Assembly (NCBI GenBank): GCA_963662335.2
Contig: CAXXVD010000005.1
Span: 544,001-608,000, forward strand
Direction of reading: 5' to 3'
From: Chloroflexota bacterium
GTDB lineage: Bacteria; Chloroflexota; UBA11872; VXOZ01
DNA length: 64,000 nucleotides
Part shown: positions 1 through 64,000 of the stretch, one piece after another
Layout of the letters: each line of letters starts with the position of its first letter
How positions within the stretch are numbered: the first letter of the stretch is position 1
Position numbers and translations under genes: made by a program
The notes under the pieces: generated by a model
What the model was told of the DNA's origin: nothing
Databases searched by the model: none
What the model saw: the letters and a program-made list of their open reading frames with translations, nothing else

Positions 1-450
1 CGGGGTGTCGTCTTCCTTGACCCCTTTGGCATGCAAGTGCCTTGGGACACTATTGCCGACATGGGCGCAACCAATGCAATTGAGGTGTTCATCAATTTCC
101 CCGTGGGTATGGCCATCCAGCGACTGCTCAAGCGCAGCGGCGAATTCTCCGATGTAGAGCGCGAAAAGCTCGACAGCTACTTTGGTACCGACGAATGGTT
201 CGATTTGCTCTACCGGACTCGGCAAGATATGTTCGGTGACACTACGGCCAAGATCCAGAACTCTGGCGATGTTCTTGTGAAGTGGTACCGCAAACGGCTC
301 AAGGAAGTCTTTCGCTATGTTTCCACTGCGCGGGAAATTCGCAATACCAGGGGCCGGCCACTGTACTACCTAATTTTCGCCGGGCCAAATCAGACAGGCG
401 CAAGAATAGCGAATGACGTACTGCAACAAGGAGCACGGCACATTCGGTAA
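1..450 (+). CDS. tcmP: Three-Cys-motif partner protein TcmP family, C-terminal part (5' end outside window)
   Basis: Frame is open from base 1 (RGVVFLDPFGMQVPWDTI...EVFINFP...PLYYLIFA); FLDPFG and YYLIF motifs are typical of TcmP. Confidence 0.7.
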   Translation, partial: RGVVFLDPFGMQVPWDTIADMGATNAIEVFINFPVGMAIQRLLKRSGEFSDVEREKLDSYFGTDEWFDLLYRTRQDMFGDTTAKIQNSGDVLVKWYRKRLKEVFRYVSTAREIRNTRGRPLYYLIFAGPNQTGARIANDVLQQGARHIR

Positions 451-576
451 GGGGTACGCTATCTTGTAACCATTGGACACCTCGCCTCATATCAGCCATA
501 GGCGAAGCGATTACTTCACGTGGCGCATTTGAGAGTTAGCCTGAGTTGTGAATTGGTAGCAGACGGAGGGATAGCA

Positions 577-843
577 GTGTCAGGGAAGCCAGCGCAAGCC
601 AGGGCGAGTAATGAGAGAGAACGGCCGAAGATCTACGTAACCGCGAATGGCGCGCGCTACGTGAAAGCGGATGAGTTGTTGCGCAGCAAGCGGGGACGCG
701 CTGCGGTAGAGAAAATGGCAAAGCTGACGGTCAATCGCCGCGACGGAGAAGCGCGTCCCCAAGGCAGAGATGGACGCTGGCGGGATTCCGATACGGTTTC
801 ACCCGGCAATGACTCGCACCCACCGAAAGACGAGAAGCACTAA
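577..843 (+). CDS. Small basic hypothetical protein
   Basis: GTG at 577 after GGAGGG; 88 aa, no recognisable family. Confidence 0.4.
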   Translation: MSGKPAQARASNERERPKIYVTANGARYVKADELLRSKRGRAAVEKMAKLTVNRRDGEARPQGRDGRWRDSDTVSPGNDSHPPKDEKH

Positions 844-908
844 TCGCTGTACTTGTAGTGGCCTCTTATCCTCTGTAAACATCCGCCGCATTCTTCTGTG
901 AAGACATA

Positions 909-1322
909 TCACGTTAGGCGCGCCTCCTGGCCCTCGGTCGGCCAGCGGCCGGGGACGGGGTAGGCCTCCTCCTCGCCAGGCCAGGGGGGCATGGTGACGA
1001 TGGTGAAGCGCAGGGGGCGCGCGCCGGTGGTGCGGAACTGGAAGTGCGCGCCCACGGGGATGGAGAGACTGACGCCCGGTGCCACGTCCACGATGCGCTC
1101 CTGGCCGTCCAGCCGCCGCCAGACCTGGCCCGCGCCCTCCAGACAGTACCAAACCTCCTCCACCGTGCGGTGCGCCACGGCCACCGAGACCGCGCCGGAC
1201 GGCAGCGTGCAGTGCACCATGCTGCCGCGCGCCGTCTGCGCCAGCAGCCGGATTTCCGACCCATCCGGCGCGAGGGTGTCGTAGTCTTGCGCAAGCTGCG
1301 CGTAGTCTAGGGCTTCGTCCAT
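909..1322 (-). CDS. Cupin domain protein
   Basis: APDGSEIRLL, HRTVEEVWY and IPVGAHFQFR cupin motifs; ATG at 1322 after GAAAGG. Confidence 0.85.
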   Translation of the reverse strand: MDEALDYAQLAQDYDTLAPDGSEIRLLAQTARGSMVHCTLPSGAVSVAVAHRTVEEVWYCLEGAGQVWRRLDGQERIVDVAPGVSLSIPVGAHFQFRTTGARPLRFTIVTMPPWPGEEEAYPVPGRWPTEGQEARLT

Positions 1323-1336
1323 CCGGCTGTATCCTT

Positions 1337-1390
1337 TCACCCCCATCCCCATCTTCCCCCGCGAAGGCAAGGGGTTTTGCAAGAGTTTCC
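1337..1390. repeat. Degenerate REP-like palindrome plus MITE right-end remnant
   Basis: CACCCCCATCCCCATCTTCCCCC...AAGGGGGTTTTGCAAGAGTTTCC resembles 37971-37999 joined to 38172-38198. Confidence 0.4.
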
Positions 1391-1483
1391 ATTGGCATCC
1401 ACGTTCGCTCCTACGCCACCGGCGCAGGGCGATCATACTCTATACTAGAGGCAGGCGGCACACTTCTCTCCCAGGAGCAGCGC

Positions 1484-3541
1484 ATGACGGCCAGCGACCC
1501 GGAACACAGCGAGACGCTTGCACTAGACTTCGACGACGGCAGCGGGTTGCGGGTGGCGCGGGCGCGGTTCGCGGGTGAAGAGAAGTTTGCGTGGTCGTTG
1601 TTCGACGGCTACGACCGCGTGCGCATACTCACCTACTCGGCCGGCGTGGGCGCGCTCGTGCGGCTGTTGGAGCAGCACGAGTTCAGCGACTTCGAGTGCG
1701 TCTTTGGCTGCGAGAGCACCCTGCGCACCCTGAAGGACATCCTGGCGTTCCAGCAGGTAGCCGTCGGCGACACCCGCGCCGCCATCAAGGGGCTCTCCGA
1801 CGAGCGCCACGCCTTCATCCTCAGCCGCGTGCGGGCGGGACAGGCGCGGTTTCGCGTGCTGCGCCAGCAGATTGCCCACGCCAAGCTCTACCTGCTGGAA
1901 AACACGCAAACCGGCGGCACGCGGGCCATCATCGGCTCCGCCAACCTCTCCGAAACGGCCTTTGGCGGACGCCAGTCCGAGACGTTGGTCTGCTTCGACG
2001 ACGACGAAGCCGCCTGGGGCCACTACCTGGGCATGTACGAAGCCATCCGCGACCGGGCGTCCGACGAGATTCCGCTGCCGCCGGAGCGCATCGAGACAGC
2101 CGGGATCGAACTCCAGGAAGCGCCGGTGCTCGCGCCCAACGACCTTGCAACCCTGGTGATTGACAACACCGAGACCGAACCGCCGTCCGGCAACGGCCTC
2201 ACCCTCAACGTGCCGGCGCAAATCGAGCGCATCGAGAAGATGAAAGCCGCCCTGCCGCCGGTGGTGGCCAATCTGATTCCCCCGCCGCGCAACGGCCGGC
2301 AGCAGATCACGCCCGACGTCCGGCGGCGGATCATCAAAGAGTCCAGCCGCATCCGCTCGGTGCAGTCCGAGGAGGAGGCCGACCACCGGCAGCTATCCAT
2401 CGACCGGGACGCGCAGACCGTCACCCTGAATGGCGCGCCGTTCTCGCTCGCAGCCAATCTCACCGCCGCCAAGAGCGACGCGGACTTGCTGGCCGGCTTC
2501 TTCCGCAACTACGAGGGCACGTTCGAAGGCGGCCTGGGCGTGGCGCGGCTCCAGCGGGACTATTTCATCCTCTGGTCGTGGCTCTATTTCGCGCCGTTCA
2601 TGTGCGACCTGCGCACGCTGGCTGGGCACCAGGGCGACATCTTCCGCTTCCCCTCGTTCGCCATCGTCTACGGCAAGCCCTCCTGCGGCAAATCGAGCCT
2701 GATTGACACCCTGATGACCTCCATGTTCGGCAAGGCGTATACCATTGACAAGCGCGAGTTCACCAAGGCCCGCTTGCGCGACGTCCAGCACGCCTACCAG
2801 CGCTTTCCCGCCGTGTTCGACGACATTGGCAGAACCGCCATCCGCAACCACGGCGAGGACGTGATCAAGGACGAAAACCCGCCGCTGGTGGCCGAATACC
2901 CCTGTTTCGTGCTCTCCATGAACCAGGAACTCAAGGCCTTCAGCGACCAGATTGTCAAGCGCAGCCTGATGATCTACACCACTACCGCGTTGCCGTCCTA
3001 CAAGGAGAGCCTGCGCCACGACCTGCACCTGAAGATACAGCAGGTGCGCCGCGGCCTTTCCACGCACCTCTACCGCGAATACCTGCGGCGCACGCTGGCG
3101 GAACTGGCGGAAAACCCCAAACCCGATGACTGGCTGGCGTGCTCGTCCACCATCCTGGCCGGCCTGATCGGCGACCTGCTGGAGCAAGACCCGCCGCCCT
3201 GGTGCGCGCCGGTCACCTGGGACGACTACGCCGGCAAGCGCCACGAGCGCGTCAAGTCGCAACTGGAACACCTGCTGCGCCCGGCCACCCGCATGAAACG
3301 GGAAGGCGACCTGCCCACCGGCTGGCTCCTGGAAGACGATACGGTCATCGTCATCGAACAAACCGACACCTTCGGCCGCCGCGAGTTCGCTTGGGAAAAC
3401 GTCCCCTCAACCCTCATCGACGACAACGCCAGCGTCGGCGGACGCACGGTGCTAAACCGGCGGGAATTGGAGGAATTTTTAGGGGCGAAACTAAGCGGTC
3501 GGGGAAATAGCCTGCTCAATAGGCTCTTGGGCAAAATGTGA
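1484..3541 (+). CDS. PLD-family (HKD-type) nuclease fused to a P-loop NTPase; candidate defence protein
   Basis: HAKLYLL...IIGSANLS PLD motif; Walker A GKPSCGKS; Walker B AVFDD; ATG at 1484 after AGGAG. Confidence 0.75.
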   Translation: MTASDPEHSETLALDFDDGSGLRVARARFAGEEKFAWSLFDGYDRVRILTYSAGVGALVRLLEQHEFSDFECVFGCESTLRTLKDILAFQQVAVGDTRAAIKGLSDERHAFILSRVRAGQARFRVLRQQIAHAKLYLLENTQTGGTRAIIGSANLSETAFGGRQSETLVCFDDDEAAWGHYLGMYEAIRDRASDEIPLPPERIETAGIELQEAPVLAPNDLATLVIDNTETEPPSGNGLTLNVPAQIERIEKMKAALPPVVANLIPPPRNGRQQITPDVRRRIIKESSRIRSVQSEEEADHRQLSIDRDAQTVTLNGAPFSLAANLTAAKSDADLLAGFFRNYEGTFEGGLGVARLQRDYFILWSWLYFAPFMCDLRTLAGHQGDIFRFPSFAIVYGKPSCGKSSLIDTLMTSMFGKAYTIDKREFTKARLRDVQHAYQRFPAVFDDIGRTAIRNHGEDVIKDENPPLVAEYPCFVLSMNQELKAFSDQIVKRSLMIYTTTALPSYKESLRHDLHLKIQQVRRGLSTHLYREYLRRTLAELAENPKPDDWLACSSTILAGLIGDLLEQDPPPWCAPVTWDDYAGKRHERVKSQLEHLLRPATRMKREGDLPTGWLLEDDTVIVIEQTDTFGRREFAWENVPSTLIDDNASVGGRTVLNRRELEEFLGAKLSGRGNSLLNRLLGKM

Positions 3542-3586
3542 TTGGTACAGTCAGACTGAGGTTTGAATTCAACCCTGACTAGCTGC

Positions 3587-6500
3587 CTATGCGACTTCCG
3601 GATGTATTTCTCCGTTCTCGGTCGAGAGTTCCGCCTGCCGCAGGACGAGTTGCGTCGCGTCTTCCGCAAGGTCTGGCGGATACCCGTACTTGGCAAGAAG
3701 CCGACGGACGCTGCGCCGCAGATCCGCCCGTACAGATTCTCGCTCAGTCCAGTCGAGTCTCGGCATCCTCTTGATCATCTCTGTGAGTTTCCTGGCCATG
3801 AGCCGGAGAGTGTCGTTCTTCATGACCTCTCTAGCCGATTCATTATCCGCGAGGGCGTCGTAGAAGGCAGATTCCTCAGTGCTCAAACCGAGTTCCTCAC
3901 CGCGTCGCTGGGCATCTCGCAATTCCTTCGCAAGACTGATGAGGTGAGTGATCATCTCGGCAGTTGTAATCGCTTTGCTTGAATAGCGCTGCATGGCGTC
4001 TTCAAGCGCCTTGCGAAAGTTCCGACTTTGCACGATGTTCGTGCGCTCGGTATTGCGTATCTGGTCGTTTAACAGTTTTCGCAGCGTCTCCAGAGCCAAG
4101 TTTTTCTGCTCGAGTGAGGCTACCCGACTGAGGAATTCGTCGCCGAGTATATCCAAGCGGGCTTCGTCTAGCCCTGCGACTGCGAATAGATCGATTACCT
4201 TGTCCGCTTCAACCGCGCCGCCGATAACCTGGCGCACGGCGTTATTGATGTCACGCTGTCGGCCGTTTGAGACGCCACTATCGGCGTCGTCTGCCAATCG
4301 CTTGCGTATCATAGCCACAATACGTTGAAAGAACGCAAGGTGCGGGGCGATTTGTTCAGTCTCCGGACGGGGAACCGCAAGCGCAAACGCTTCCGAAAGT
4401 TCCTTGACAAGGGCCCGCAGCCGCTTCCAACCATCGTCCTGGCCGAATACATGGTCAATCACCTGGAGATATTCGTTCAATACGCGCTCTGGCTCAACGC
4501 GCAGCGCTTGCTCATAGTCACAGCCGTGGAAGAACGCCACAAGCTTCTCGAAAGCCCCCAGCATTGCCGGCACTGCTTCATCTTGCACCTGCTTTACCGG
4601 TTCACCCATCCCACCGGCTTGAGTATAGATTGCGAGCGCGTCGGCTAGCTGGTCGGCCAAGCCAAGCAAGTCCACCACCAGGCCACCCGGCTTTTCGCCA
4701 TAAACCCGGTTAACGCGGGCAATTGCTTGCATCAGGTTGTGGGTTGCCAGGGGCTTGTCCAAGTACATGGTGTGGGCCGGCGGGCAATCGAAGCCTGTCA
4801 ACCACATGTCGCAGACGATCACCAAGCGCAGATCGTCCTCGGGGTCCTTGAAGCGCTCGGCAATGCGCTTGCGCTCAGCCTTGATTCGCACGTGACTGAG
4901 CAATGGCTCCTCGTCGTCGTTGGCGCCCGTAACGACCACCTTCATTGCCCCACGCCCGTCGACCGGGTCGTGCCATGCAGGGCGCAGCGCGCGAATAGCG
5001 TCATAGAGGCGCGCCGCGATGTCGCGGCTCATCGTCACGACCATCGCCTTACCCTCCATCACCGCGCGGCGCTCTTCCCAATGGTCGACGATGAACTCAG
5101 CAAGCCGCTCTATCCGCTCTTGAGCGCCGGCAAGAGTCACCAAGGGAACTCTAATGTGCTCTGAAGAGTCCGCTCCCAATGCGTCCGCTTCCGTTGCCTT
5201 CGCCAATTCCTCTTCCGCAACTTTCGCGCCCGCCTCGTCTATCGTCAGCTTGACGATGCGAGACTCGTAGTAGATTGGCTTCGTGGCGCCGTCTTCGACG
5301 GCCTGGCGCATGTCGTATACATCCGCGTACTCGCCAAACACGTGCCGCGTGTTTCTGTCGTGGCGCTCCAATGGCGTGCCGGTAAAGGCGGTAAAGGTGG
5401 CGTTTGGCAAGGCGTCGCGCATCCAGCGCGCGCCGCCCCGCACAAAGCCATACTGGCTGCGATGTCCTTCGTCTGCCATCACGACGATATTTGCGCGCTC
5501 GGAGATGACGCCGCGCCCCTCGGTGAACTTCTGGATAGTAGTGAAGATGACGCCTCCAATTGGGCGGTCAAGACGTTCTGCCAGGTCAGCGCGGCTCGAC
5601 GCCTGGACCGGATTGTCATGTAACAGGGCGCGGCCGGCGGCAAAGGTATCGAACAGTTGATCGTCTAGGTCATTGCGGTCGGTAATCATCACAATTGTCG
5701 GGTTCTCCATGCGCGGCTCGCGCATCAACGCGCCGGCCAGCATGAGCATGGTCAGCGACTTGCCCGCTCCTTGTGTATGCCAAATCACCCCGCCCCGACC
5801 GTCGCCCTCACCGGATGGCGGCTTCAGATGATCGAGTACGCTCGCACGCATCTTTCGCACCGCGCGAAACTGGTGGTATCCAGCAATCTTCTTGGCAATC
5901 TCGCCACGTTCGTCTTCCTCGAAAACAACGCAGGTTCGCAGGTAGTCGACTAGCGCGTGAGGCGCGAACAACCCGCGAATCAAGGCTTCCAGTGTCGGCG
6001 CGCCGCCATCTGCCGGCCGCCAGGGCATGAAGCGGCTGCGCTCGCTCGTTAGCGCGCCAACACGTGTCAAGAGGCCATCCGACACCACCAAGGCCAGATT
6101 GGGCACGAAAAGTTCGGGCGCTGTCTCCCTATAGTGGTCGAGTTGCTCAATAGCGGCATCCAGATTCGCTCCGGCGTCAGCCGGGTCTTTGAGTTCGAAC
6201 ACTCCAACCGGTAGCCCATTCAAGAAGACGGTTATGTCGGGTCGTATGCGCGTCCCCGCTGCACCGGTAACTGTAAGCTGCCGCACGGCCAGCAGATCGT
6301 TCGCCTCAGGATTATCGAAGTCGACAAGGCGAGCGCGCCTGACCTGTGTCTCATCACCATCGGCGCTCGGATACTCCACGTCGACACCATCGGTGTACAG
6401 GGCGTGGAACCAGCGGTTGTTCTGGATGAGCGATTGAGGAGGAGGCCGTGAGATGACGCGCACGACCTCTTCGATTTTGTCGTGTGGAAGAAGTGGATTA

Positions 6501-6667
6501 AGCCGGTGCAAAGCAGCCATGAGGCGGCCCTGCAGGATGCACTGCGAAGTATCCTCTCGCTCTCCCGCGTCATCTATATCTACGCCGCGCTTGGCCGGTA
6601 TGTCTTGGACGCCTAAGTACACGGAGGCGACATCTTCGACGAGTTTTTCGGTAGGAGAGGCAACCAT
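3587..6667 (-). CDS. hsdR: Type I restriction enzyme, R subunit
   Basis: RPD...ELK nuclease motif, WHTQGAGKS, DEGHRSQYG, FTGTP, DMWLTGFD, QAIARVNR. Confidence 0.95.
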   Translation of the reverse strand: MVASPTEKLVEDVASVYLGVQDIPAKRGVDIDDAGEREDTSQCILQGRLMAALHRLNPLLPHDKIEEVVRVISRPPPQSLIQNNRWFHALYTDGVDVEYPSADGDETQVRRARLVDFDNPEANDLLAVRQLTVTGAAGTRIRPDITVFLNGLPVGVFELKDPADAGANLDAAIEQLDHYRETAPELFVPNLALVVSDGLLTRVGALTSERSRFMPWRPADGGAPTLEALIRGLFAPHALVDYLRTCVVFEEDERGEIAKKIAGYHQFRAVRKMRASVLDHLKPPSGEGDGRGGVIWHTQGAGKSLTMLMLAGALMREPRMENPTIVMITDRNDLDDQLFDTFAAGRALLHDNPVQASSRADLAERLDRPIGGVIFTTIQKFTEGRGVISERANIVVMADEGHRSQYGFVRGGARWMRDALPNATFTAFTGTPLERHDRNTRHVFGEYADVYDMRQAVEDGATKPIYYESRIVKLTIDEAGAKVAEEELAKATEADALGADSSEHIRVPLVTLAGAQERIERLAEFIVDHWEERRAVMEGKAMVVTMSRDIAARLYDAIRALRPAWHDPVDGRGAMKVVVTGANDDEEPLLSHVRIKAERKRIAERFKDPEDDLRLVIVCDMWLTGFDCPPAHTMYLDKPLATHNLMQAIARVNRVYGEKPGGLVVDLLGLADQLADALAIYTQAGGMGEPVKQVQDEAVPAMLGAFEKLVAFFHGCDYEQALRVEPERVLNEYLQVIDHVFGQDDGWKRLRALVKELSEAFALAVPRPETEQIAPHLAFFQRIVAMIRKRLADDADSGVSNGRQRDINNAVRQVIGGAVEADKVIDLFAVAGLDEARLDILGDEFLSRVASLEQKNLALETLRKLLNDQIRNTERTNIVQSRNFRKALEDAMQRYSSKAITTAEMITHLISLAKELRDAQRRGEELGLSTEESAFYDALADNESAREVMKNDTLRLMARKLTEMIKRMPRLDWTERESVRADLRRSVRRLLAKYGYPPDLAEDATQLVLRQAELSTENGEIHPEVA

Positions 6668-7389
6668 CAGTCGTCCTCATCCTCACGCCCTGGATCCTGC
6701 AAAGCGAGTACTTCGTCGTCACGCTCAGCGATGAACTCGTTCAGCGCCAGCTTGTACGCCTCTAGGTCTACGCGAAACAGCACTAGGCTTGGCGGCAGTA
6801 CCAATTCGCCGATCTGTATCAACTCATGGTCGCCATCAAATGCCTCATTGAAGTCTGAGTGGTCATCGTAGTGGACACGTTCTCCTGGAGTCCGACTGCT
6901 CGCGTCACGATGGGTGCGGTAGAGGAACGCAGCGACTGTATCCGCCGCTTGTGCGGCAAGCGTTGCTTGCCGCACATCCAGCCGGGCGGCAAAGGCGTCG
7001 CGTCCGTGGGCTGCCATGCCATACCTGTTGCGGAGTTCGCACAGGCCCTGAATTGTCTGAAGCATCCCACGAATTGTCTTCTCAATGGATCGCCTTGCCA
7101 TTGCTGGTTCCGGATGGTTGTAGGGCAATAGGTTTAGGTGGTTTGTCGTTTCCCTAAGCAGCCTTGGCGCGTCCCAATTCGGCTCGACTACTTCGCCGAG
7201 GTCAGCGAGCACAGTCTTGCAAACAGATTCGACTAAGGTCTTTGAAAGATCAAAAGCGAAGTCGGGGACACTCTCCAACGCCCTTTCTATCGCGTCAATC
7301 TGCTGCTCAATGGGTTCAGCACTTGGGCCGTCCAAAATTGCGGAACGAGCGCCGACCATTTGGAAACGGTCTGTGGATGATTCAGCCAT
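6667..7389 (-). CDS. Abortive infection family protein (Abi_C / AbiJ C-terminal-like)
   Basis: SKTLVESVCKTVL and GLCELRNRYGMAAHGRD motifs; overlaps the hsdS stop and hsdR start. Confidence 0.75.
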   Translation of the reverse strand: MAESSTDRFQMVGARSAILDGPSAEPIEQQIDAIERALESVPDFAFDLSKTLVESVCKTVLADLGEVVEPNWDAPRLLRETTNHLNLLPYNHPEPAMARRSIEKTIRGMLQTIQGLCELRNRYGMAAHGRDAFAARLDVRQATLAAQAADTVAAFLYRTHRDASSRTPGERVHYDDHSDFNEAFDGDHELIQIGELVLPPSLVLFRVDLEAYKLALNEFIAERDDEVLALQDPGREDEDD

Positions 7390-8701
7390 CAGCAACCTCC
7401 ACGCGAACCTGACCATTCAGCAGTGGCGGGAGAAGGTAGTCGCGCACTTTGACCAAACTCTCTGTTTCTCTAATGCAAGCTGCGAGCAGTTCGAATAGCG
7501 GATCTACCGACTGACTGTAGGCAACAACAATATCGCCAGATGGCACAGTGATTGGAATCGTTCGGAAATTCCTCTTGCTAATCTCAGGGAATGCGGTTCC
7601 ACTCGCCCGGGATTCTATAGTCTCGATCCTACTGTGGGCCCAGTTCAGAACGAAAGTAGGTGGCAGCGGGCCATCACAGATCATCGCAATAAACCCCTGG
7701 TTGACCGCTGTTGGCACGCCTGATATCGCCAAATAGCCTACCGGGGCCCGTGAAGACATTAGCACAGTACCAACAGGAAGCAGTCCAGAGCTAATTTGAT
7801 CTATCCCTGCGTCCGTGATGTACCGCTCCGTATCAAATAGCAACGGATGCGAGAGACGTGACAGATCCCTAGGCGTTGCCCAGCAATGTTCTCCTCCTTC
7901 CCAAAAGTCCGGGTTCTTCGTGCTCGGTGTACCGCCACCCTTTATCGTGACCACATCGCCGATATCCGCCACTTCCCAACCCATTGGAACGGGACCGCTG
8001 TCGGAATCGACAACGGTGTCAGGGAGAGCGTCGAAGACATGCTGTGGCATGGAGGGGAAAGAACCAGCGCCGGCGGCTTTGGCTTTCACTGGCGTGAAGT
8101 CCACGAACCACGCCCGAAAGATCGCCCGCGCCAACCGCTCCAGCAGCTCTGCTGTCAGACGGTTTTGCTCGATCTTTTCATCAAGTGCGCCTAGAACACC
8201 AGCGATAGCATGTTGCTTCTCGAGCGAAGGGAGAATTGCCCTAAAATCGCAAATGCGGCTGGGTGAAGTGTGTCGTACGGTTGAGCCTGAAGCCGTAGCC
8301 AGCACGTGATGCCGATAGTCGTCCCCCCTTAGTAGATAGTATAGATAGTGTCGATCCAACGGAGCATCGGGATGAATCTGAACCAGTCCGATCCTTTGAT
8401 TGTGCAAATAGCGCCGGTCAGTCGAATCGGGTATTAATGCAGGATAGCCAAGTGTATCTCCACCTCTGCTAAGGTCGGTCATGGTTACTACAAGGTCACC
8501 AGCTTGAAGGACGTAACCATCTGGGATCGGGCCCGCATAATACTTCCTTCTTGCATCTTGAAATCCACCTCCAATTGCAAAATTGGCGGGCGTAAGCAAT
8601 ACGTCGGTTCCAACCACATCCGTGAAGTAAGCACTCTTGAACGCAAAGCCATGTTTCACGCTAATGTAATCGCCAAGTTTGGATGGTAACTTGCTATTCA
8701 T
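7382..8701 (-). CDS. hsdS: Type I restriction enzyme, specificity subunit
   Basis: Two TRDs (HGFAFKS; GGGTPSTK...SSRAPVGY...NQGF), PSLEKQHAIA...LDEKIE spacer, RDYLLPPLLNG end. Confidence 0.93.
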   Translation of the reverse strand: MNSKLPSKLGDYISVKHGFAFKSAYFTDVVGTDVLLTPANFAIGGGFQDARRKYYAGPIPDGYVLQAGDLVVTMTDLSRGGDTLGYPALIPDSTDRRYLHNQRIGLVQIHPDAPLDRHYLYYLLRGDDYRHHVLATASGSTVRHTSPSRICDFRAILPSLEKQHAIAGVLGALDEKIEQNRLTAELLERLARAIFRAWFVDFTPVKAKAAGAGSFPSMPQHVFDALPDTVVDSDSGPVPMGWEVADIGDVVTIKGGGTPSTKNPDFWEGGEHCWATPRDLSRLSHPLLFDTERYITDAGIDQISSGLLPVGTVLMSSRAPVGYLAISGVPTAVNQGFIAMICDGPLPPTFVLNWAHSRIETIESRASGTAFPEISKRNFRTIPITVPSGDIVVAYSQSVDPLFELLAACIRETESLVKVRDYLLPPLLNGQVRVEVADG

Positions 8702-10376
8702 CAGTTTGTATTCCAGCCAGTTGCTGTCGAATCACACCTGTCAAGCGTTCCCCTACCTCAAGAGAGACCTCCAATTCCGCCAGCAGCCGCGGGTATTTCT
8801 CAGTGAACGGCTCCCTATCATCTTCTTGCGCTTCCGTGCCAACGTAGCGACCGGGCGGTAATTCGAAGCCCTGCCGCTCAATGCCATCAATTGTCTCTGC
8901 TCTGCAAAAGCCAGGGACATCGCGGTAGGCCCACGGCCCATGCACGCACTCTTCCCACCACTCGGGCGCAGGCTCCCCACGCCACTGGCGGAAGGTGTAG
9001 ACGATGAGACCTATATCTGAATCGGGCCTAGGGTCGTTCATAGGGGTAGAGTGCAGCACTTCGCTGTCCTCGTCCCCAGAGAGCACACGTTGGGCGCGAG
9101 AAGTCATCGTGCCAAGCTTGCGGGCATCGATGAAGAGCGTCTCTCCGGTGCGGTCACGGTCGCAGGACTGCAGATTCCGTCCAGTCTTGTCGCGAGTTAG
9201 GAACCAGAGGCAAGCGGAAATACCGGTCGTGAGAAAGAGTTGCGGCGGCAGCGCCACAATGGCATCCACCAAATCAGCCTCGACGATACGCTGGCGAATG
9301 TCCCCCTCGCCGCCAGTGCTTGAGGATAGCGAACCGTTTGCCATGACAAAGCCGGCTACCCCGCCGCCCTGCCCGTTGGGTGGCGCGAGATGGTGGACAA
9401 AGTGCTGGATCCAAGCGAAGTTGGCGTTGCCCGCCGGCGGCGTGCCGTAGCGCCAACGCACGTCATCCTGAAGCAATTCGCCTGACCAGTCAGAGTCATT
9501 GAAGGGAGGGTTCGCCAGGATGTAGTCCGCCTTGAGATCTGGGTGCAAATTGCGCAAGAAGGAGTCGGCGGGCTGACCGCCAAGGTTGGCCTCAATGCCG
9601 CGAATTGCCAGGTTCATGTGCGCGAGGCGCCAGGTGGTCGGATTCGATTCCTGGCCGAAGATCGAGATATTGGTCTTGAGGCCGCCATGGGATTCGACGA
9701 AACGCTCGGACTGTACGAACATGCCGGCCGAGCCGCAACACGGGTCATATACCCGTCCCACAAACGGTTCGAGCATCTCCACCAGCAGGCGGACGATGCA
9801 ACTCGGTGTGAAGAATTCACCACCGCTCTTGCCCTCTTGCTGAGCGAACTTACCCAGAAAGTACTCGTAGACGCGACCGAGCATGTCGCGCGCCTTGGCC
9901 CGTTCACCCTTGAAGCCGATGGTGGCAATCAGGTCGATGAGTTCCTTCATCTTCACCGCCTCTATGCCCCTGCGGGCATAGTCTCGCGGTAGCTTTCCCT
10001 TCAGTTTCTTCGGGTTGTCGCCCTCCACCGCTAGGATGGCGTCATCAATGAGATTGGAAATGTCTGGGCGGACTGCTTGGTTCTGAAGGTTCGCCCAACG
10101 CGCCTTGCGCGGCACCCAGAAGACGTTTTCGGCGGTGTATTCGTCACGGTTCTCAAGTAGACGTTCTTGTTGTTCGCCGGTGATACCCTCTGCCTCCAAT
10201 TCACCTACCAATTCCTCACGACGCGCCTCGAAAGAGTCGGAGATGTACTTCAGAAAGAGAAGCCCAAGGACGACGTGCTTGTATTCGGCTGCGTCTACCT
10301 GCCCGCGCAGCTTGTCCGCAGCTTCCCAAAGCGTGGCAGCGAAAGCCAAGTCGGTGTTGGCTGTGTCCTTTGCCAT
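8694..10376 (-). CDS. hsdM: Type I R-M N6-adenine methyltransferase
   Basis: LWEAADKLRG, GEFFTP, YDPCCGSAGM, ANPPFN; ATG at 10376 after AGGAG. Confidence 0.95.
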   Translation of the reverse strand: MAKDTANTDLAFAATLWEAADKLRGQVDAAEYKHVVLGLLFLKYISDSFEARREELVGELEAEGITGEQQERLLENRDEYTAENVFWVPRKARWANLQNQAVRPDISNLIDDAILAVEGDNPKKLKGKLPRDYARRGIEAVKMKELIDLIATIGFKGERAKARDMLGRVYEYFLGKFAQQEGKSGGEFFTPSCIVRLLVEMLEPFVGRVYDPCCGSAGMFVQSERFVESHGGLKTNISIFGQESNPTTWRLAHMNLAIRGIEANLGGQPADSFLRNLHPDLKADYILANPPFNDSDWSGELLQDDVRWRYGTPPAGNANFAWIQHFVHHLAPPNGQGGGVAGFVMANGSLSSSTGGEGDIRQRIVEADLVDAIVALPPQLFLTTGISACLWFLTRDKTGRNLQSCDRDRTGETLFIDARKLGTMTSRAQRVLSGDEDSEVLHSTPMNDPRPDSDIGLIVYTFRQWRGEPAPEWWEECVHGPWAYRDVPGFCRAETIDGIERQGFELPPGRYVGTEAQEDDREPFTEKYPRLLAELEVSLEVGERLTGVIRQQLAGIQTDE

Positions 10377-10555
10377 CAAGGAACTCCTATCAATTGCCAT
10401 ATACCGAATAAACTGGCAGGTTTGTGAAAAGTTTCACTTTAGTCGACGCACGCAAGTGACACTGCGTTTCGAGCAGTCTCCGGGCCAAGGCCGCCTATCC
10501 AATTCCCTAGCAGAAGGATAGCGAACTACCACAAGCCCCGCAATGCAGTTACACC

Positions 10556-10629
10556 AAAATAGATCGGGCGCAAGGGGATTGCCGGTGAGACCGAACATGC
10601 GCATCAGGCTCTTGGGCGGTTTGCCGGTG
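10556..10629 (-). pseudogene. Fragment of an addiction-module antidote gene
   Basis: Encodes TGKPPKSLMRMFGLTGNPLAPDLF, matching TGKPPKSLMRMFGPSGNPHARNLF at 12124-12196. Confidence 0.75.
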
Positions 10630-10861
10630 GAGGCTGCGGACCTCATCGTGGCGCTCCGTGAGCGTAAGGTGAGGCCGGAGATTGCCGCAGAAGAAGCGAG
10701 GAGCTTGCCCAGGAAGCGGCGGCAACTCCTGGATAGCGCCAATGCCAGCGCCACCTTCGCCGGGGAGATGGCCGAGTTTCTCAAGGACAACGACTACGGA
10801 AATCTCTTGCGCTGCAAGAGCAGGCGCCCTGGGCAGATGGTTGAGGGGCAGATCACCTGGG

Positions 10862-11620
10862 CTAACCTTGTAGGGTACCGCTCGCGCGGGTTGGGTACCG
10901 AGCGTTCGGGCCTTCCAGGATGGCGCGCTGGGAATCGGTCAGGTCGGCATAGTCATCGGGGTCCAGGTAGCTGGCCGACCATGAGAGCGAGTGCGGGCTG
11001 TACTTGAAGAAGATCGTGCGGCGCTCGCCGGCGCCGTTCCAGGGAAGGGTGCCGTGGGTAAGGGCCTCGGTGAAGATGATGGCGGTGCCGGCGGGGCCGG
11101 TTACCCGCTCCACGAATGGGGCCGGTTCGTCCATCGCTTTCCACTCTTCGGGGAACTTGATGTTGCTCTTGTGCGAGCCTGGCACGCAGCCGAAGCCGCC
11201 GTCCATGGGGCCGACATCCTTCAGATTGTAGGCAACCACGGAAAGGCCGTTGTACATCATCCCGTCATGGAAGCGGTAGTAGAACGTGGGGTTGTAAGGG
11301 GCGCCGCCGCCGTGGAGGTTCGTCCCGATCGGGCCCTTGCCTGACCTGATGAGGTCGAGATAGACGTGGTCGAGCCTGAATTGATCGCCAAGCAGTTTGG
11401 CCAGGTAGGGTGTGATGGCCGGATTGTCGATGAGGTCGCGGTACTCCTTGGACCAGTCGAGCAGACGCTCAAACCTGTGGGTGCGCATGTCCGTTGTGCA
11501 CTCAGCGGCGATGTGCTCGTCGAGCACGCAGTTGAGCTGGGCGACCTGCTCAGGCGCCAGCGCTCCCGGCACAACCAAGTAGCCTTGCAGGTCGAACATG
11601 TAGCGCTCGTGGTCGTTCAT
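10862..11620 (-). CDS. Phytanoyl-CoA dioxygenase (PhyH) family protein
   Basis: FDLQGYLVV start, GGFGCVPGSHKS, FTEALTHGTLPW...RR. Confidence 0.88.
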   Translation of the reverse strand: MNDHERYMFDLQGYLVVPGALAPEQVAQLNCVLDEHIAAECTTDMRTHRFERLLDWSKEYRDLIDNPAITPYLAKLLGDQFRLDHVYLDLIRSGKGPIGTNLHGGGAPYNPTFYYRFHDGMMYNGLSVVAYNLKDVGPMDGGFGCVPGSHKSNIKFPEEWKAMDEPAPFVERVTGPAGTAIIFTEALTHGTLPWNGAGERRTIFFKYSPHSLSWSASYLDPDDYADLTDSQRAILEGPNARYPTRASGTLQG

Positions 11621-11744
11621 GAGTTGTCTCCCTGTTTCATGTTTTCTGGAATCAATGGCAACAGCCTCTATGCCATATTCCTTCCAAGCCCTGTTTCTCG
11701 CCTACGTCGACCGCCGCGATGGTCCACCACTCTTAGCTATGAAC

Positions 11745-11820
11745 TGGTGGCAAGAGAGGACTCGAACCTCCGGCCTCCACGATGTCAGCGTGGCGCTCTA
11801 ACCGGCTGAACTGCCCGTCT
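11745..11820 (-). pseudogene. Decayed tRNA-Val(GAC), copy A
   Basis: Aligns to 25447-25523; 5' acceptor strand AGACGGG instead of GGGCAAG, 1-nt deletion in the 3' acceptor strand, anticodon GAC and CCA retained. Confidence 0.9.
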
Positions 11821-11834
11821 TGCGTCTATGGCGG

Positions 11835-11864
11835 AGTATAGCAGGGGACTAACCGCCTGGGCAA
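11835..11864 (-). promoter_or_regulatory. Sigma70-type promoter of pseudo-tRNA copy A
   Basis: TTGCCC-N18-TATACT with extended -10 TG, 14 nt before tRNA position 1. Confidence 0.6.
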
Positions 11865-12060
11865 TTGGGCTACCTGCGCAAGAACGCAGCATCCGGCAGC
11901 GCGGAGATGGCATGTCGCGCCGCTGGCTCGCGCGGGTACACGTACGTTGTGATGACCGCATTGCCCGAGTGACAAATGCGATCGCCCTTGGCAATCGAGA
12001 ATGGCGTGAGCATGGGTTCATTTCGGTCCCGACGATGCGACTCAGCCGGAGACCGAGCGC

Positions 12061-12378
12061 TTACCGAACGGCGTTCACTTCGAGTTGGACGCCCTCGTGC
12101 TGCTGGATGCGGCTGATGACCTCGAACAGGTTGCGGGCGTGGGGATTGCCGGAGGGTCCGAACATGCGCATCAAACTCTTGGGCGGTTTGCCGGTGAGGG
12201 AACCAAGCTCCTCGAACCCGATGGTGGCGTTGATGTAGTCACGCAGGACGATCTTGCCCGTATCGACGTCCCCGGCAAGCAGGCACGCGACACCTTCCTC
12301 GAGTAGCCCTTCGCGAAATGCCGGGTCGCGCGCGGCGCGGGTCTGCACGGTCTCCTTGAAGTCACGGGTGAGCGGCAT
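12061..12378 (-). CDS. Addiction module antidote protein (HTH antitoxin)
   Basis: MPLTRDFKETV...LRDYINATIGF...KSLMRMFGPSGNP...NLF; directly downstream of the toxin. Confidence 0.85.
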   Translation of the reverse strand: MPLTRDFKETVQTRAARDPAFREGLLEEGVACLLAGDVDTGKIVLRDYINATIGFEELGSLTGKPPKSLMRMFGPSGNPHARNLFEVISRIQQHEGVQLEVNAVR

Positions 12379-12381
12379 CTT

Positions 12382-12711
12382 TCACGCCTCCTGTTGCTTG
12401 CGGCGCGTGTACTCTCGCCAGAGCTCGCGGGCATTTGCGATGTCCCTCTGTTGGCGCACTTTCGTGCCACCGCCAAGAAGGACTACCAGAGTGTCTCCGT
12501 CCCTGCCGAAGTAGATTCTGTAGCCGGGGCCGACGTTTATGCGGCACTCCATCACTCCTCTCCCAACGCCTTTGACGTTGGACAGATTCCCAGCCTCCAT
12601 GCGGGCGAGGGCCGTCCGCACCCTGGCCGCCGCCCCGGCGTCGAGACCGTCAAACCAGCGACCGAATGGACTGCGTCCCCGCTTATCGACGTATTCTCTG
12701 ATCTCGATCAT
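12382..12711 (-). CDS. RelE/ParE-family addiction module killer protein
   Basis: GRSPFGRWF, GNLSNVKGVG, GPGYRIYF, LLGGGTK..QQRDI. Confidence 0.9.
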   Translation of the reverse strand: MIEIREYVDKRGRSPFGRWFDGLDAGAAARVRTALARMEAGNLSNVKGVGRGVMECRINVGPGYRIYFGRDGDTLVVLLGGGTKVRQQRDIANARELWREYTRRKQQEA

Positions 12712-12718
12712 GTAGATA

Positions 12719-12738
12719 TGGTAACTGATGTGTTACCA
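12719..12738. promoter_or_regulatory. Palindromic operator upstream of the TA operon
   Basis: TGGTAAC-N6-GTTACCA, 7 nt upstream of the toxin ATG. Confidence 0.6.
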
Positions 12739-12828
12739 CAATGCAATACCTAGCACAGGCGGCGAATGAAAGTCGGCTCCCAACGGAAGCCATGAGGGGT
12801 TATGCATGCAGTAACGTCAAGCCGGGAT

Positions 12829-12905
12829 GGGTGGGCAAGAGAGAACTCGAACCTCCGGCCTCCACCATGTCAACGTGGCGCTCTAACCGGCTGAACTGCC
12901 CGTCT
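12829..12905 (-). pseudogene. Decayed tRNA-Val(GAC), copy B
   Basis: Gapless match to 25447-25523; same AGACGGG-CA-GTTC 5' end as copy A; private changes in the anticodon stem and T-stem, and CCA changed to CCC. Confidence 0.9.
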
Positions 12906-12919
12906 TGCGTCTATGGCGG

Positions 12920-12948
12920 AGTATAGCAGGGGACTACCGCCTGGGCAA
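12920..12948 (-). promoter_or_regulatory. Sigma70-type promoter of pseudo-tRNA copy B
   Basis: TTGCCC-N17-TATACT with extended -10 TG, 14 nt before tRNA position 1. Confidence 0.65.
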
Positions 12949-13088
12949 TTGGGCTACCTGCGCAGGAACGCAGAATCCGGCAGCGGGGATGGGGTGTAGC
13001 GGCGCAGGCTCGCGCAGGTGCATGTGCGTTGCGGCGACCGCATGTAACCCGTGAATTCAGCTACCGCGGTTCCATTAGTCGCTCTCTG

Positions 13089-13427
13089 CTAGTCGCTCTC
13101 TGCCGCGCCGCCGGATGGGGCCTTGACGCCGTGGAAATACCACCAGGCGAGGGCGAGTACGGCGAGCGCGGCTGCGGGAATCCACGCCCACGTCCATGAT
13201 TCCCACGCGATTATGCGCATCAAGAGCGTGGCGGCGGCGAGGGAGAGCAAGATGCTGGGCACGTGCTGCTTCTGCAGGGACGCGATGCTGCCGACGCCCA
13301 TCAAGATGCCGGGGATGATGAAGCTGCTCCACGGGTCATCCGCGAAGATGAAGCCCACGACCTGGGCAATGACCAAACCCAATACGAACATGGCAACATA
13401 CTTGCCAAGCGATTTGCCGGAAATCAC
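13089..13427 (-). CDS. Small hypothetical membrane protein (about 4 TM)
   Basis: GTG at 13427 after GAAGGGAGAG; four hydrophobic stretches. Confidence 0.65.
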   Translation of the reverse strand: MISGKSLGKYVAMFVLGLVIAQVVGFIFADDPWSSFIIPGILMGVGSIASLQKQHVPSILLSLAAATLLMRIIAWESWTWAWIPAAALAVLALAWWYFHGVKAPSGGAAESD

Positions 13428-13518
13428 GAAAGTCTCTCCCTTCAGTGCGCGCGAATCTTCCGCCGTCCAGCATACCCCATCCGCCTGCGCGGGGCAGCGC
13501 CCGTCGCGCGGCCTGGGG

Positions 13519-23961
<10,443 letters not shown>

Positions 23962-24073
23962 TAGGCTTTCCCCATGCGCCGCGCAAGCGGCGTTGGCTGC
24001 GGGGCAACCGCGCCGCCGCGCAAGCGGCTCCGGTAGATGCTTTAGACCACGGTACAGCCCGCGTGGCCGTAGG

Positions 24074-24349
24074 TTAGCGTTTCTCGGTCAGACGGCCGGA
24101 GAGATACTTATGGATAACGCTGGAGAGCAGTGTCTGGTAGGGTATGCCCTCTTCCCTGGCGCGGGAGTGGGCGAGGTTGAAATCGCGCTCGGTCACGCGC
24201 AGGTTGACGCGCTTGGTCTTGTTGAAGGTATGGCGGGCCGCCAGACGGGCCGTCTCGGCCTCGTGTTCGGCGTCAGGCACGGCGCGCAACTCACCCAGCT
24301 CGAATCGCTCCAGAATGTCGCGCTCTTCCGCGCTCATTTCGTCGTTCAC
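24074..24349 (-). CDS. RHH/CopG-type antitoxin (BrnA-like)
   Basis: KTKRVNLRV...AREEGIPYQTLLSSVIHKY; GTG start overlaps the toxin TGA. Confidence 0.85.
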   Translation of the reverse strand: MNDEMSAEERDILERFELGELRAVPDAEHEAETARLAARHTFNKTKRVNLRVTERDFNLAHSRAREEGIPYQTLLSSVIHKYLSGRLTEKR

Positions 24350-24630
24350 GGCAGACTCCTCCGCTAGTCTCTCGTCTGCTTCCGGCTGGGAATGATCGTC
24401 TTCAGAAAGCGCGTGCCGTCGGGCTGAGTTACGAATGGCACGAGATGAAGGTGCCGGTTTACATCCACCACGTAGATCCTCTGCCCCGGGTAACGCTACT
24501 GGTTGGGGTGCTCCAGCACGTCTACAACGCCGACCTGCTCGATGGCGAAGACAACCCGCTCGAACGAGATTCCCCGCTGCTCTCTGAGGCGCCGGTTCTT
24601 ATCTGTGCTCTAGTCGAAGCTACTGCTCAT
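24346..24630 (-). pseudogene. BrnT-like toxin gene interrupted by three in-frame TAG codons
   Basis: Hand translation: MSSSFD*STDKNRRLREQRGISFERVVFAIEQVGVVDVLEHPNQ*RYPGQRIYVV...LVPFV...FLKTIIPSRKQTRD*RRSLP-TGA; absent from the ORF track. Confidence 0.85.
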
Positions 24631-24711
24631 GTGTCAATTATCATACGATGTAAGTACTTTGGCAACAGAGTGCCACCTATTGATAGCGTACCGGCGCCCC
24701 CGCTGTGCGCC

Positions 24712-24748
24712 TTGACGCGAATGCCGGCTTAGTCATACAATTAGCTAA
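24712..24748 (+). promoter_or_regulatory. Promoter/operator of the phd-vapC pair
   Basis: TTGACG-N18-TACAAT overlapping the TTAGCTAA palindrome. Confidence 0.5.
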
Positions 24749-24770
24749 CCCCATACCTAAGGAGTCTCCC

Positions 24771-25007
24771 ATGGCCATCGTAAACGTCCACGAAGCCAAG
24801 ACCCACTTGTCGCGCCTGCTCGCGCGGGTCGAGGAAGGCGAGGAGATCGTCATCGCCCGCAACGGCACACCGGTGGCGCGCCTGGTGCGCTGCAAGAAGC
24901 GCGGCAAGCGGCGGCCGGGTTCCATGGCCGGAGTCTTTACCGTCCCCGATAGCTTCTTTGACCCACTGCCCGAGGAGGAGTTGGCCGCGTGGGAGGGGGA
25001 CGGCTAG
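24771..25007 (+). CDS. Phd/YefM family antitoxin
   Basis: VNVHEAKTHLSRLL...GEEIVIARNGTPVARLV; AAGGAG RBS. Confidence 0.92.
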   Translation: MAIVNVHEAKTHLSRLLARVEEGEEIVIARNGTPVARLVRCKKRGKRRPGSMAGVFTVPDSFFDPLPEEELAAWEGDG

Positions 25008-25010
25008 CAA

Positions 25011-25397
25011 ATGCGGCTCCTTCTGGACACCCATGCGTTTCTCTGGTGGGTGACCAATGACGCGAAGTTGTCGCGGGTAGCGCGGCAGTCAATAGCGGAT
25101 GACGAGAACGACGTGCTGATAAGCGCGGGTTCGGCCTGGGAAATTGTGATCAAGCATCGCAAGGGCAAACTGCCGGAAGCGGAACCCCTCGTCCGCGACA
25201 TTTCCGGTACCATAGCCGATCAAGGCTTCGAGGAACTGCCGATCACCGTCGCTGACGCCGCGCGGGCCGGCGCGCTGCCCGGCCGCCACCGCGACCCATT
25301 CGACCGCATGCTCATCGCCCAGGCGCTGACGCGCGACCTCACCCTCATCTCGATCGAACCCCTTTTCGACCGCTACGGCGTGCGCCGCCTCTGGTAG
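25011..25397 (+). CDS. vapC: VapC family PIN-domain toxin
   Basis: LLLDTHAFLWW, SAWEI, HRDPFDRMLIAQA. Confidence 0.92.
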   Translation: MRLLLDTHAFLWWVTNDAKLSRVARQSIADDENDVLISAGSAWEIVIKHRKGKLPEAEPLVRDISGTIADQGFEELPITVADAARAGALPGRHRDPFDRMLIAQALTRDLTLISIEPLFDRYGVRRLW

Positions 25398-25446
25398 ACC
25401 CGTCCTGTGCTTACGCCGAAATGAGGGGTCGCGAACTGATCCGGTC

Positions 25447-25523
25447 TGGTGGGCAAGAGAGGACTCGAACCTCCGGCCTCCACGATGTCAACGTGGCGCT
25501 CTAACCGGCTGAGCTACTTGCCC
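25447..25523 (-). tRNA. tRNA-Val(GAC)
   Basis: GGGCAAG TA GCTC AGCCGGTTA GAGC G CCACG TTGACAT CGTGG AGGCC GGAGG TTCGAGT CCTCT CTTGCCC ACCA: complete cloverleaf with encoded CCA. Confidence 0.97.
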
Positions 25524-25537
25524 TATCGCTATTGCGG

Positions 25538-25566
25538 AGTATAGCATGGGAATCGACCTTGAGCAA
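25538..25566 (-). promoter_or_regulatory. tRNA-Val promoter
   Basis: TTGCTC-N17-TATACT with extended -10 TG and CCGC discriminator. Confidence 0.75.
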
Positions 25567-25619
25567 TCGTGAGAAGCGGCGTTTTGCATTACCGGAAAGC
25601 GCTGAGCGGGACTGCCTGC

Positions 25620-27071
25620 GTGAAGATTTCCGTTCAATCAATTGACCTCAACGTCCTCAACATGCGCACGCGGATGCCCTTTCGCTACGGCATCGCCTCG
25701 CTGGAGTCCGTGCCGCATCTCTTCCTGCGCGTGACGGCGGACGTAAACGGCGCAACCGCCACGGGCGTCGCGGCCGAGGGCCTGCCGCCGAAGTGGTTTA
25801 CGAAGAACCCCGATACCTCTTTCGCCGAAGACCTGGACGAGATGCTGGCCGTCATTCGCCAAGCCGTCCGCTTTGCCCTGGACGCGCCGGCGGCGGCAAG
25901 CCCTTTCGACCTCTGGCACGAGGTCTTCCTGCGCCAAACGGCCTGGGCCGAGACCACGCCCTACCCGCCGCTCTTGTGGGGCTTTGGCGTGAGCATGGTG
26001 GAGCGGGCCGTGATCGACGCCTTCTGCCGCGCCACCGGCCGGACGTTCGGACAGGCGCTGCACGAGAATTCGCTCGGCGTGCGCCTGGAAGCCATCCATC
26101 CGGAGCTTGCCGGCCACGCGCCCGCGGCGCTGCTGCCGGAGCGCGCCAACCGGACTATGGTCATCCGCCACACGGTAGGCCTGGCCGACCCGCTTACCGA
26201 TAGCGACGTGCCGCCTGAAGAGCGCCTGGGCGACGGCCTGCCGCAATCTCTGGAAGCCAGCGTCCGCTTCTACGGCCTGACGCACCTCAAAATCAAGCTC
26301 TCCGGCGATACGGAGGCGGACATCGAGCGGCTGCAACGCATCGCCCGCATCATGGAGACCCACGCGCCAGCGCAGTACGCCCACACGCTGGACGGCAACG
26401 AGTTCTATACGGAAGTCGGCCCGTTCCGGCAATTCTGGGAGACGATTCAAGCCGAGCCTTCACTCCGGTCGTTCCTTAGTAGGGCTTTGTTCGTGGAGCA
26501 GCCTTTTCACCGGGACGCGGCGCTGGCCGAGAGCGTCAAGGACGATTTACGCCGGTGGCGCGAGCGCCCGCCGTTGATCATCGATGAGTCCGACGGCGAG
26601 ATGAACAGCCTGGCCGACGCCCTGGCGTGCGGTTACGCCGGCGGCAGCCACAAGAACTGCAAAGGCGTCTTTCGCGGTATCGTGAACGCCTGCCTGCTCG
26701 CGCTCTACCGCCAACGCAATCCCGGCCAGGCGTACATCCTGAGCAGCGAGGACCTGTGCAGCGTGGGGCCGGTGGCGATGATCCAAGACCTCACCGTGGC
26801 GGCCAATCTGGGCATCGAACACGCGGAACGCAACGGCCACCACTACTTTGCGGGACTCAGCATGTACCCGCAAAGCGTTCAGGCCCAGGTGCTGGCGCGC
26901 CACGGCACCATCTACCGCCGCCACGCGGCGGGCTATCCGGCGCTGGACGTGCGCCAAGGCCGGGTGGACGTTTCGAGCATCGTGGACGCGCCCTTTGGCT
27001 ACGACTTCGACTTCGACACGACCCAGTTCACGCCGCTGGCTCAGTGGAGCGTCGAATCGTTGGCGGATTGA
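25620..27071 (+). CDS. Enolase superfamily (mandelate racemase/MLE-like) protein of unknown substrate
   Basis: KIK, LDGNE, VEQP, IDES, HKNCKG motifs. Confidence 0.7.
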   Translation: MKISVQSIDLNVLNMRTRMPFRYGIASLESVPHLFLRVTADVNGATATGVAAEGLPPKWFTKNPDTSFAEDLDEMLAVIRQAVRFALDAPAAASPFDLWHEVFLRQTAWAETTPYPPLLWGFGVSMVERAVIDAFCRATGRTFGQALHENSLGVRLEAIHPELAGHAPAALLPERANRTMVIRHTVGLADPLTDSDVPPEERLGDGLPQSLEASVRFYGLTHLKIKLSGDTEADIERLQRIARIMETHAPAQYAHTLDGNEFYTEVGPFRQFWETIQAEPSLRSFLSRALFVEQPFHRDAALAESVKDDLRRWRERPPLIIDESDGEMNSLADALACGYAGGSHKNCKGVFRGIVNACLLALYRQRNPGQAYILSSEDLCSVGPVAMIQDLTVAANLGIEHAERNGHHYFAGLSMYPQSVQAQVLARHGTIYRRHAAGYPALDVRQGRVDVSSIVDAPFGYDFDFDTTQFTPLAQWSVESLAD

Positions 27072-27130
27072 ATTGGCGCCTAGAGGATGTTTGCAGGCTG
27101 CGCCGAGGGTGTACGCAGGACCCGCGAAAA

Positions 27131-27214
27131 CCGTTCGTGCTGAGCTTGTCGAAGCATGAACGGCTTTGCGAACAACCGACGGCGGTTCCGTTCACCCTTC
27201 GACAAGCTCAGGGC
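27131..27214. repeat. REP-like inverted pair, family E (CCGTTCGYGCTGAGCYTGTCGAAG)
   Basis: Related copies near 29095-29210, 37835, 38197, 56177. Confidence 0.75.
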
Positions 27215-27284
27215 AATCGGATGTCGATCTTCGCTTTGCGATGGGATGTTGCCTGGCGATACGAGAAGAGACGTGAACTCCCTC

Positions 27285-27707
27285 TCAGCCGCCTTCCTGC
27301 GCAAAGACGAGAAAGTGGCCGTTGCAGTCTTCGATCTCGAATTCGCGCAAGCCCCAGGGCTGCTTGACGGGTCCGTTCGCGTACTCCGGTCTCATAGAGA
27401 CTCCCCGCCGCCGGTATGCCGCGTGGAGTTCGTCGATGTTCACGCAGTGGATGTAGGTATAGCCGGCCACGGTTGGCTCCGCGCCGCGGCGGCGCCGGTA
27501 GCCGGTGAAGCGCATGCGCTGGGCGCTCTTGCCGCCCTCACCGCCGATGGAGACGCGGGCATGGCCGCCGCGCGCCATATCGACGAAGTCAAGGGTGAAG
27601 CCAAGAATCTCGCAGTACCACCTGGCGGTGGCCTCCACGTCCGCGACTTCCAACACGGGCTGTATGCCGTAGAAGCCGAATCTTTCCGCGTTGAGGGGCG
27701 TGTCCAT
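27285..27707 (-). CDS. VOC/glyoxalase family protein
   Basis: PVLEVADVEATARWY...LGF, QPWGLREFEIEDCNGH. Confidence 0.85.
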   Translation of the reverse strand: MDTPLNAERFGFYGIQPVLEVADVEATARWYCEILGFTLDFVDMARGGHARVSIGGEGGKSAQRMRFTGYRRRRGAEPTVAGYTYIHCVNIDELHAAYRRRGVSMRPEYANGPVKQPWGLREFEIEDCNGHFLVFAQEGG

Positions 27708-27810
27708 AGAGCCATTCCTGGGTTTTCGCAAATGTCCAAGTCTGCGTTCCGCGGCAATCACCATGGTCGTTGACCGGCCATGGTGATTGTTACGGAAGTA
27801 GCCAGCCGAC

Positions 27811-27887
27811 CTCCGTCATTCCGGCGCAAGCTGGAATCCATGGGCGCGTGGCAAAGATGGATTCCGGCTTGCGCCGGAATGACGGAG
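27811..27887. repeat. REP-like inverted pair, family C (CGTCATTCC...GGAATCC)
   Basis: CTCCGTCATTCCGGCGCAAGCTGGAATCCA...TGGATTCCGGCTTGCGCCGGAATGACGGAG; relatives near 29262, 33274, 37902, 56362, 60183. Confidence 0.8.
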
Positions 27888-27907
27888 TTACCGTTGCTAC
27901 TCTCTCA

Positions 27908-28993
27908 TCACACTGCCCCCGGTTCAAACGGCTTTCCCAATCTGATCACCCGTTCAGCCCTTGCGTACCAGCCCTGGGGCGCGTAGTCGGACGTGTGCAG
28001 GTAGCACTGCACCCGCGCCGCGTCGCTGCCGGCCGTGAAGGTCAAGCGGCGGCTCATAGGCAGGGTCGTGCGTCCCGCGTGGTGGCGGGCGAGCGCGGCG
28101 CAATTGACAAAGTTTACGCCCCATCTGCGCTCCACGTGCGACCGTCCGCCGTGGCGGTCGTCGGGATGGGTGTGGGTATGGCCGCCGAGCCAAAGGTCGA
28201 TCGCGCCCGGCCGCGCCGCCAAATAGCGCTCGAACGCCTGGGCGTCCGGCTGCTCGTCCAGGAAATAGAGGTATGACGCGCCCGCCGGTCCGCCGTCGGG
28301 AAAGTAGCCGTGGTAGTGCCCCTGCCATGCGCCCTTCTCATCTTTGCGGTAGCCTTCCCACGGCCCGGAAGCGACTGTGGTCTCCTTCAGCATGTGGTGA
28401 TGCGCGGAGACGATGATACAGTCAGGGTTTGCCTCAACCATCTCCCGCCACCAGCCGAAGGTCTCGCCGGTCACCGCTCCCGAAGGGTAGCCGCCGCCCC
28501 GAGGATTGCGGCCCACCGGCGGGGGAAAATCGTTGCGGTCGCTCATCATCAGAAAGAGCAGGTTGCCCACACGGAAGGCGTACCGCTCCCACGTGCCATC
28601 GAGCGGATAGGGACGCCGCGCCGCGTCCACGCCGGAGAATTGCGGGTTCTCACCCGTAGGATCCACCCACTTGCGGTACCACCACTGGGTCGGCTCGGTG
28701 TGGAACGTCGCGTCGTGATTGCCCGCCAGGTTATAGAACTGCTCCCGGCGATGCAGCCGCGCCGCGCCAAATTGGCGCACCACCTCTTCACCCTCTTCAT
28801 CGTCCGGCGAGCCCTGATTGCCGGAGAGGTCGCCGAGATGCAGCATGATGTCCCAGTGGAACGGCGGGCCACCCTCGCTGCCGCCGCACTCCGACTGCCG
28901 AATTGCCTCGGCCAGGCTCTCGCGCCCAAAGCGCAGGTCGGTGCCCACGTGCGCGCAGCCGGTGGCCCAGAGAGAAAACGTCCGCGCTGCCAT
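27908..28993 (-). CDS. Calcineurin-like metallophosphoesterase
   Basis: GCAH, LGDLS, GNHD, HH, GHTH motif series. Confidence 0.75.
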   Translation of the reverse strand: MAARTFSLWATGCAHVGTDLRFGRESLAEAIRQSECGGSEGGPPFHWDIMLHLGDLSGNQGSPDDEEGEEVVRQFGAARLHRREQFYNLAGNHDATFHTEPTQWWYRKWVDPTGENPQFSGVDAARRPYPLDGTWERYAFRVGNLLFLMMSDRNDFPPPVGRNPRGGGYPSGAVTGETFGWWREMVEANPDCIIVSAHHHMLKETTVASGPWEGYRKDEKGAWQGHYHGYFPDGGPAGASYLYFLDEQPDAQAFERYLAARPGAIDLWLGGHTHTHPDDRHGGRSHVERRWGVNFVNCAALARHHAGRTTLPMSRRLTFTAGSDAARVQCYLHTSDYAPQGWYARAERVIRLGKPFEPGAV

Positions 28994-29094
28994 GAGTCTG
29001 CCTCGCTTGCCCTATCACGATAAAAGAGCGATTCCCTTACCGTCACTAAAGCGATTCCCCTACCGTCATCAATCTGAAAGTAGCGACACAGGGC

Positions 29095-29290
29095 CGATCG
29101 CCCTGAGCAGCGTCGAAGGGTGAACGGCGGAGGAAGTGGATAGCAACTCCCCAACCCGCTCTCTCCGTTCATGCTTCGACAGGGGCTTCGCGCAGCCCTC
29201 AGCACCAACGGAGAGAAGTGAGTGCACGTTCACTCCCTTGCGTGGCCGACAGGCGGCCATGGTCATTCCCGCTTTCGCGGGAACGACGGA
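29095..29290. repeat. Degenerate REP cluster (families E and C)
   Basis: CCCTGAGCAGCGTCGAAGGGTGAACGG, CCGTTCATGCTTCGACAG, ATTCCCGCTTTCGCGGGAACGACGG. Confidence 0.6.
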
Positions 29291-29443
29291 GTCCATTTCA
29301 GTGTTTCCATGGTAGAGGCAACACCGTGACCGCGCAAAGACATCACTTGCGGGAATCGCTATCATAGGTACCAGCAAGCGCGCCGCGCACAGAGCGGCGC
29401 GGCAGCGGCATAGTTTTCCACGCCTTGACGGAACGTGCACCGC

Positions 29444-31114
29444 ATGAGTTCAGAGTCAACATCCTCAGTCAAGCACTCCGCGCGCAGCCGCGGCACGGCG
29501 CAAGGCGGCTGGTTGGGCGGCAAGTTCCTCTCGATCGACCAGGCGGTCTGGCTCATCCAGGACGGCGCCGCCATTGGCGTGGGCGGTTTCGTCGGCATCG
29601 GGCATCCGGAGGCGCTCTCCGCGGCGGTGGAGCGGCGCTTCCTGCGAACCGGCGAGCCGCGCAATCTCACGCTCATGTACGGCGCCGGCCAGGGCGACCG
29701 CCAGACGCGCGGCCTCAATCACTTCGGCCACGAAGGGCTTGTCAAGCGCATTGTCGGCGGCCACTGGGGCCTGGCGCCAAGTCTCTGCCAGCTTGTCCTG
29801 GACGGCAAGATCGAAGGCTACAACATTCCCCAGGGCGTTGTCCTGCACCTCTTCCGCGACATCGCCGCCGGCAAGCCGGGCACTATCACCCACGTCGGTC
29901 TCCATACCTTTGTAGACCCCCGCCTGGAAGGAGGGCGCGTCAATCCGGCCTCCACGCCGGAACAGCTTGTCCAGCTTGTCGAATTGAATGGCAGCGAGTA
30001 CCTCTTCTATCCCCGCATCCAGCTCGACGCCGGCTTCATTCGCGGCACTACCGCCGATCCCGGCGGCAACATCAGCATGGAGCGGGAAGCGGTCTACGGC
30101 GAGATGCTCAGCGTGGCGCAGGCCGTGCACAACTGCGGCGGCATGGTCATCGCGCAGGTGGAGCGGAAAATAGACACGCCGCTGCCCACGCGGGAAATAA
30201 AGATTCCCGGCATACTCGTGGACGTTGTGGCGGTGGCCGACCCTTCCGAACATTGGCAGACGTTTAGCGAGGAATTCAATCCCGCGTACGTATCCACCGA
30301 GTCGCAGACGACCGGCACGAGCGGCGAGGCGCCGGCCGTCCCGCCGCATCCGCTCGACGCGCGCAAGGTCATCGCCCGCCGCGCCGCGCTGGAACTGCGC
30401 AAAGGCGACGTGGTCAATCTCGGCATCGGCCTGCCAGAGAGCGTGGCGGCGGTGGCGGCGGAAGAGGGCATCATCGACGACCTGGTGATGACCGTGGAAA
30501 GCGGCGCGATCGGCGGTGTTCCCGCGGCCGGCCTCTCGTTTGGCGCTTCGTCTATGCCCACGGCGCTCATCGACTCGCCCTATATGTTCGATTTCTACGA
30601 CGGCGGCGGCCTGGATATCGCCTGCCTGGGCGCGGCCCAGATCGACGCGGCCGGCAACGTCAACGTCAGCCGCTTCGGCAACGTCGTGCCGGGGGCCGGC
30701 GGCTTCGTGAACATCAGCCACAACGCGAAACGCATCGTCTTCTGCGGCACCTTCACGGCGGGAGGTCTGGATATTGTGATCCAGGACGGCGCATTGCGCA
30801 TCGCTCACGAGGGCAAGCACCCAAAGCTGGTGCAAGCCGTCGAGCAAGTCACCTTCAACGGCGCGTACGCCCGCTCGCTGGGGCGCGAGATTCTTTACGT
30901 GACCGAGCGGGCGGTCTTTACCTTGACCGATCACGGGCTGACGCTCACGGAAATCGCGCCCGGCGTGGACGTGGAACGAGACGTGCTGGCCCACATGGCG
31001 TTCACGCCGCATGTCGCGCCTGACCTGCGCCCCATGGACGCGCGCTTGTTCCGCGGCGCGCCGGTGGGCATGGCGCAGCAATTTGCCCCGCGCGGCAGCC
31101 GGCAAGGTGATTAG
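29444..31114 (+). CDS. Acyl-CoA:acetate/3-ketoacid CoA transferase (YdiF/Pct-like, fused subunits)
   Basis: [55 protein letters not shown]; start uncertain. Confidence 0.9.
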
Positions 31115-31211
31115 AGAGCGCTGCGCGCCCGCTGCGAATCCTCGGAACCGGAATTGACGTGTCTGCAACATGCCGTAGCGCGCAAACTGAAAAGATGGGA
31201 GAATTCTCTTA

Positions 31212-32426
31212 ATGGACGAGCGAAGTCCGGTGATCCTTGGAGCCGCCCGCACGCCCATCGGCAAGTTTGGCGGCGCATTGAGCGCGCTCTCCGCGCCCGC
31301 GCTTGGCGTGGTGGCGGCGCAGGCGGCGTTGGCCCGCGCCGGCGTCGCGCCCGCTGACGTGGAAGTCTCGATTCTCGGCCAGGTGCTGCAAGGCGGCAGC
31401 GGCATGAATCCCGCGCGTCAGGTCAGCCTGCGCGCCGGCGTGCCCGACGCCGCGCCCGCCATGACCGTAAACCAGGTCTGCGCGTCCGGCTTGCAGTCCG
31501 TAGCGCTGGCCGGACAATACATCCGCCTGGGGGAAATCGACGTGGCCTTGGCGGGCGGCATGGAGAGCATGAGCAACGCACCCTACGTGCTGCCCGGCGC
31601 GCGCTGGGGCGGCAAACTTGGCCATGGCAAGGTGGTGGATACGCTCATTGGCGACGGCCTCTGGGACGCCTTCGAAGACTGCCACATGGCCAACACCGCC
31701 GATACCCTGGCGCGGGAGTACGGCATCTCCCGCGAAGCGCAGGACGAGTTCGCGTTACAGAGCCAGCAGCGTTACGCGGCGGCGGCACAGGCGTGCCGCG
31801 TGGCCGCCGAAATCGCGCCGGTAGCCGTGCCGCAGCGCCGGGGCCCGCCGCGCGAGGTGAGCGACGATGAATACCCGCGGCCGGATTCTACCGGTGAGGC
31901 CTTGGCGTCGTTGCGTCCCGCTTTCACCGGTGTCGATACCATCACCGCGGGCAACGCCTCCGGCATCAACGACGGCGCTGCCGCGCTCATCGTTGCGTCT
32001 GCGGAGTGGGCGGAAGCCCATCAACGCCAGCCCCTCGCGACGCTCACGGCGGTTGCGACCACCGGCGTCGCGCCCGTGCGCATGGGCATCGGGCCGGCCA
32101 AGGCGATCCGCATCCTCCTGGACAAGACCGGGCTCACGTTGGACGACATCGACCTCTTGGAGATCAACGAAGCCTTCGCCGCGCAAGTGTTGGCGGTTGA
32201 GGCCGAACTCAAGTGGGATCCCGCCCGCGTGAACGTGAACGGCGGCGCGATTGCCGTGGGCCATCCTATCGGCGCGAGCGGCGCGCGCATCTTGTGCACG
32301 CTCATCCATGAAATGCAGCGCCGGAACGTCCACCGGGGCATTGCCGCCCTCTGCGCCGGCGGCGGCATGGGCATCGCCGCGCTGGTGGAGCGCAACTGCG
32401 ACTCCGCTTCTTACGGCAGTCAATGA
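31212..32426 (+). CDS. Acetyl-CoA C-acetyltransferase (thiolase)
   Basis: NQVCASG, GGMESMS, NEAFAAQ, GHPIGASG, LCAGGGMG. Confidence 0.95.
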   Translation: MDERSPVILGAARTPIGKFGGALSALSAPALGVVAAQAALARAGVAPADVEVSILGQVLQGGSGMNPARQVSLRAGVPDAAPAMTVNQVCASGLQSVALAGQYIRLGEIDVALAGGMESMSNAPYVLPGARWGGKLGHGKVVDTLIGDGLWDAFEDCHMANTADTLAREYGISREAQDEFALQSQQRYAAAAQACRVAAEIAPVAVPQRRGPPREVSDDEYPRPDSTGEALASLRPAFTGVDTITAGNASGINDGAAALIVASAEWAEAHQRQPLATLTAVATTGVAPVRMGIGPAKAIRILLDKTGLTLDDIDLLEINEAFAAQVLAVEAELKWDPARVNVNGGAIAVGHPIGASGARILCTLIHEMQRRNVHRGIAALCAGGGMGIAALVERNCDSASYGSQ

Positions 32427-32439
32427 GGAAGGCGCAGGC

Positions 32440-33198
32440 ATGAAACTGGAAGGCAAGCACGCCCTCGTCACCGGCGCGTCCCAGGGCATCGGCCGCGCCA
32501 CCGCCCTTGCGCTCGCCCGCGAAGGCGTGGACGTCGTTATCAACCACTACCCTGACGCAGAAGGCATACATCGGCACAACGCGGCGGCGGTGGCTGCGGA
32601 GATCACGGCCTCGGGTCGCCGCGCGCTGATTGCCGGCGCCGACGTCGCTCAAGAAGAAGCATCCGCCGCTATGTTTGACCAGGCCGTAGCGGAACTTGGC
32701 CACATTGACATTCTCGTCAATAATGCCGGCATCCTGCGCGACGCCACGCTGCGCAACCTGACCCGCCAGCAGTGGGACGAGGTGCTGGACGTCAACCTGG
32801 GCAGCATGTTCAACTGCTCCAAACCCGCGGCCAGCCACATGCGCGAACGTGAGACCGGCAGCATCGTCAACATTGCTTCGGTCATCGGCCTTACGGGGAA
32901 TTTCGGCCAGACGAACTACGCGGCGGCCAAAGCCGGCGCCATCGGCTTCACCAAGTCGTTGGCCCGGGAACTGGCGCGCTACGGCGTGCGCGTGAATGCC
33001 GTGGCCCCCGGCTTCATGGATACCGACATGACCCGCGCCATCGACCCTGAAATCAAGGAGAGTATACGCAAGCAGATTCCGCTTGGGCACTTCGGCACGG
33101 CAGAAGACATTGCAGACGCAATCCTCTTTCTTGTCTCTGACGAGGCGCGTTACATCACTGGCGAAGTCCTCAGCGTCAACGGCGGCTGGTATATGTAA
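32440..33198 (+). CDS. SDR: 3-oxoacyl-ACP / acetoacetyl-CoA reductase (FabG/PhaB-like)
   Basis: TGASQGIG, NNAGI, GNFGQTNYAAAKAG. Confidence 0.92.
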   Translation: MKLEGKHALVTGASQGIGRATALALAREGVDVVINHYPDAEGIHRHNAAAVAAEITASGRRALIAGADVAQEEASAAMFDQAVAELGHIDILVNNAGILRDATLRNLTRQQWDEVLDVNLGSMFNCSKPAASHMRERETGSIVNIASVIGLTGNFGQTNYAAAKAGAIGFTKSLARELARYGVRVNAVAPGFMDTDMTRAIDPEIKESIRKQIPLGHFGTAEDIADAILFLVSDEARYITGEVLSVNGGWYM

Positions 33199-33217
33199 TT
33201 TCAAATTCTGCTCCCAC

Positions 33218-33590
33218 GTAGCGCGGGGGCTTGTCCCCCGCCTCTTGGCAGCCTGCCGGCGCAATCTACAAGATGGATTCCCGCGTGCGCGGGAATGACG
33301 AACCGGAATCGATCCGCCCCCTCGTAGCTTGTAGCGCGGGGCTGGTCGCAGGTTACAAACCTGCGCTACCGGGAGATGAGAGTTTCCTCGTAGCGCGGGG
33401 GCTTGTCCCCCGCCGCTCGGCACAACATAACGCGGGGGCTTGCCCCCAATGCTGTCGCATTAGTCTGAAAGGCAGCAAAACTCGCGTCCGAAGTCTCCGG
33501 TAGCGCAGGTTTGCAACCTGCGAAGTTGTTAGATCAACCCTTTGCGTGCCAGTTGCAATGGTTCCGGCGGGGGACAAGCCCCCGCGCTAC
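33218..33590. repeat. Composite REP cluster (GTAG families A and B, family C) with a MITE starting at 33447
   Basis: GTAGCGCGGGGGCTTGTCCCCCGC at 33218, 33390 and 33567 (reverse); GGTAGCGCAGGTTTGCAACCTGCG at 33499 and about 33347 (reverse). Confidence 0.85.
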
Positions 33591-33642
33591 TTTAATGCTA
33601 CCGTCGCAGACACTGGGCCGCATGGATGAAAGGAATCGCCCA

Positions 33643-34305
33643 ATGCTCATCGACACATCCCAATTCAAGCCGAACCACCTCGCCGGAGACGCCGTCCTGC
33701 CACCCGACAAAACCGCCCTCATCATCGTGGACATGATGCGCCGCTTCTGCGATCCCGCCTGGCTGGCCGGCGGCAACCCGGAGAGCGAGCGCTGGTTCAG
33801 GGCGGAACTCCAGACCGTGATTCCCAACCTGCGCGCCATCCTCGACGCCTTTCGCGCCACCGGCGGCCTGGTGGTGCACGTGGTCAACGCCAAGTGGACG
33901 GCTGAGGCGCGCGAGGCCGTGCCCTACCAGCGCGGCCGCGACTACGACTACTTCGATTCCCGCGCCATGTCCGTCATCGACGAACTCGCGCCCCAACGGG
34001 ACGAAATCATCATTCGCAAGCTGACCAGTTCCGCCTTTACCGGCACGGGCCTGGACTACATGCTGAACAATGCCGGCATTCGGAACGTCGTGCTCACCGG
34101 ACAATACGGCGGCGCGTGCGTCTTCTACAGCCTCATCCAGAGCCGCGAATACGGCTTCACCAACTATTGGCCGTGCGACGCCATCCTACACGCCTCCGCC
34201 GTAGACCAGGCCATGATCACGCCGCTGGTGGGCACGCGCTGGGCGACGTTGGCGACTGCCAAGCACGTCGCGCAGGCGCTCGCCGGGCAACGCGCCATGG
34301 CTTAA
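33643..34305 (+). CDS. Isochorismatase / cysteine hydrolase family protein
   Basis: TALIIVDM, RKLTSSAF.GT.L, GACV catalytic triad pattern. Confidence 0.85.
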   Translation: MLIDTSQFKPNHLAGDAVLPPDKTALIIVDMMRRFCDPAWLAGGNPESERWFRAELQTVIPNLRAILDAFRATGGLVVHVVNAKWTAEAREAVPYQRGRDYDYFDSRAMSVIDELAPQRDEIIIRKLTSSAFTGTGLDYMLNNAGIRNVVLTGQYGGACVFYSLIQSREYGFTNYWPCDAILHASAVDQAMITPLVGTRWATLATAKHVAQALAGQRAMA

Positions 34306-34401
34306 CCGCACCCTTGCAGTCTCCAGATTTGATCGGTCTTGGCGTAGACCGCGCCAACGAGCAGAACTGCGCAAACGCATGGGCAACTCGGTTCCTCGTC
34401 C

Positions 34402-34477
34402 TGTCATTCTGAGGAGCGCAGCGACGAAGAATCTCGATTGTACGGGCACTAGATTCCTCGCTACGCTCGGAATGACA
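34402..34477. repeat. REP-like inverted pair, family D (TGTCATTCYGAG...GAATCT)
   Basis: Relatives near 38038, 38118, 40490, 56260, 62817. Confidence 0.78.
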
Positions 34478-34537
34478 GGGATTCAAATCCGGCTATGAGA
34501 CTGCGCCCGCATCGACGACTGTCCCAATGTTCCTGCC

Positions 34538-34566
34538 TTGACACTCCGCACACGCGCTGCTAGTCT
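34538..34566 (+). promoter_or_regulatory. Sigma70 promoter of the solute-binding protein gene
   Basis: TTGACA-N17-TAGTCT with extended -10 TG. Confidence 0.6.
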
Positions 34567-34610
34567 GCACCCATCCGGTTGGTTGCAGCATCCACAAAGG
34601 AGCTTTCCCA

Positions 34611-35999
34611 ATGACACGACGCAAGATGCTACTCGGCCTCGGTTCCGGCGCCGGATTCGCGCTGCTGGCGGCGTGCGGCCAGACAGCCGCGCCGATGGCG
34701 GAAGAAGCGCCCGCGGCCGAAGCGAAAGAGGAACCCAAGGCAGAGGAAAAACCCGCCGCGCCGGAGACCTATGAGATTCGCATCTTCACCACGTCCCGCT
34801 GGGACCTCAGCCAGGGCATTGGCTTGGAGGTAGTGCAGGAACTCGAGGAGGCCAATCCCGGCATCACCGTCAACGCCACCGTTGAATCCGGCAACCGCAT
34901 GGACAAGATGGTCACCTCCGTGGCCGCCGGTTTTGGGCTCGACATCGGTCAAGCCGGCTCCTGGCAGTCACAGACCCTCGCCGTCCTCCAGGTGCCGGTA
35001 GGCCTCGACTCCTACATGGCCACCTCGGACGTCATCAAGAAAGAAGAGATCTGGGAATCGCTGCGCGGCGACCTGGAGTGGAAGAGCGTGGTGCAGGGCA
35101 TGCCGTTCGGCCCGGACATCCGCTTCCTCTACGTCGGCAGCAAAGCCTATCTCGACGCGGGCCTGGACCCGGAGAGTCCCCCGGCGTCGTGGACGGATCT
35201 TGAGGATGCAATCGCCAAGATCTATACCGTTAGCGGCGACAAGATTGAAAAGCTGGGCTTCGACCCGTTGCGCGGCACCGGCGGCAACCACCTCTGGATG
35301 GTGCCCATGTGGCAGTTGGGCGGCGACACCACCTCGCCCGAGGGCCTGGTAACCCTCGATACGCCGGAAGCGGAAGAAGCCCTTAACTGGCAGAAGCGCA
35401 ACATCTACGACGCCCAGGGCGGTTACAACCAGGTAATGGAGTTCTGGGGCGAGGCGGCGCGGTACCCCGCGTACTTCCAACCCTTCTTCCAAGGCGTGGT
35501 CGGCCAGATGCACCTGACCAATTCCGAGCGCGCGGGGCAAATCCTGCCGAATCAACCGGACTTCGAGTTCACGTACGGCCCCTATCCCGTGCCTGAAGGC
35601 GGACGCCAGTCCGGCTACGGCGGCTGCCATACCTGGTTCCTGACCGTAGACTCGGCCCAGCCCGACAAGGCCTGGAAATTCCTGGAGCACTTTGGCAGCC
35701 GGGACGTGAACATCCGCTGGGCGTTGCACTTCGACCGTCTGCCCATTCGCTCCGACGTGGCCGATTCCGAGGAGTACCACCAGGGTGACGACTTCGTGCG
35801 CTTCTCCGCCAACATGATGCAGCACCGCAAGTTCGTCATCCCCTTGCCGGGCGCGCCGCAGGTGCTCAGCTTCGTCAACGGCTTCATTCCGGACGTGATG
35901 GCCGGCAACCGCACGATCCCCGAAGCGCTCAAGGAAGCCAACGATCAGATCCAGACCATCCTCGACGACTTCCTGGCGGAGCACGGCGAATCGCGGTAG
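34611..35999 (+). CDS. Extracellular solute-binding lipoprotein (sugar ABC SBP family 1), with no permease nearby
   Basis: TRRKMLL...LAAC Tat/lipobox signal, Ala/Glu/Pro linker, PPASWTDL, AWKFLE. Confidence 0.88.
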   Translation: MTRRKMLLGLGSGAGFALLAACGQTAAPMAEEAPAAEAKEEPKAEEKPAAPETYEIRIFTTSRWDLSQGIGLEVVQELEEANPGITVNATVESGNRMDKMVTSVAAGFGLDIGQAGSWQSQTLAVLQVPVGLDSYMATSDVIKKEEIWESLRGDLEWKSVVQGMPFGPDIRFLYVGSKAYLDAGLDPESPPASWTDLEDAIAKIYTVSGDKIEKLGFDPLRGTGGNHLWMVPMWQLGGDTTSPEGLVTLDTPEAEEALNWQKRNIYDAQGGYNQVMEFWGEAARYPAYFQPFFQGVVGQMHLTNSERAGQILPNQPDFEFTYGPYPVPEGGRQSGYGGCHTWFLTVDSAQPDKAWKFLEHFGSRDVNIRWALHFDRLPIRSDVADSEEYHQGDDFVRFSANMMQHRKFVIPLPGAPQVLSFVNGFIPDVMAGNRTIPEALKEANDQIQTILDDFLAEHGESR

Positions 36000-36029
36000 C
36001 GCATCTCATTTCGCCAAGCGGTTAGAATG

Positions 36030-36059
36030 GAAGGAGGAGGTCACGCGGCCTCCTCCTTC
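36030..36059. terminator. Intergenic hairpin (terminator-like)
   Basis: GAAGGAGGAGG-tcacgcgg-CCTCCTCCTTC; no long U tract. Confidence 0.45.
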
Positions 36060-36082
36060 TGCATAGTTGAGAAAGGTGTCCC

Positions 36083-37228
36083 GTGCCAGGCGATGACCCC
36101 AAACTCACCGGAGCCGACGTCGACCCGCTGCGGGAGAAACTCTTCGCGGCGTATGACAACTGGCTGATGCGCCAGTGCCGCGAGCGCTACGACGCGCGCG
36201 GCGAACGCTGGCAGCGGGACTTCTCCGGCCTGGAGGCGTACTCCCGTTCGGTTGCGCCCAACCGCGCGCGCCTGCTGGCCATGATCGGCGGTTGGCCGTG
36301 GCAGCGCGGGGCGCTGGAGCCTGAAATTGAGGTAATTGCCGCCACGGACTCATATACGGCCGCGCGCGTCTTCTACACGTCGTTCGACGACGTGCGCGTA
36401 GACGCCATTCTCATCCGTCCTCATGGCGCGGGGCCGTTTCCGGCGGTGCTCGCCCAGCACGGCGTCAACCACACGCCGGAGCAAATCTGCGGTTTCTGCG
36501 AGCCGGAGCATAGCGCCGCCTACCACGAAATCGGCGTGCGCCTGGCCCGGCACGGCTACGTGGTCATCGCGCCGCGCATGATTGGCGGCTACGGTGAAGA
36601 CCGTTTCAACGTGCCCAACATTCCCACTCTGCGCCAGCACGAGCAAGGCCGCGCGCAGAATCAAATCCACCGCAAGGCGATCCTCATCGGCCAGAGCATC
36701 CAGGCGCTGGAGTACTTTTCCCTCTCCCGCGCCGTTGACTACCTGGAAACGCTGCCGGAGGTGGACAGCGACCGCATCGGCCTCTACGGCCTTTCGCGCG
36801 GCGGGCGGGCCGCCCTCTGGCTGGGGGCGCTGGAGCAGCGCTTGCAGGCGGTCGTCTCTTCCGCCTGGTTCAACGAGCGCTTCAGCAAGATGCTGCAACC
36901 GGACGTGATAAAGAGCGGCTCGTTCATCGAGACCTCTTCCGAGTTTCAATTCATCCCGGGTCTCTTCCACGAATTCGGCGACGCCGACATCGCCTCCCTC
37001 ATCTGCCCCCGCGCCTTCTTCGTGGAGGACGGCAAGCACGACGGCGCGGTGTGGTGGCCCCACGCGATACAAGAGTTCAAGCTGGTTGAAGAGATATATG
37101 AAGGACTTGGCATACCGGAGAAATGCGGCATCCGCATCCACGAGTTTGGGCACGAAACGGAACCCGAGGACGAGATCACAGCTATCCAGGCCGTGGCGTT
37201 TCTCGATCGCTGGCTGAAAGCGACGTAG
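36083..37228 (+). CDS. Alpha/beta hydrolase (dienelactone hydrolase / acetyl xylan esterase-like)
   Basis: PFPAVLAQHG, RIGLYGLSRGG nucleophile elbow, SLICPR, GHE. Confidence 0.85.
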   Translation: MPGDDPKLTGADVDPLREKLFAAYDNWLMRQCRERYDARGERWQRDFSGLEAYSRSVAPNRARLLAMIGGWPWQRGALEPEIEVIAATDSYTAARVFYTSFDDVRVDAILIRPHGAGPFPAVLAQHGVNHTPEQICGFCEPEHSAAYHEIGVRLARHGYVVIAPRMIGGYGEDRFNVPNIPTLRQHEQGRAQNQIHRKAILIGQSIQALEYFSLSRAVDYLETLPEVDSDRIGLYGLSRGGRAALWLGALEQRLQAVVSSAWFNERFSKMLQPDVIKSGSFIETSSEFQFIPGLFHEFGDADIASLICPRAFFVEDGKHDGAVWWPHAIQEFKLVEEIYEGLGIPEKCGIRIHEFGHETEPEDEITAIQAVAFLDRWLKAT

Positions 37229-37270
37229 AACGCGGGCGCCTACGCAAGATGAACCGCGAACGGAACCGCC

Positions 37271-37765
37271 ATGCCACGCCTGCGCAACCTCTTCACCGAT
37301 CCCCGCGCTACCGTCAGGGGGCCGCGGCAGAATTCCCTGCGCGGCGACTCCCGCAGCGCAGGTCTGCCCCCCAGAGAGTCTGGTAGCGCAGGTTTGCAAC
37401 CTGCGTCCGGCAGTGCAGGTTTGCAACCCAGCAAGACCGGTAGCGCAGGTTTGCAACCCAACAAGACCGGTAGCGCAGGTTTGCAACCTGCGTCCGATGG
37501 AGAATTGGACGTGCACGTCGCCGGTCTGGCGTGCACCGGAATCTGCGCGCGCCGCACGCAGCAAGGCCTCGCTGCGCTTCCCGGTGTCCGCGCTGTCAGC
37601 TTCAACCCGGCGAACGACACCTTTACGGTGCGCTACCGGGGTGACACGCCTGACGAACGGTCTGTGGCAGCGGCGGTGCGCCGCAAAGTGGTCTGCAAAC
37701 CCGCGCGCAAGCTGCTGGACTGGCTCGGCCGCGCGCTCCGGCTGGCGGACTCGGCGCCGGAATAG
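37271..37765 (+). CDS. Heavy-metal-associated (HMA) domain protein; true start may be 37505 or 37511
   Basis: VAGLACTGICARR...LAALPGV HMA motif; the N-terminal extension is translated REP repeats. Confidence 0.6.
   Translation: MPRLRNLFTDPRATVRGPRQNSLRGDSRSAGLPPRESGSAGLQPASGSAGLQPSKTGSAGLQPNKTGSAGLQPASDGELDVHVAGLACTGICARRTQQGLAALPGVRAVSFNPANDTFTVRYRGDTPDERSVAAAVRRKVVCKPARKLLDWLGRALRLADSAPE
37352..37495 (+). repeat. Tandem array of family B REPs (periods 30, 27, 30, 30 bp)
   Basis: GGTAGCGCAGGTTTGCAACC-like units at 37382, 37409, 37439, 37469 and a degenerate one at 37352. Confidence 0.85.
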
Positions 37766-37882
37766 CGCAGCGACACGGACACGCCCGATGGCGCCTCTTC
37801 CATCTCTAACTTTTAGGAAACCGGATTTCCGATTCCGTTCGCGCTGAGCCTGTCGAAGCGCATCCTCTTGCCTACTCCCGTT

Positions 37883-38198
37883 GGAGACCTTTGCGTAAAT
37901 CCGTCATTCCGGCGAAAGCCGGAATCTAGGGGATTCTTTACTGCTATAGTTGCCATGATGTCAACAACTCTAACCCCCATCCCGGCCTACCCCTCTCAAG
38001 GGCTGACAAGGGTAGGCATTCTACAGTCGACTTCACCTGTCATTCCAAACGGAGCGCAGCGGAGTGTCGAACCCTGTTCGCGGAATCTAAAGCACAGCCC
38101 CGCAAAATCAGCAGCTTTAGATTCCTCGCTGCGCTCGGAATGACATTTACCTACCTCTGTCAGCCCCTCAAGGGAAAGGGGTTTACGCAAAGTTCTCC
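37883..38198. mobile_element. MITE with IS5-family-like TIRs
   Basis: GAGACCTTTGCGTAAATCC ... GGGTTTACGCAAAGTTCTC (17/19 match); (C)GTT on both flanks; similar end at 60087. Confidence 0.65.
38000..38166. mobile_element. 167-bp MITE nested in a REP hairpin
   Basis: TIR GGGCTGACAAGGGTAGG / CCTACCTCTGTCAGCCC (15/17); CTCAA direct repeat at 37995-37999 and 38167-38171. Confidence 0.75.
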
Positions 38199-38366
38199 GT
38201 TCGCACTTCAACACGCTCAGCGCGAACGGCAGCGTTCCGCGTGCAATACCCTTGTGCCGGCGCGCAATTCCGGCTACAGTGATGCCATTGGCAACGCGCA
38301 TACAGCCGCGCGCGGCCGCGGCTCGTGCCGTCGGCATAGGTTACAGACGTATAGGGAAAAAACATC

Positions 38367-39386
38367 GTGCCCGCAGCGTCACCAATTCAGACTACCGTCG
38401 TCGGCAGTTACCCGGTGCCGTCCTGGCTGCTCGCGTTCCCCAGCAAACCGGCCTTGCGCGACGCCATGCTCACCGTCTTCAAAACACAGGAACTTGCCGG
38501 CATCGACGTGGTGACGGACGGCGAACTCTCGCGTTTCGACGTCAACCACCCGGAGACCCAGGGCATGATCGAATACTTCATCTCGCCGCTGGCGGGGGTG
38601 GACACGGTATTCAGCCGCGCCGAAATTGCCGCCTTCCGCGAGCAAGCCGGGATGCAGTTCCGCAAGCAGCCTGCAGGAGTGGTGCGGGAGGCCATTGGCG
38701 AAGGCGCGCTCGACCTGCCCACCGCCGCTGCCGGCGGCGCGCTTACCCCAAAACCCTACAAGTTCACGGTCACAAGCCCCTACATGCTCGCCAAGTCGTT
38801 GCTCGATCTCCACTACCGCGACGTGCGCCAACTGGCCTTCGCCATTGCCGACGTATTCCGGGAACAAACCGCAAACCTCGCTGCCGCCGTCTTGCAGATC
38901 GACGAGGCGAACCTGGTCGGCTCGCCCCGCGACGGCGCCTGGGCGGCCGACATCCTCAACCACGCCTATTCCGACTTCCCGGGCCAGAAGGCCGTGCATC
39001 TCTGCTTTGGCAACTACGGCGGGCAGACCGTGCAGCAGGGCCTCTTCGCGGACCTACTCCCGTTCTGCAATCGCCTGGAGTGCGACCACCTGCTCCTGGA
39101 GTTCGCCCGTCCCGGCGACGCCGAACTGGCGGTATTCACTGACCTGCGGCCGGAGATTGCGCTGGGCATCGGCGTCATCGACATCAAGGACAACGCGGTA
39201 GAGTCGCCCGACCTGGTCGTGCGCCGCCTCGAGCGCGCCGTGACCGTCCTGGGCCCGGAGCGCGTCAAGTGGGCGCATCCCGATTGCGGCTTCTGGATGC
39301 TCTCGCGCATGGTGGCCGACCGGAAGATGGCCGCGTTGGTTGCGGGCCGCGATCTGTATCTCGGGCACAAAAGCGAAAAGGAGTAA
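38367..39386 (+). CDS. Cobalamin-independent methionine synthase II (MetE C-terminal) family protein
   Basis: TTVVGSYPVP, QELAGIDVVTDGE, QIDE, HLCFGN, PDCGF. Confidence 0.88.
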   Translation: MPAASPIQTTVVGSYPVPSWLLAFPSKPALRDAMLTVFKTQELAGIDVVTDGELSRFDVNHPETQGMIEYFISPLAGVDTVFSRAEIAAFREQAGMQFRKQPAGVVREAIGEGALDLPTAAAGGALTPKPYKFTVTSPYMLAKSLLDLHYRDVRQLAFAIADVFREQTANLAAAVLQIDEANLVGSPRDGAWAADILNHAYSDFPGQKAVHLCFGNYGGQTVQQGLFADLLPFCNRLECDHLLLEFARPGDAELAVFTDLRPEIALGIGVIDIKDNAVESPDLVVRRLERAVTVLGPERVKWAHPDCGFWMLSRMVADRKMAALVAGRDLYLGHKSEKE

Positions 39387-39389
39387 CCA

Positions 39390-40448
39390 ATGGCCGAGCA
39401 AGCGCGGGTAGCCGTCATTACCTCCCCGACAGGAACCATGCACGTCGACGGCTTCCTGGAAATCCTGGCCGCCCTGTCCGAAGTGGCGCAGGTGGCGCTG
39501 ATAACGCACGGCGCTGACGACATGGAGGCCCACGCGCAAGCCCACCTGGGCGCGCGCCTCGTGGGCGTCTTTCCGGATACGGACGCCCTGTTTGCGGCCT
39601 TTCAGCCGGACCTGAGCATCGTGAGCCTGGAGCCGCGCGCCGCCCCGGCCGCCATCGCCGCCTGTCTGCAGGCGGGCAGCCACGTGCTGGCGGAAAAACC
39701 CGCCTGCCTGCAATGGCAGGAGTTTTCCGAACTTGCCGCGCTCGCGGGAGAGAATCAACGCAACGTCGGCCTGGCCTTTGCCGCGCGGGGCTTTCCCTTC
39801 CTGCAAGACGCGCGCAGAGTCGTCGCTAACGGCACGCTCGGCAAACTCTACGGCGTTGACACCTACTTCATCGCCGACCAGACCCGCGTGCAGCAGGCCG
39901 AGTGGCAAGCCTCCTGGTTTTCGCAGAAGGCCCACGCCGGCGGCGGACACCTGATGTGGTTGGGCATTCATTATGTCGATCTGCTGCACCATCTCACCGG
40001 CCAGCGCATCGTGGAAGTCGCTGGGCTGACGGCCGTCGTCGGCGGCGCGCCCATCGATACGGAGGACGCCGCCGTGGCCGTGCTGCGCTTCGCGGACGGC
40101 ATGATTGGCACATTGACTTCCGCCTATTACATAGATAAGAACAAGCACTCGCACCTGCACCTCTGGGGGTCGGAAGGCTGGCTGCGCGGGCGGCCCAACG
40201 ATTGGGAGAGCCTGGAGTGGTACAGCACCCATCCCGCCGAGCGCTCCGCGCCGTACCGTACGCTCCGGTACGACTCGCCCACCGGCGATGCCAAGGGCAC
40301 GTACTACGGCCTGGTGCGCGCCGCCGTGCGCGGGGCGCTGGGACTGGAGACGCATCCGGTCACCACGGCCGAAGCGCTCCACGTGCTCCAGGTGGTGCAC
40401 GCCATCTACCGCGCGGCGGAAACCGGCCAAACGCAGCGTGTCGACTAA
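39390..40448 (+). CDS. Gfo/Idh/MocA oxidoreductase
   Basis: HVLAEKP, GGGHLMWLGIHYVD, EDAA. Confidence 0.88.
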   Translation: MAEQARVAVITSPTGTMHVDGFLEILAALSEVAQVALITHGADDMEAHAQAHLGARLVGVFPDTDALFAAFQPDLSIVSLEPRAAPAAIAACLQAGSHVLAEKPACLQWQEFSELAALAGENQRNVGLAFAARGFPFLQDARRVVANGTLGKLYGVDTYFIADQTRVQQAEWQASWFSQKAHAGGGHLMWLGIHYVDLLHHLTGQRIVEVAGLTAVVGGAPIDTEDAAVAVLRFADGMIGTLTSAYYIDKNKHSHLHLWGSEGWLRGRPNDWESLEWYSTHPAERSAPYRTLRYDSPTGDAKGTYYGLVRAAVRGALGLETHPVTTAEALHVLQVVHAIYRAAETGQTQRVD

Positions 40449-40489
40449 GCAAGATTGGAGATTTCCGTCTCTTGTGTGGCATCCATGAC

Positions 40490-40767
40490 TGTTATTCCGA
40501 GCGCAGCGAGGAATCTACACTGTAGCGCGGGGGCTTGTCCCCCGCTCTGACCCAATATCCCTTGGTAGCGCGGGGGCTTGTCCCCCGCCGGAGCCATTGA
40601 AACTGACACGAAAGAGAATTGACCAAACAGCTTCGCAGGTTACAAACCTGCGCTACCAGAAGTCTCGGACGCGAGTTTTGCTGTCTTTCTGTTTTATGCG
40701 ACACCATTAGGGCTTGTCCCCCGCTCTGACCCAATATCCCTTGGTAGCGCGGGGGCTTGTCCCCCGC
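40490..40767. repeat. REP cluster (D, A x3, B) with internal direct repeat and a MITE end at 40709
   Basis: GGGCTTGTCCCCCGCTCTGACCCAATATCCCTTGGTAGCGCGGGGGCTTGTCCCCCGCC occurs twice. Confidence 0.85.
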
Positions 40768-40817
40768 CTGGCGGAACGAACACGCTCGCGGCAGGAAGCA
40801 CAGAAGGAATAAAGGCA

Positions 40818-41927
40818 ATGAAACGCTACCGGGCGGCCCTCATCGGCTGCGGCAGAATGAGCCGCGCGCACCTCCGCGCGCTGCGGGAAGTCGCAGAGAT
40901 CGACGTCGTTGCCGTGTGCGACGTCGACGAACAACGCCTGCACGCGGTCGGCGACGCCTTCAACGTGGAGAATCGCTACACCGACTATCACGCCATGTTC
41001 GCGGCGGAGAAGCCGGACATGGTGTCAATTGCCACCCAGGGCCCGCAGCATTGCGCCGCGACCGTAGCGGCGGCGGAACACGGCGCGCACGTGCTCTGCG
41101 AGAAGCCCATGGCCCTGGACCTTGCCGAGGCCGATCAGATGGTCGCGGCCTGCGCCGAGGCCGGCGTCAAACTCGCCATCAACCACCAGGCCACCGTGCG
41201 CCCGTCGCTCAAGCGCATGAGAGACATGATCGAGAACGGCGACATCGGCGAGGTCATCCTGGTGCGCGGCAACAACAAGAGCGGGCGCAAAGCCGGCAAC
41301 GAACTCATGGAGATGGGCACGCACGTCTTCGACCGCATGCAGTTTCTCGGCGGCGCGCCCCAGTGGTGCATGGCGCACCTCACCTGGGAGGGAGAGGCCG
41401 CAACCACCGCCGACATCATGGATTCGCAGGAGATGAGCCCCCGCGACCGCGCCTCCGGCCTGGTGCTGGGTGAACGGGCCTATGCCCTCTTCGGCATGAC
41501 CCGCGCGCCGGTGGGCGAGTGCCACTACCTGGGCTACGAGAAGACGGACACCCGGCTCTACAGCGTGGACGTCCTTGGGACCAAGGGACAACTTTCCCTG
41601 CGCGGCACCGGCACCAAGCGCGGCCAGGACGCGCTCTATCATCTGCCCGTGCCGGCTATCTATCCCGCCGACCTGCAAGACGACCCGCAGTGGCAACCGG
41701 TGGACGTGCCGGAGGAATTCGATCCCAGCCTGGGCAAGGAGAGCATCACGCCGATCCTCCAGGAGTTGCTCAAGTCCATCGAAACCGGCAGCGAGCATCC
41801 GTGCAGCGGCGCGGCCGGCCGCCTGAATTTGGAGATGGTGATGGCGATCTATACGTCACACCTGACCGGCAAGCGCGTTGACATCCCGCTTGCACAGCGC
41901 ACGCATCCGCTGCGTCGGGAGCGCTAA
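40818..41927 (+). CDS. Gfo/Idh/MocA oxidoreductase
   Basis: LIGCGRM, HVLCEKPMA, EMGTHVFD. Confidence 0.9.
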   Translation: MKRYRAALIGCGRMSRAHLRALREVAEIDVVAVCDVDEQRLHAVGDAFNVENRYTDYHAMFAAEKPDMVSIATQGPQHCAATVAAAEHGAHVLCEKPMALDLAEADQMVAACAEAGVKLAINHQATVRPSLKRMRDMIENGDIGEVILVRGNNKSGRKAGNELMEMGTHVFDRMQFLGGAPQWCMAHLTWEGEAATTADIMDSQEMSPRDRASGLVLGERAYALFGMTRAPVGECHYLGYEKTDTRLYSVDVLGTKGQLSLRGTGTKRGQDALYHLPVPAIYPADLQDDPQWQPVDVPEEFDPSLGKESITPILQELLKSIETGSEHPCSGAAGRLNLEMVMAIYTSHLTGKRVDIPLAQRTHPLRRER

Positions 41928-42060
41928 AGTCTCCTCCCCCGCTGGGAGAGGGTTAGGGTGTGAGAGGATATTCGTTCCTGGCGGGGCATGCGCAAAGCAT
42001 TACCGTTACTCCGCTACGAGGGGTTTCCTCAGGACGATCGCGAGAACAGCCCCCACCCGC

Positions 42061-42861
42061 CTACGGCCAGGAGATCAATACGAGTCTACTCTCAACGGTA
42101 TCGCCATTCGGCGTGGTGGCCTTGACCGTAAAGAGCAATTGATCGCTTCCCTCTAACCGATCGATATTGCGCAGCGCGAATGTGCCGCCGCTATTCGTAC
42201 TGCCGGAACTCGCTTGAGCGGTACCCAATACCTTCGCATCCCCCACGCGCACTAGTTCGAACCGGGTTGCGCCCGTGGCCACAATGCTCACGTGAACCGG
42301 GTCTTGCAGCGCCTGATAGTAGTGCTCGTCTTCGACGATCTTCTCTGCCGAGTTGTTGGCGATGACAAACGTAAACGTCACCCCAGCCGGTGTCGCCGTG
42401 GGGAAGAACGCTCCCGGTGTCGCGCCGGGCGCGGCGGTTGCAGCCGGCGCCGTGGGCACGCGCAATTCCTGGCCCTCGAATATCTTGTGAGGATCGTCCA
42501 AGCAGTTCGCCGCTTGCAGCGCAGCCACGGTCGTGTCAGTGCGAATGGCGAGGCTATAGAGCGTGTCACCCGACGCTATGGTGTATTCCGGCCAATCGGC
42601 GCGGGGCGTGCAGGCGGGCGGCGCCGTTGCCGCGGTTGACGGCGCTTGCGTCGGCAACGGCACAAGGGTCGGCACCGGCGAGGCCGGAGAAGCGGTCGTG
42701 GGCGTGGACGCCGGTCCCGGACGGATGACCGTGGGGATTACGTCGGGAGTCGGTGTCGCTTCATCCTCACTATCCCCCACGAACGGGATGCAAGCGGTCG
42801 CCAGAACCGCCAACCCCACTAACAGAATGATGCACCGCAGGCCCCTAACGCTCGTTTCCAC
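42061..42861 (-). CDS. LysM-domain lipoprotein
   Basis: LATAC lipobox, Pro/Thr linker, YTIASGDTLYSLA...LQAANCL...IFEGQELRVP; GTG after AGGAGG. Confidence 0.85.
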   Translation of the reverse strand: METSVRGLRCIILLVGLAVLATACIPFVGDSEDEATPTPDVIPTVIRPGPASTPTTASPASPVPTLVPLPTQAPSTAATAPPACTPRADWPEYTIASGDTLYSLAIRTDTTVAALQAANCLDDPHKIFEGQELRVPTAPAATAAPGATPGAFFPTATPAGVTFTFVIANNSAEKIVEDEHYYQALQDPVHVSIVATGATRFELVRVGDAKVLGTAQASSGSTNSGGTFALRNIDRLEGSDQLLFTVKATTPNGDTVESRLVLISWP

Positions 42862-43111
42862 AGTTGACACTCCTCCTCTACACATTGCCATACGCTGCAC
42901 CTCAAGAGTTGCGGGAGCAGCGCGTCTTTCTCATGCGTGGCGTCGCGTGCAATCTAATCTGCGCTGGAACCGGGGGTAGAGGGAAGGGGGTATGGTTCAG
43001 CACAGTGCAACACACACCGTGTTGGCTATACGGAAGCAGGAAAACTACCCTCTATGATGCCTTGTACGGCGGCAGAATACAAGCGCGGCCGGCGCGGGCC
43101 GCGCAAGGCCG

Positions 43112-44065
43112 CTACAGGAGGCTGCGGGCCTTGGCCGCGACGTGCTCTGCGGTCAAGCCGTATTTCTGGAGCAACGCAGACGGTTCGCCGGATTCGGCGT
43201 AGGTGTTCTGCACCCCCACGAACGCCATCGGGCACGGGGCGTGCTCGGCAACCGCCATTGCCACCATGCTGCCCAGCCCGCCGTGAATGAGATGCTCTTC
43301 CGCCACTACGATTCTGCCGGTCTCACGCGCCGCCTTCGTCACCGCGTCCACGTCCAGCGGCCGCACGGTATGCGCATCCAGCACGCGGGCCTGCACGCCG
43401 TCCGCGGCCAGCGCCTGCGCCGCTTCCAACGCGGCCGCCACCATGATGCCGTTGGCGATGAGCGTGATATCGGCGCCGCCGCGCAATTCGTTTGCTTTGC
43501 CCAACTCGAAGTCGGGATTCTCGCCGTAGACCACCGGCACGTCGGGACGCCCCACGCGCATGTAGGCCGGGCCATCTGATGCGAGCATTGCCGCCACCGC
43601 CTTGTGGGTGGACGGCTCGTCGGCCGGAACGATTACCGTAAAGGTCGGCAGGCCCAGCGCCAGGGCCACGTCCTCGATTGCCATCTGCGACGGGCCGTCC
43701 TCGCCGATGCTGATGCCGGCGTGGCTGCCCACCACCTTGACGTTGAGATTGGGAAAGGCAATCGACATGCGCAACTGGTCGTAGCCGTTGCACATGATGA
43801 AGCAGGCAAAGCTGGCAATCACCGGCAGTTTGCCGCAGGCCGCCAGGCCCGCGCCAATCCCCACCAAATTCGATTCCGCAATGCCCACGTTGAAGAAACG
43901 CTCCGGAAACTCCTGCGCGAACCACTCGGTGCGGGTGGAGTTGTGCACGTCGCCGTCCACCACTACGATGTCCGGATTGGTACGGCCGGCCTCGCGCAGC
44001 GCCGCGCCGAACGCATCGCGGGTTGCCTTGCCCATGGTCAATTCGAGTGCGTGTGTTACCGCCAT
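43112..44065 (-). CDS. Transketolase, C-terminal subunit
   Basis: ATRDAFG, NVGIAE, GEDGPSQMAIED, EEHLIHGGLGS. Confidence 0.92.
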   Translation of the reverse strand: MAVTHALELTMGKATRDAFGAALREAGRTNPDIVVVDGDVHNSTRTEWFAQEFPERFFNVGIAESNLVGIGAGLAACGKLPVIASFACFIMCNGYDQLRMSIAFPNLNVKVVGSHAGISIGEDGPSQMAIEDVALALGLPTFTVIVPADEPSTHKAVAAMLASDGPAYMRVGRPDVPVVYGENPDFELGKANELRGGADITLIANGIMVAAALEAAQALAADGVQARVLDAHTVRPLDVDAVTKAARETGRIVVAEEHLIHGGLGSMVAMAVAEHAPCPMAFVGVQNTYAESGEPSALLQKYGLTAEHVAAKARSLL

Positions 44066-44874
44066 CCCAGTTCCTCCAGGGCGCGTTCTTCTTCTTCTTC
44101 GGTGAGCGCCTTGCCGTGATACGACCAGTCCGCTTCCACGAACGAGACGCCCTTGCCTTTCACGGTGTGGGCGATGATGCACGAGGGACGGTCCTCTACG
44201 GCCTTGGCGCGCCGCAGCGCGGTTGCCACCGTGTCCATGTCGTGTCCGTCGATCTCCTGCACGTCCCATTGGAAGGCCCGCCACTTTTCGGCCAGCGGCG
44301 CGTAGTCGAGCACGTCGCGCACCCAGCCGGTCTGCTGGGCTTTGTTGTGGTCCACGATAGCCGTCACGTTGTCCAGCTTGTAGTGGGCGGCGGTCATGGC
44401 GGCCTCCCAAATCTGGCCTTCGTCCTGCTCGCCGTCGCCCAGGATGACGAACACGTGAAAGTCCCTGTTCTCCAGCCGCGCGGCGAAAGCGTGGCCCAGG
44501 CCAATCGAAAGGCCCTGCCCCAAAGAGCCGGTGCTGGCTTCCACGCCGGGCAGGCGGGTCATGTTGGGGTGCCCCTCCAGCGGGCTTTCGATCTGGCGCA
44601 GCGTGGGCAGCATGTCCGTGGAAAAATACCCGGCCTGCGCCAGGACCACGTAGAGCAGCGGGCTGGCGTGGCCCTTGCTCATAATCAGACGGTCCCGGTC
44701 GGCCCACTCCGGCTGCGCGGGATCATGGCGCATGATGCCGCCAAAGTAGAGCGCGGCCATGATTTCCACGCCGGAAAGCGAACTCGATGGATGGCCCGAA
44801 CCGGCAATCGTGGTACACGTAATGATGTCGCGCCGGATCTCGCGCGCCCGCTCCTCGAGCTCTGCGATTGACAT
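44056..44874 (-). CDS. Transketolase, N-terminal subunit
   Basis: SGHP, RDRLIMSKGH, TGSLGQG, GDGE..EG..WEA ThDP motif. Confidence 0.93.
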   Translation of the reverse strand: MSIAELEERAREIRRDIITCTTIAGSGHPSSSLSGVEIMAALYFGGIMRHDPAQPEWADRDRLIMSKGHASPLLYVVLAQAGYFSTDMLPTLRQIESPLEGHPNMTRLPGVEASTGSLGQGLSIGLGHAFAARLENRDFHVFVILGDGEQDEGQIWEAAMTAAHYKLDNVTAIVDHNKAQQTGWVRDVLDYAPLAEKWRAFQWDVQEIDGHDMDTVATALRRAKAVEDRPSCIIAHTVKGKGVSFVEADWSYHGKALTEEEEERALEELGWR

Positions 44875-44986
44875 TGTAATCTCTACACTCACCGTGGCTG
44901 CAATCCTTTTGCTTGTACCGCAATCATCGTCTTTCTGCGGTGAACACTCCTGCGCCGAGGCGCGCCCGTTCGTATTCCGACCAACC

Positions 44987-45091
44987 GTAGCGCGGGGGCT
45001 TGTCCCCCGCTTCTTCCTCAACCCGCCGTAGCGCGGGGGCTCGTCCCCCGCCTCTTCCCATCCTGCCGTAGCGCGGGGGCTTGTCCCCCGC
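44987..45091 (+). repeat. Three tandem family A REPs
   Basis: GTAGCGCGGGGGCTYGTCCCCCGC at 44987, 45028, 45068. Confidence 0.9.
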
Positions 45092-45294
45092 CTCTTGGCG
45101 TGAATCGCATGCACCATCCCCGGCAAGACGCCGCGCGTATCGAGACACGCTTTTCCTATTGTAGCGTCTATCCGCTCGCGGCGCGAGTGCCCCCGCCGCC
45201 GGCAGTGTTCTATACTGGATGCGCTACACAGTGATGCAGTGCGCCGTCCGGCGCTCCGGCGCCGGGACGCGCGGAAAGCCCGCCGAACGAGACA

Positions 45295-46155
45295 ATGGCC
45301 GCACCCAGCCCAGAGAACGGCCGCACGCAGAGCCGCGCCTTTCCCACCATCTGGCAGGGGCTGCTGCTACTCGGCCTGCTCATGCTGCTGCAACTGGGCG
45401 CGTCAGTAGTCGTCGGCGCGTACATGGCGCTGCAGTCCCTGCCGGCGGACGATCTCACCTTGCTGCTCGCCGTCGTGAACGTCGCCACGTTCGGCGCCAC
45501 GGCCATCGTCGGCGCGGCCTGGTCGCGCATGCCGGCGCGGCAGCTTTTCTACCTGCGCGGCTTTCCGCCGGTTCAAATCCTACCAATGCTCGTCATGACG
45601 CTCGGCCTCATCGTCGTCGTCTCCGAACTCGACAACGTTGTGCAGCGCTTCTGGCCCGTGCCGGAGTGGTTCATCGACGTGATGAAGGAACTCGGACTTG
45701 GCGAGGGAATTGCCCTGGGCACGGTCGTCTTGTTGGTAGTCATCGCCCCGCTCACGGAAGAGCCGCTCTTTCGCGGTATCCTGCTCCATGGCTTTGCACG
45801 CAACTACGGCGCGTGGTGGGCGGTCATCGGCACGTCCCTGCTCTTTGGCGCGATCCACCTGAACCCCTGGCAGTTCGTGGGCGCGTTTTGCCTGGGTCTG
45901 GCCTTCGGCTGGTGGACGCTGCGGACGGGATCGATGCTGCCGGCGCTGCTGGGTCACGCCCTGAACAACGGCATGGTCGTCTTTGCGGCGGACGTGCTGA
46001 GCGTGGAGATTCAGGGCTTCAACGCCTGGGAAGAAGGCGTGCACGCCCACCAACCGTGGTGGTTCACGCTCACCGGCGCCGCGCTGCTGCTGGTTGGCGC
46101 GGGCATCCTGCACCGCATGTGGTCTCAAGTCCCTTCTCCCAGGGGAGAAGGTTAG
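45295..46155 (+). CDS. CPBP (CAAX/Abi) intramembrane metalloprotease
   Basis: APLTEEPLFRG, LFGAIH, HALNN. Confidence 0.9.
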   Translation: MAAPSPENGRTQSRAFPTIWQGLLLLGLLMLLQLGASVVVGAYMALQSLPADDLTLLLAVVNVATFGATAIVGAAWSRMPARQLFYLRGFPPVQILPMLVMTLGLIVVVSELDNVVQRFWPVPEWFIDVMKELGLGEGIALGTVVLLVVIAPLTEEPLFRGILLHGFARNYGAWWAVIGTSLLFGAIHLNPWQFVGAFCLGLAFGWWTLRTGSMLPALLGHALNNGMVVFAADVLSVEIQGFNAWEEGVHAHQPWWFTLTGAALLLVGAGILHRMWSQVPSPRGEG

Positions 46156-46164
46156 GGTGAGGAG

Positions 46165-46327
46165 CAATGCTGTCGCACTAACGTAGCGCGGGGGCTTGTC
46201 CCCCGCCTGAGCCACCTAAACCAACTTGCAAAGGATTTACCTAGACAGCTTCGCAGGTTACAAACCTGCGCTACCGGAGATTTCAGACGCGAGGATCGCT
46301 GCCTTTCTGTTTGGCGCGACAGCATTA
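46165..46327. mobile_element. 163-bp REP-carrying MITE with IS4-like ends
   Basis: CAATGCTGTCGC ... GCGACAGCATTA TIRs; flanks GGGTGAGGAG / GGGTGAGAGG; body shared with 33447-33590 and 40565-40709. Confidence 0.7.
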
Positions 46328-46355
46328 GGGTGAGAGGCAGCCCCGCGTCGCTCCC

Positions 46356-46712
46356 CTAGCGCGACCGCAAGAACCACAGCGCGTTGATCAGGAAGATCAT
46401 CGCCAGCACGGCGTAGACGCCGGCCGGGCCGGCGGACATCGAGGCAAAGATGAGCAGCGGAATGCCGATGCCCATGGTCGGCATGGCGACGGAAAGGAAC
46501 CTCTTTTCGTCGGCCTTGGTCTGCTTGCGCGACTTGCCCATGGCGGCCTGCACGCGCTCATCGATCATTGTCTCGATGCGCTCGGCCAGCGCCTCCACAA
46601 CTTCATCCTCGTATTGTTCACCCAACTCCCGCCGGGCGCTCACGGCAAGGCCAAGCTCATCCTTCAGGCCGTCCGCGTCTGCGGAATCTTTTGGACGTGT
46701 CTTCTTTGCCAA
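46356..46712 (-). CDS. Hypothetical 2-TM protein, tandem paralogue 1
   Basis: LKDEL...ELGEQY...ALAERIE..IDERV.AA shared with its neighbour. Confidence 0.75.
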   Translation of the reverse strand: MAKKTRPKDSADADGLKDELGLAVSARRELGEQYEDEVVEALAERIETMIDERVQAAMGKSRKQTKADEKRFLSVAMPTMGIGIPLLIFASMSAGPAGVYAVLAMIFLINALWFLRSR

Positions 46713-46738
46713 TTCTTGCGCCCCCTCGCAGCGTATGG

Positions 46739-47095
46739 CTAGCGCGAGCGCCAGAGCCAGACTATGTGAATGACGAAGATCATTGCCAGCACGGTGAAGA
46801 AGCCGGTCGCGCCGGCCGCAAACGCGCCCACAATCGCCAGCGGAATGCCAAATGCGGATACCGTCGCCGTCACCTTGAGAAAGTCATCGGTGTTTGACTT
46901 GGCGCGCTCGCGCAGCGCACCGGTGGCAGCCTCTACGCGCTCATCGATCAGGGATTCAATGCGCTCGGCCAGCGCCACCGCGACCTGGTCGTGGTACTGC
47001 TCGCCCAACTCGTGCTGGGCGGACATGGCGGCCGCAAGCTCATCCTTGAGTTGGGTGTCGCTTACGGTTTCTTCTGCACTGACGCTCTTGGCCAT
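46739..47095 (-). CDS. Hypothetical 2-TM protein, tandem paralogue 2
   Basis: Same motif; C-terminal hydrophobic hairpin ending WLWRSR. Confidence 0.75.
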   Translation of the reverse strand: MAKSVSAEETVSDTQLKDELAAAMSAQHELGEQYHDQVAVALAERIESLIDERVEAATGALRERAKSNTDDFLKVTATVSAFGIPLAIVGAFAAGATGFFTVLAMIFVIHIVWLWRSR

Positions 47096-47206
47096 CGCCG
47101 CGCAATCCTTCCGCGCTCCGCCGGCGTGCACCCGGCAGAGAAACGCACGTTCATCGTAGCGCAATCGCAGGGTGTCAACAAGCGTTTGCGCCGGGGGCGG
47201 TTGCGC

Positions 47207-48340
47207 TCACAGCAGCGCGCCGTCGTCGTGCAGCCGCCAGGCGGCGTCCACCAGCGCCCACAGGCCGCCGCTCACCGCCGCGTTGCCGCCCAGCAGGACC
47301 GGCAGACCGGCGTCCCACGCCGCCGCGGCGAGCGCCCGTACAGCGGTGTCATCAATTTCATTAATCAGGCCCATGTCGGCGGCAAAGCGGTCATGCCCGC
47401 TGACACTGCCTCCGCTGTGCGCGTAGAGCACCCGCGTATCGAGAAACAGCGCGTCCCCCATGCGGGAGAATGCCGCAAAGAACGCTGCCGGGCCCACCGC
47501 CTCCAGGAAGTAGCCGAGCAACGAATGCACCGGCCGCGCGCTCGTGCTCATGCCGCGCTCCTCGGAAAAGACGCGGATGCGGCAGGCCATGTCCCGCCGC
47601 AGCAGCGGCCAAAGCTGCGCACTGACCCGGCCGGCGAGAATGACCTCCTCGTGGGGCCGCACGAAGGTGGGCATGGCCGCGCGCAGCCGCGCCGTAAGCG
47701 GGGACAACGCTTGCGCCACCGCGGCCTGCTCCAGGTAATTTCGCGTCCCCGGCCCGCACAGGGGATGGAGCGCGAGCATGGCGAGATCGGTGGGCGTATC
47801 GACGTCGAACATGGAGGCAATAGCCGGTTCCAGCGGCTCGTGCGCGAGGCCGGCTTCTTGGGCCAACTGCCGCGCCAGCCCGTTGTCCCGCTGGGGCGGC
47901 AGATCGATGGCCGTGAGCGCGCTGCCGGGATGGAAGCCAATGAAGTCGGCGGAGAAGAAATTGTTGGCGGTCACGCCATGGTCGAGCCGCGCCACCACGT
48001 CCCGCAGACCCGCGAGTTCGTCTACAGAGAGCAACGGTCCGCTGCCGCCGCCGAGATAGAGCACGCGCGCCAGGCGGTGGCGGGCGACGATGTCCGCCAA
48101 CGTGCGGCCAAAGTGGAAGCCCCCCGACGGTTCCGTAGTCTCAATGCTTACGCCGGCGGCACTGCCTTTGAAAGCGTCCGGCTGCGACGTTGCCACGACT
48201 ATGGGCGCAAAGCCGCCTGCGGCCCGCGCCTTGGCAATCAGGTCGTGGGCAATGGCGAAGTGGCTGTCGTAGACCAGCCGCTCGAGCGCGCTGGCGCCCC
48301 GCTTGCCCGCAAAGATGACGAGCCCTACGTCTTCAGCCAT
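47207..48340 (-). CDS. Hypothetical protein, CofC/DUF2064-like nucleotidyltransferase fold
   Basis: GGGSGPLL and FDVDTPTDL motifs. Confidence 0.55.
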   Translation of the reverse strand: MAEDVGLVIFAGKRGASALERLVYDSHFAIAHDLIAKARAAGGFAPIVVATSQPDAFKGSAAGVSIETTEPSGGFHFGRTLADIVARHRLARVLYLGGGSGPLLSVDELAGLRDVVARLDHGVTANNFFSADFIGFHPGSALTAIDLPPQRDNGLARQLAQEAGLAHEPLEPAIASMFDVDTPTDLAMLALHPLCGPGTRNYLEQAAVAQALSPLTARLRAAMPTFVRPHEEVILAGRVSAQLWPLLRRDMACRIRVFSEERGMSTSARPVHSLLGYFLEAVGPAAFFAAFSRMGDALFLDTRVLYAHSGGSVSGHDRFAADMGLINEIDDTAVRALAAAAWDAGLPVLLGGNAAVSGGLWALVDAAWRLHDDGALL

Positions 48341-48485
48341 GCGCCCGCGCTTTCCTCTAGCATACGCGCCCTTGCGCCGCGCCCGGCAGGGGACGCGCGA
48401 CAGCCACCGGACGCGCCATCGCGCTTCTCATCCGGCGGCTGTAGACAATCTTCCTGCCACGCGACCCCAAAGCGGGGCAATGCGC

Positions 48486-48794
48486 TTACATGTACCCGTA
48501 TTCCATCCGGATCTCTTCGGACATCATCTCCGGCGACCAGGCTGGATCCCAGACGATTTCCACGTCCACGTCCGCCACGCCTTCCAGGTCTTCCACCGCC
48601 TGATGCACCTGGGCGATGATGTAGGGGCCCGCCGGGCAGCCGGGAAACGTGAGCGTCATCTTGATCTGCACGTTGTTGTCGTCGGCCGTTTCGATCTCGT
48701 AGATGAGGCCCAAGTCCACGATATTGACGCCCAGTTCGGGGTCGATGACTTCCTTCAAACTCTCACGAATGATGTCCGTGCCCACGATTGCCAT
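48486..48794 (-). CDS. Metal-sulfur cluster assembly factor (DUF59/SufT/PaaD-like)
   Basis: VIDPELGVNIVDLGLIY, MTLTFPGCP, VWDPAWSPEMM. Confidence 0.92.
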   Translation of the reverse strand: MAIVGTDIIRESLKEVIDPELGVNIVDLGLIYEIETADDNNVQIKMTLTFPGCPAGPYIIAQVHQAVEDLEGVADVDVEIVWDPAWSPEMMSEEIRMEYGYM

Positions 48795-48877
48795 GTTCTT
48801 GGTCTCCTGGTTTTGAGCTTGGTCTTGTTCTTCAATCCTCATACTACCAACCGCGAACCCGCTCCCGCAATCGGGCG

Positions 48878-49585
48878 CTAGTCCACCTCGCGCGCGTAGA
48901 GTTCCAGGATACTACCCGCAAAGCCGGTAGCCGCCGGTGAGGCCAGGAAGACCAGCGCGTCGGCAAATTCCCGCAGGCTCACGGCGTGGCGCAGGTCGTC
49001 GGCGTCCAGGTACTGCGCCGCCTCCGCCGTGGCGATCGTGCCGGCCACGAGGCAGGTGGGCACGATACCGCGCTGCTTGTAGTCGCGGGCCACACCCTTG
49101 GTGAACGTGACCACCGCCGCCTTGCTCGCGCCAAAGAGCGCCCGCCCCGGCGCCGGGTCCAGCGCACTGCCGCCGGCAATGGTGATTATGTGCCCCGCGC
49201 CCTGCGCCAGCATGACCGGCAGCGCGGCGCGCACGAGGTTGTAGGTGGTGTAGAGGTTCGCCTCGATCTGCTGCTGGAGGTCCGCGAGCGTGGTCTCCGC
49301 CGCCTCGCGCTGCGCGAAACCGCCGGAGAGCAGCGTCGCCGCGTCCAGGCGCCCGAACGCCGCGCAGGCCTGCGCCACCGCGCTCCCGGCGTCAGCCGGC
49401 TGCGATAAGTCCGCCTCCAGCCCCAACACCGTATCCCCGTGGGGAATCCGGCTCAACGTAGCCTGCAAGCGCTCGCGGTCGCGGCTCGTGGCCGCCACGC
49501 GGTAGCCCGCCTGGAGAAACGCCGTAATGACGGCCGCTCCCGTGCGGGCCGTGCCGCTGCCAATCAAAATCGTGCGCGCTGCCAT
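48878..49585 (-). CDS. SDR family oxidoreductase
   Basis: GSGTARTG N-terminus; FGASK stands where YxxxK is expected. Confidence 0.75.
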   Translation of the reverse strand: MAARTILIGSGTARTGAAVITAFLQAGYRVAATSRDRERLQATLSRIPHGDTVLGLEADLSQPADAGSAVAQACAAFGRLDAATLLSGGFAQREAAETTLADLQQQIEANLYTTYNLVRAALPVMLAQGAGHIITIAGGSALDPAPGRALFGASKAAVVTFTKGVARDYKQRGIVPTCLVAGTIATAEAAQYLDADDLRHAVSLREFADALVFLASPAATGFAGSILELYAREVD

Positions 49586-49610
49586 TTCACCCTAAGCCTC
49601 AATACAACAC

Positions 49611-50579
49611 TTACTCGTTCGCCAGCGCGTAGCAGGCGTCCACCGCTACCATCGCGCGCCGCATGTCTGCCATCGTGGCGAGCGGAGCCTTGCCCTCGCG
49701 GAAGGCCGCCAGCGTATCCTTCACGAAGTCCTGATACAGCCCCTGCACCGAGTGGCCGCCGCGTTCTTCAACACCTTCTTCGGTGATGATATGCGTGGCG
49801 CCGTCCCGGTACGTGACGTAGGTCGTGCCGTCGCTCACGTTCCAGACCGTGTCGGAGGCGTCCGCCGGATAGGTGTACGCCACCTCCACCGTCGCATAAG
49901 AATCGTCGTCGCCGCTAAACGCGACGTTGGCGTACTCTTCCACCGGGATACCCGGCGTAATGCGCACCAGCTTTGCCGATTCCACGCGCACCTCCTGGCT
50001 GCCGGTGAACCACGCAAACAGGTCCGCGTAGTGCACGCCCAGGTTGCGCAGCGCGCCGCCGCCGGATTCCGCGGCGTCGAGCATCCAGGGACAGCCGGAG
50101 TCCACGTAGCGCTGCACCGGCCCGCCGGCGTAGCGAAAGTGCGCGTGCCGCAGCGGCCCAAGGCGTCCATTGGCGCGCAACTCCATCACCGCCTGGGAAA
50201 ACGGCGCGGCGCGGTTCGTCAGCGGGATGGCAACGAAGACGTCATTTTGCTGCGCGAGCGCAAGCAGCCGGTCGAATTGGCTCGCGTCGGTGCCCAGCGG
50301 CTTCTCGATGACGAAGGGAATGCGCCGTTCCAGGAGTTGGGTTGCGATCTCCGGTTGCAGCCGGTACCGGCCAAACGAGAAGACGAAGTCGGGCTTTTCT
50401 CTCTCCAGCAGGGCAACATAGTCTACGTAGGGAGTGCAGCCCGAGAACTGGCCAGCAAACCGTTCGGCATAGCCCGGCTGCTCGTCCGACACCGCCACCG
50501 GCGTGATGCCCAGCGCCGTAAACGCCGGCAGGTAGAGCGGCACGTGCCAGTGGCTGATCTCTAAAATCGCAATGCGCAT
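49611..50579 (-). CDS. Gfo/Idh/MocA oxidoreductase
   Basis: IEKPLG, SGGGALRNLGVHYAD. Confidence 0.88.
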   Translation of the reverse strand: MRIAILEISHWHVPLYLPAFTALGITPVAVSDEQPGYAERFAGQFSGCTPYVDYVALLEREKPDFVFSFGRYRLQPEIATQLLERRIPFVIEKPLGTDASQFDRLLALAQQNDVFVAIPLTNRAAPFSQAVMELRANGRLGPLRHAHFRYAGGPVQRYVDSGCPWMLDAAESGGGALRNLGVHYADLFAWFTGSQEVRVESAKLVRITPGIPVEEYANVAFSGDDDSYATVEVAYTYPADASDTVWNVSDGTTYVTYRDGATHIITEEGVEERGGHSVQGLYQDFVKDTLAAFREGKAPLATMADMRRAMVAVDACYALANE

Positions 50580-50631
50580 CGGTTACTCCTGCTCCAAGAA
50601 AGGGCCTACGCCGCCGCCTAGCTGCCACACC

Positions 50632-50655
50632 GTAGCGCGGGGGCTTGTCCCCCGC
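50632..50655 (+). repeat. Family A REP
   Basis: Exact GTAGCGCGGGGGCTTGTCCCCCGC. Confidence 0.9.
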
Positions 50656-50695
50656 CTCTTGGCGCGAATGACTGCCAATATCCCTGGCGCGGCGC

Positions 50696-53479
<2,784 letters not shown>

Positions 53480-53619
53480 CCAATCCCTCAATCCCGTGCC
53501 AATGCCTCGCAACAAACGCCAGAACTTCCATGTGTACTGAGTAGAGGATACTATATTTCATGACTTCCAACATGCGGCGCGCTAGCGGCCGGCGCTTCTT
53601 TGCGCAGCGTAGATCCCGG

Positions 53620-53648
53620 TTGAAACGGGCCTGTTGACGGAGTATAGT
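53620..53648 (+). promoter_or_regulatory. Sigma70 promoter
   Basis: TTGAAA-N17-TATAGT upstream of 53698. Confidence 0.55.
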
Positions 53649-53697
53649 CTGGTCAAGGTGAGACGTACCAAGCCTTTCAAAGCACAAGGTGTCGTTC

Positions 53698-54525
53698 ATG
53701 CAACTCTCGCTCTCGGGCAGAATCGTCGAATCCGAGCACATCAAGACCAACTCGTCACTTGGCTTCACCGCATTTGCCGAATTGGCCGCGCGCGTGGGGT
53801 TCCACGCCGTGTGCGTGCGCGCCACCCACCTGAACAGCGCCACGCCGTTGGCGCGCGCGCGGGAGATGCGCGGCATCTTGGAACGGCACGGGCTGGTGGC
53901 GTCGATGGTCATGCTCGACTACCGCATCGCGAGCCAGGGAACCGCTCCCGACGCCGCCGCGCCGCTGCGCAACATTGGGCCAACGCTCGAACGCGCTACG
54001 GCAATCGGCGCTGACATGATCCGCGTGGCGGTCAAGAACGCGGCAGACATCCCCTGGGCGCAGCGCGCCGCGGATGAAGCGCGCGAGCACGGCATCCGGC
54101 TCGCCCACCAGAACCACACGCAGACTCCATTCGAGACGGTGGCCGAATGCGTGGAGATGTTTGCGCGCATCGACCGTCCCAACTTCGGCCTCATCGCCGA
54201 ACCGGCAAACTTCATGCTCTGCGGTGAAGACTACGGCGGGGAAGCGCTGAAACCCCTGGCCGCCTCAATCTTCAACGTCTATGTCCAGAATCTGAGCGTT
54301 TCGGATTCCGGTTCAGCTACCATAGAAACCAATCGCGGCCCCGTGCGCTACGAGCGTCTCGTCGTCGGCGATCCGGGCGGCGTCGACCTGGCGCGCTTCT
54401 GCGCTGGATTGCGCGCGATTGGTTACGACGGCTTCATTACCTCGAACCAGCCGGCAACCGAGGGGATTTCAGCCGAAGACTTGAGCAAGCGAGTGTATGC
54501 CGCCCTGGCCCGTTGCGCGCGCTAG
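53698..54525 (+). CDS. Sugar phosphate isomerase/epimerase (xylose isomerase-like TIM barrel)
   Basis: GIRLAHQNH, RPNFGLIAEPAN, GLRAIGYDG. Confidence 0.8.
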   Translation: MQLSLSGRIVESEHIKTNSSLGFTAFAELAARVGFHAVCVRATHLNSATPLARAREMRGILERHGLVASMVMLDYRIASQGTAPDAAAPLRNIGPTLERATAIGADMIRVAVKNAADIPWAQRAADEAREHGIRLAHQNHTQTPFETVAECVEMFARIDRPNFGLIAEPANFMLCGEDYGGEALKPLAASIFNVYVQNLSVSDSGSATIETNRGPVRYERLVVGDPGGVDLARFCAGLRAIGYDGFITSNQPATEGISAEDLSKRVYAALARCAR

Positions 54526-54647
54526 CGGGTAGCGCGCGGCGCGCGTGTACAGATGCCGCCAAGTAACGCTATACTAACGGCAACAGTCATACGTCGCAGT
54601 CAAGAGTTAAAGAGTCTACGCACTTCTCGAATTGGGAGGGACCTGCC

Positions 54648-55064
54648 ATGGCATCGACACTTGTCCACGTAGGCGTGCGCGCCAGCGACATCGACAAGAC
54701 GATTCGCTTCTGGCGCGACGCGCTCGGGCTGGAGGTGGTCAACGAACTCCACCACGGCTTCGATCTCAGCGACGGCTACCACAACTTTCGCGTCTTCCAG
54801 CATGATGGCCCGGAGCGCCCGGCGCACGTCTCCGGCATGTTGGACTACCTGCACATCGGCGTGAAAGTGGCGGACCTGGCGGCGGCGGCCACCCGGCTCG
54901 ACGACATGGGCTACGAGATCTTCTGGGAAGGCGTGAGCGAGGGCCAGGAATACTCGTATGACCCGTCCAAGCCGCCTTCCGGCTCGTTTAAGGTGGAAGA
55001 CCCGGACGGCATCGTGGTGGACGTGACCGCCAGCAGCGACCAGTGGCCGGGGGTAGAGCTTTGA
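54648..55064 (+). CDS. VOC family protein
   Basis: HVGVRASDI...FWRDALGL, HIGVKVADL, DPDGIVVD. Confidence 0.85.
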   Translation: MASTLVHVGVRASDIDKTIRFWRDALGLEVVNELHHGFDLSDGYHNFRVFQHDGPERPAHVSGMLDYLHIGVKVADLAAAATRLDDMGYEIFWEGVSEGQEYSYDPSKPPSGSFKVEDPDGIVVDVTASSDQWPGVEL

Positions 55065-56158
55065 GCACACCGTACCGGGTCGCCATCATCGGCACCGGCC
55101 GCATGGGCGGCCTCATCGAGGACGAGCAGGACATCCGTGGCTACATGACGCCCTACGGCCATTACTCCAGCTATGCGTCCATGCCGGAGACCACGGTAGT
55201 GGCGGTCGCCAATCGCGGCAAGGAGCGCCTGGAACGCTTCTGCAAGCGCTTCAACTTCAGCAACGCCTATCTCGATTACCGCGAGATGATCGAGAAAGAA
55301 AAGCCGGACATCGTCAGCGTTACGACGCCGTCGTTTGCCCGCGCCGAGCCGATCATTTTCTGTGCCGAAAACGGCGTGCGGGGCATTTTTGCGGAGAAAG
55401 GGCTGTGCGCGTCGCTGGCGGAAGCCGACCGCATCTATGAAGCGGTCACGCGCAATAACGTCGCCTTCAACTGGGGCACACAGCGGCGGCACCACGATGC
55501 CTACAAGCGCCTGCGCGCCGCCATACTCGACGGCGCCATCGGCCAGCCGCTGCACGCGATTGTGTACTATTGGACAGACATCATCAAGCACCACCCGCAC
55601 ACAATCGACGTCGCTAACATGATGCTGGGCGATCCCAAGCCGACGTGGGTCGAGGGCCGGTTAGTCGCTCCGAGCGACCCTCGCGTGAAAGGCAACGAAA
55701 AGGCATCGGCGCCCTATGATGCTGAGAAGCACGCCTTCGTGCCGTTGCCGGGCCAGGAAATCGCCGATCCCCAGGTGGACTTCTTCCGCATCGGCTACGA
55801 GACCGGGCAGGAAAGCTATTTCATTCCGACGCCGCGGTCATTTGACGTGGAAGTGCGCGGCACGGAGGGACGGGCGATTTCCTGGGACAACGGCATCAAC
55901 ACGCGCATACAGCGGCCGCTGCGGCGCGGTGTCGAATTGGAGGAGACGACTATCCATGCCTCCGGCGACGGGCCGTCGGTCACCAACATCCGCAATCTGA
56001 TTCGCGAGATTGAGACCGGCGAACGCACCGACGGCAACATCGACCGCGTCATGCAGACCGTGGAGCCGCAGTTTGGGATTGCGTATTCATCGCTGCAAGA
56101 TGGCGCGCGGGTCTCGCTGCCGGTGGCGGATAGGAGTCTGTATATCCCCGGCGGCTAG
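55061..56158 (+). CDS. Gfo/Idh/MocA oxidoreductase
   Basis: AIIGTGRMG, PDIVSVTTP, FAEKG; TTG start overlaps the upstream TGA. Confidence 0.85.
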   Translation: MSTPYRVAIIGTGRMGGLIEDEQDIRGYMTPYGHYSSYASMPETTVVAVANRGKERLERFCKRFNFSNAYLDYREMIEKEKPDIVSVTTPSFARAEPIIFCAENGVRGIFAEKGLCASLAEADRIYEAVTRNNVAFNWGTQRRHHDAYKRLRAAILDGAIGQPLHAIVYYWTDIIKHHPHTIDVANMMLGDPKPTWVEGRLVAPSDPRVKGNEKASAPYDAEKHAFVPLPGQEIADPQVDFFRIGYETGQESYFIPTPRSFDVEVRGTEGRAISWDNGINTRIQRPLRRGVELEETTIHASGDGPSVTNIRNLIREIETGERTDGNIDRVMQTVEPQFGIAYSSLQDGARVSLPVADRSLYIPGG

Positions 56159-56176
56159 GGCCGGCGCAAGGGCGCG

Positions 56177-56390
56177 CCGTTCACCTTTCGACAAGCTCAA
56201 GGCGAACGGTAGGATGGGCCAAGCTCAAGGCGAACGGTTTGAGTCAATGCCCAATGGCCCGTCATTCCGAGCGTAGCGAGGAATCTAGTACCGACGAGGA
56301 CTCTTGGGCGTAGCGCGGGGGCTTGTCCCCCGCTTGGTTGACGTGTGTTTCCGCGCCGAAGATGGATTCCCGCTTTCGCGGGAATGACGG
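56177..56390. repeat. REP cluster (E, D, A, C)
   Basis: CCGTTCACCTTTCGACAAGCTCAAGGCGAACGG; CGTCATTCCGAGCGTAGCGAGGAATCT; family A at 56310; GGATTCCCGCTTTCGCGGGAATGACGG. Confidence 0.85.
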
Positions 56391-56489
56391 ACTTCGCCAT
56401 ACGGCGCTGCGGGGATGACGGAGCGCGACGACGAATCCGGTCGACGTCTACGAGCGTGCGCAACTCAGCAAACACGAGGAGCAATAGAA

Positions 56490-57566
56490 ATGGCACAGAC
56501 GTACCGCGCGGCGCTGGTCGGCTGCAGCCGCATGGGGGCTTTCATCGACAATGAAATCACCGGCAACCGCTCGATACCGCTGCCCTATTCCCATGCCGCC
56601 GGCTATGAGGCCTGTCCGCGCACCGAATTGGTGGCGGGCGCCGACTTGCGCCCTGACGTGCTGCAGCAGTTCGGCGAACGGTACAACGTGGGCTCCGCTC
56701 ACTGGTACACCAACCACCAGGACCTCATCGCCAACGAACAGCCCGACATCCTCAGCATCGCCACCCAGCCGGAACCGCGCTGCGAGATCATCCTCCACGC
56801 CATCGAGCAGGGCGTGCGCGCGCTTTATGTCGAGAAGCCGCTGTGCGCCTCTGTCGCCGAGGCTGAGGCCATCCGCGACGCCGTGCGCGCCAACAACGTC
56901 GCCTTGAATATGGGCACGAACCGCCGCTGGCACGACGGCTTCCTGGCGATGCGCGCCAAGATTCACTCCGGCGAACTTGGCGAGTTGCGCACGCTCTTCA
57001 ACTTCCAGACGGGGAACTTCTTCAATACGTCAAGTCACTACTTCGATCTCCTGCTGTACCTCAACAACGATGCCAAGCCCGAGTGGGTCCAGGCCTATGT
57101 CTTCCAATTCGATGAACTTGTCGTGGGCACGGAAGTACTGGAAGACCCGGCGGGAACAGGCACCATCATGTTTGAGAACGGCGTCATTGGCTATGCGCTG
57201 GATAGTTCCAGACGCTCAGAGGTTGAGGCCGTTTGCGGCAAGGGCGTCATTACCGCCTTGAATAACGGTGTGGAGTTTCGCACCCGCATCCAAGACGCGG
57301 CGGCATTGGTGGACGGGCCAAACTTGGATAATCCACCGACAAGCGCAACCCTAAACCTCGTCAACGACATCGTCCACGCCCTCGACACCGGTGAGCCCAC
57401 CCGCGGCGGCGCGGAGGTGGCGTATTGGAACACCCAAATCATATTCGGCATGATCGAGTCGCATCGGCGCGGCGGCGCGCGTGTGGAACTCCCGCTGACA
57501 AACCATGACCTGCGCTTCATCCGCCGCGATCACGTGGCGCGCCAGCCGAAGTACGCGACGGGCTAA
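56490..57566 (+). CDS. Gfo/Idh/MocA oxidoreductase, tandem copy 1
   Basis: LVGCSRMG, YVEKPLC; GAGGAG RBS. Confidence 0.9.
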   Translation: MAQTYRAALVGCSRMGAFIDNEITGNRSIPLPYSHAAGYEACPRTELVAGADLRPDVLQQFGERYNVGSAHWYTNHQDLIANEQPDILSIATQPEPRCEIILHAIEQGVRALYVEKPLCASVAEAEAIRDAVRANNVALNMGTNRRWHDGFLAMRAKIHSGELGELRTLFNFQTGNFFNTSSHYFDLLLYLNNDAKPEWVQAYVFQFDELVVGTEVLEDPAGTGTIMFENGVIGYALDSSRRSEVEAVCGKGVITALNNGVEFRTRIQDAAALVDGPNLDNPPTSATLNLVNDIVHALDTGEPTRGGAEVAYWNTQIIFGMIESHRRGGARVELPLTNHDLRFIRRDHVARQPKYATG

Positions 57567-57756
57567 AGCCGTGCAACCGGCCGTAGTCAATTCCCGCTGG
57601 AGCGGGAAACCCCGGCCGGTCTAGCGATACGCCGTTCAAACCTGATGGATAGCGTGGAAGGGAGGCTACCCTGTCGTGGGTCGGCTAGCAGTCGTTTACG
57701 GGCGCTGATCCACAACCGCCGGCACTGCGCCACTATATGTTTGAGGAGTTTCCACT

Positions 57757-58833
57757 ATGGCAAACACGTACCGCGCCGCACTTATCGGCTGCAGCCGCAT
57801 GGGAGCGTTCATCGACAATGAACACCAAGGCTATCGCCCGATACCGCTGCCGTATTCCCATGCCGCCGGCTATGAGGCCTGTCCGCGCACCGCTCTCGTG
57901 GCGGGGGCCGAACTCCGACCGGAAGTGCTGGAGAAGTTTGGCGAACGCTACAACGTGGGTCCCGACCACAGGTACACCAACTATCGCGACCTCATAGCGA
58001 ACGAACAGCCGGACATTCTCAGCATCGCCACCCAGCCGGAGCAGCGCTGCGAGATCATCCTCCACGCCATCGAGGCGGGAATCCGCGCGCTGTATGTTGA
58101 GAAGCCCCTCTGTGCCTCGGTCGCGGAGGCGGAAGCCATCCGCGATGCCGTGAACGCCAACAACGTCGCCTTCAACATGGGCGCCAACCGGCGCTGGCAC
58201 AATGGCTTCGCGGCAATGCATGACAAGATTCACTCCGGCGATTTCGGCGAGTTGCGCACACTCATAAACTACTGTACCGGTTCTTTCTTCAATGGGTTCA
58301 CTCACTCCATTGACCTCTTCATGTTCCTCAATAACGACGTGACACCGCAATGGGTACAGGCCTATGTCTTTCAATTCGATGAGCTCGTTGTAGGCGCCGA
58401 AGTGCTGGAAGACCCGGCGGGCACCGGCACCATAATGTTTGAAAACGGGGTCTTCGGCTATGGGTTGGTTAGTCCCAGACGCGCCGAGGTCGAGGCGGTC
58501 TGCGACAGCGGCATGATCGAGGCGTTGGACAACGGCGTGGAGTTTCGTACGCGCAGCAAGGTCATGGATTCATCGGAGGACGGGCCGAACCTCGCATACG
58601 AGCGGAAGAGTTCGACGCTGCTCCTCATTGAAGATCTAGTCCACGCGCTCGACACGGGCAAGCCGACCCGCGGCGGTGCGGAGGTGGCGTATTGGAATAC
58701 CCAGGTTATCTTTGGCATGATCGAATCGCACCGGCGCGGCGGCGCGCGGGTGGAGCTGCCCCTCACCAATCACGATTTACGCTTCATCCGCCATGATCGC
58801 GCCGCTAGCCAACCGACGTACGAGCCTATCTAG
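57757..58833 (+). CDS. Gfo/Idh/MocA oxidoreductase, tandem copy 2
   Basis: Same length as copy 1 with long identical peptides. Confidence 0.9.
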   Translation: MANTYRAALIGCSRMGAFIDNEHQGYRPIPLPYSHAAGYEACPRTALVAGAELRPEVLEKFGERYNVGPDHRYTNYRDLIANEQPDILSIATQPEQRCEIILHAIEAGIRALYVEKPLCASVAEAEAIRDAVNANNVAFNMGANRRWHNGFAAMHDKIHSGDFGELRTLINYCTGSFFNGFTHSIDLFMFLNNDVTPQWVQAYVFQFDELVVGAEVLEDPAGTGTIMFENGVFGYGLVSPRRAEVEAVCDSGMIEALDNGVEFRTRSKVMDSSEDGPNLAYERKSSTLLLIEDLVHALDTGKPTRGGAEVAYWNTQVIFGMIESHRRGGARVELPLTNHDLRFIRHDRAASQPTYEPI

Positions 58834-58930
58834 CGGTAGTTTAGTTGCAACCTACCAGGGACCGGACAGCGACTAGAGCGCCGGTTCAGTGTGACGACAA
58901 GTCTCATCGAAGCGAAAGGCGTTAAGGAAC

Positions 58931-59908
58931 ATGGCTGACATGATGTGGCGGGTTGGCAAGCATGAGGGTTTGGGCAACATCGTGATGGAGCAGGCGCCCA
59001 TTCCCGAACTCGGCCCCACAGAGGTGCTCGTGCGCGTCCATCGGAGCCTTATCAGCCGCGGCTCGGAGTTGTGGAGACGCTACGTCATGCCCGGGCCGGT
59101 GGACCACCGTAGTATGGGATATTCGACGGCGGGCGTCGTAGAGAAAGTGGGCAGTGAGGTGACCCGGTTTGCGCCCGGGGACCGCGTTTCCTGCACGGCG
59201 CCTCACGCGGAATATGCAGTTGGCGACGCGAGCGACGGCGCAAAGCGGCGGGTGGTGCATCTCCCGGACGACGTGCCGTTTGTCGACGGGACGTTTCAGC
59301 CCCTCGTCACGAGTTCCATTGGCTGGACCGCCGCCGCCGGCATTCAGCCGCAACACACGGTGGTAATTTTGGGCCTCGGCTTGGTGGGCAATCTCGTCAT
59401 GCAAGCCGCGACCCGGTTCTTGCCGGCCCAACTCTGCGGCATCGACATGCTGCCGATTCGCCGCAGACTGGCTGAAGAGCGGAACATGGGAACTATCATC
59501 GATGGCGCCGCGCGCGATCCGGTGGAGTCGGTACTGGAACTCACGGACGGCCAGGGCGCGGACATTGTCATCGACTGCGTGGGCGGCCGCGCGGGCGTCA
59601 AGTCGTTTGCGCAAGCCCAGGATATGCTCGTTGCCGGCGGCTTGCTACAGATTATCGGCCTCTACCACGACGCCCCGTTGCCGCTGGACGCCTCCAAGAT
59701 GCAACGCAAGCGCCTGATTGGCGGGTATCTGATGGATACCGACGTGGACGCCAATGCCCGCGCGGCTATGGAGGCGCTCTCCAACGGCCTTGAGCAAGTA
59801 GCGCCGCTTGTTACCCATCGCTTCCCGGGCAATCAGGCGAAAGCAGCCTTCGACCTGCTCTACGAACACCCTGAAGACGCCATGGGCGTCATTCTGGAGT
59901 GGACGTAG
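58931..59908 (+). CDS. MDR (zinc-binding dehydrogenase-like) oxidoreductase, tandem copy 1
   Basis: SLISRGSE, GYSTAGVVEKVG, GLGLVG, GADIVIDCVG. Confidence 0.88.
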   Translation: MADMMWRVGKHEGLGNIVMEQAPIPELGPTEVLVRVHRSLISRGSELWRRYVMPGPVDHRSMGYSTAGVVEKVGSEVTRFAPGDRVSCTAPHAEYAVGDASDGAKRRVVHLPDDVPFVDGTFQPLVTSSIGWTAAAGIQPQHTVVILGLGLVGNLVMQAATRFLPAQLCGIDMLPIRRRLAEERNMGTIIDGAARDPVESVLELTDGQGADIVIDCVGGRAGVKSFAQAQDMLVAGGLLQIIGLYHDAPLPLDASKMQRKRLIGGYLMDTDVDANARAAMEALSNGLEQVAPLVTHRFPGNQAKAAFDLLYEHPEDAMGVILEWT

Positions 59909-59938
59909 TTGGCAAGAGACCGGTTGTGCGTTGGCTCC

Positions 59939-60202
59939 GGTAACGCAGATTTGCAACCTGCGAACCGAGATCTGCCATTGCTCCGGTAGCGCAGGTTTGC
60001 AACCTGCGCATCAAGCCCTGCGGTCGCCTTCGATGGCGCAGACTTGCAACCCGGAGAAGCGCCCTCACTCTAACCCTTGCCCTTGAGAGGCCTTTGCGCA
60101 ACCCAATCCCCATGATGGCGGAAGGCCGGGAATGGATTGGACGGGATTGACAATATGCTAGCTGGTAGTGTAATCGCTCCCCTGGATTCGCGGGAATGAT
60201 GG
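59939..60202. repeat. REP cluster (B x3, F, C) with an IS5-like MITE end at 60087
   Basis: GGTAGCGCAGGTTTGCAACCTGCG near 59985 plus variants; GAGGCCTTTGCGCAACCC. Confidence 0.7.
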
Positions 60203-60291
60203 CCATGCCCTCTTGCCTTCCCACTTCCAATTCCGCAGAGCGAGAATTAGCAGTCGCATTGTGCTTCACGTAACTAGAGGATGGGATAGCG

Positions 60292-61269
60292 ATGTCTGAC
60301 ATGATGTGGCGAGTCGCCAAACATGAAGGTCTGGGCAATATCGTGATGGAGCAGGTGCCCATACCGGATCTCGGCCCTAATGAGGTGCTCGTGCGCGTCC
60401 GTGCGAGCCTCATCAGCCGCGGCTCGGAACTCTGGAAGCGCTACGTCAGCCCCGAGCCGATCGATCCCGGCAGGATGGGGTATTCAACCGCGGGCGTCAT
60501 AGAGAAAGTGGGCAGCGAAGTCACCTGGTTTGCGCCCGGCGATCGCGTCTCCTGCGCCGCACCCCACGCCGAATATGCTGTTGAGGAGGCTAGGGTTGCC
60601 ATCAGCAGGCGCTTGACGCGGTTGCCGGATGACGTGCCTTTTGTCGACGGCGCCTTTCAGGTTCTCGCCACGAGTTCCCTTGGCTGGACTGCCGCCGCCG
60701 GCATTCAGCCTCAGCACACGGTGGTGATTCTGGGTCTTGGCTTGGTCGGCAACCTTGTCATGCAGGCCGCGGCCCGCTTCATGCCCGCGCAACTGTGCGG
60801 CGTAGACATGCTGCCCATTCGCCGCAGGCTAATGGAACAGTTCAATGTAGGCGAGGTGATTGACGGCGCCGCGCGCGATCCGGTGGAGTCAATCATGGAA
60901 CGCACGGATGGGATGGGCGCTGACATCGTCATCGACTGCGTGGGCGGACGCGCCGGCGTCAAGTCGTTTGCGCAAGCCCAGGATATGCTCGTTGCCGGCG
61001 GCTTATTGCAGATTATCGGCCTCTACCACGACGGCCCGTTGCCGCTGGACGCCTCCAAAATACAGGGCAGGCGCCTGCTTGGCGGCCATTTGCCGGACAC
61101 CGACGTGGACGCCGTGGCCCGTGCCACAATGGAGGCCCTTTCCAGCGGTCTAATTCGGGTCGCACCGCTTGTTACCCATCACTTCCCGGGTAGCCAGGCG
61201 AAAGAGGCGTTCGATCTGCTCTACGAACACCCAGAAGACGCTATGGGCGTGATTCTGGATTGGACGTAA
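60292..61269 (+). CDS. MDR oxidoreductase, tandem copy 2
   Basis: Same 325-aa length as copy 1 with extensive identity. Confidence 0.88.
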   Translation: MSDMMWRVAKHEGLGNIVMEQVPIPDLGPNEVLVRVRASLISRGSELWKRYVSPEPIDPGRMGYSTAGVIEKVGSEVTWFAPGDRVSCAAPHAEYAVEEARVAISRRLTRLPDDVPFVDGAFQVLATSSLGWTAAAGIQPQHTVVILGLGLVGNLVMQAAARFMPAQLCGVDMLPIRRRLMEQFNVGEVIDGAARDPVESIMERTDGMGADIVIDCVGGRAGVKSFAQAQDMLVAGGLLQIIGLYHDGPLPLDASKIQGRRLLGGHLPDTDVDAVARATMEALSSGLIRVAPLVTHHFPGSQAKEAFDLLYEHPEDAMGVILDWT

Positions 61270-61299
61270 GGGCAAGCGAGCCGACCTTGCCAAAACTCC

Positions 61300-61552
61300 G
61301 GTAGCGCAGGTTTGCAACCTGCGCCGGGAAGCAATGGCCCCGGTCGTTGAATTGCACCAAACTACGCGGAGACGCGACCCAGCCGGCCTGGCCGGATTTC
61401 CGGTAGCGCAGGACACAGGCTGCAAACCGCCGCTACCGGTGAGGCGCATGACTCAGGTTGCATACCTGCGCTACCGATGAAACGAAGGACGCAGGTTGCA
61501 AACCTGCGCTACCGGGGAGCAGAACCGACGCAGGTTGCAAACCTCCGCTACC
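61300..61552. repeat. Family B REP cluster (about 6 copies, both orientations)
   Basis: GGTAGCGCAGGTTTGCAACCTGCG at 61300; reverse copies ending near 61436, 61475, 61513, 61552. Confidence 0.85.
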
Positions 61553-61573
61553 AGAGAATAAAGGCCGCGCGGC

Positions 61574-62765
61574 CTAGCGTCCCGCCAGCGCCCGCGCGCC
61601 CGGCATTGCCGCCGCGATCCGCTCCGCCGCCGCCATCAGATTCTCCAGCGAATTGGCAAAGGAGAAGCGCACGTAGCCCTCGCCGCCCGCGCCAAAGCCC
61701 GTGCCGGCCAGCGACGCCACGCCCGCCTCCTCCAGCCAGTAGCGTTCCAGTTGCGCCGACCCGACGCCAAGTTCCTTGACGTTGCAGAAGGCGTAGAACG
61801 CGCCCTGGGGCACAAGGCAGGAGAGGCCATCGATTCTGTTGAGCGCGCCGATGAAGGCGTCCCGGCGGCGGCGAAACTCCGCCACCATCGCGTCCACCGA
61901 ATCCTGCGGGCCGGTGAGCGCCTCGATGCCGGCCATCTGCGTAAACGTAGCCGTGCACGACGTGGCGTTATTGAAGATCAGTCCGACCTTCTCCGCCAGC
62001 GGCGCCGGCATCACGCCGTAGCCCAACCGCCAGCCGGTCATGGCGTACGTCTTGGAGTGGCCGTCAAGCAGGATGGTCTGTTCCTGCATTCCCGGATGCT
62101 CCAGGATGGAAGCGTGGCCGCCCGCGTAGATGATGCGGTTGTAGATTTCGTCGCTCAGCACCCAGATCGGCTTGCCGCGCACCATGTCGGCAATCGCCCC
62201 CAACTCGTCCGCCGTAAAGACGCCGCCGGTGGGATTGTGCGGCGCGTTCAAGATGATGAGCCGGGTCTTATCGGTGATGCAGTCGCGCAATTCGTCCAGG
62301 TCCCAGCGGAACTGCCGCTCCTCATAGAGGGTGAGCGGCACCCGCTTGGCGCCGGCAAAGCGCAGCATCGAGTCGTACGTGGGAAAACCGGGGTCCGGGT
62401 AGATCGCCTCGTCGCCCGGGTTGACCGTGGCCAGGATGCCGGCGAAGATGATCGGCTTCGCCCCTGGCGTCACCACCACGTTCTCCGGCGTCGTCGCCAC
62501 GCCCCAGCCCTGCTGCACGTAGCGCGCGATGGCTTCGCGGCACGGCATCAGGCCGGGCGTGGGGCCGTAGCCCGTGTGGCCGTCCCGCAAGGCCCGCGCG
62601 CCGGCTTCCACGATGTTCTGTGGCGTGGGAAAGTCCGGGCTCGCCGATTTCCAGGTGGATGACGTCTTTGCCGGCCGCTTCCAGTTGGCGGGCGCGCGCC
62701 AGCACGGCAAAGGCCGACTCGCCTCTGAGCAATTCGGTACGCGCGGCAATGTTCGGCACGACCAT
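61574..62765 (-). pseudogene. Class I/II PLP aminotransferase (aspartate aminotransferase-like) with a 1-nt insertion; pseudogene or sequencing error
   Basis: GESAFAVLARA...HLEIGEP in one frame continues as DFPTP...NPTG...SDEIY...SKTYAMTGWRLG in another; GAGCCCGGACTTT at about 62630-62642 has one base too many. Confidence 0.85.
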
Positions 62766-62795
62766 CTATTCGCTCCTTCTTAGTCCTCTCTCCCC

Positions 62796-62886
62796 CAGTT
62801 GACAGGGGTATGTACATGTCATTCCGAGCGCAGCGAGGAATCTAAAGATGCTGAGTCGACGTTAGAATACATACCCCTGCCAGCCT
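62796..62886. mobile_element. Short inverted copy of the 38000-38166 MITE, inside a family F REP
   Basis: TGACAGGGGTATGTA / TACATACCCCTGCCA ends; reverse complement matches 38108-38166 and 38003-38035. Confidence 0.65.
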
Positions 62887-63017
62887 CTTCCCAGGAAGAG
62901 GGCTAGGGTGAGGGGAAGGACTCCTAGCCCAATTGTACTTATTCTCTCCCGCCGCGCCAACACTGTGCTAGACTCGCCCTGCGCGGCCTACGGCATTGCA
63001 ACGAAGAGGAAGAACAG

Positions 63018-63977
63018 ATGGCGATCACAACGTTGCCTCACGACCCCAGAATCTACCGCATTACGGCCATTTGGAACTGGGACAGCATCGTCGAACTCTA
63101 CTTCATCGACGCGCCCACCCGGGCGCTCATCGACACCGGCGCGTCCGACACGCCGCAGGCGTACGTCGCGCCCGCGCTGCGGTCGCTGGGCCTGCAACTC
63201 AGCGACATCGACGTCGTCTTGAATACCCACGGGCACCAGGACCACGCCGGCGGCAACCACGCGCTGCTTGCCCAAACAGACGCGCAGGTCTACATGCACC
63301 GCGAGGACGCCTTCATGGTCGAAAACCTGGACGCCCACGCGGCGTACATCTGGCACGCGGACGAGCATGAGCTTGGCCTTGACCTCACCGCGCGCCGCGC
63401 CCAATTCATGCGCACGTTCACCGGCCCCTCGGCGGTGAACCGCAAACTGGAAGACAACGAGGTCGTAGACCTCGGCGACGACGTGCAACTCCGCGTCGTG
63501 CACCTGCCCGGCCACTCGCCCGGCAGCGTCGCCTATCATTGGCAGGAGAAGGACATCGCGTTCGTTGGCGACGCCGTGCAGGGACTCGGCAGCAAGCCAG
63601 GCACGTTTCCCCTCTACTATTCCGCGCGCCGCTACGAACAGTCTATGCGGCGGTTAGCGTCACTGGGCATTGACACCCTGGCGCTGGCGCACCGCTATCT
63701 GTGGTCGCAGGAATCCCGCGACGCTCTGCGCGGCGGCGAGGCTGCGGAGCAAACAGTGCGAGACAGCCTCGACGTCGGTCAGATGATCGACCGCGCCGTC
63801 CAAGAGGCGCTCAAGGCGCACGGGGGCGCGGACTTCTGCACGATAGCGCAAGCGGCAACGCGGACGCTGGCAGCCGAGATGCCCTTCAGCGTCGAGCCCC
63901 GCACCGGCCTGCCCACCGGCCTGCCGGCTACGCTCTACGCCCACTACACGGAACACGCGGCAGACCCGGCGCGGTAG
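63018..63977 (+). CDS. MBL-fold metallo-hydrolase
   Basis: LIDTG, THGHQDHAGG, PGHSPG, VGDA. Confidence 0.9.
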   Translation: MAITTLPHDPRIYRITAIWNWDSIVELYFIDAPTRALIDTGASDTPQAYVAPALRSLGLQLSDIDVVLNTHGHQDHAGGNHALLAQTDAQVYMHREDAFMVENLDAHAAYIWHADEHELGLDLTARRAQFMRTFTGPSAVNRKLEDNEVVDLGDDVQLRVVHLPGHSPGSVAYHWQEKDIAFVGDAVQGLGSKPGTFPLYYSARRYEQSMRRLASLGIDTLALAHRYLWSQESRDALRGGEAAEQTVRDSLDVGQMIDRAVQEALKAHGGADFCTIAQAATRTLAAEMPFSVEPRTGLPTGLPATLYAHYTEHAADPAR

Positions 63978-64000
63978 CCGCGGCGCGGCCGGCGCTTGCC

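Follow-up and report, generated by a model that had tools for sequence, protein, structure and literature searches.

How does a genomic island come to be split into segments by whole copies of one tRNA gene? This is the arrangement in a Chloroflexota bacterium, where the island is divided by whole, promoter-bearing copies of a single tRNA-Val gene. A first-pass annotation of the window, i.e. the whole stretch of 64,000 nucleotides that was analysed, had read the copies as hybrid junctions in an array of cassettes, each led by a toxin-antitoxin module and mobilised in trans, and had put the array forward as a candidate for an undescribed system. For comparison we used a set of 16 related genomes from one genome scan, 15 of which are titled Chloroflexota.

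Anatomy of the array

One intact tRNA-Val(GAC) and two decayed whole-gene copies (A and B), all with promoters, bracket two segments of the window (Table 1). That these are whole copies was confirmed by ARAGORN, by Rfam and by an alignment of the three copies. The intact gene is identical or nearly identical to functional copies in relatives, and an nhmmer match of the promoter-tRNA module covers 25574-25447. Pseudo-tRNA-Val A is still called as tRNA-Val(GAC) by ARAGORN (11746-11820, minus strand); pseudo-tRNA-Val B, which has nine differences from the real gene, received no ARAGORN call.

Table 1. Features of the tRNA-Val array and the adjoining island in the window
Feature	Position	Strand	Basis
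PLD-nuclease/helicase gene, conserved distal island anchor in relatives	1079..3541	+	Pfam
Type I R-M (HsdM, HsdS, HsdR) and Abi_C/AbiJ-like gene	3587..10400	-	Pfam; PADLOC
Deletion scar, two fused pieces	10558..10784	-	tblastn, repeat search
Conserved backbone block with phyH (10862-11620)	10630..11730	-	PF05721
Pseudo-tRNA-Val A, ancestral position adjoining phyH	11745..11820	-	Rfam 41.6 bits (11748-11815)
Arm A	11821..12060	-	alignments
Partner ORF of RelE/ParE toxin, 3 nt downstream	12061-12378	-	
RelE/ParE-family toxin	12382-12711	-	TIGR02683 100.2 bits vs cut-off 62.85; PF05973
Pseudo-tRNA-Val B	12829..12905	-	Rfam 34.8 bits (12832-12901)
Arm B, type 1, about 150 nt upstream of pseudo-tRNA B	12906..13053	-	alignments
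112-aa ORF, last gene of segment 1	13092..13427	-	weak Tmemb_14 match, E = 0.0075
Type I PKS, 3480 aa, main cargo of segment 1	13519..23961	-	Pfam
CopG/BrnA-like antitoxin ORF, weak	24074-24349	-	PF12441 21.1 bits, below Pfam cut-off
BrnT-like ORF, two in-frame TAG stops	24367-24630	-	three-frame translation
Phd antitoxin	24705-25007	+	Pfam PF02604 44.7 bits; TIGR01552
PIN/VapC toxin	25011-25397	+	Pfam PF01850 57.2 bits
Intact tRNA-Val(GAC), upstream array end	25447..25523	-	ARAGORN; Rfam 71.8 bits (25450-25523)
Promoter block of intact tRNA (about -47 to -1; TTGCTC ... TGCTATACT)	25524..25574	-	alignment with pseudo-copies and relatives' promoters

In the repeat search the three copies form one 103-nt family, with identities of 97% and 85% and spacings of 1085 and 12618 nt. 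The three copies can be aligned from about -50, including the -35 element TTGCYC and TGnTATACT, to the 3' end. Both pseudo-copies are promoter-like by prediction (TTGCCC-17/18-TATACT with a TG upstream), the sites being located at 12948-12920 in arm B and at 11864-11835 in arm A. Beyond the 103-nt repeat the two arms continue with 94% identity over 54 nt and 79% over 61 nt. The homology of arm A to arm B reaches about 11971, that to the third copy of locus L001 reaches 12014, and arm A is contiguous with the antitoxin gene, the same as in L008.

The changes in the pseudo-copies are distributed as first described. A and B share changes relative to the real gene at positions 1, 3, 5, 6, 8 and 11, all of them transitions, and none of their changes at nt 12-76 is shared. 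Few differences are found beyond the 5' end: those private to B are at positions 40, 62 and 77, and those private to A are one at position 33 and a 1-nt deletion. For six random changes over 76 nt, the chance of all falling within the first 11 is 9e-6.

Segment 1 (12.6 kb) carries the Phd and PIN genes, a broken BrnT-like pair, the 10.4-kb PKS and the 112-aa ORF, which possibly encodes a membrane protein, judging from its profile match. The proposed phd-vapC module is borne out by the Phd and PIN matches, and the two genes are convergent with the intact tRNA-Val. An intact BrnT/BrnA pair was rejected: the toxin-like ORF is broken and, read with X at its stops, matches no Pfam family, and the antitoxin match falls below the cut-off. 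Pfam domains of the PKS are KS, AT, DH, methyltransferase, ER, KR, ACP and a second KS-AT, and a homologue with 64% identity is found downstream of tRNA-Val in L006.

The sole cargo of segment 2 (1.08 kb) is a RelE/ParE toxin-antitoxin. It has the features of a type II system, i.e. a toxin scoring above the curated cut-off and an adjacent small partner, the latter matching no family in the Pfam and TIGR profiles. Plasmid homologues of this pair are annotated as RelE/ParE toxin and transcriptional regulator. The same order of RelE/ParE pair, arm and tRNA copy is present in L008 at 87-89% identity to the window.

Downstream of the array, the 3' flank of pseudo-tRNA A, gttcatagctaag, equals the flank preceding phyH in relatives. 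The phyH block (10630-11730) is found directly downstream of a tRNA-Val copy at 11 loci with 90-93% identity, and L008 and L010 have the same 90-93% identity over 10715-11730. What had been called a toxin-antitoxin scar does contain a 72-nt antitoxin-like fragment (10558-10629), 83% identical to 12125-12196 and 82% identical to the L008 antitoxin gene; it is joined to the remnant of a conserved 144-aa neighbour ORF (10629-10784; tblastn 77% over 52 aa). The variable slot that separates the phyH block from the PLD-helicase gene is occupied by the type I R-M block. For the PLD-helicase gene, nucleotide identity is 78-80% in L002, L003, L008, L011, L016, L017 and L018.

Search for recombinases

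The description of the array as integrase-less holds for the ORFs searched. No recombinase domain (Phage_integrase or other) was found in the 103 ORFs of the window that were searched (27 + 28 + 48), one of the 48 being the BrnT-like ORF with X in place of its two stops. For extra ORFs of at least 110 aa, 79 were listed and 46 searched; the remaining 33 overlap the assigned PLD-helicase, R-M and 40-48-kb metabolic genes. In the 16 relatives, 228 locus ORFs, a part of the ORF sets drawn up, were scanned and no tyrosine or serine recombinase was found within 10 kb. The only transposition genes among the relatives' loci are IS transposases, in L017 and L009, and no ICE genes, relaxase or integrase were found in the loci examined (flanks of at most 10 kb).

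Recurrence in related genomes

The position of the island, from tRNA-Val to PLD-helicase, is constant among relatives and its segments are variable. Two to four tRNA-Val(GAC)-like copies in direct orientation were found within 10 kb in nine of the 16 relatives, with varying cargo between them. Constant position with differing content, together with tRNA direct repeats at the cassette ends, is what defines an additive flexible island, and the locus from tRNA-Val(GAC) to PLD-helicase is one, of a type common to this Chloroflexota clade. Comparable arrays occur in records titled complete chromosome assemblies (e.g. OZ244145.1, OZ242272.1 and OZ244803.1).

The recurrence expected for the arm was also found: in L001 and L008 it stands by tRNA-Val copies and has other neighbours than in the window, and overall three different partners adjoin arm type 1 on the upstream side and four on the downstream side. 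In four arm-1 copies the 5' acceptor strand shows nested decay (GGGCAAG > GGACAAG > GGACTGG > AGACGGG), the rest of the tRNA being near-intact, which fits the reading of the copies as hybrid junctions. The arms resemble native upstream regions, and their upstream end varies (about -150, -195 and -240).

The claim that each cassette is led by a toxin-antitoxin module fails in the relatives, where the segments contain a DUF1538/P-II/CBS operon, a SOUL protein, PhyH or defence genes. Much of this cargo is cellular (DUF1538/P-II/CBS operon, SOUL protein, PhyH). In two distant contexts the DUF1538 segment (84% identical) has a tRNA copy on one side and a decayed copy on the other. A single-gene segment in L009 has 46.5% G+C against 58% for the whole L009 locus (neighbour segments 61% and 58%) and is bounded by near-full tRNA copies, the distal one without a promoter; by composition and boundaries it looks like a foreign element with a tRNA-mimicking attachment site.

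Setting aside the class of copies upstream of SOUL, eight of nine decayed junction copies keep an exact TATACT. In 5/8 of the SOUL-upstream class, the promoter and roughly the initial 12 nt are kept, and little beyond. Of 11 distinct downstream partners, nine have the orientation of the preceding copy (P = 0.033, uncorrected for relatedness). Co-oriented genes that follow a copy are probably also driven by its retained tRNA promoter; in the window these would be the RelE/ParE pair (following B) and phyH (following A).

Breakpoints among relatives

A 4.6-kb stretch comprising the PLD-helicase 3' end, purC, HAD, orf144, phyH and the tRNA shows 96-100% identity, taken over 250-nt windows, among L003, L011, L016, L017 and L018, with flanks at 66-95%; L017 shares only the purC-to-tRNA part. 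We interpret this pattern of identity as an inter-species exchange and the locus as still exchanging DNA. On the tRNA side the breakpoints fall inside the module, at about +1 to -6 in L018 and at -47 between L003 and L016, and L011 has a patch from -9 to +45.

The sole recent event that was reconstructed is in OZ244145, which was compared with the near-identical L003. What sets OZ244145 apart is diverged imported DNA, made up of about 900 nt of upstream sequence, a tRNA copy and cargo. The end of this import lies at two IS copies, 218 nt upstream of the resident tRNA, and the import duplicated the tRNA without a crossover inside it. The IS elements of this event are absent from the other arrays.

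Presence of the SOUL segment differs within two well-supported sister pairs. One end of the indel is at -45/-48 and the other about 330 nt upstream of the decayed copy, an extent that indicates allele replacement, not excision at repeats.

Explanations for the array

Anatomy, recurrence in relatives, lack of nearby recombinases and variable breakpoints are directly observed. The explanation we favour, with a probability of roughly 0.48, is that homologous recombination anchored on the conserved promoter-tRNA module made the array. The unit that recurs measures about 125 nt and consists of the tRNA promoter (from about -47) and the whole tRNA gene; this module is nearly identical across species and would therefore serve as the homology anchor. 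RecA-type homologous recombination would exchange DNA of relatives, one of the breakpoints lying in the module. A segment would be added when an incoming molecule with its own module copy recombines with the resident copy, presumably through single-crossover (Campbell-type) insertion or unequal crossover between copies, and every addition would leave one further whole tRNA copy. As one working copy suffices, the others would decay. A and B would both derive from a single copy of the arm-1 lineage that had decayed before, the first 11 nt and the arm having been inherited together and the remainder of each renewed by recombination or conversion with a working tRNA.

Possible, if less probable than homologous recombination, is the mobilisation in trans that was first proposed: non-autonomous cassettes with hybrid att ends would be excised as circles and re-inserted at the tRNA by a tyrosine or serine recombinase that is specific for tRNA-Val and encoded elsewhere, with a crossover probably near nt 11/12 (D-arm), and successive insertions would stack in tandem. 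A fixed crossover there predicts just what A and B display, six shared changes in nt 1-11 and a near-intact nt 12-76, and the SOUL-upstream copies, in what they keep, could mark the same spot. The nested 5' decay travels with arm 1, and the different partners of arm 1 and the bounded low-G+C segment of L009 also agree with cassettes; deletions around one inherited copy can, however, also vary the arm-1 neighbours. Tandem tycheposon arrays and remnants separated by partial tRNAs are a precedent, as their published description presents them. No result points to such an enzyme or to an integron-like mechanism, though; the search for a recombinase covered the window and 10 kb around the loci of 16 relatives, and an integrase may be encoded elsewhere in these genomes. 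An att site has no use for a native promoter or for upstream homology that varies in length, the ends of the SOUL indel do not lie at the repeats, and some arrays are old and vertically inherited, as with the DUF1538 segment in its two contexts. Homologous recombination at the module is preferred because the mapped breakpoints vary within the module and the recent duplication took place without a crossover in the tRNA.

Three further readings carry less weight. It is improbable that the locus is the wreck of successive integrase-bearing islands or prophages whose integrase modules were deleted, with nothing now mobile. Tandem integration at tRNA genes is common, both as established knowledge and in the published accounts that deal with it, toxin-antitoxin pairs resist deletion, and the deletion scar at 10558-10784 and the broken BrnT-like ORF would suit such a history. 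Against it, the search around at least 11 distinct segments in 17 genomes brought up no integrase remnant, the repeats comprise entire genes and their promoters instead of 3' fragments, ordinary cellular genes make up much of the cargo, and near-identical segments across species speak for DNA exchange still under way. We regard as very improbable an ancestral tandem cluster of tRNA-Val genes, each with a promoter, spread apart by unrelated insertions and with the redundant copies decayed. The promoter block and orientation common to all copies and the age of some arrangements agree with a cluster, but cargo begins a few nt from the tRNA 3' end (in L009 also from the 5' end) and therefore fits insertion within the tRNA, not between copies; moreover, sister genomes differ in copy number and content, and OZ244145 documents a recent duplication. 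That the repeats are an artefact in a metagenome-assembled genome is scarcely credible. Repeats can cause misjoins, a general point which no result here supports, whereas the three copies are mutually distinct (85-97% identity) with different flanks, and comparable arrays are seen in the complete-titled chromosome records.

A wider idea, which we consider doubtful, is that the portable promoter and tRNA-Val module acts both as recombination site and as expression signal, i.e. as an integron-like capture platform with or without a dedicated recombinase. If so, a circle with one module copy could enter any other copy, and captured DNA would bring, or land behind, a strong tRNA promoter. In the variant with a dedicated recombinase, the enzyme would be encoded elsewhere and cross over near nt 11/12 (D-arm).

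Comparison with known systems

Arrays punctuated by tRNA repeats are already described in the literature, as additive flexible islands and as tycheposon arrays. The locus is a variant of the known additive tRNA-associated islands, from which it differs in repeats made of a whole gene with promoter and in varying breakpoints. Additive flexible islands near tRNA genes are reported for 'Ca. Actinomarinales' and other aquatic bacteria (PMC7771536), and the description given there shares with the present locus the same position in relatives, turnover of small cassettes, tRNA direct repeats at cassette ends and evidence of transfer between related taxa. In that description the repeat comprises a portion of the tRNA gene, and the recombination is assumed to be site-directed; in the present locus the repeat takes in the entire gene, its promoter and up to about 240 nt of upstream DNA, and the mapped breakpoints vary.

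The passages on tycheposon arrays in Prochlorococcus (bioRxiv 10.1101/2020.12.28.424599) likewise describe elements stacked at one tRNA with tRNA copies between them, older and degenerate remnants deeper in the island, and defence and niche cargo. They attribute to tycheposons an own tyrosine or serine recombinase, partial tRNAs, and fragmented integrases in the remnants. None of these features was found in the present arrays, nor were domains of a tyrosine or large serine recombinase or of a replication module.

Segments 1 and 2 have the structure of CIMEs (cis-mobilizable elements, known from accretion with ICEs or IMEs), i.e. tandem segments flanked by attachment-site repeats, without recombination or transfer genes. 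CIMEs depend on a related ICE inserting alongside and use short att sites, whereas the loci examined here contain no ICE, relaxase or integrase. For Streptomyces SLP1 and Haemophilus phage HP1 the att site covers most or all of the tRNA gene. Such elements with long identity blocks leave two near-complete tRNA copies, like those observed here, and encode the integrase beside the site, which is a property of theirs only. Of the marks of a tRNA-targeting island or prophage, the locus has the distal direct repeat, as a whole gene with promoter, and, among the ORFs searched, no integrase.

With integrons the array shares mostly co-oriented small gene units with a repeated site between them, and toxin-antitoxin cassettes occur in both. 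It differs in having no intI, attI or hairpin-forming attC, the boundary being read as a tRNA-Val copy and not by a dedicated attC model. The site is instead a tRNA gene with its own promoter, and therefore each unit brings a promoter, in contrast to the single Pc of integrons.

tRNA-Val copies in the window

The whole tRNA-Val gene copies with promoters, described in the first-pass annotation as punctuating the island, were confirmed by ARAGORN, Rfam and a repeat alignment. The intact gene and its two decayed copies, A and B, form a three-copy direct repeat of 103 nt with spacings of 1085 and 12618 nt. All three align from about position -50 to the 3' end, a span that takes in a -35 box and the extended -10 (TGCTATACT), and a promoter scan called promoter-like sites at both A and B. 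Relative to the intact gene, A and B have in common changes at positions 1, 3, 5, 6, 8 and 11, all six of them transitions. Three further changes are private to B, and one change and a 1-nt deletion are private to A. The probability that six random changes all fall within the first 11 of 76 nt is 9e-6. The DNA directly upstream of A and B, here called the arm, is 94% identical between the two across 54 nt and then 79% identical across 61 nt. An nhmmer search of the window using a profile of 26 copies (E <= 1) returned only the three known copies.

Table. Positions of features in the window and in the related loci (L numbers).
Feature	Sequence	Position	Strand	Remark
tRNA-Val(GAC), intact	window	25447-25523	minus	ARAGORN; Rfam 71.8 bits
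tRNA-Val(GAC), copy A	window	11746-11820	minus	ARAGORN; Rfam 41.6 bits
Copy B	window	12832-12901		Rfam tRNA match, 34.8 bits
phyH block	window	10630-11730		
PKS, 3480 aa	window	13519-23961		KS-AT-DH-methyltransferase-ER-KR-ACP, then second KS-AT, one polypeptide
BrnT-like ORF	window	24367-24630		two in-frame TAG stops
Abi_C/AbiJ-like gene	window	6667-7416		
TcmP-like ORF	window	31-450		called from 31
Hairpin	window	27811-27888		
4.6-kb near-identical stretch	L018	~5500-10086		
purC, truncated	L017	11425-11970		
purC, full-length	L003	6371-7357		
Two tandem IS copies	L017	14867-17269		97% identical; DDE_Tnp_1 transposase
Low-G+C segment, 2.9 kb	L009	12930-15849		
tRNA-Val(TAC)-tRNA-Phe(GAA) pair	L001	15802-15960		
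tRNA-Val(TAC)-tRNA-Phe(GAA) pair	L002	18965-19125		
tRNA-Val(TAC)-tRNA-Phe(GAA) pair	L007	18817-18976		
tRNA-Val(TAC)-tRNA-Phe(GAA) pair	L009	770-928		
tRNA-Val(TAC)-tRNA-Phe(GAA) pair	L016	2233-2392		
Leucine-rich-repeat proteins	L004	6332-7195, 2851-4659		
Leucine-rich-repeat proteins	L015	12669-13532, 15323-17143		

Cargo and neighbouring genes

Gene content was as first annotated, apart from three corrections. The Phd/PIN pair lies on the plus strand. The ORF first taken to be BrnT-like has two in-frame TAG stops and, with these read as X, matched no Pfam family at E <= 0.001; its BrnT name is tentative. The antitoxin-like ORF downstream of it is open, its CopG-like match scores under the Pfam cut-off, and the pair probably retains an antitoxin beside a defunct toxin. 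The supposed toxin-antitoxin scar is what remains of a conserved 144-aa ORF, fused to a 72-nt antitoxin-like fragment.

The PKS has a G+C content of 70% against 64% for the window, and a domain search detected neither a second carrier domain nor a thioesterase in it. Ordinary metabolic enzyme genes lie upstream of the intact tRNA gene, and none of the 103 window ORFs has a recombinase domain. A blastn search with 11746-13053 returned 36 plasmid records, for which all eight matches listed lie inside the RelE/ParE pair, and one phage record, matching at a tRNA-Val. None of the matches listed covers the arm, and on these matches carriage of the arm or of the whole 1.08-kb RelE/ParE segment on plasmids or phages was rejected.

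Three other features of the window were recorded. The Abi_C/AbiJ-like gene sits within a type I restriction-modification operon, in the gap between hsdS and hsdR. The ORF at the window edge matches the C-terminal half of TcmP (three-Cys-motif partner) and the PADLOC candidate PDC-M41A, which suggests further defence genes past the edge. The hairpin is long, near-perfect and intergenic, gave spurious sub-threshold microRNA matches in Rfam, and may be a terminator or a repeat element.

Related loci

Related loci were collected in one scan of a genome collection with a 39-nt R/Y pattern that fits the 5' halves of both real and pseudo copies. An exact match was demanded, so diverged copies beyond the 10-kb flanks were missed. 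The scan yielded 18 loci in 16 genomes, 15 of them titled Chloroflexota or Chloroflexi MAGs and one (L005) Proteobacteria. The copy spacing of the window is absent from all 18 loci, and the window's own genome thus seemingly lies outside the collection.

In 9 of the 16 genomes there are two to four tRNA-Val(GAC)-like copies within 10 kb, always as direct repeats. Cargo varies and includes a DUF1538-DUF1538-P-II-CBS operon, a SOUL haem-binding protein, PhyH, the RelE/ParE pair already seen in the window, an 831-aa ATPase-like gene, helicase-nuclease genes matching defence-system models, and BrxD-like ATPases. Directly 3' of a tRNA-Val copy, 11 loci carry the phyH block at 90-93% identity, and two more match it there over 10715-11730. 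The 3' flank of copy A is the flank that precedes phyH everywhere, and the phyH side is, judging from sequence, the ancestral flank. The upstream flank of the window is common to L006 only (86% identity), with a PKS homologue downstream there (64% protein identity in the first KS).

No recombinase was found in 228 ORFs from all loci, and the only mobile-element genes were IS transposases in L017 and L009. These ORFs comprise 133 of 169 and 94 of 147 greedy ORFs from two lists together with two that were re-sent, one L008 ORF occurring twice; the omitted ORFs are distant from the arrays or homologues of assigned genes. Five relatives carry a tRNA-Val(TAC)-tRNA-Phe(GAA) pair about 8-9 kb upstream of tRNA-Val(GAC), which is absent from the window. 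In two distant genomes (L004 and L015), genes for leucine-rich-repeat proteins, in internally repetitive DNA, lie on either side of a decayed tRNA-Val copy.

The arm and the retained promoters

That the arm would recur elsewhere with variable cargo was borne out. It also stands upstream of tRNA copies in L001 (copy 3) and L008 (copy 2), and the downstream neighbours of the four occurrences are all different. Its upstream neighbours are an antitoxin gene (window A and L008), a membrane ORF (window B) and the 144-aa ORF (L001). Among the four copies the proximal part of about 100 nt is about 95% conserved and the distal part about 80%, and the homology ends variously at about -150, -195 and -240. 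The 5' acceptor strand forms a nested series, GGGCAAG in the working gene, GGACAAG in L008, GGACTGG in L001 and AGACGGG in window A and B. With the shared arm beside it, this series implies that the first 11 nt move with the arm as a unit and that the remaining tRNA stays near the working gene, which fits the earlier reading of the copies as hybrid junctions. Relatives have a SOUL gene ahead of the tRNA, but the idea that the arm contains its 3' end was rejected (best blastx E 0.46-0.93).

Of the 9 decayed junction copies that do not belong to the SOUL-upstream class, 8 keep an exact TATACT. The eight SOUL-upstream remnants all have a change in the last T of this box. Among 11 distinct downstream partners, nine share the orientation of the copy that precedes them (P = 0.033, uncorrected for relatedness); in the window, on one strand, B precedes the RelE/ParE pair and A precedes phyH. 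The decayed copies may supply promoters to the cargo.

Mechanism of rearrangement

Four results point to general homologous recombination rather than a fixed site-specific crossover. A 4.6-kb stretch, consisting of the 3' end of a PLD-helicase gene, purC, HAD, the 144-aa ORF, phyH and tRNA-Val, shows 96-100% identity per 250-nt window among L003, L011, L016, L017 (from purC to the tRNA only) and L018, with flanks at 66-95%. Each locus represents a different species in the collection, so this near-identity points to recent inter-species exchange of ordinary genes. On the tRNA side the breakpoint falls within the module of promoter and tRNA gene, at a position that varies between loci: about +1 to -6 in L018, and exactly -47 between L003 and L016, with unrelated DNA upstream. 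L011 has a converted patch from about -9 to +45.

The second result concerns OZ244145 (L017), which on the phyH side has 99% identity to L003. Its second tRNA copy arrived in an import of about 900 nt of diverged upstream DNA, the tRNA copy and cargo. The import edge is the pair of tandem IS copies, which lie 218 nt from the resident tRNA on its upstream side, and comparison with L003 found no crossover within the tRNA. A SOUL segment, tRNA copy and helicase-nuclease gene here stand in place of 1.1 kb. purC (SAICAR synthetase) is truncated in OZ244145 only. L002 and L003 have it at full length, L011, L016 and L018 have ORFs of matching size, and the truncation at the end of the phyH segment was therefore dropped as an argument for random capture of chromosomal DNA.

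In two well-supported sister pairs, L008 vs L018 and L002 vs L016, only one of the two members has the SOUL segment. One end of the indel lies at -45/-48 and the other about 330 nt upstream of the decayed copy, which implies allele replacement. Loss by clean recombination between flanking copies was rejected, because the indel boundaries and the copies do not coincide. Finally, a DUF1538 segment (84% identity) has a tRNA copy on one side and a decayed one on the other in two distinct chromosomal settings, and some arrays are, on this comparison, old.

Our preferred reading, to which we give, tentatively, a probability of about 0.48, is that homologous recombination assembled and rearranged the island, with the promoter-tRNA-Val module as its anchor. 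The first-pass annotation had proposed non-autonomous cassettes mobilised in trans. This is partly supported, by the recurring arm, the variable cargo and the junction fit, whereas the evidence on mechanism favours homologous recombination. A site-specific recombinase acting in trans would account for a recurrent boundary near nt 11/12, suggested both by the six changes common to A and B and by the SOUL-upstream copies, which keep the promoter and about 12 nt and in five of eight cases have no recognisable tRNA sequence beyond. It would also suit the 2.9-kb segment of L009, which has 46.5% G+C against 58% for the whole locus, holds only the 831-aa AAA-ATPase-like gene and has tRNA-Val copies at both ends. 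The distal copy lacks a promoter, no PADLOC model matched the segment, and the L009 copies carry no lineage-specific markers for crossover mapping; the segment looks, from its composition and ends, like a foreign element with a tRNA-mimicking site. Against such a recombinase stand the scattered breakpoints, the OZ244145 duplication, the allele replacement at SOUL, the age of some arrays and the lack of any recombinase in the 103 window ORFs and in the 228 locus ORFs, which lie within 10 kb of the related sites. One may be encoded farther away, and we regard a trans-acting recombinase as somewhat unlikely. Decay of conventional islands is an improbable explanation, an ancestral tandem tRNA cluster a very improbable one, and an artefact of assembly is scarcely credible.

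Significance and relation to known systems

Foreign DNA classically enters at tRNA genes, and the standard explanation calls for an integrase. CIMEs are att-flanked segments without an integrase. Here, throughout a clade, entire tRNA copies that retain promoters divide the islands, no integrase was found close by, and some stretches are near-identical across species-level genomes. If the module alone suffices as an anchor, tRNA loci could gain genes without integrases, which would help to explain the 'additive' islands of many uncultured lineages and why a PKS, toxin-antitoxin pairs and defence systems share one locus. If a trans-acting recombinase exists instead, the system would be a tRNA-based analogue of cassette capture.

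In the accessible literature on tRNA-linked genomic islands and illegitimate recombination we found no whole tRNA-plus-promoter repeats without integrases, although such repeats could still be published. Additive flexible genomic islands (PMC7771536) are tRNA-adjacent cassette arrays marked by tRNA direct repeats. Tycheposons and their remnants (bioRxiv 10.1101/2020.12.28.424599) are stacked cassette arrays at tRNA genes, likewise with tRNA direct repeats. The array in the window has neither intI nor attC and is not an integron. It differs from additive islands, tycheposons and CIMEs in two respects. The repeat consists of an entire tRNA gene together with its promoter and a variable arm upstream, and the searches found no recombinase close to any of the 17 arrays or single sites.
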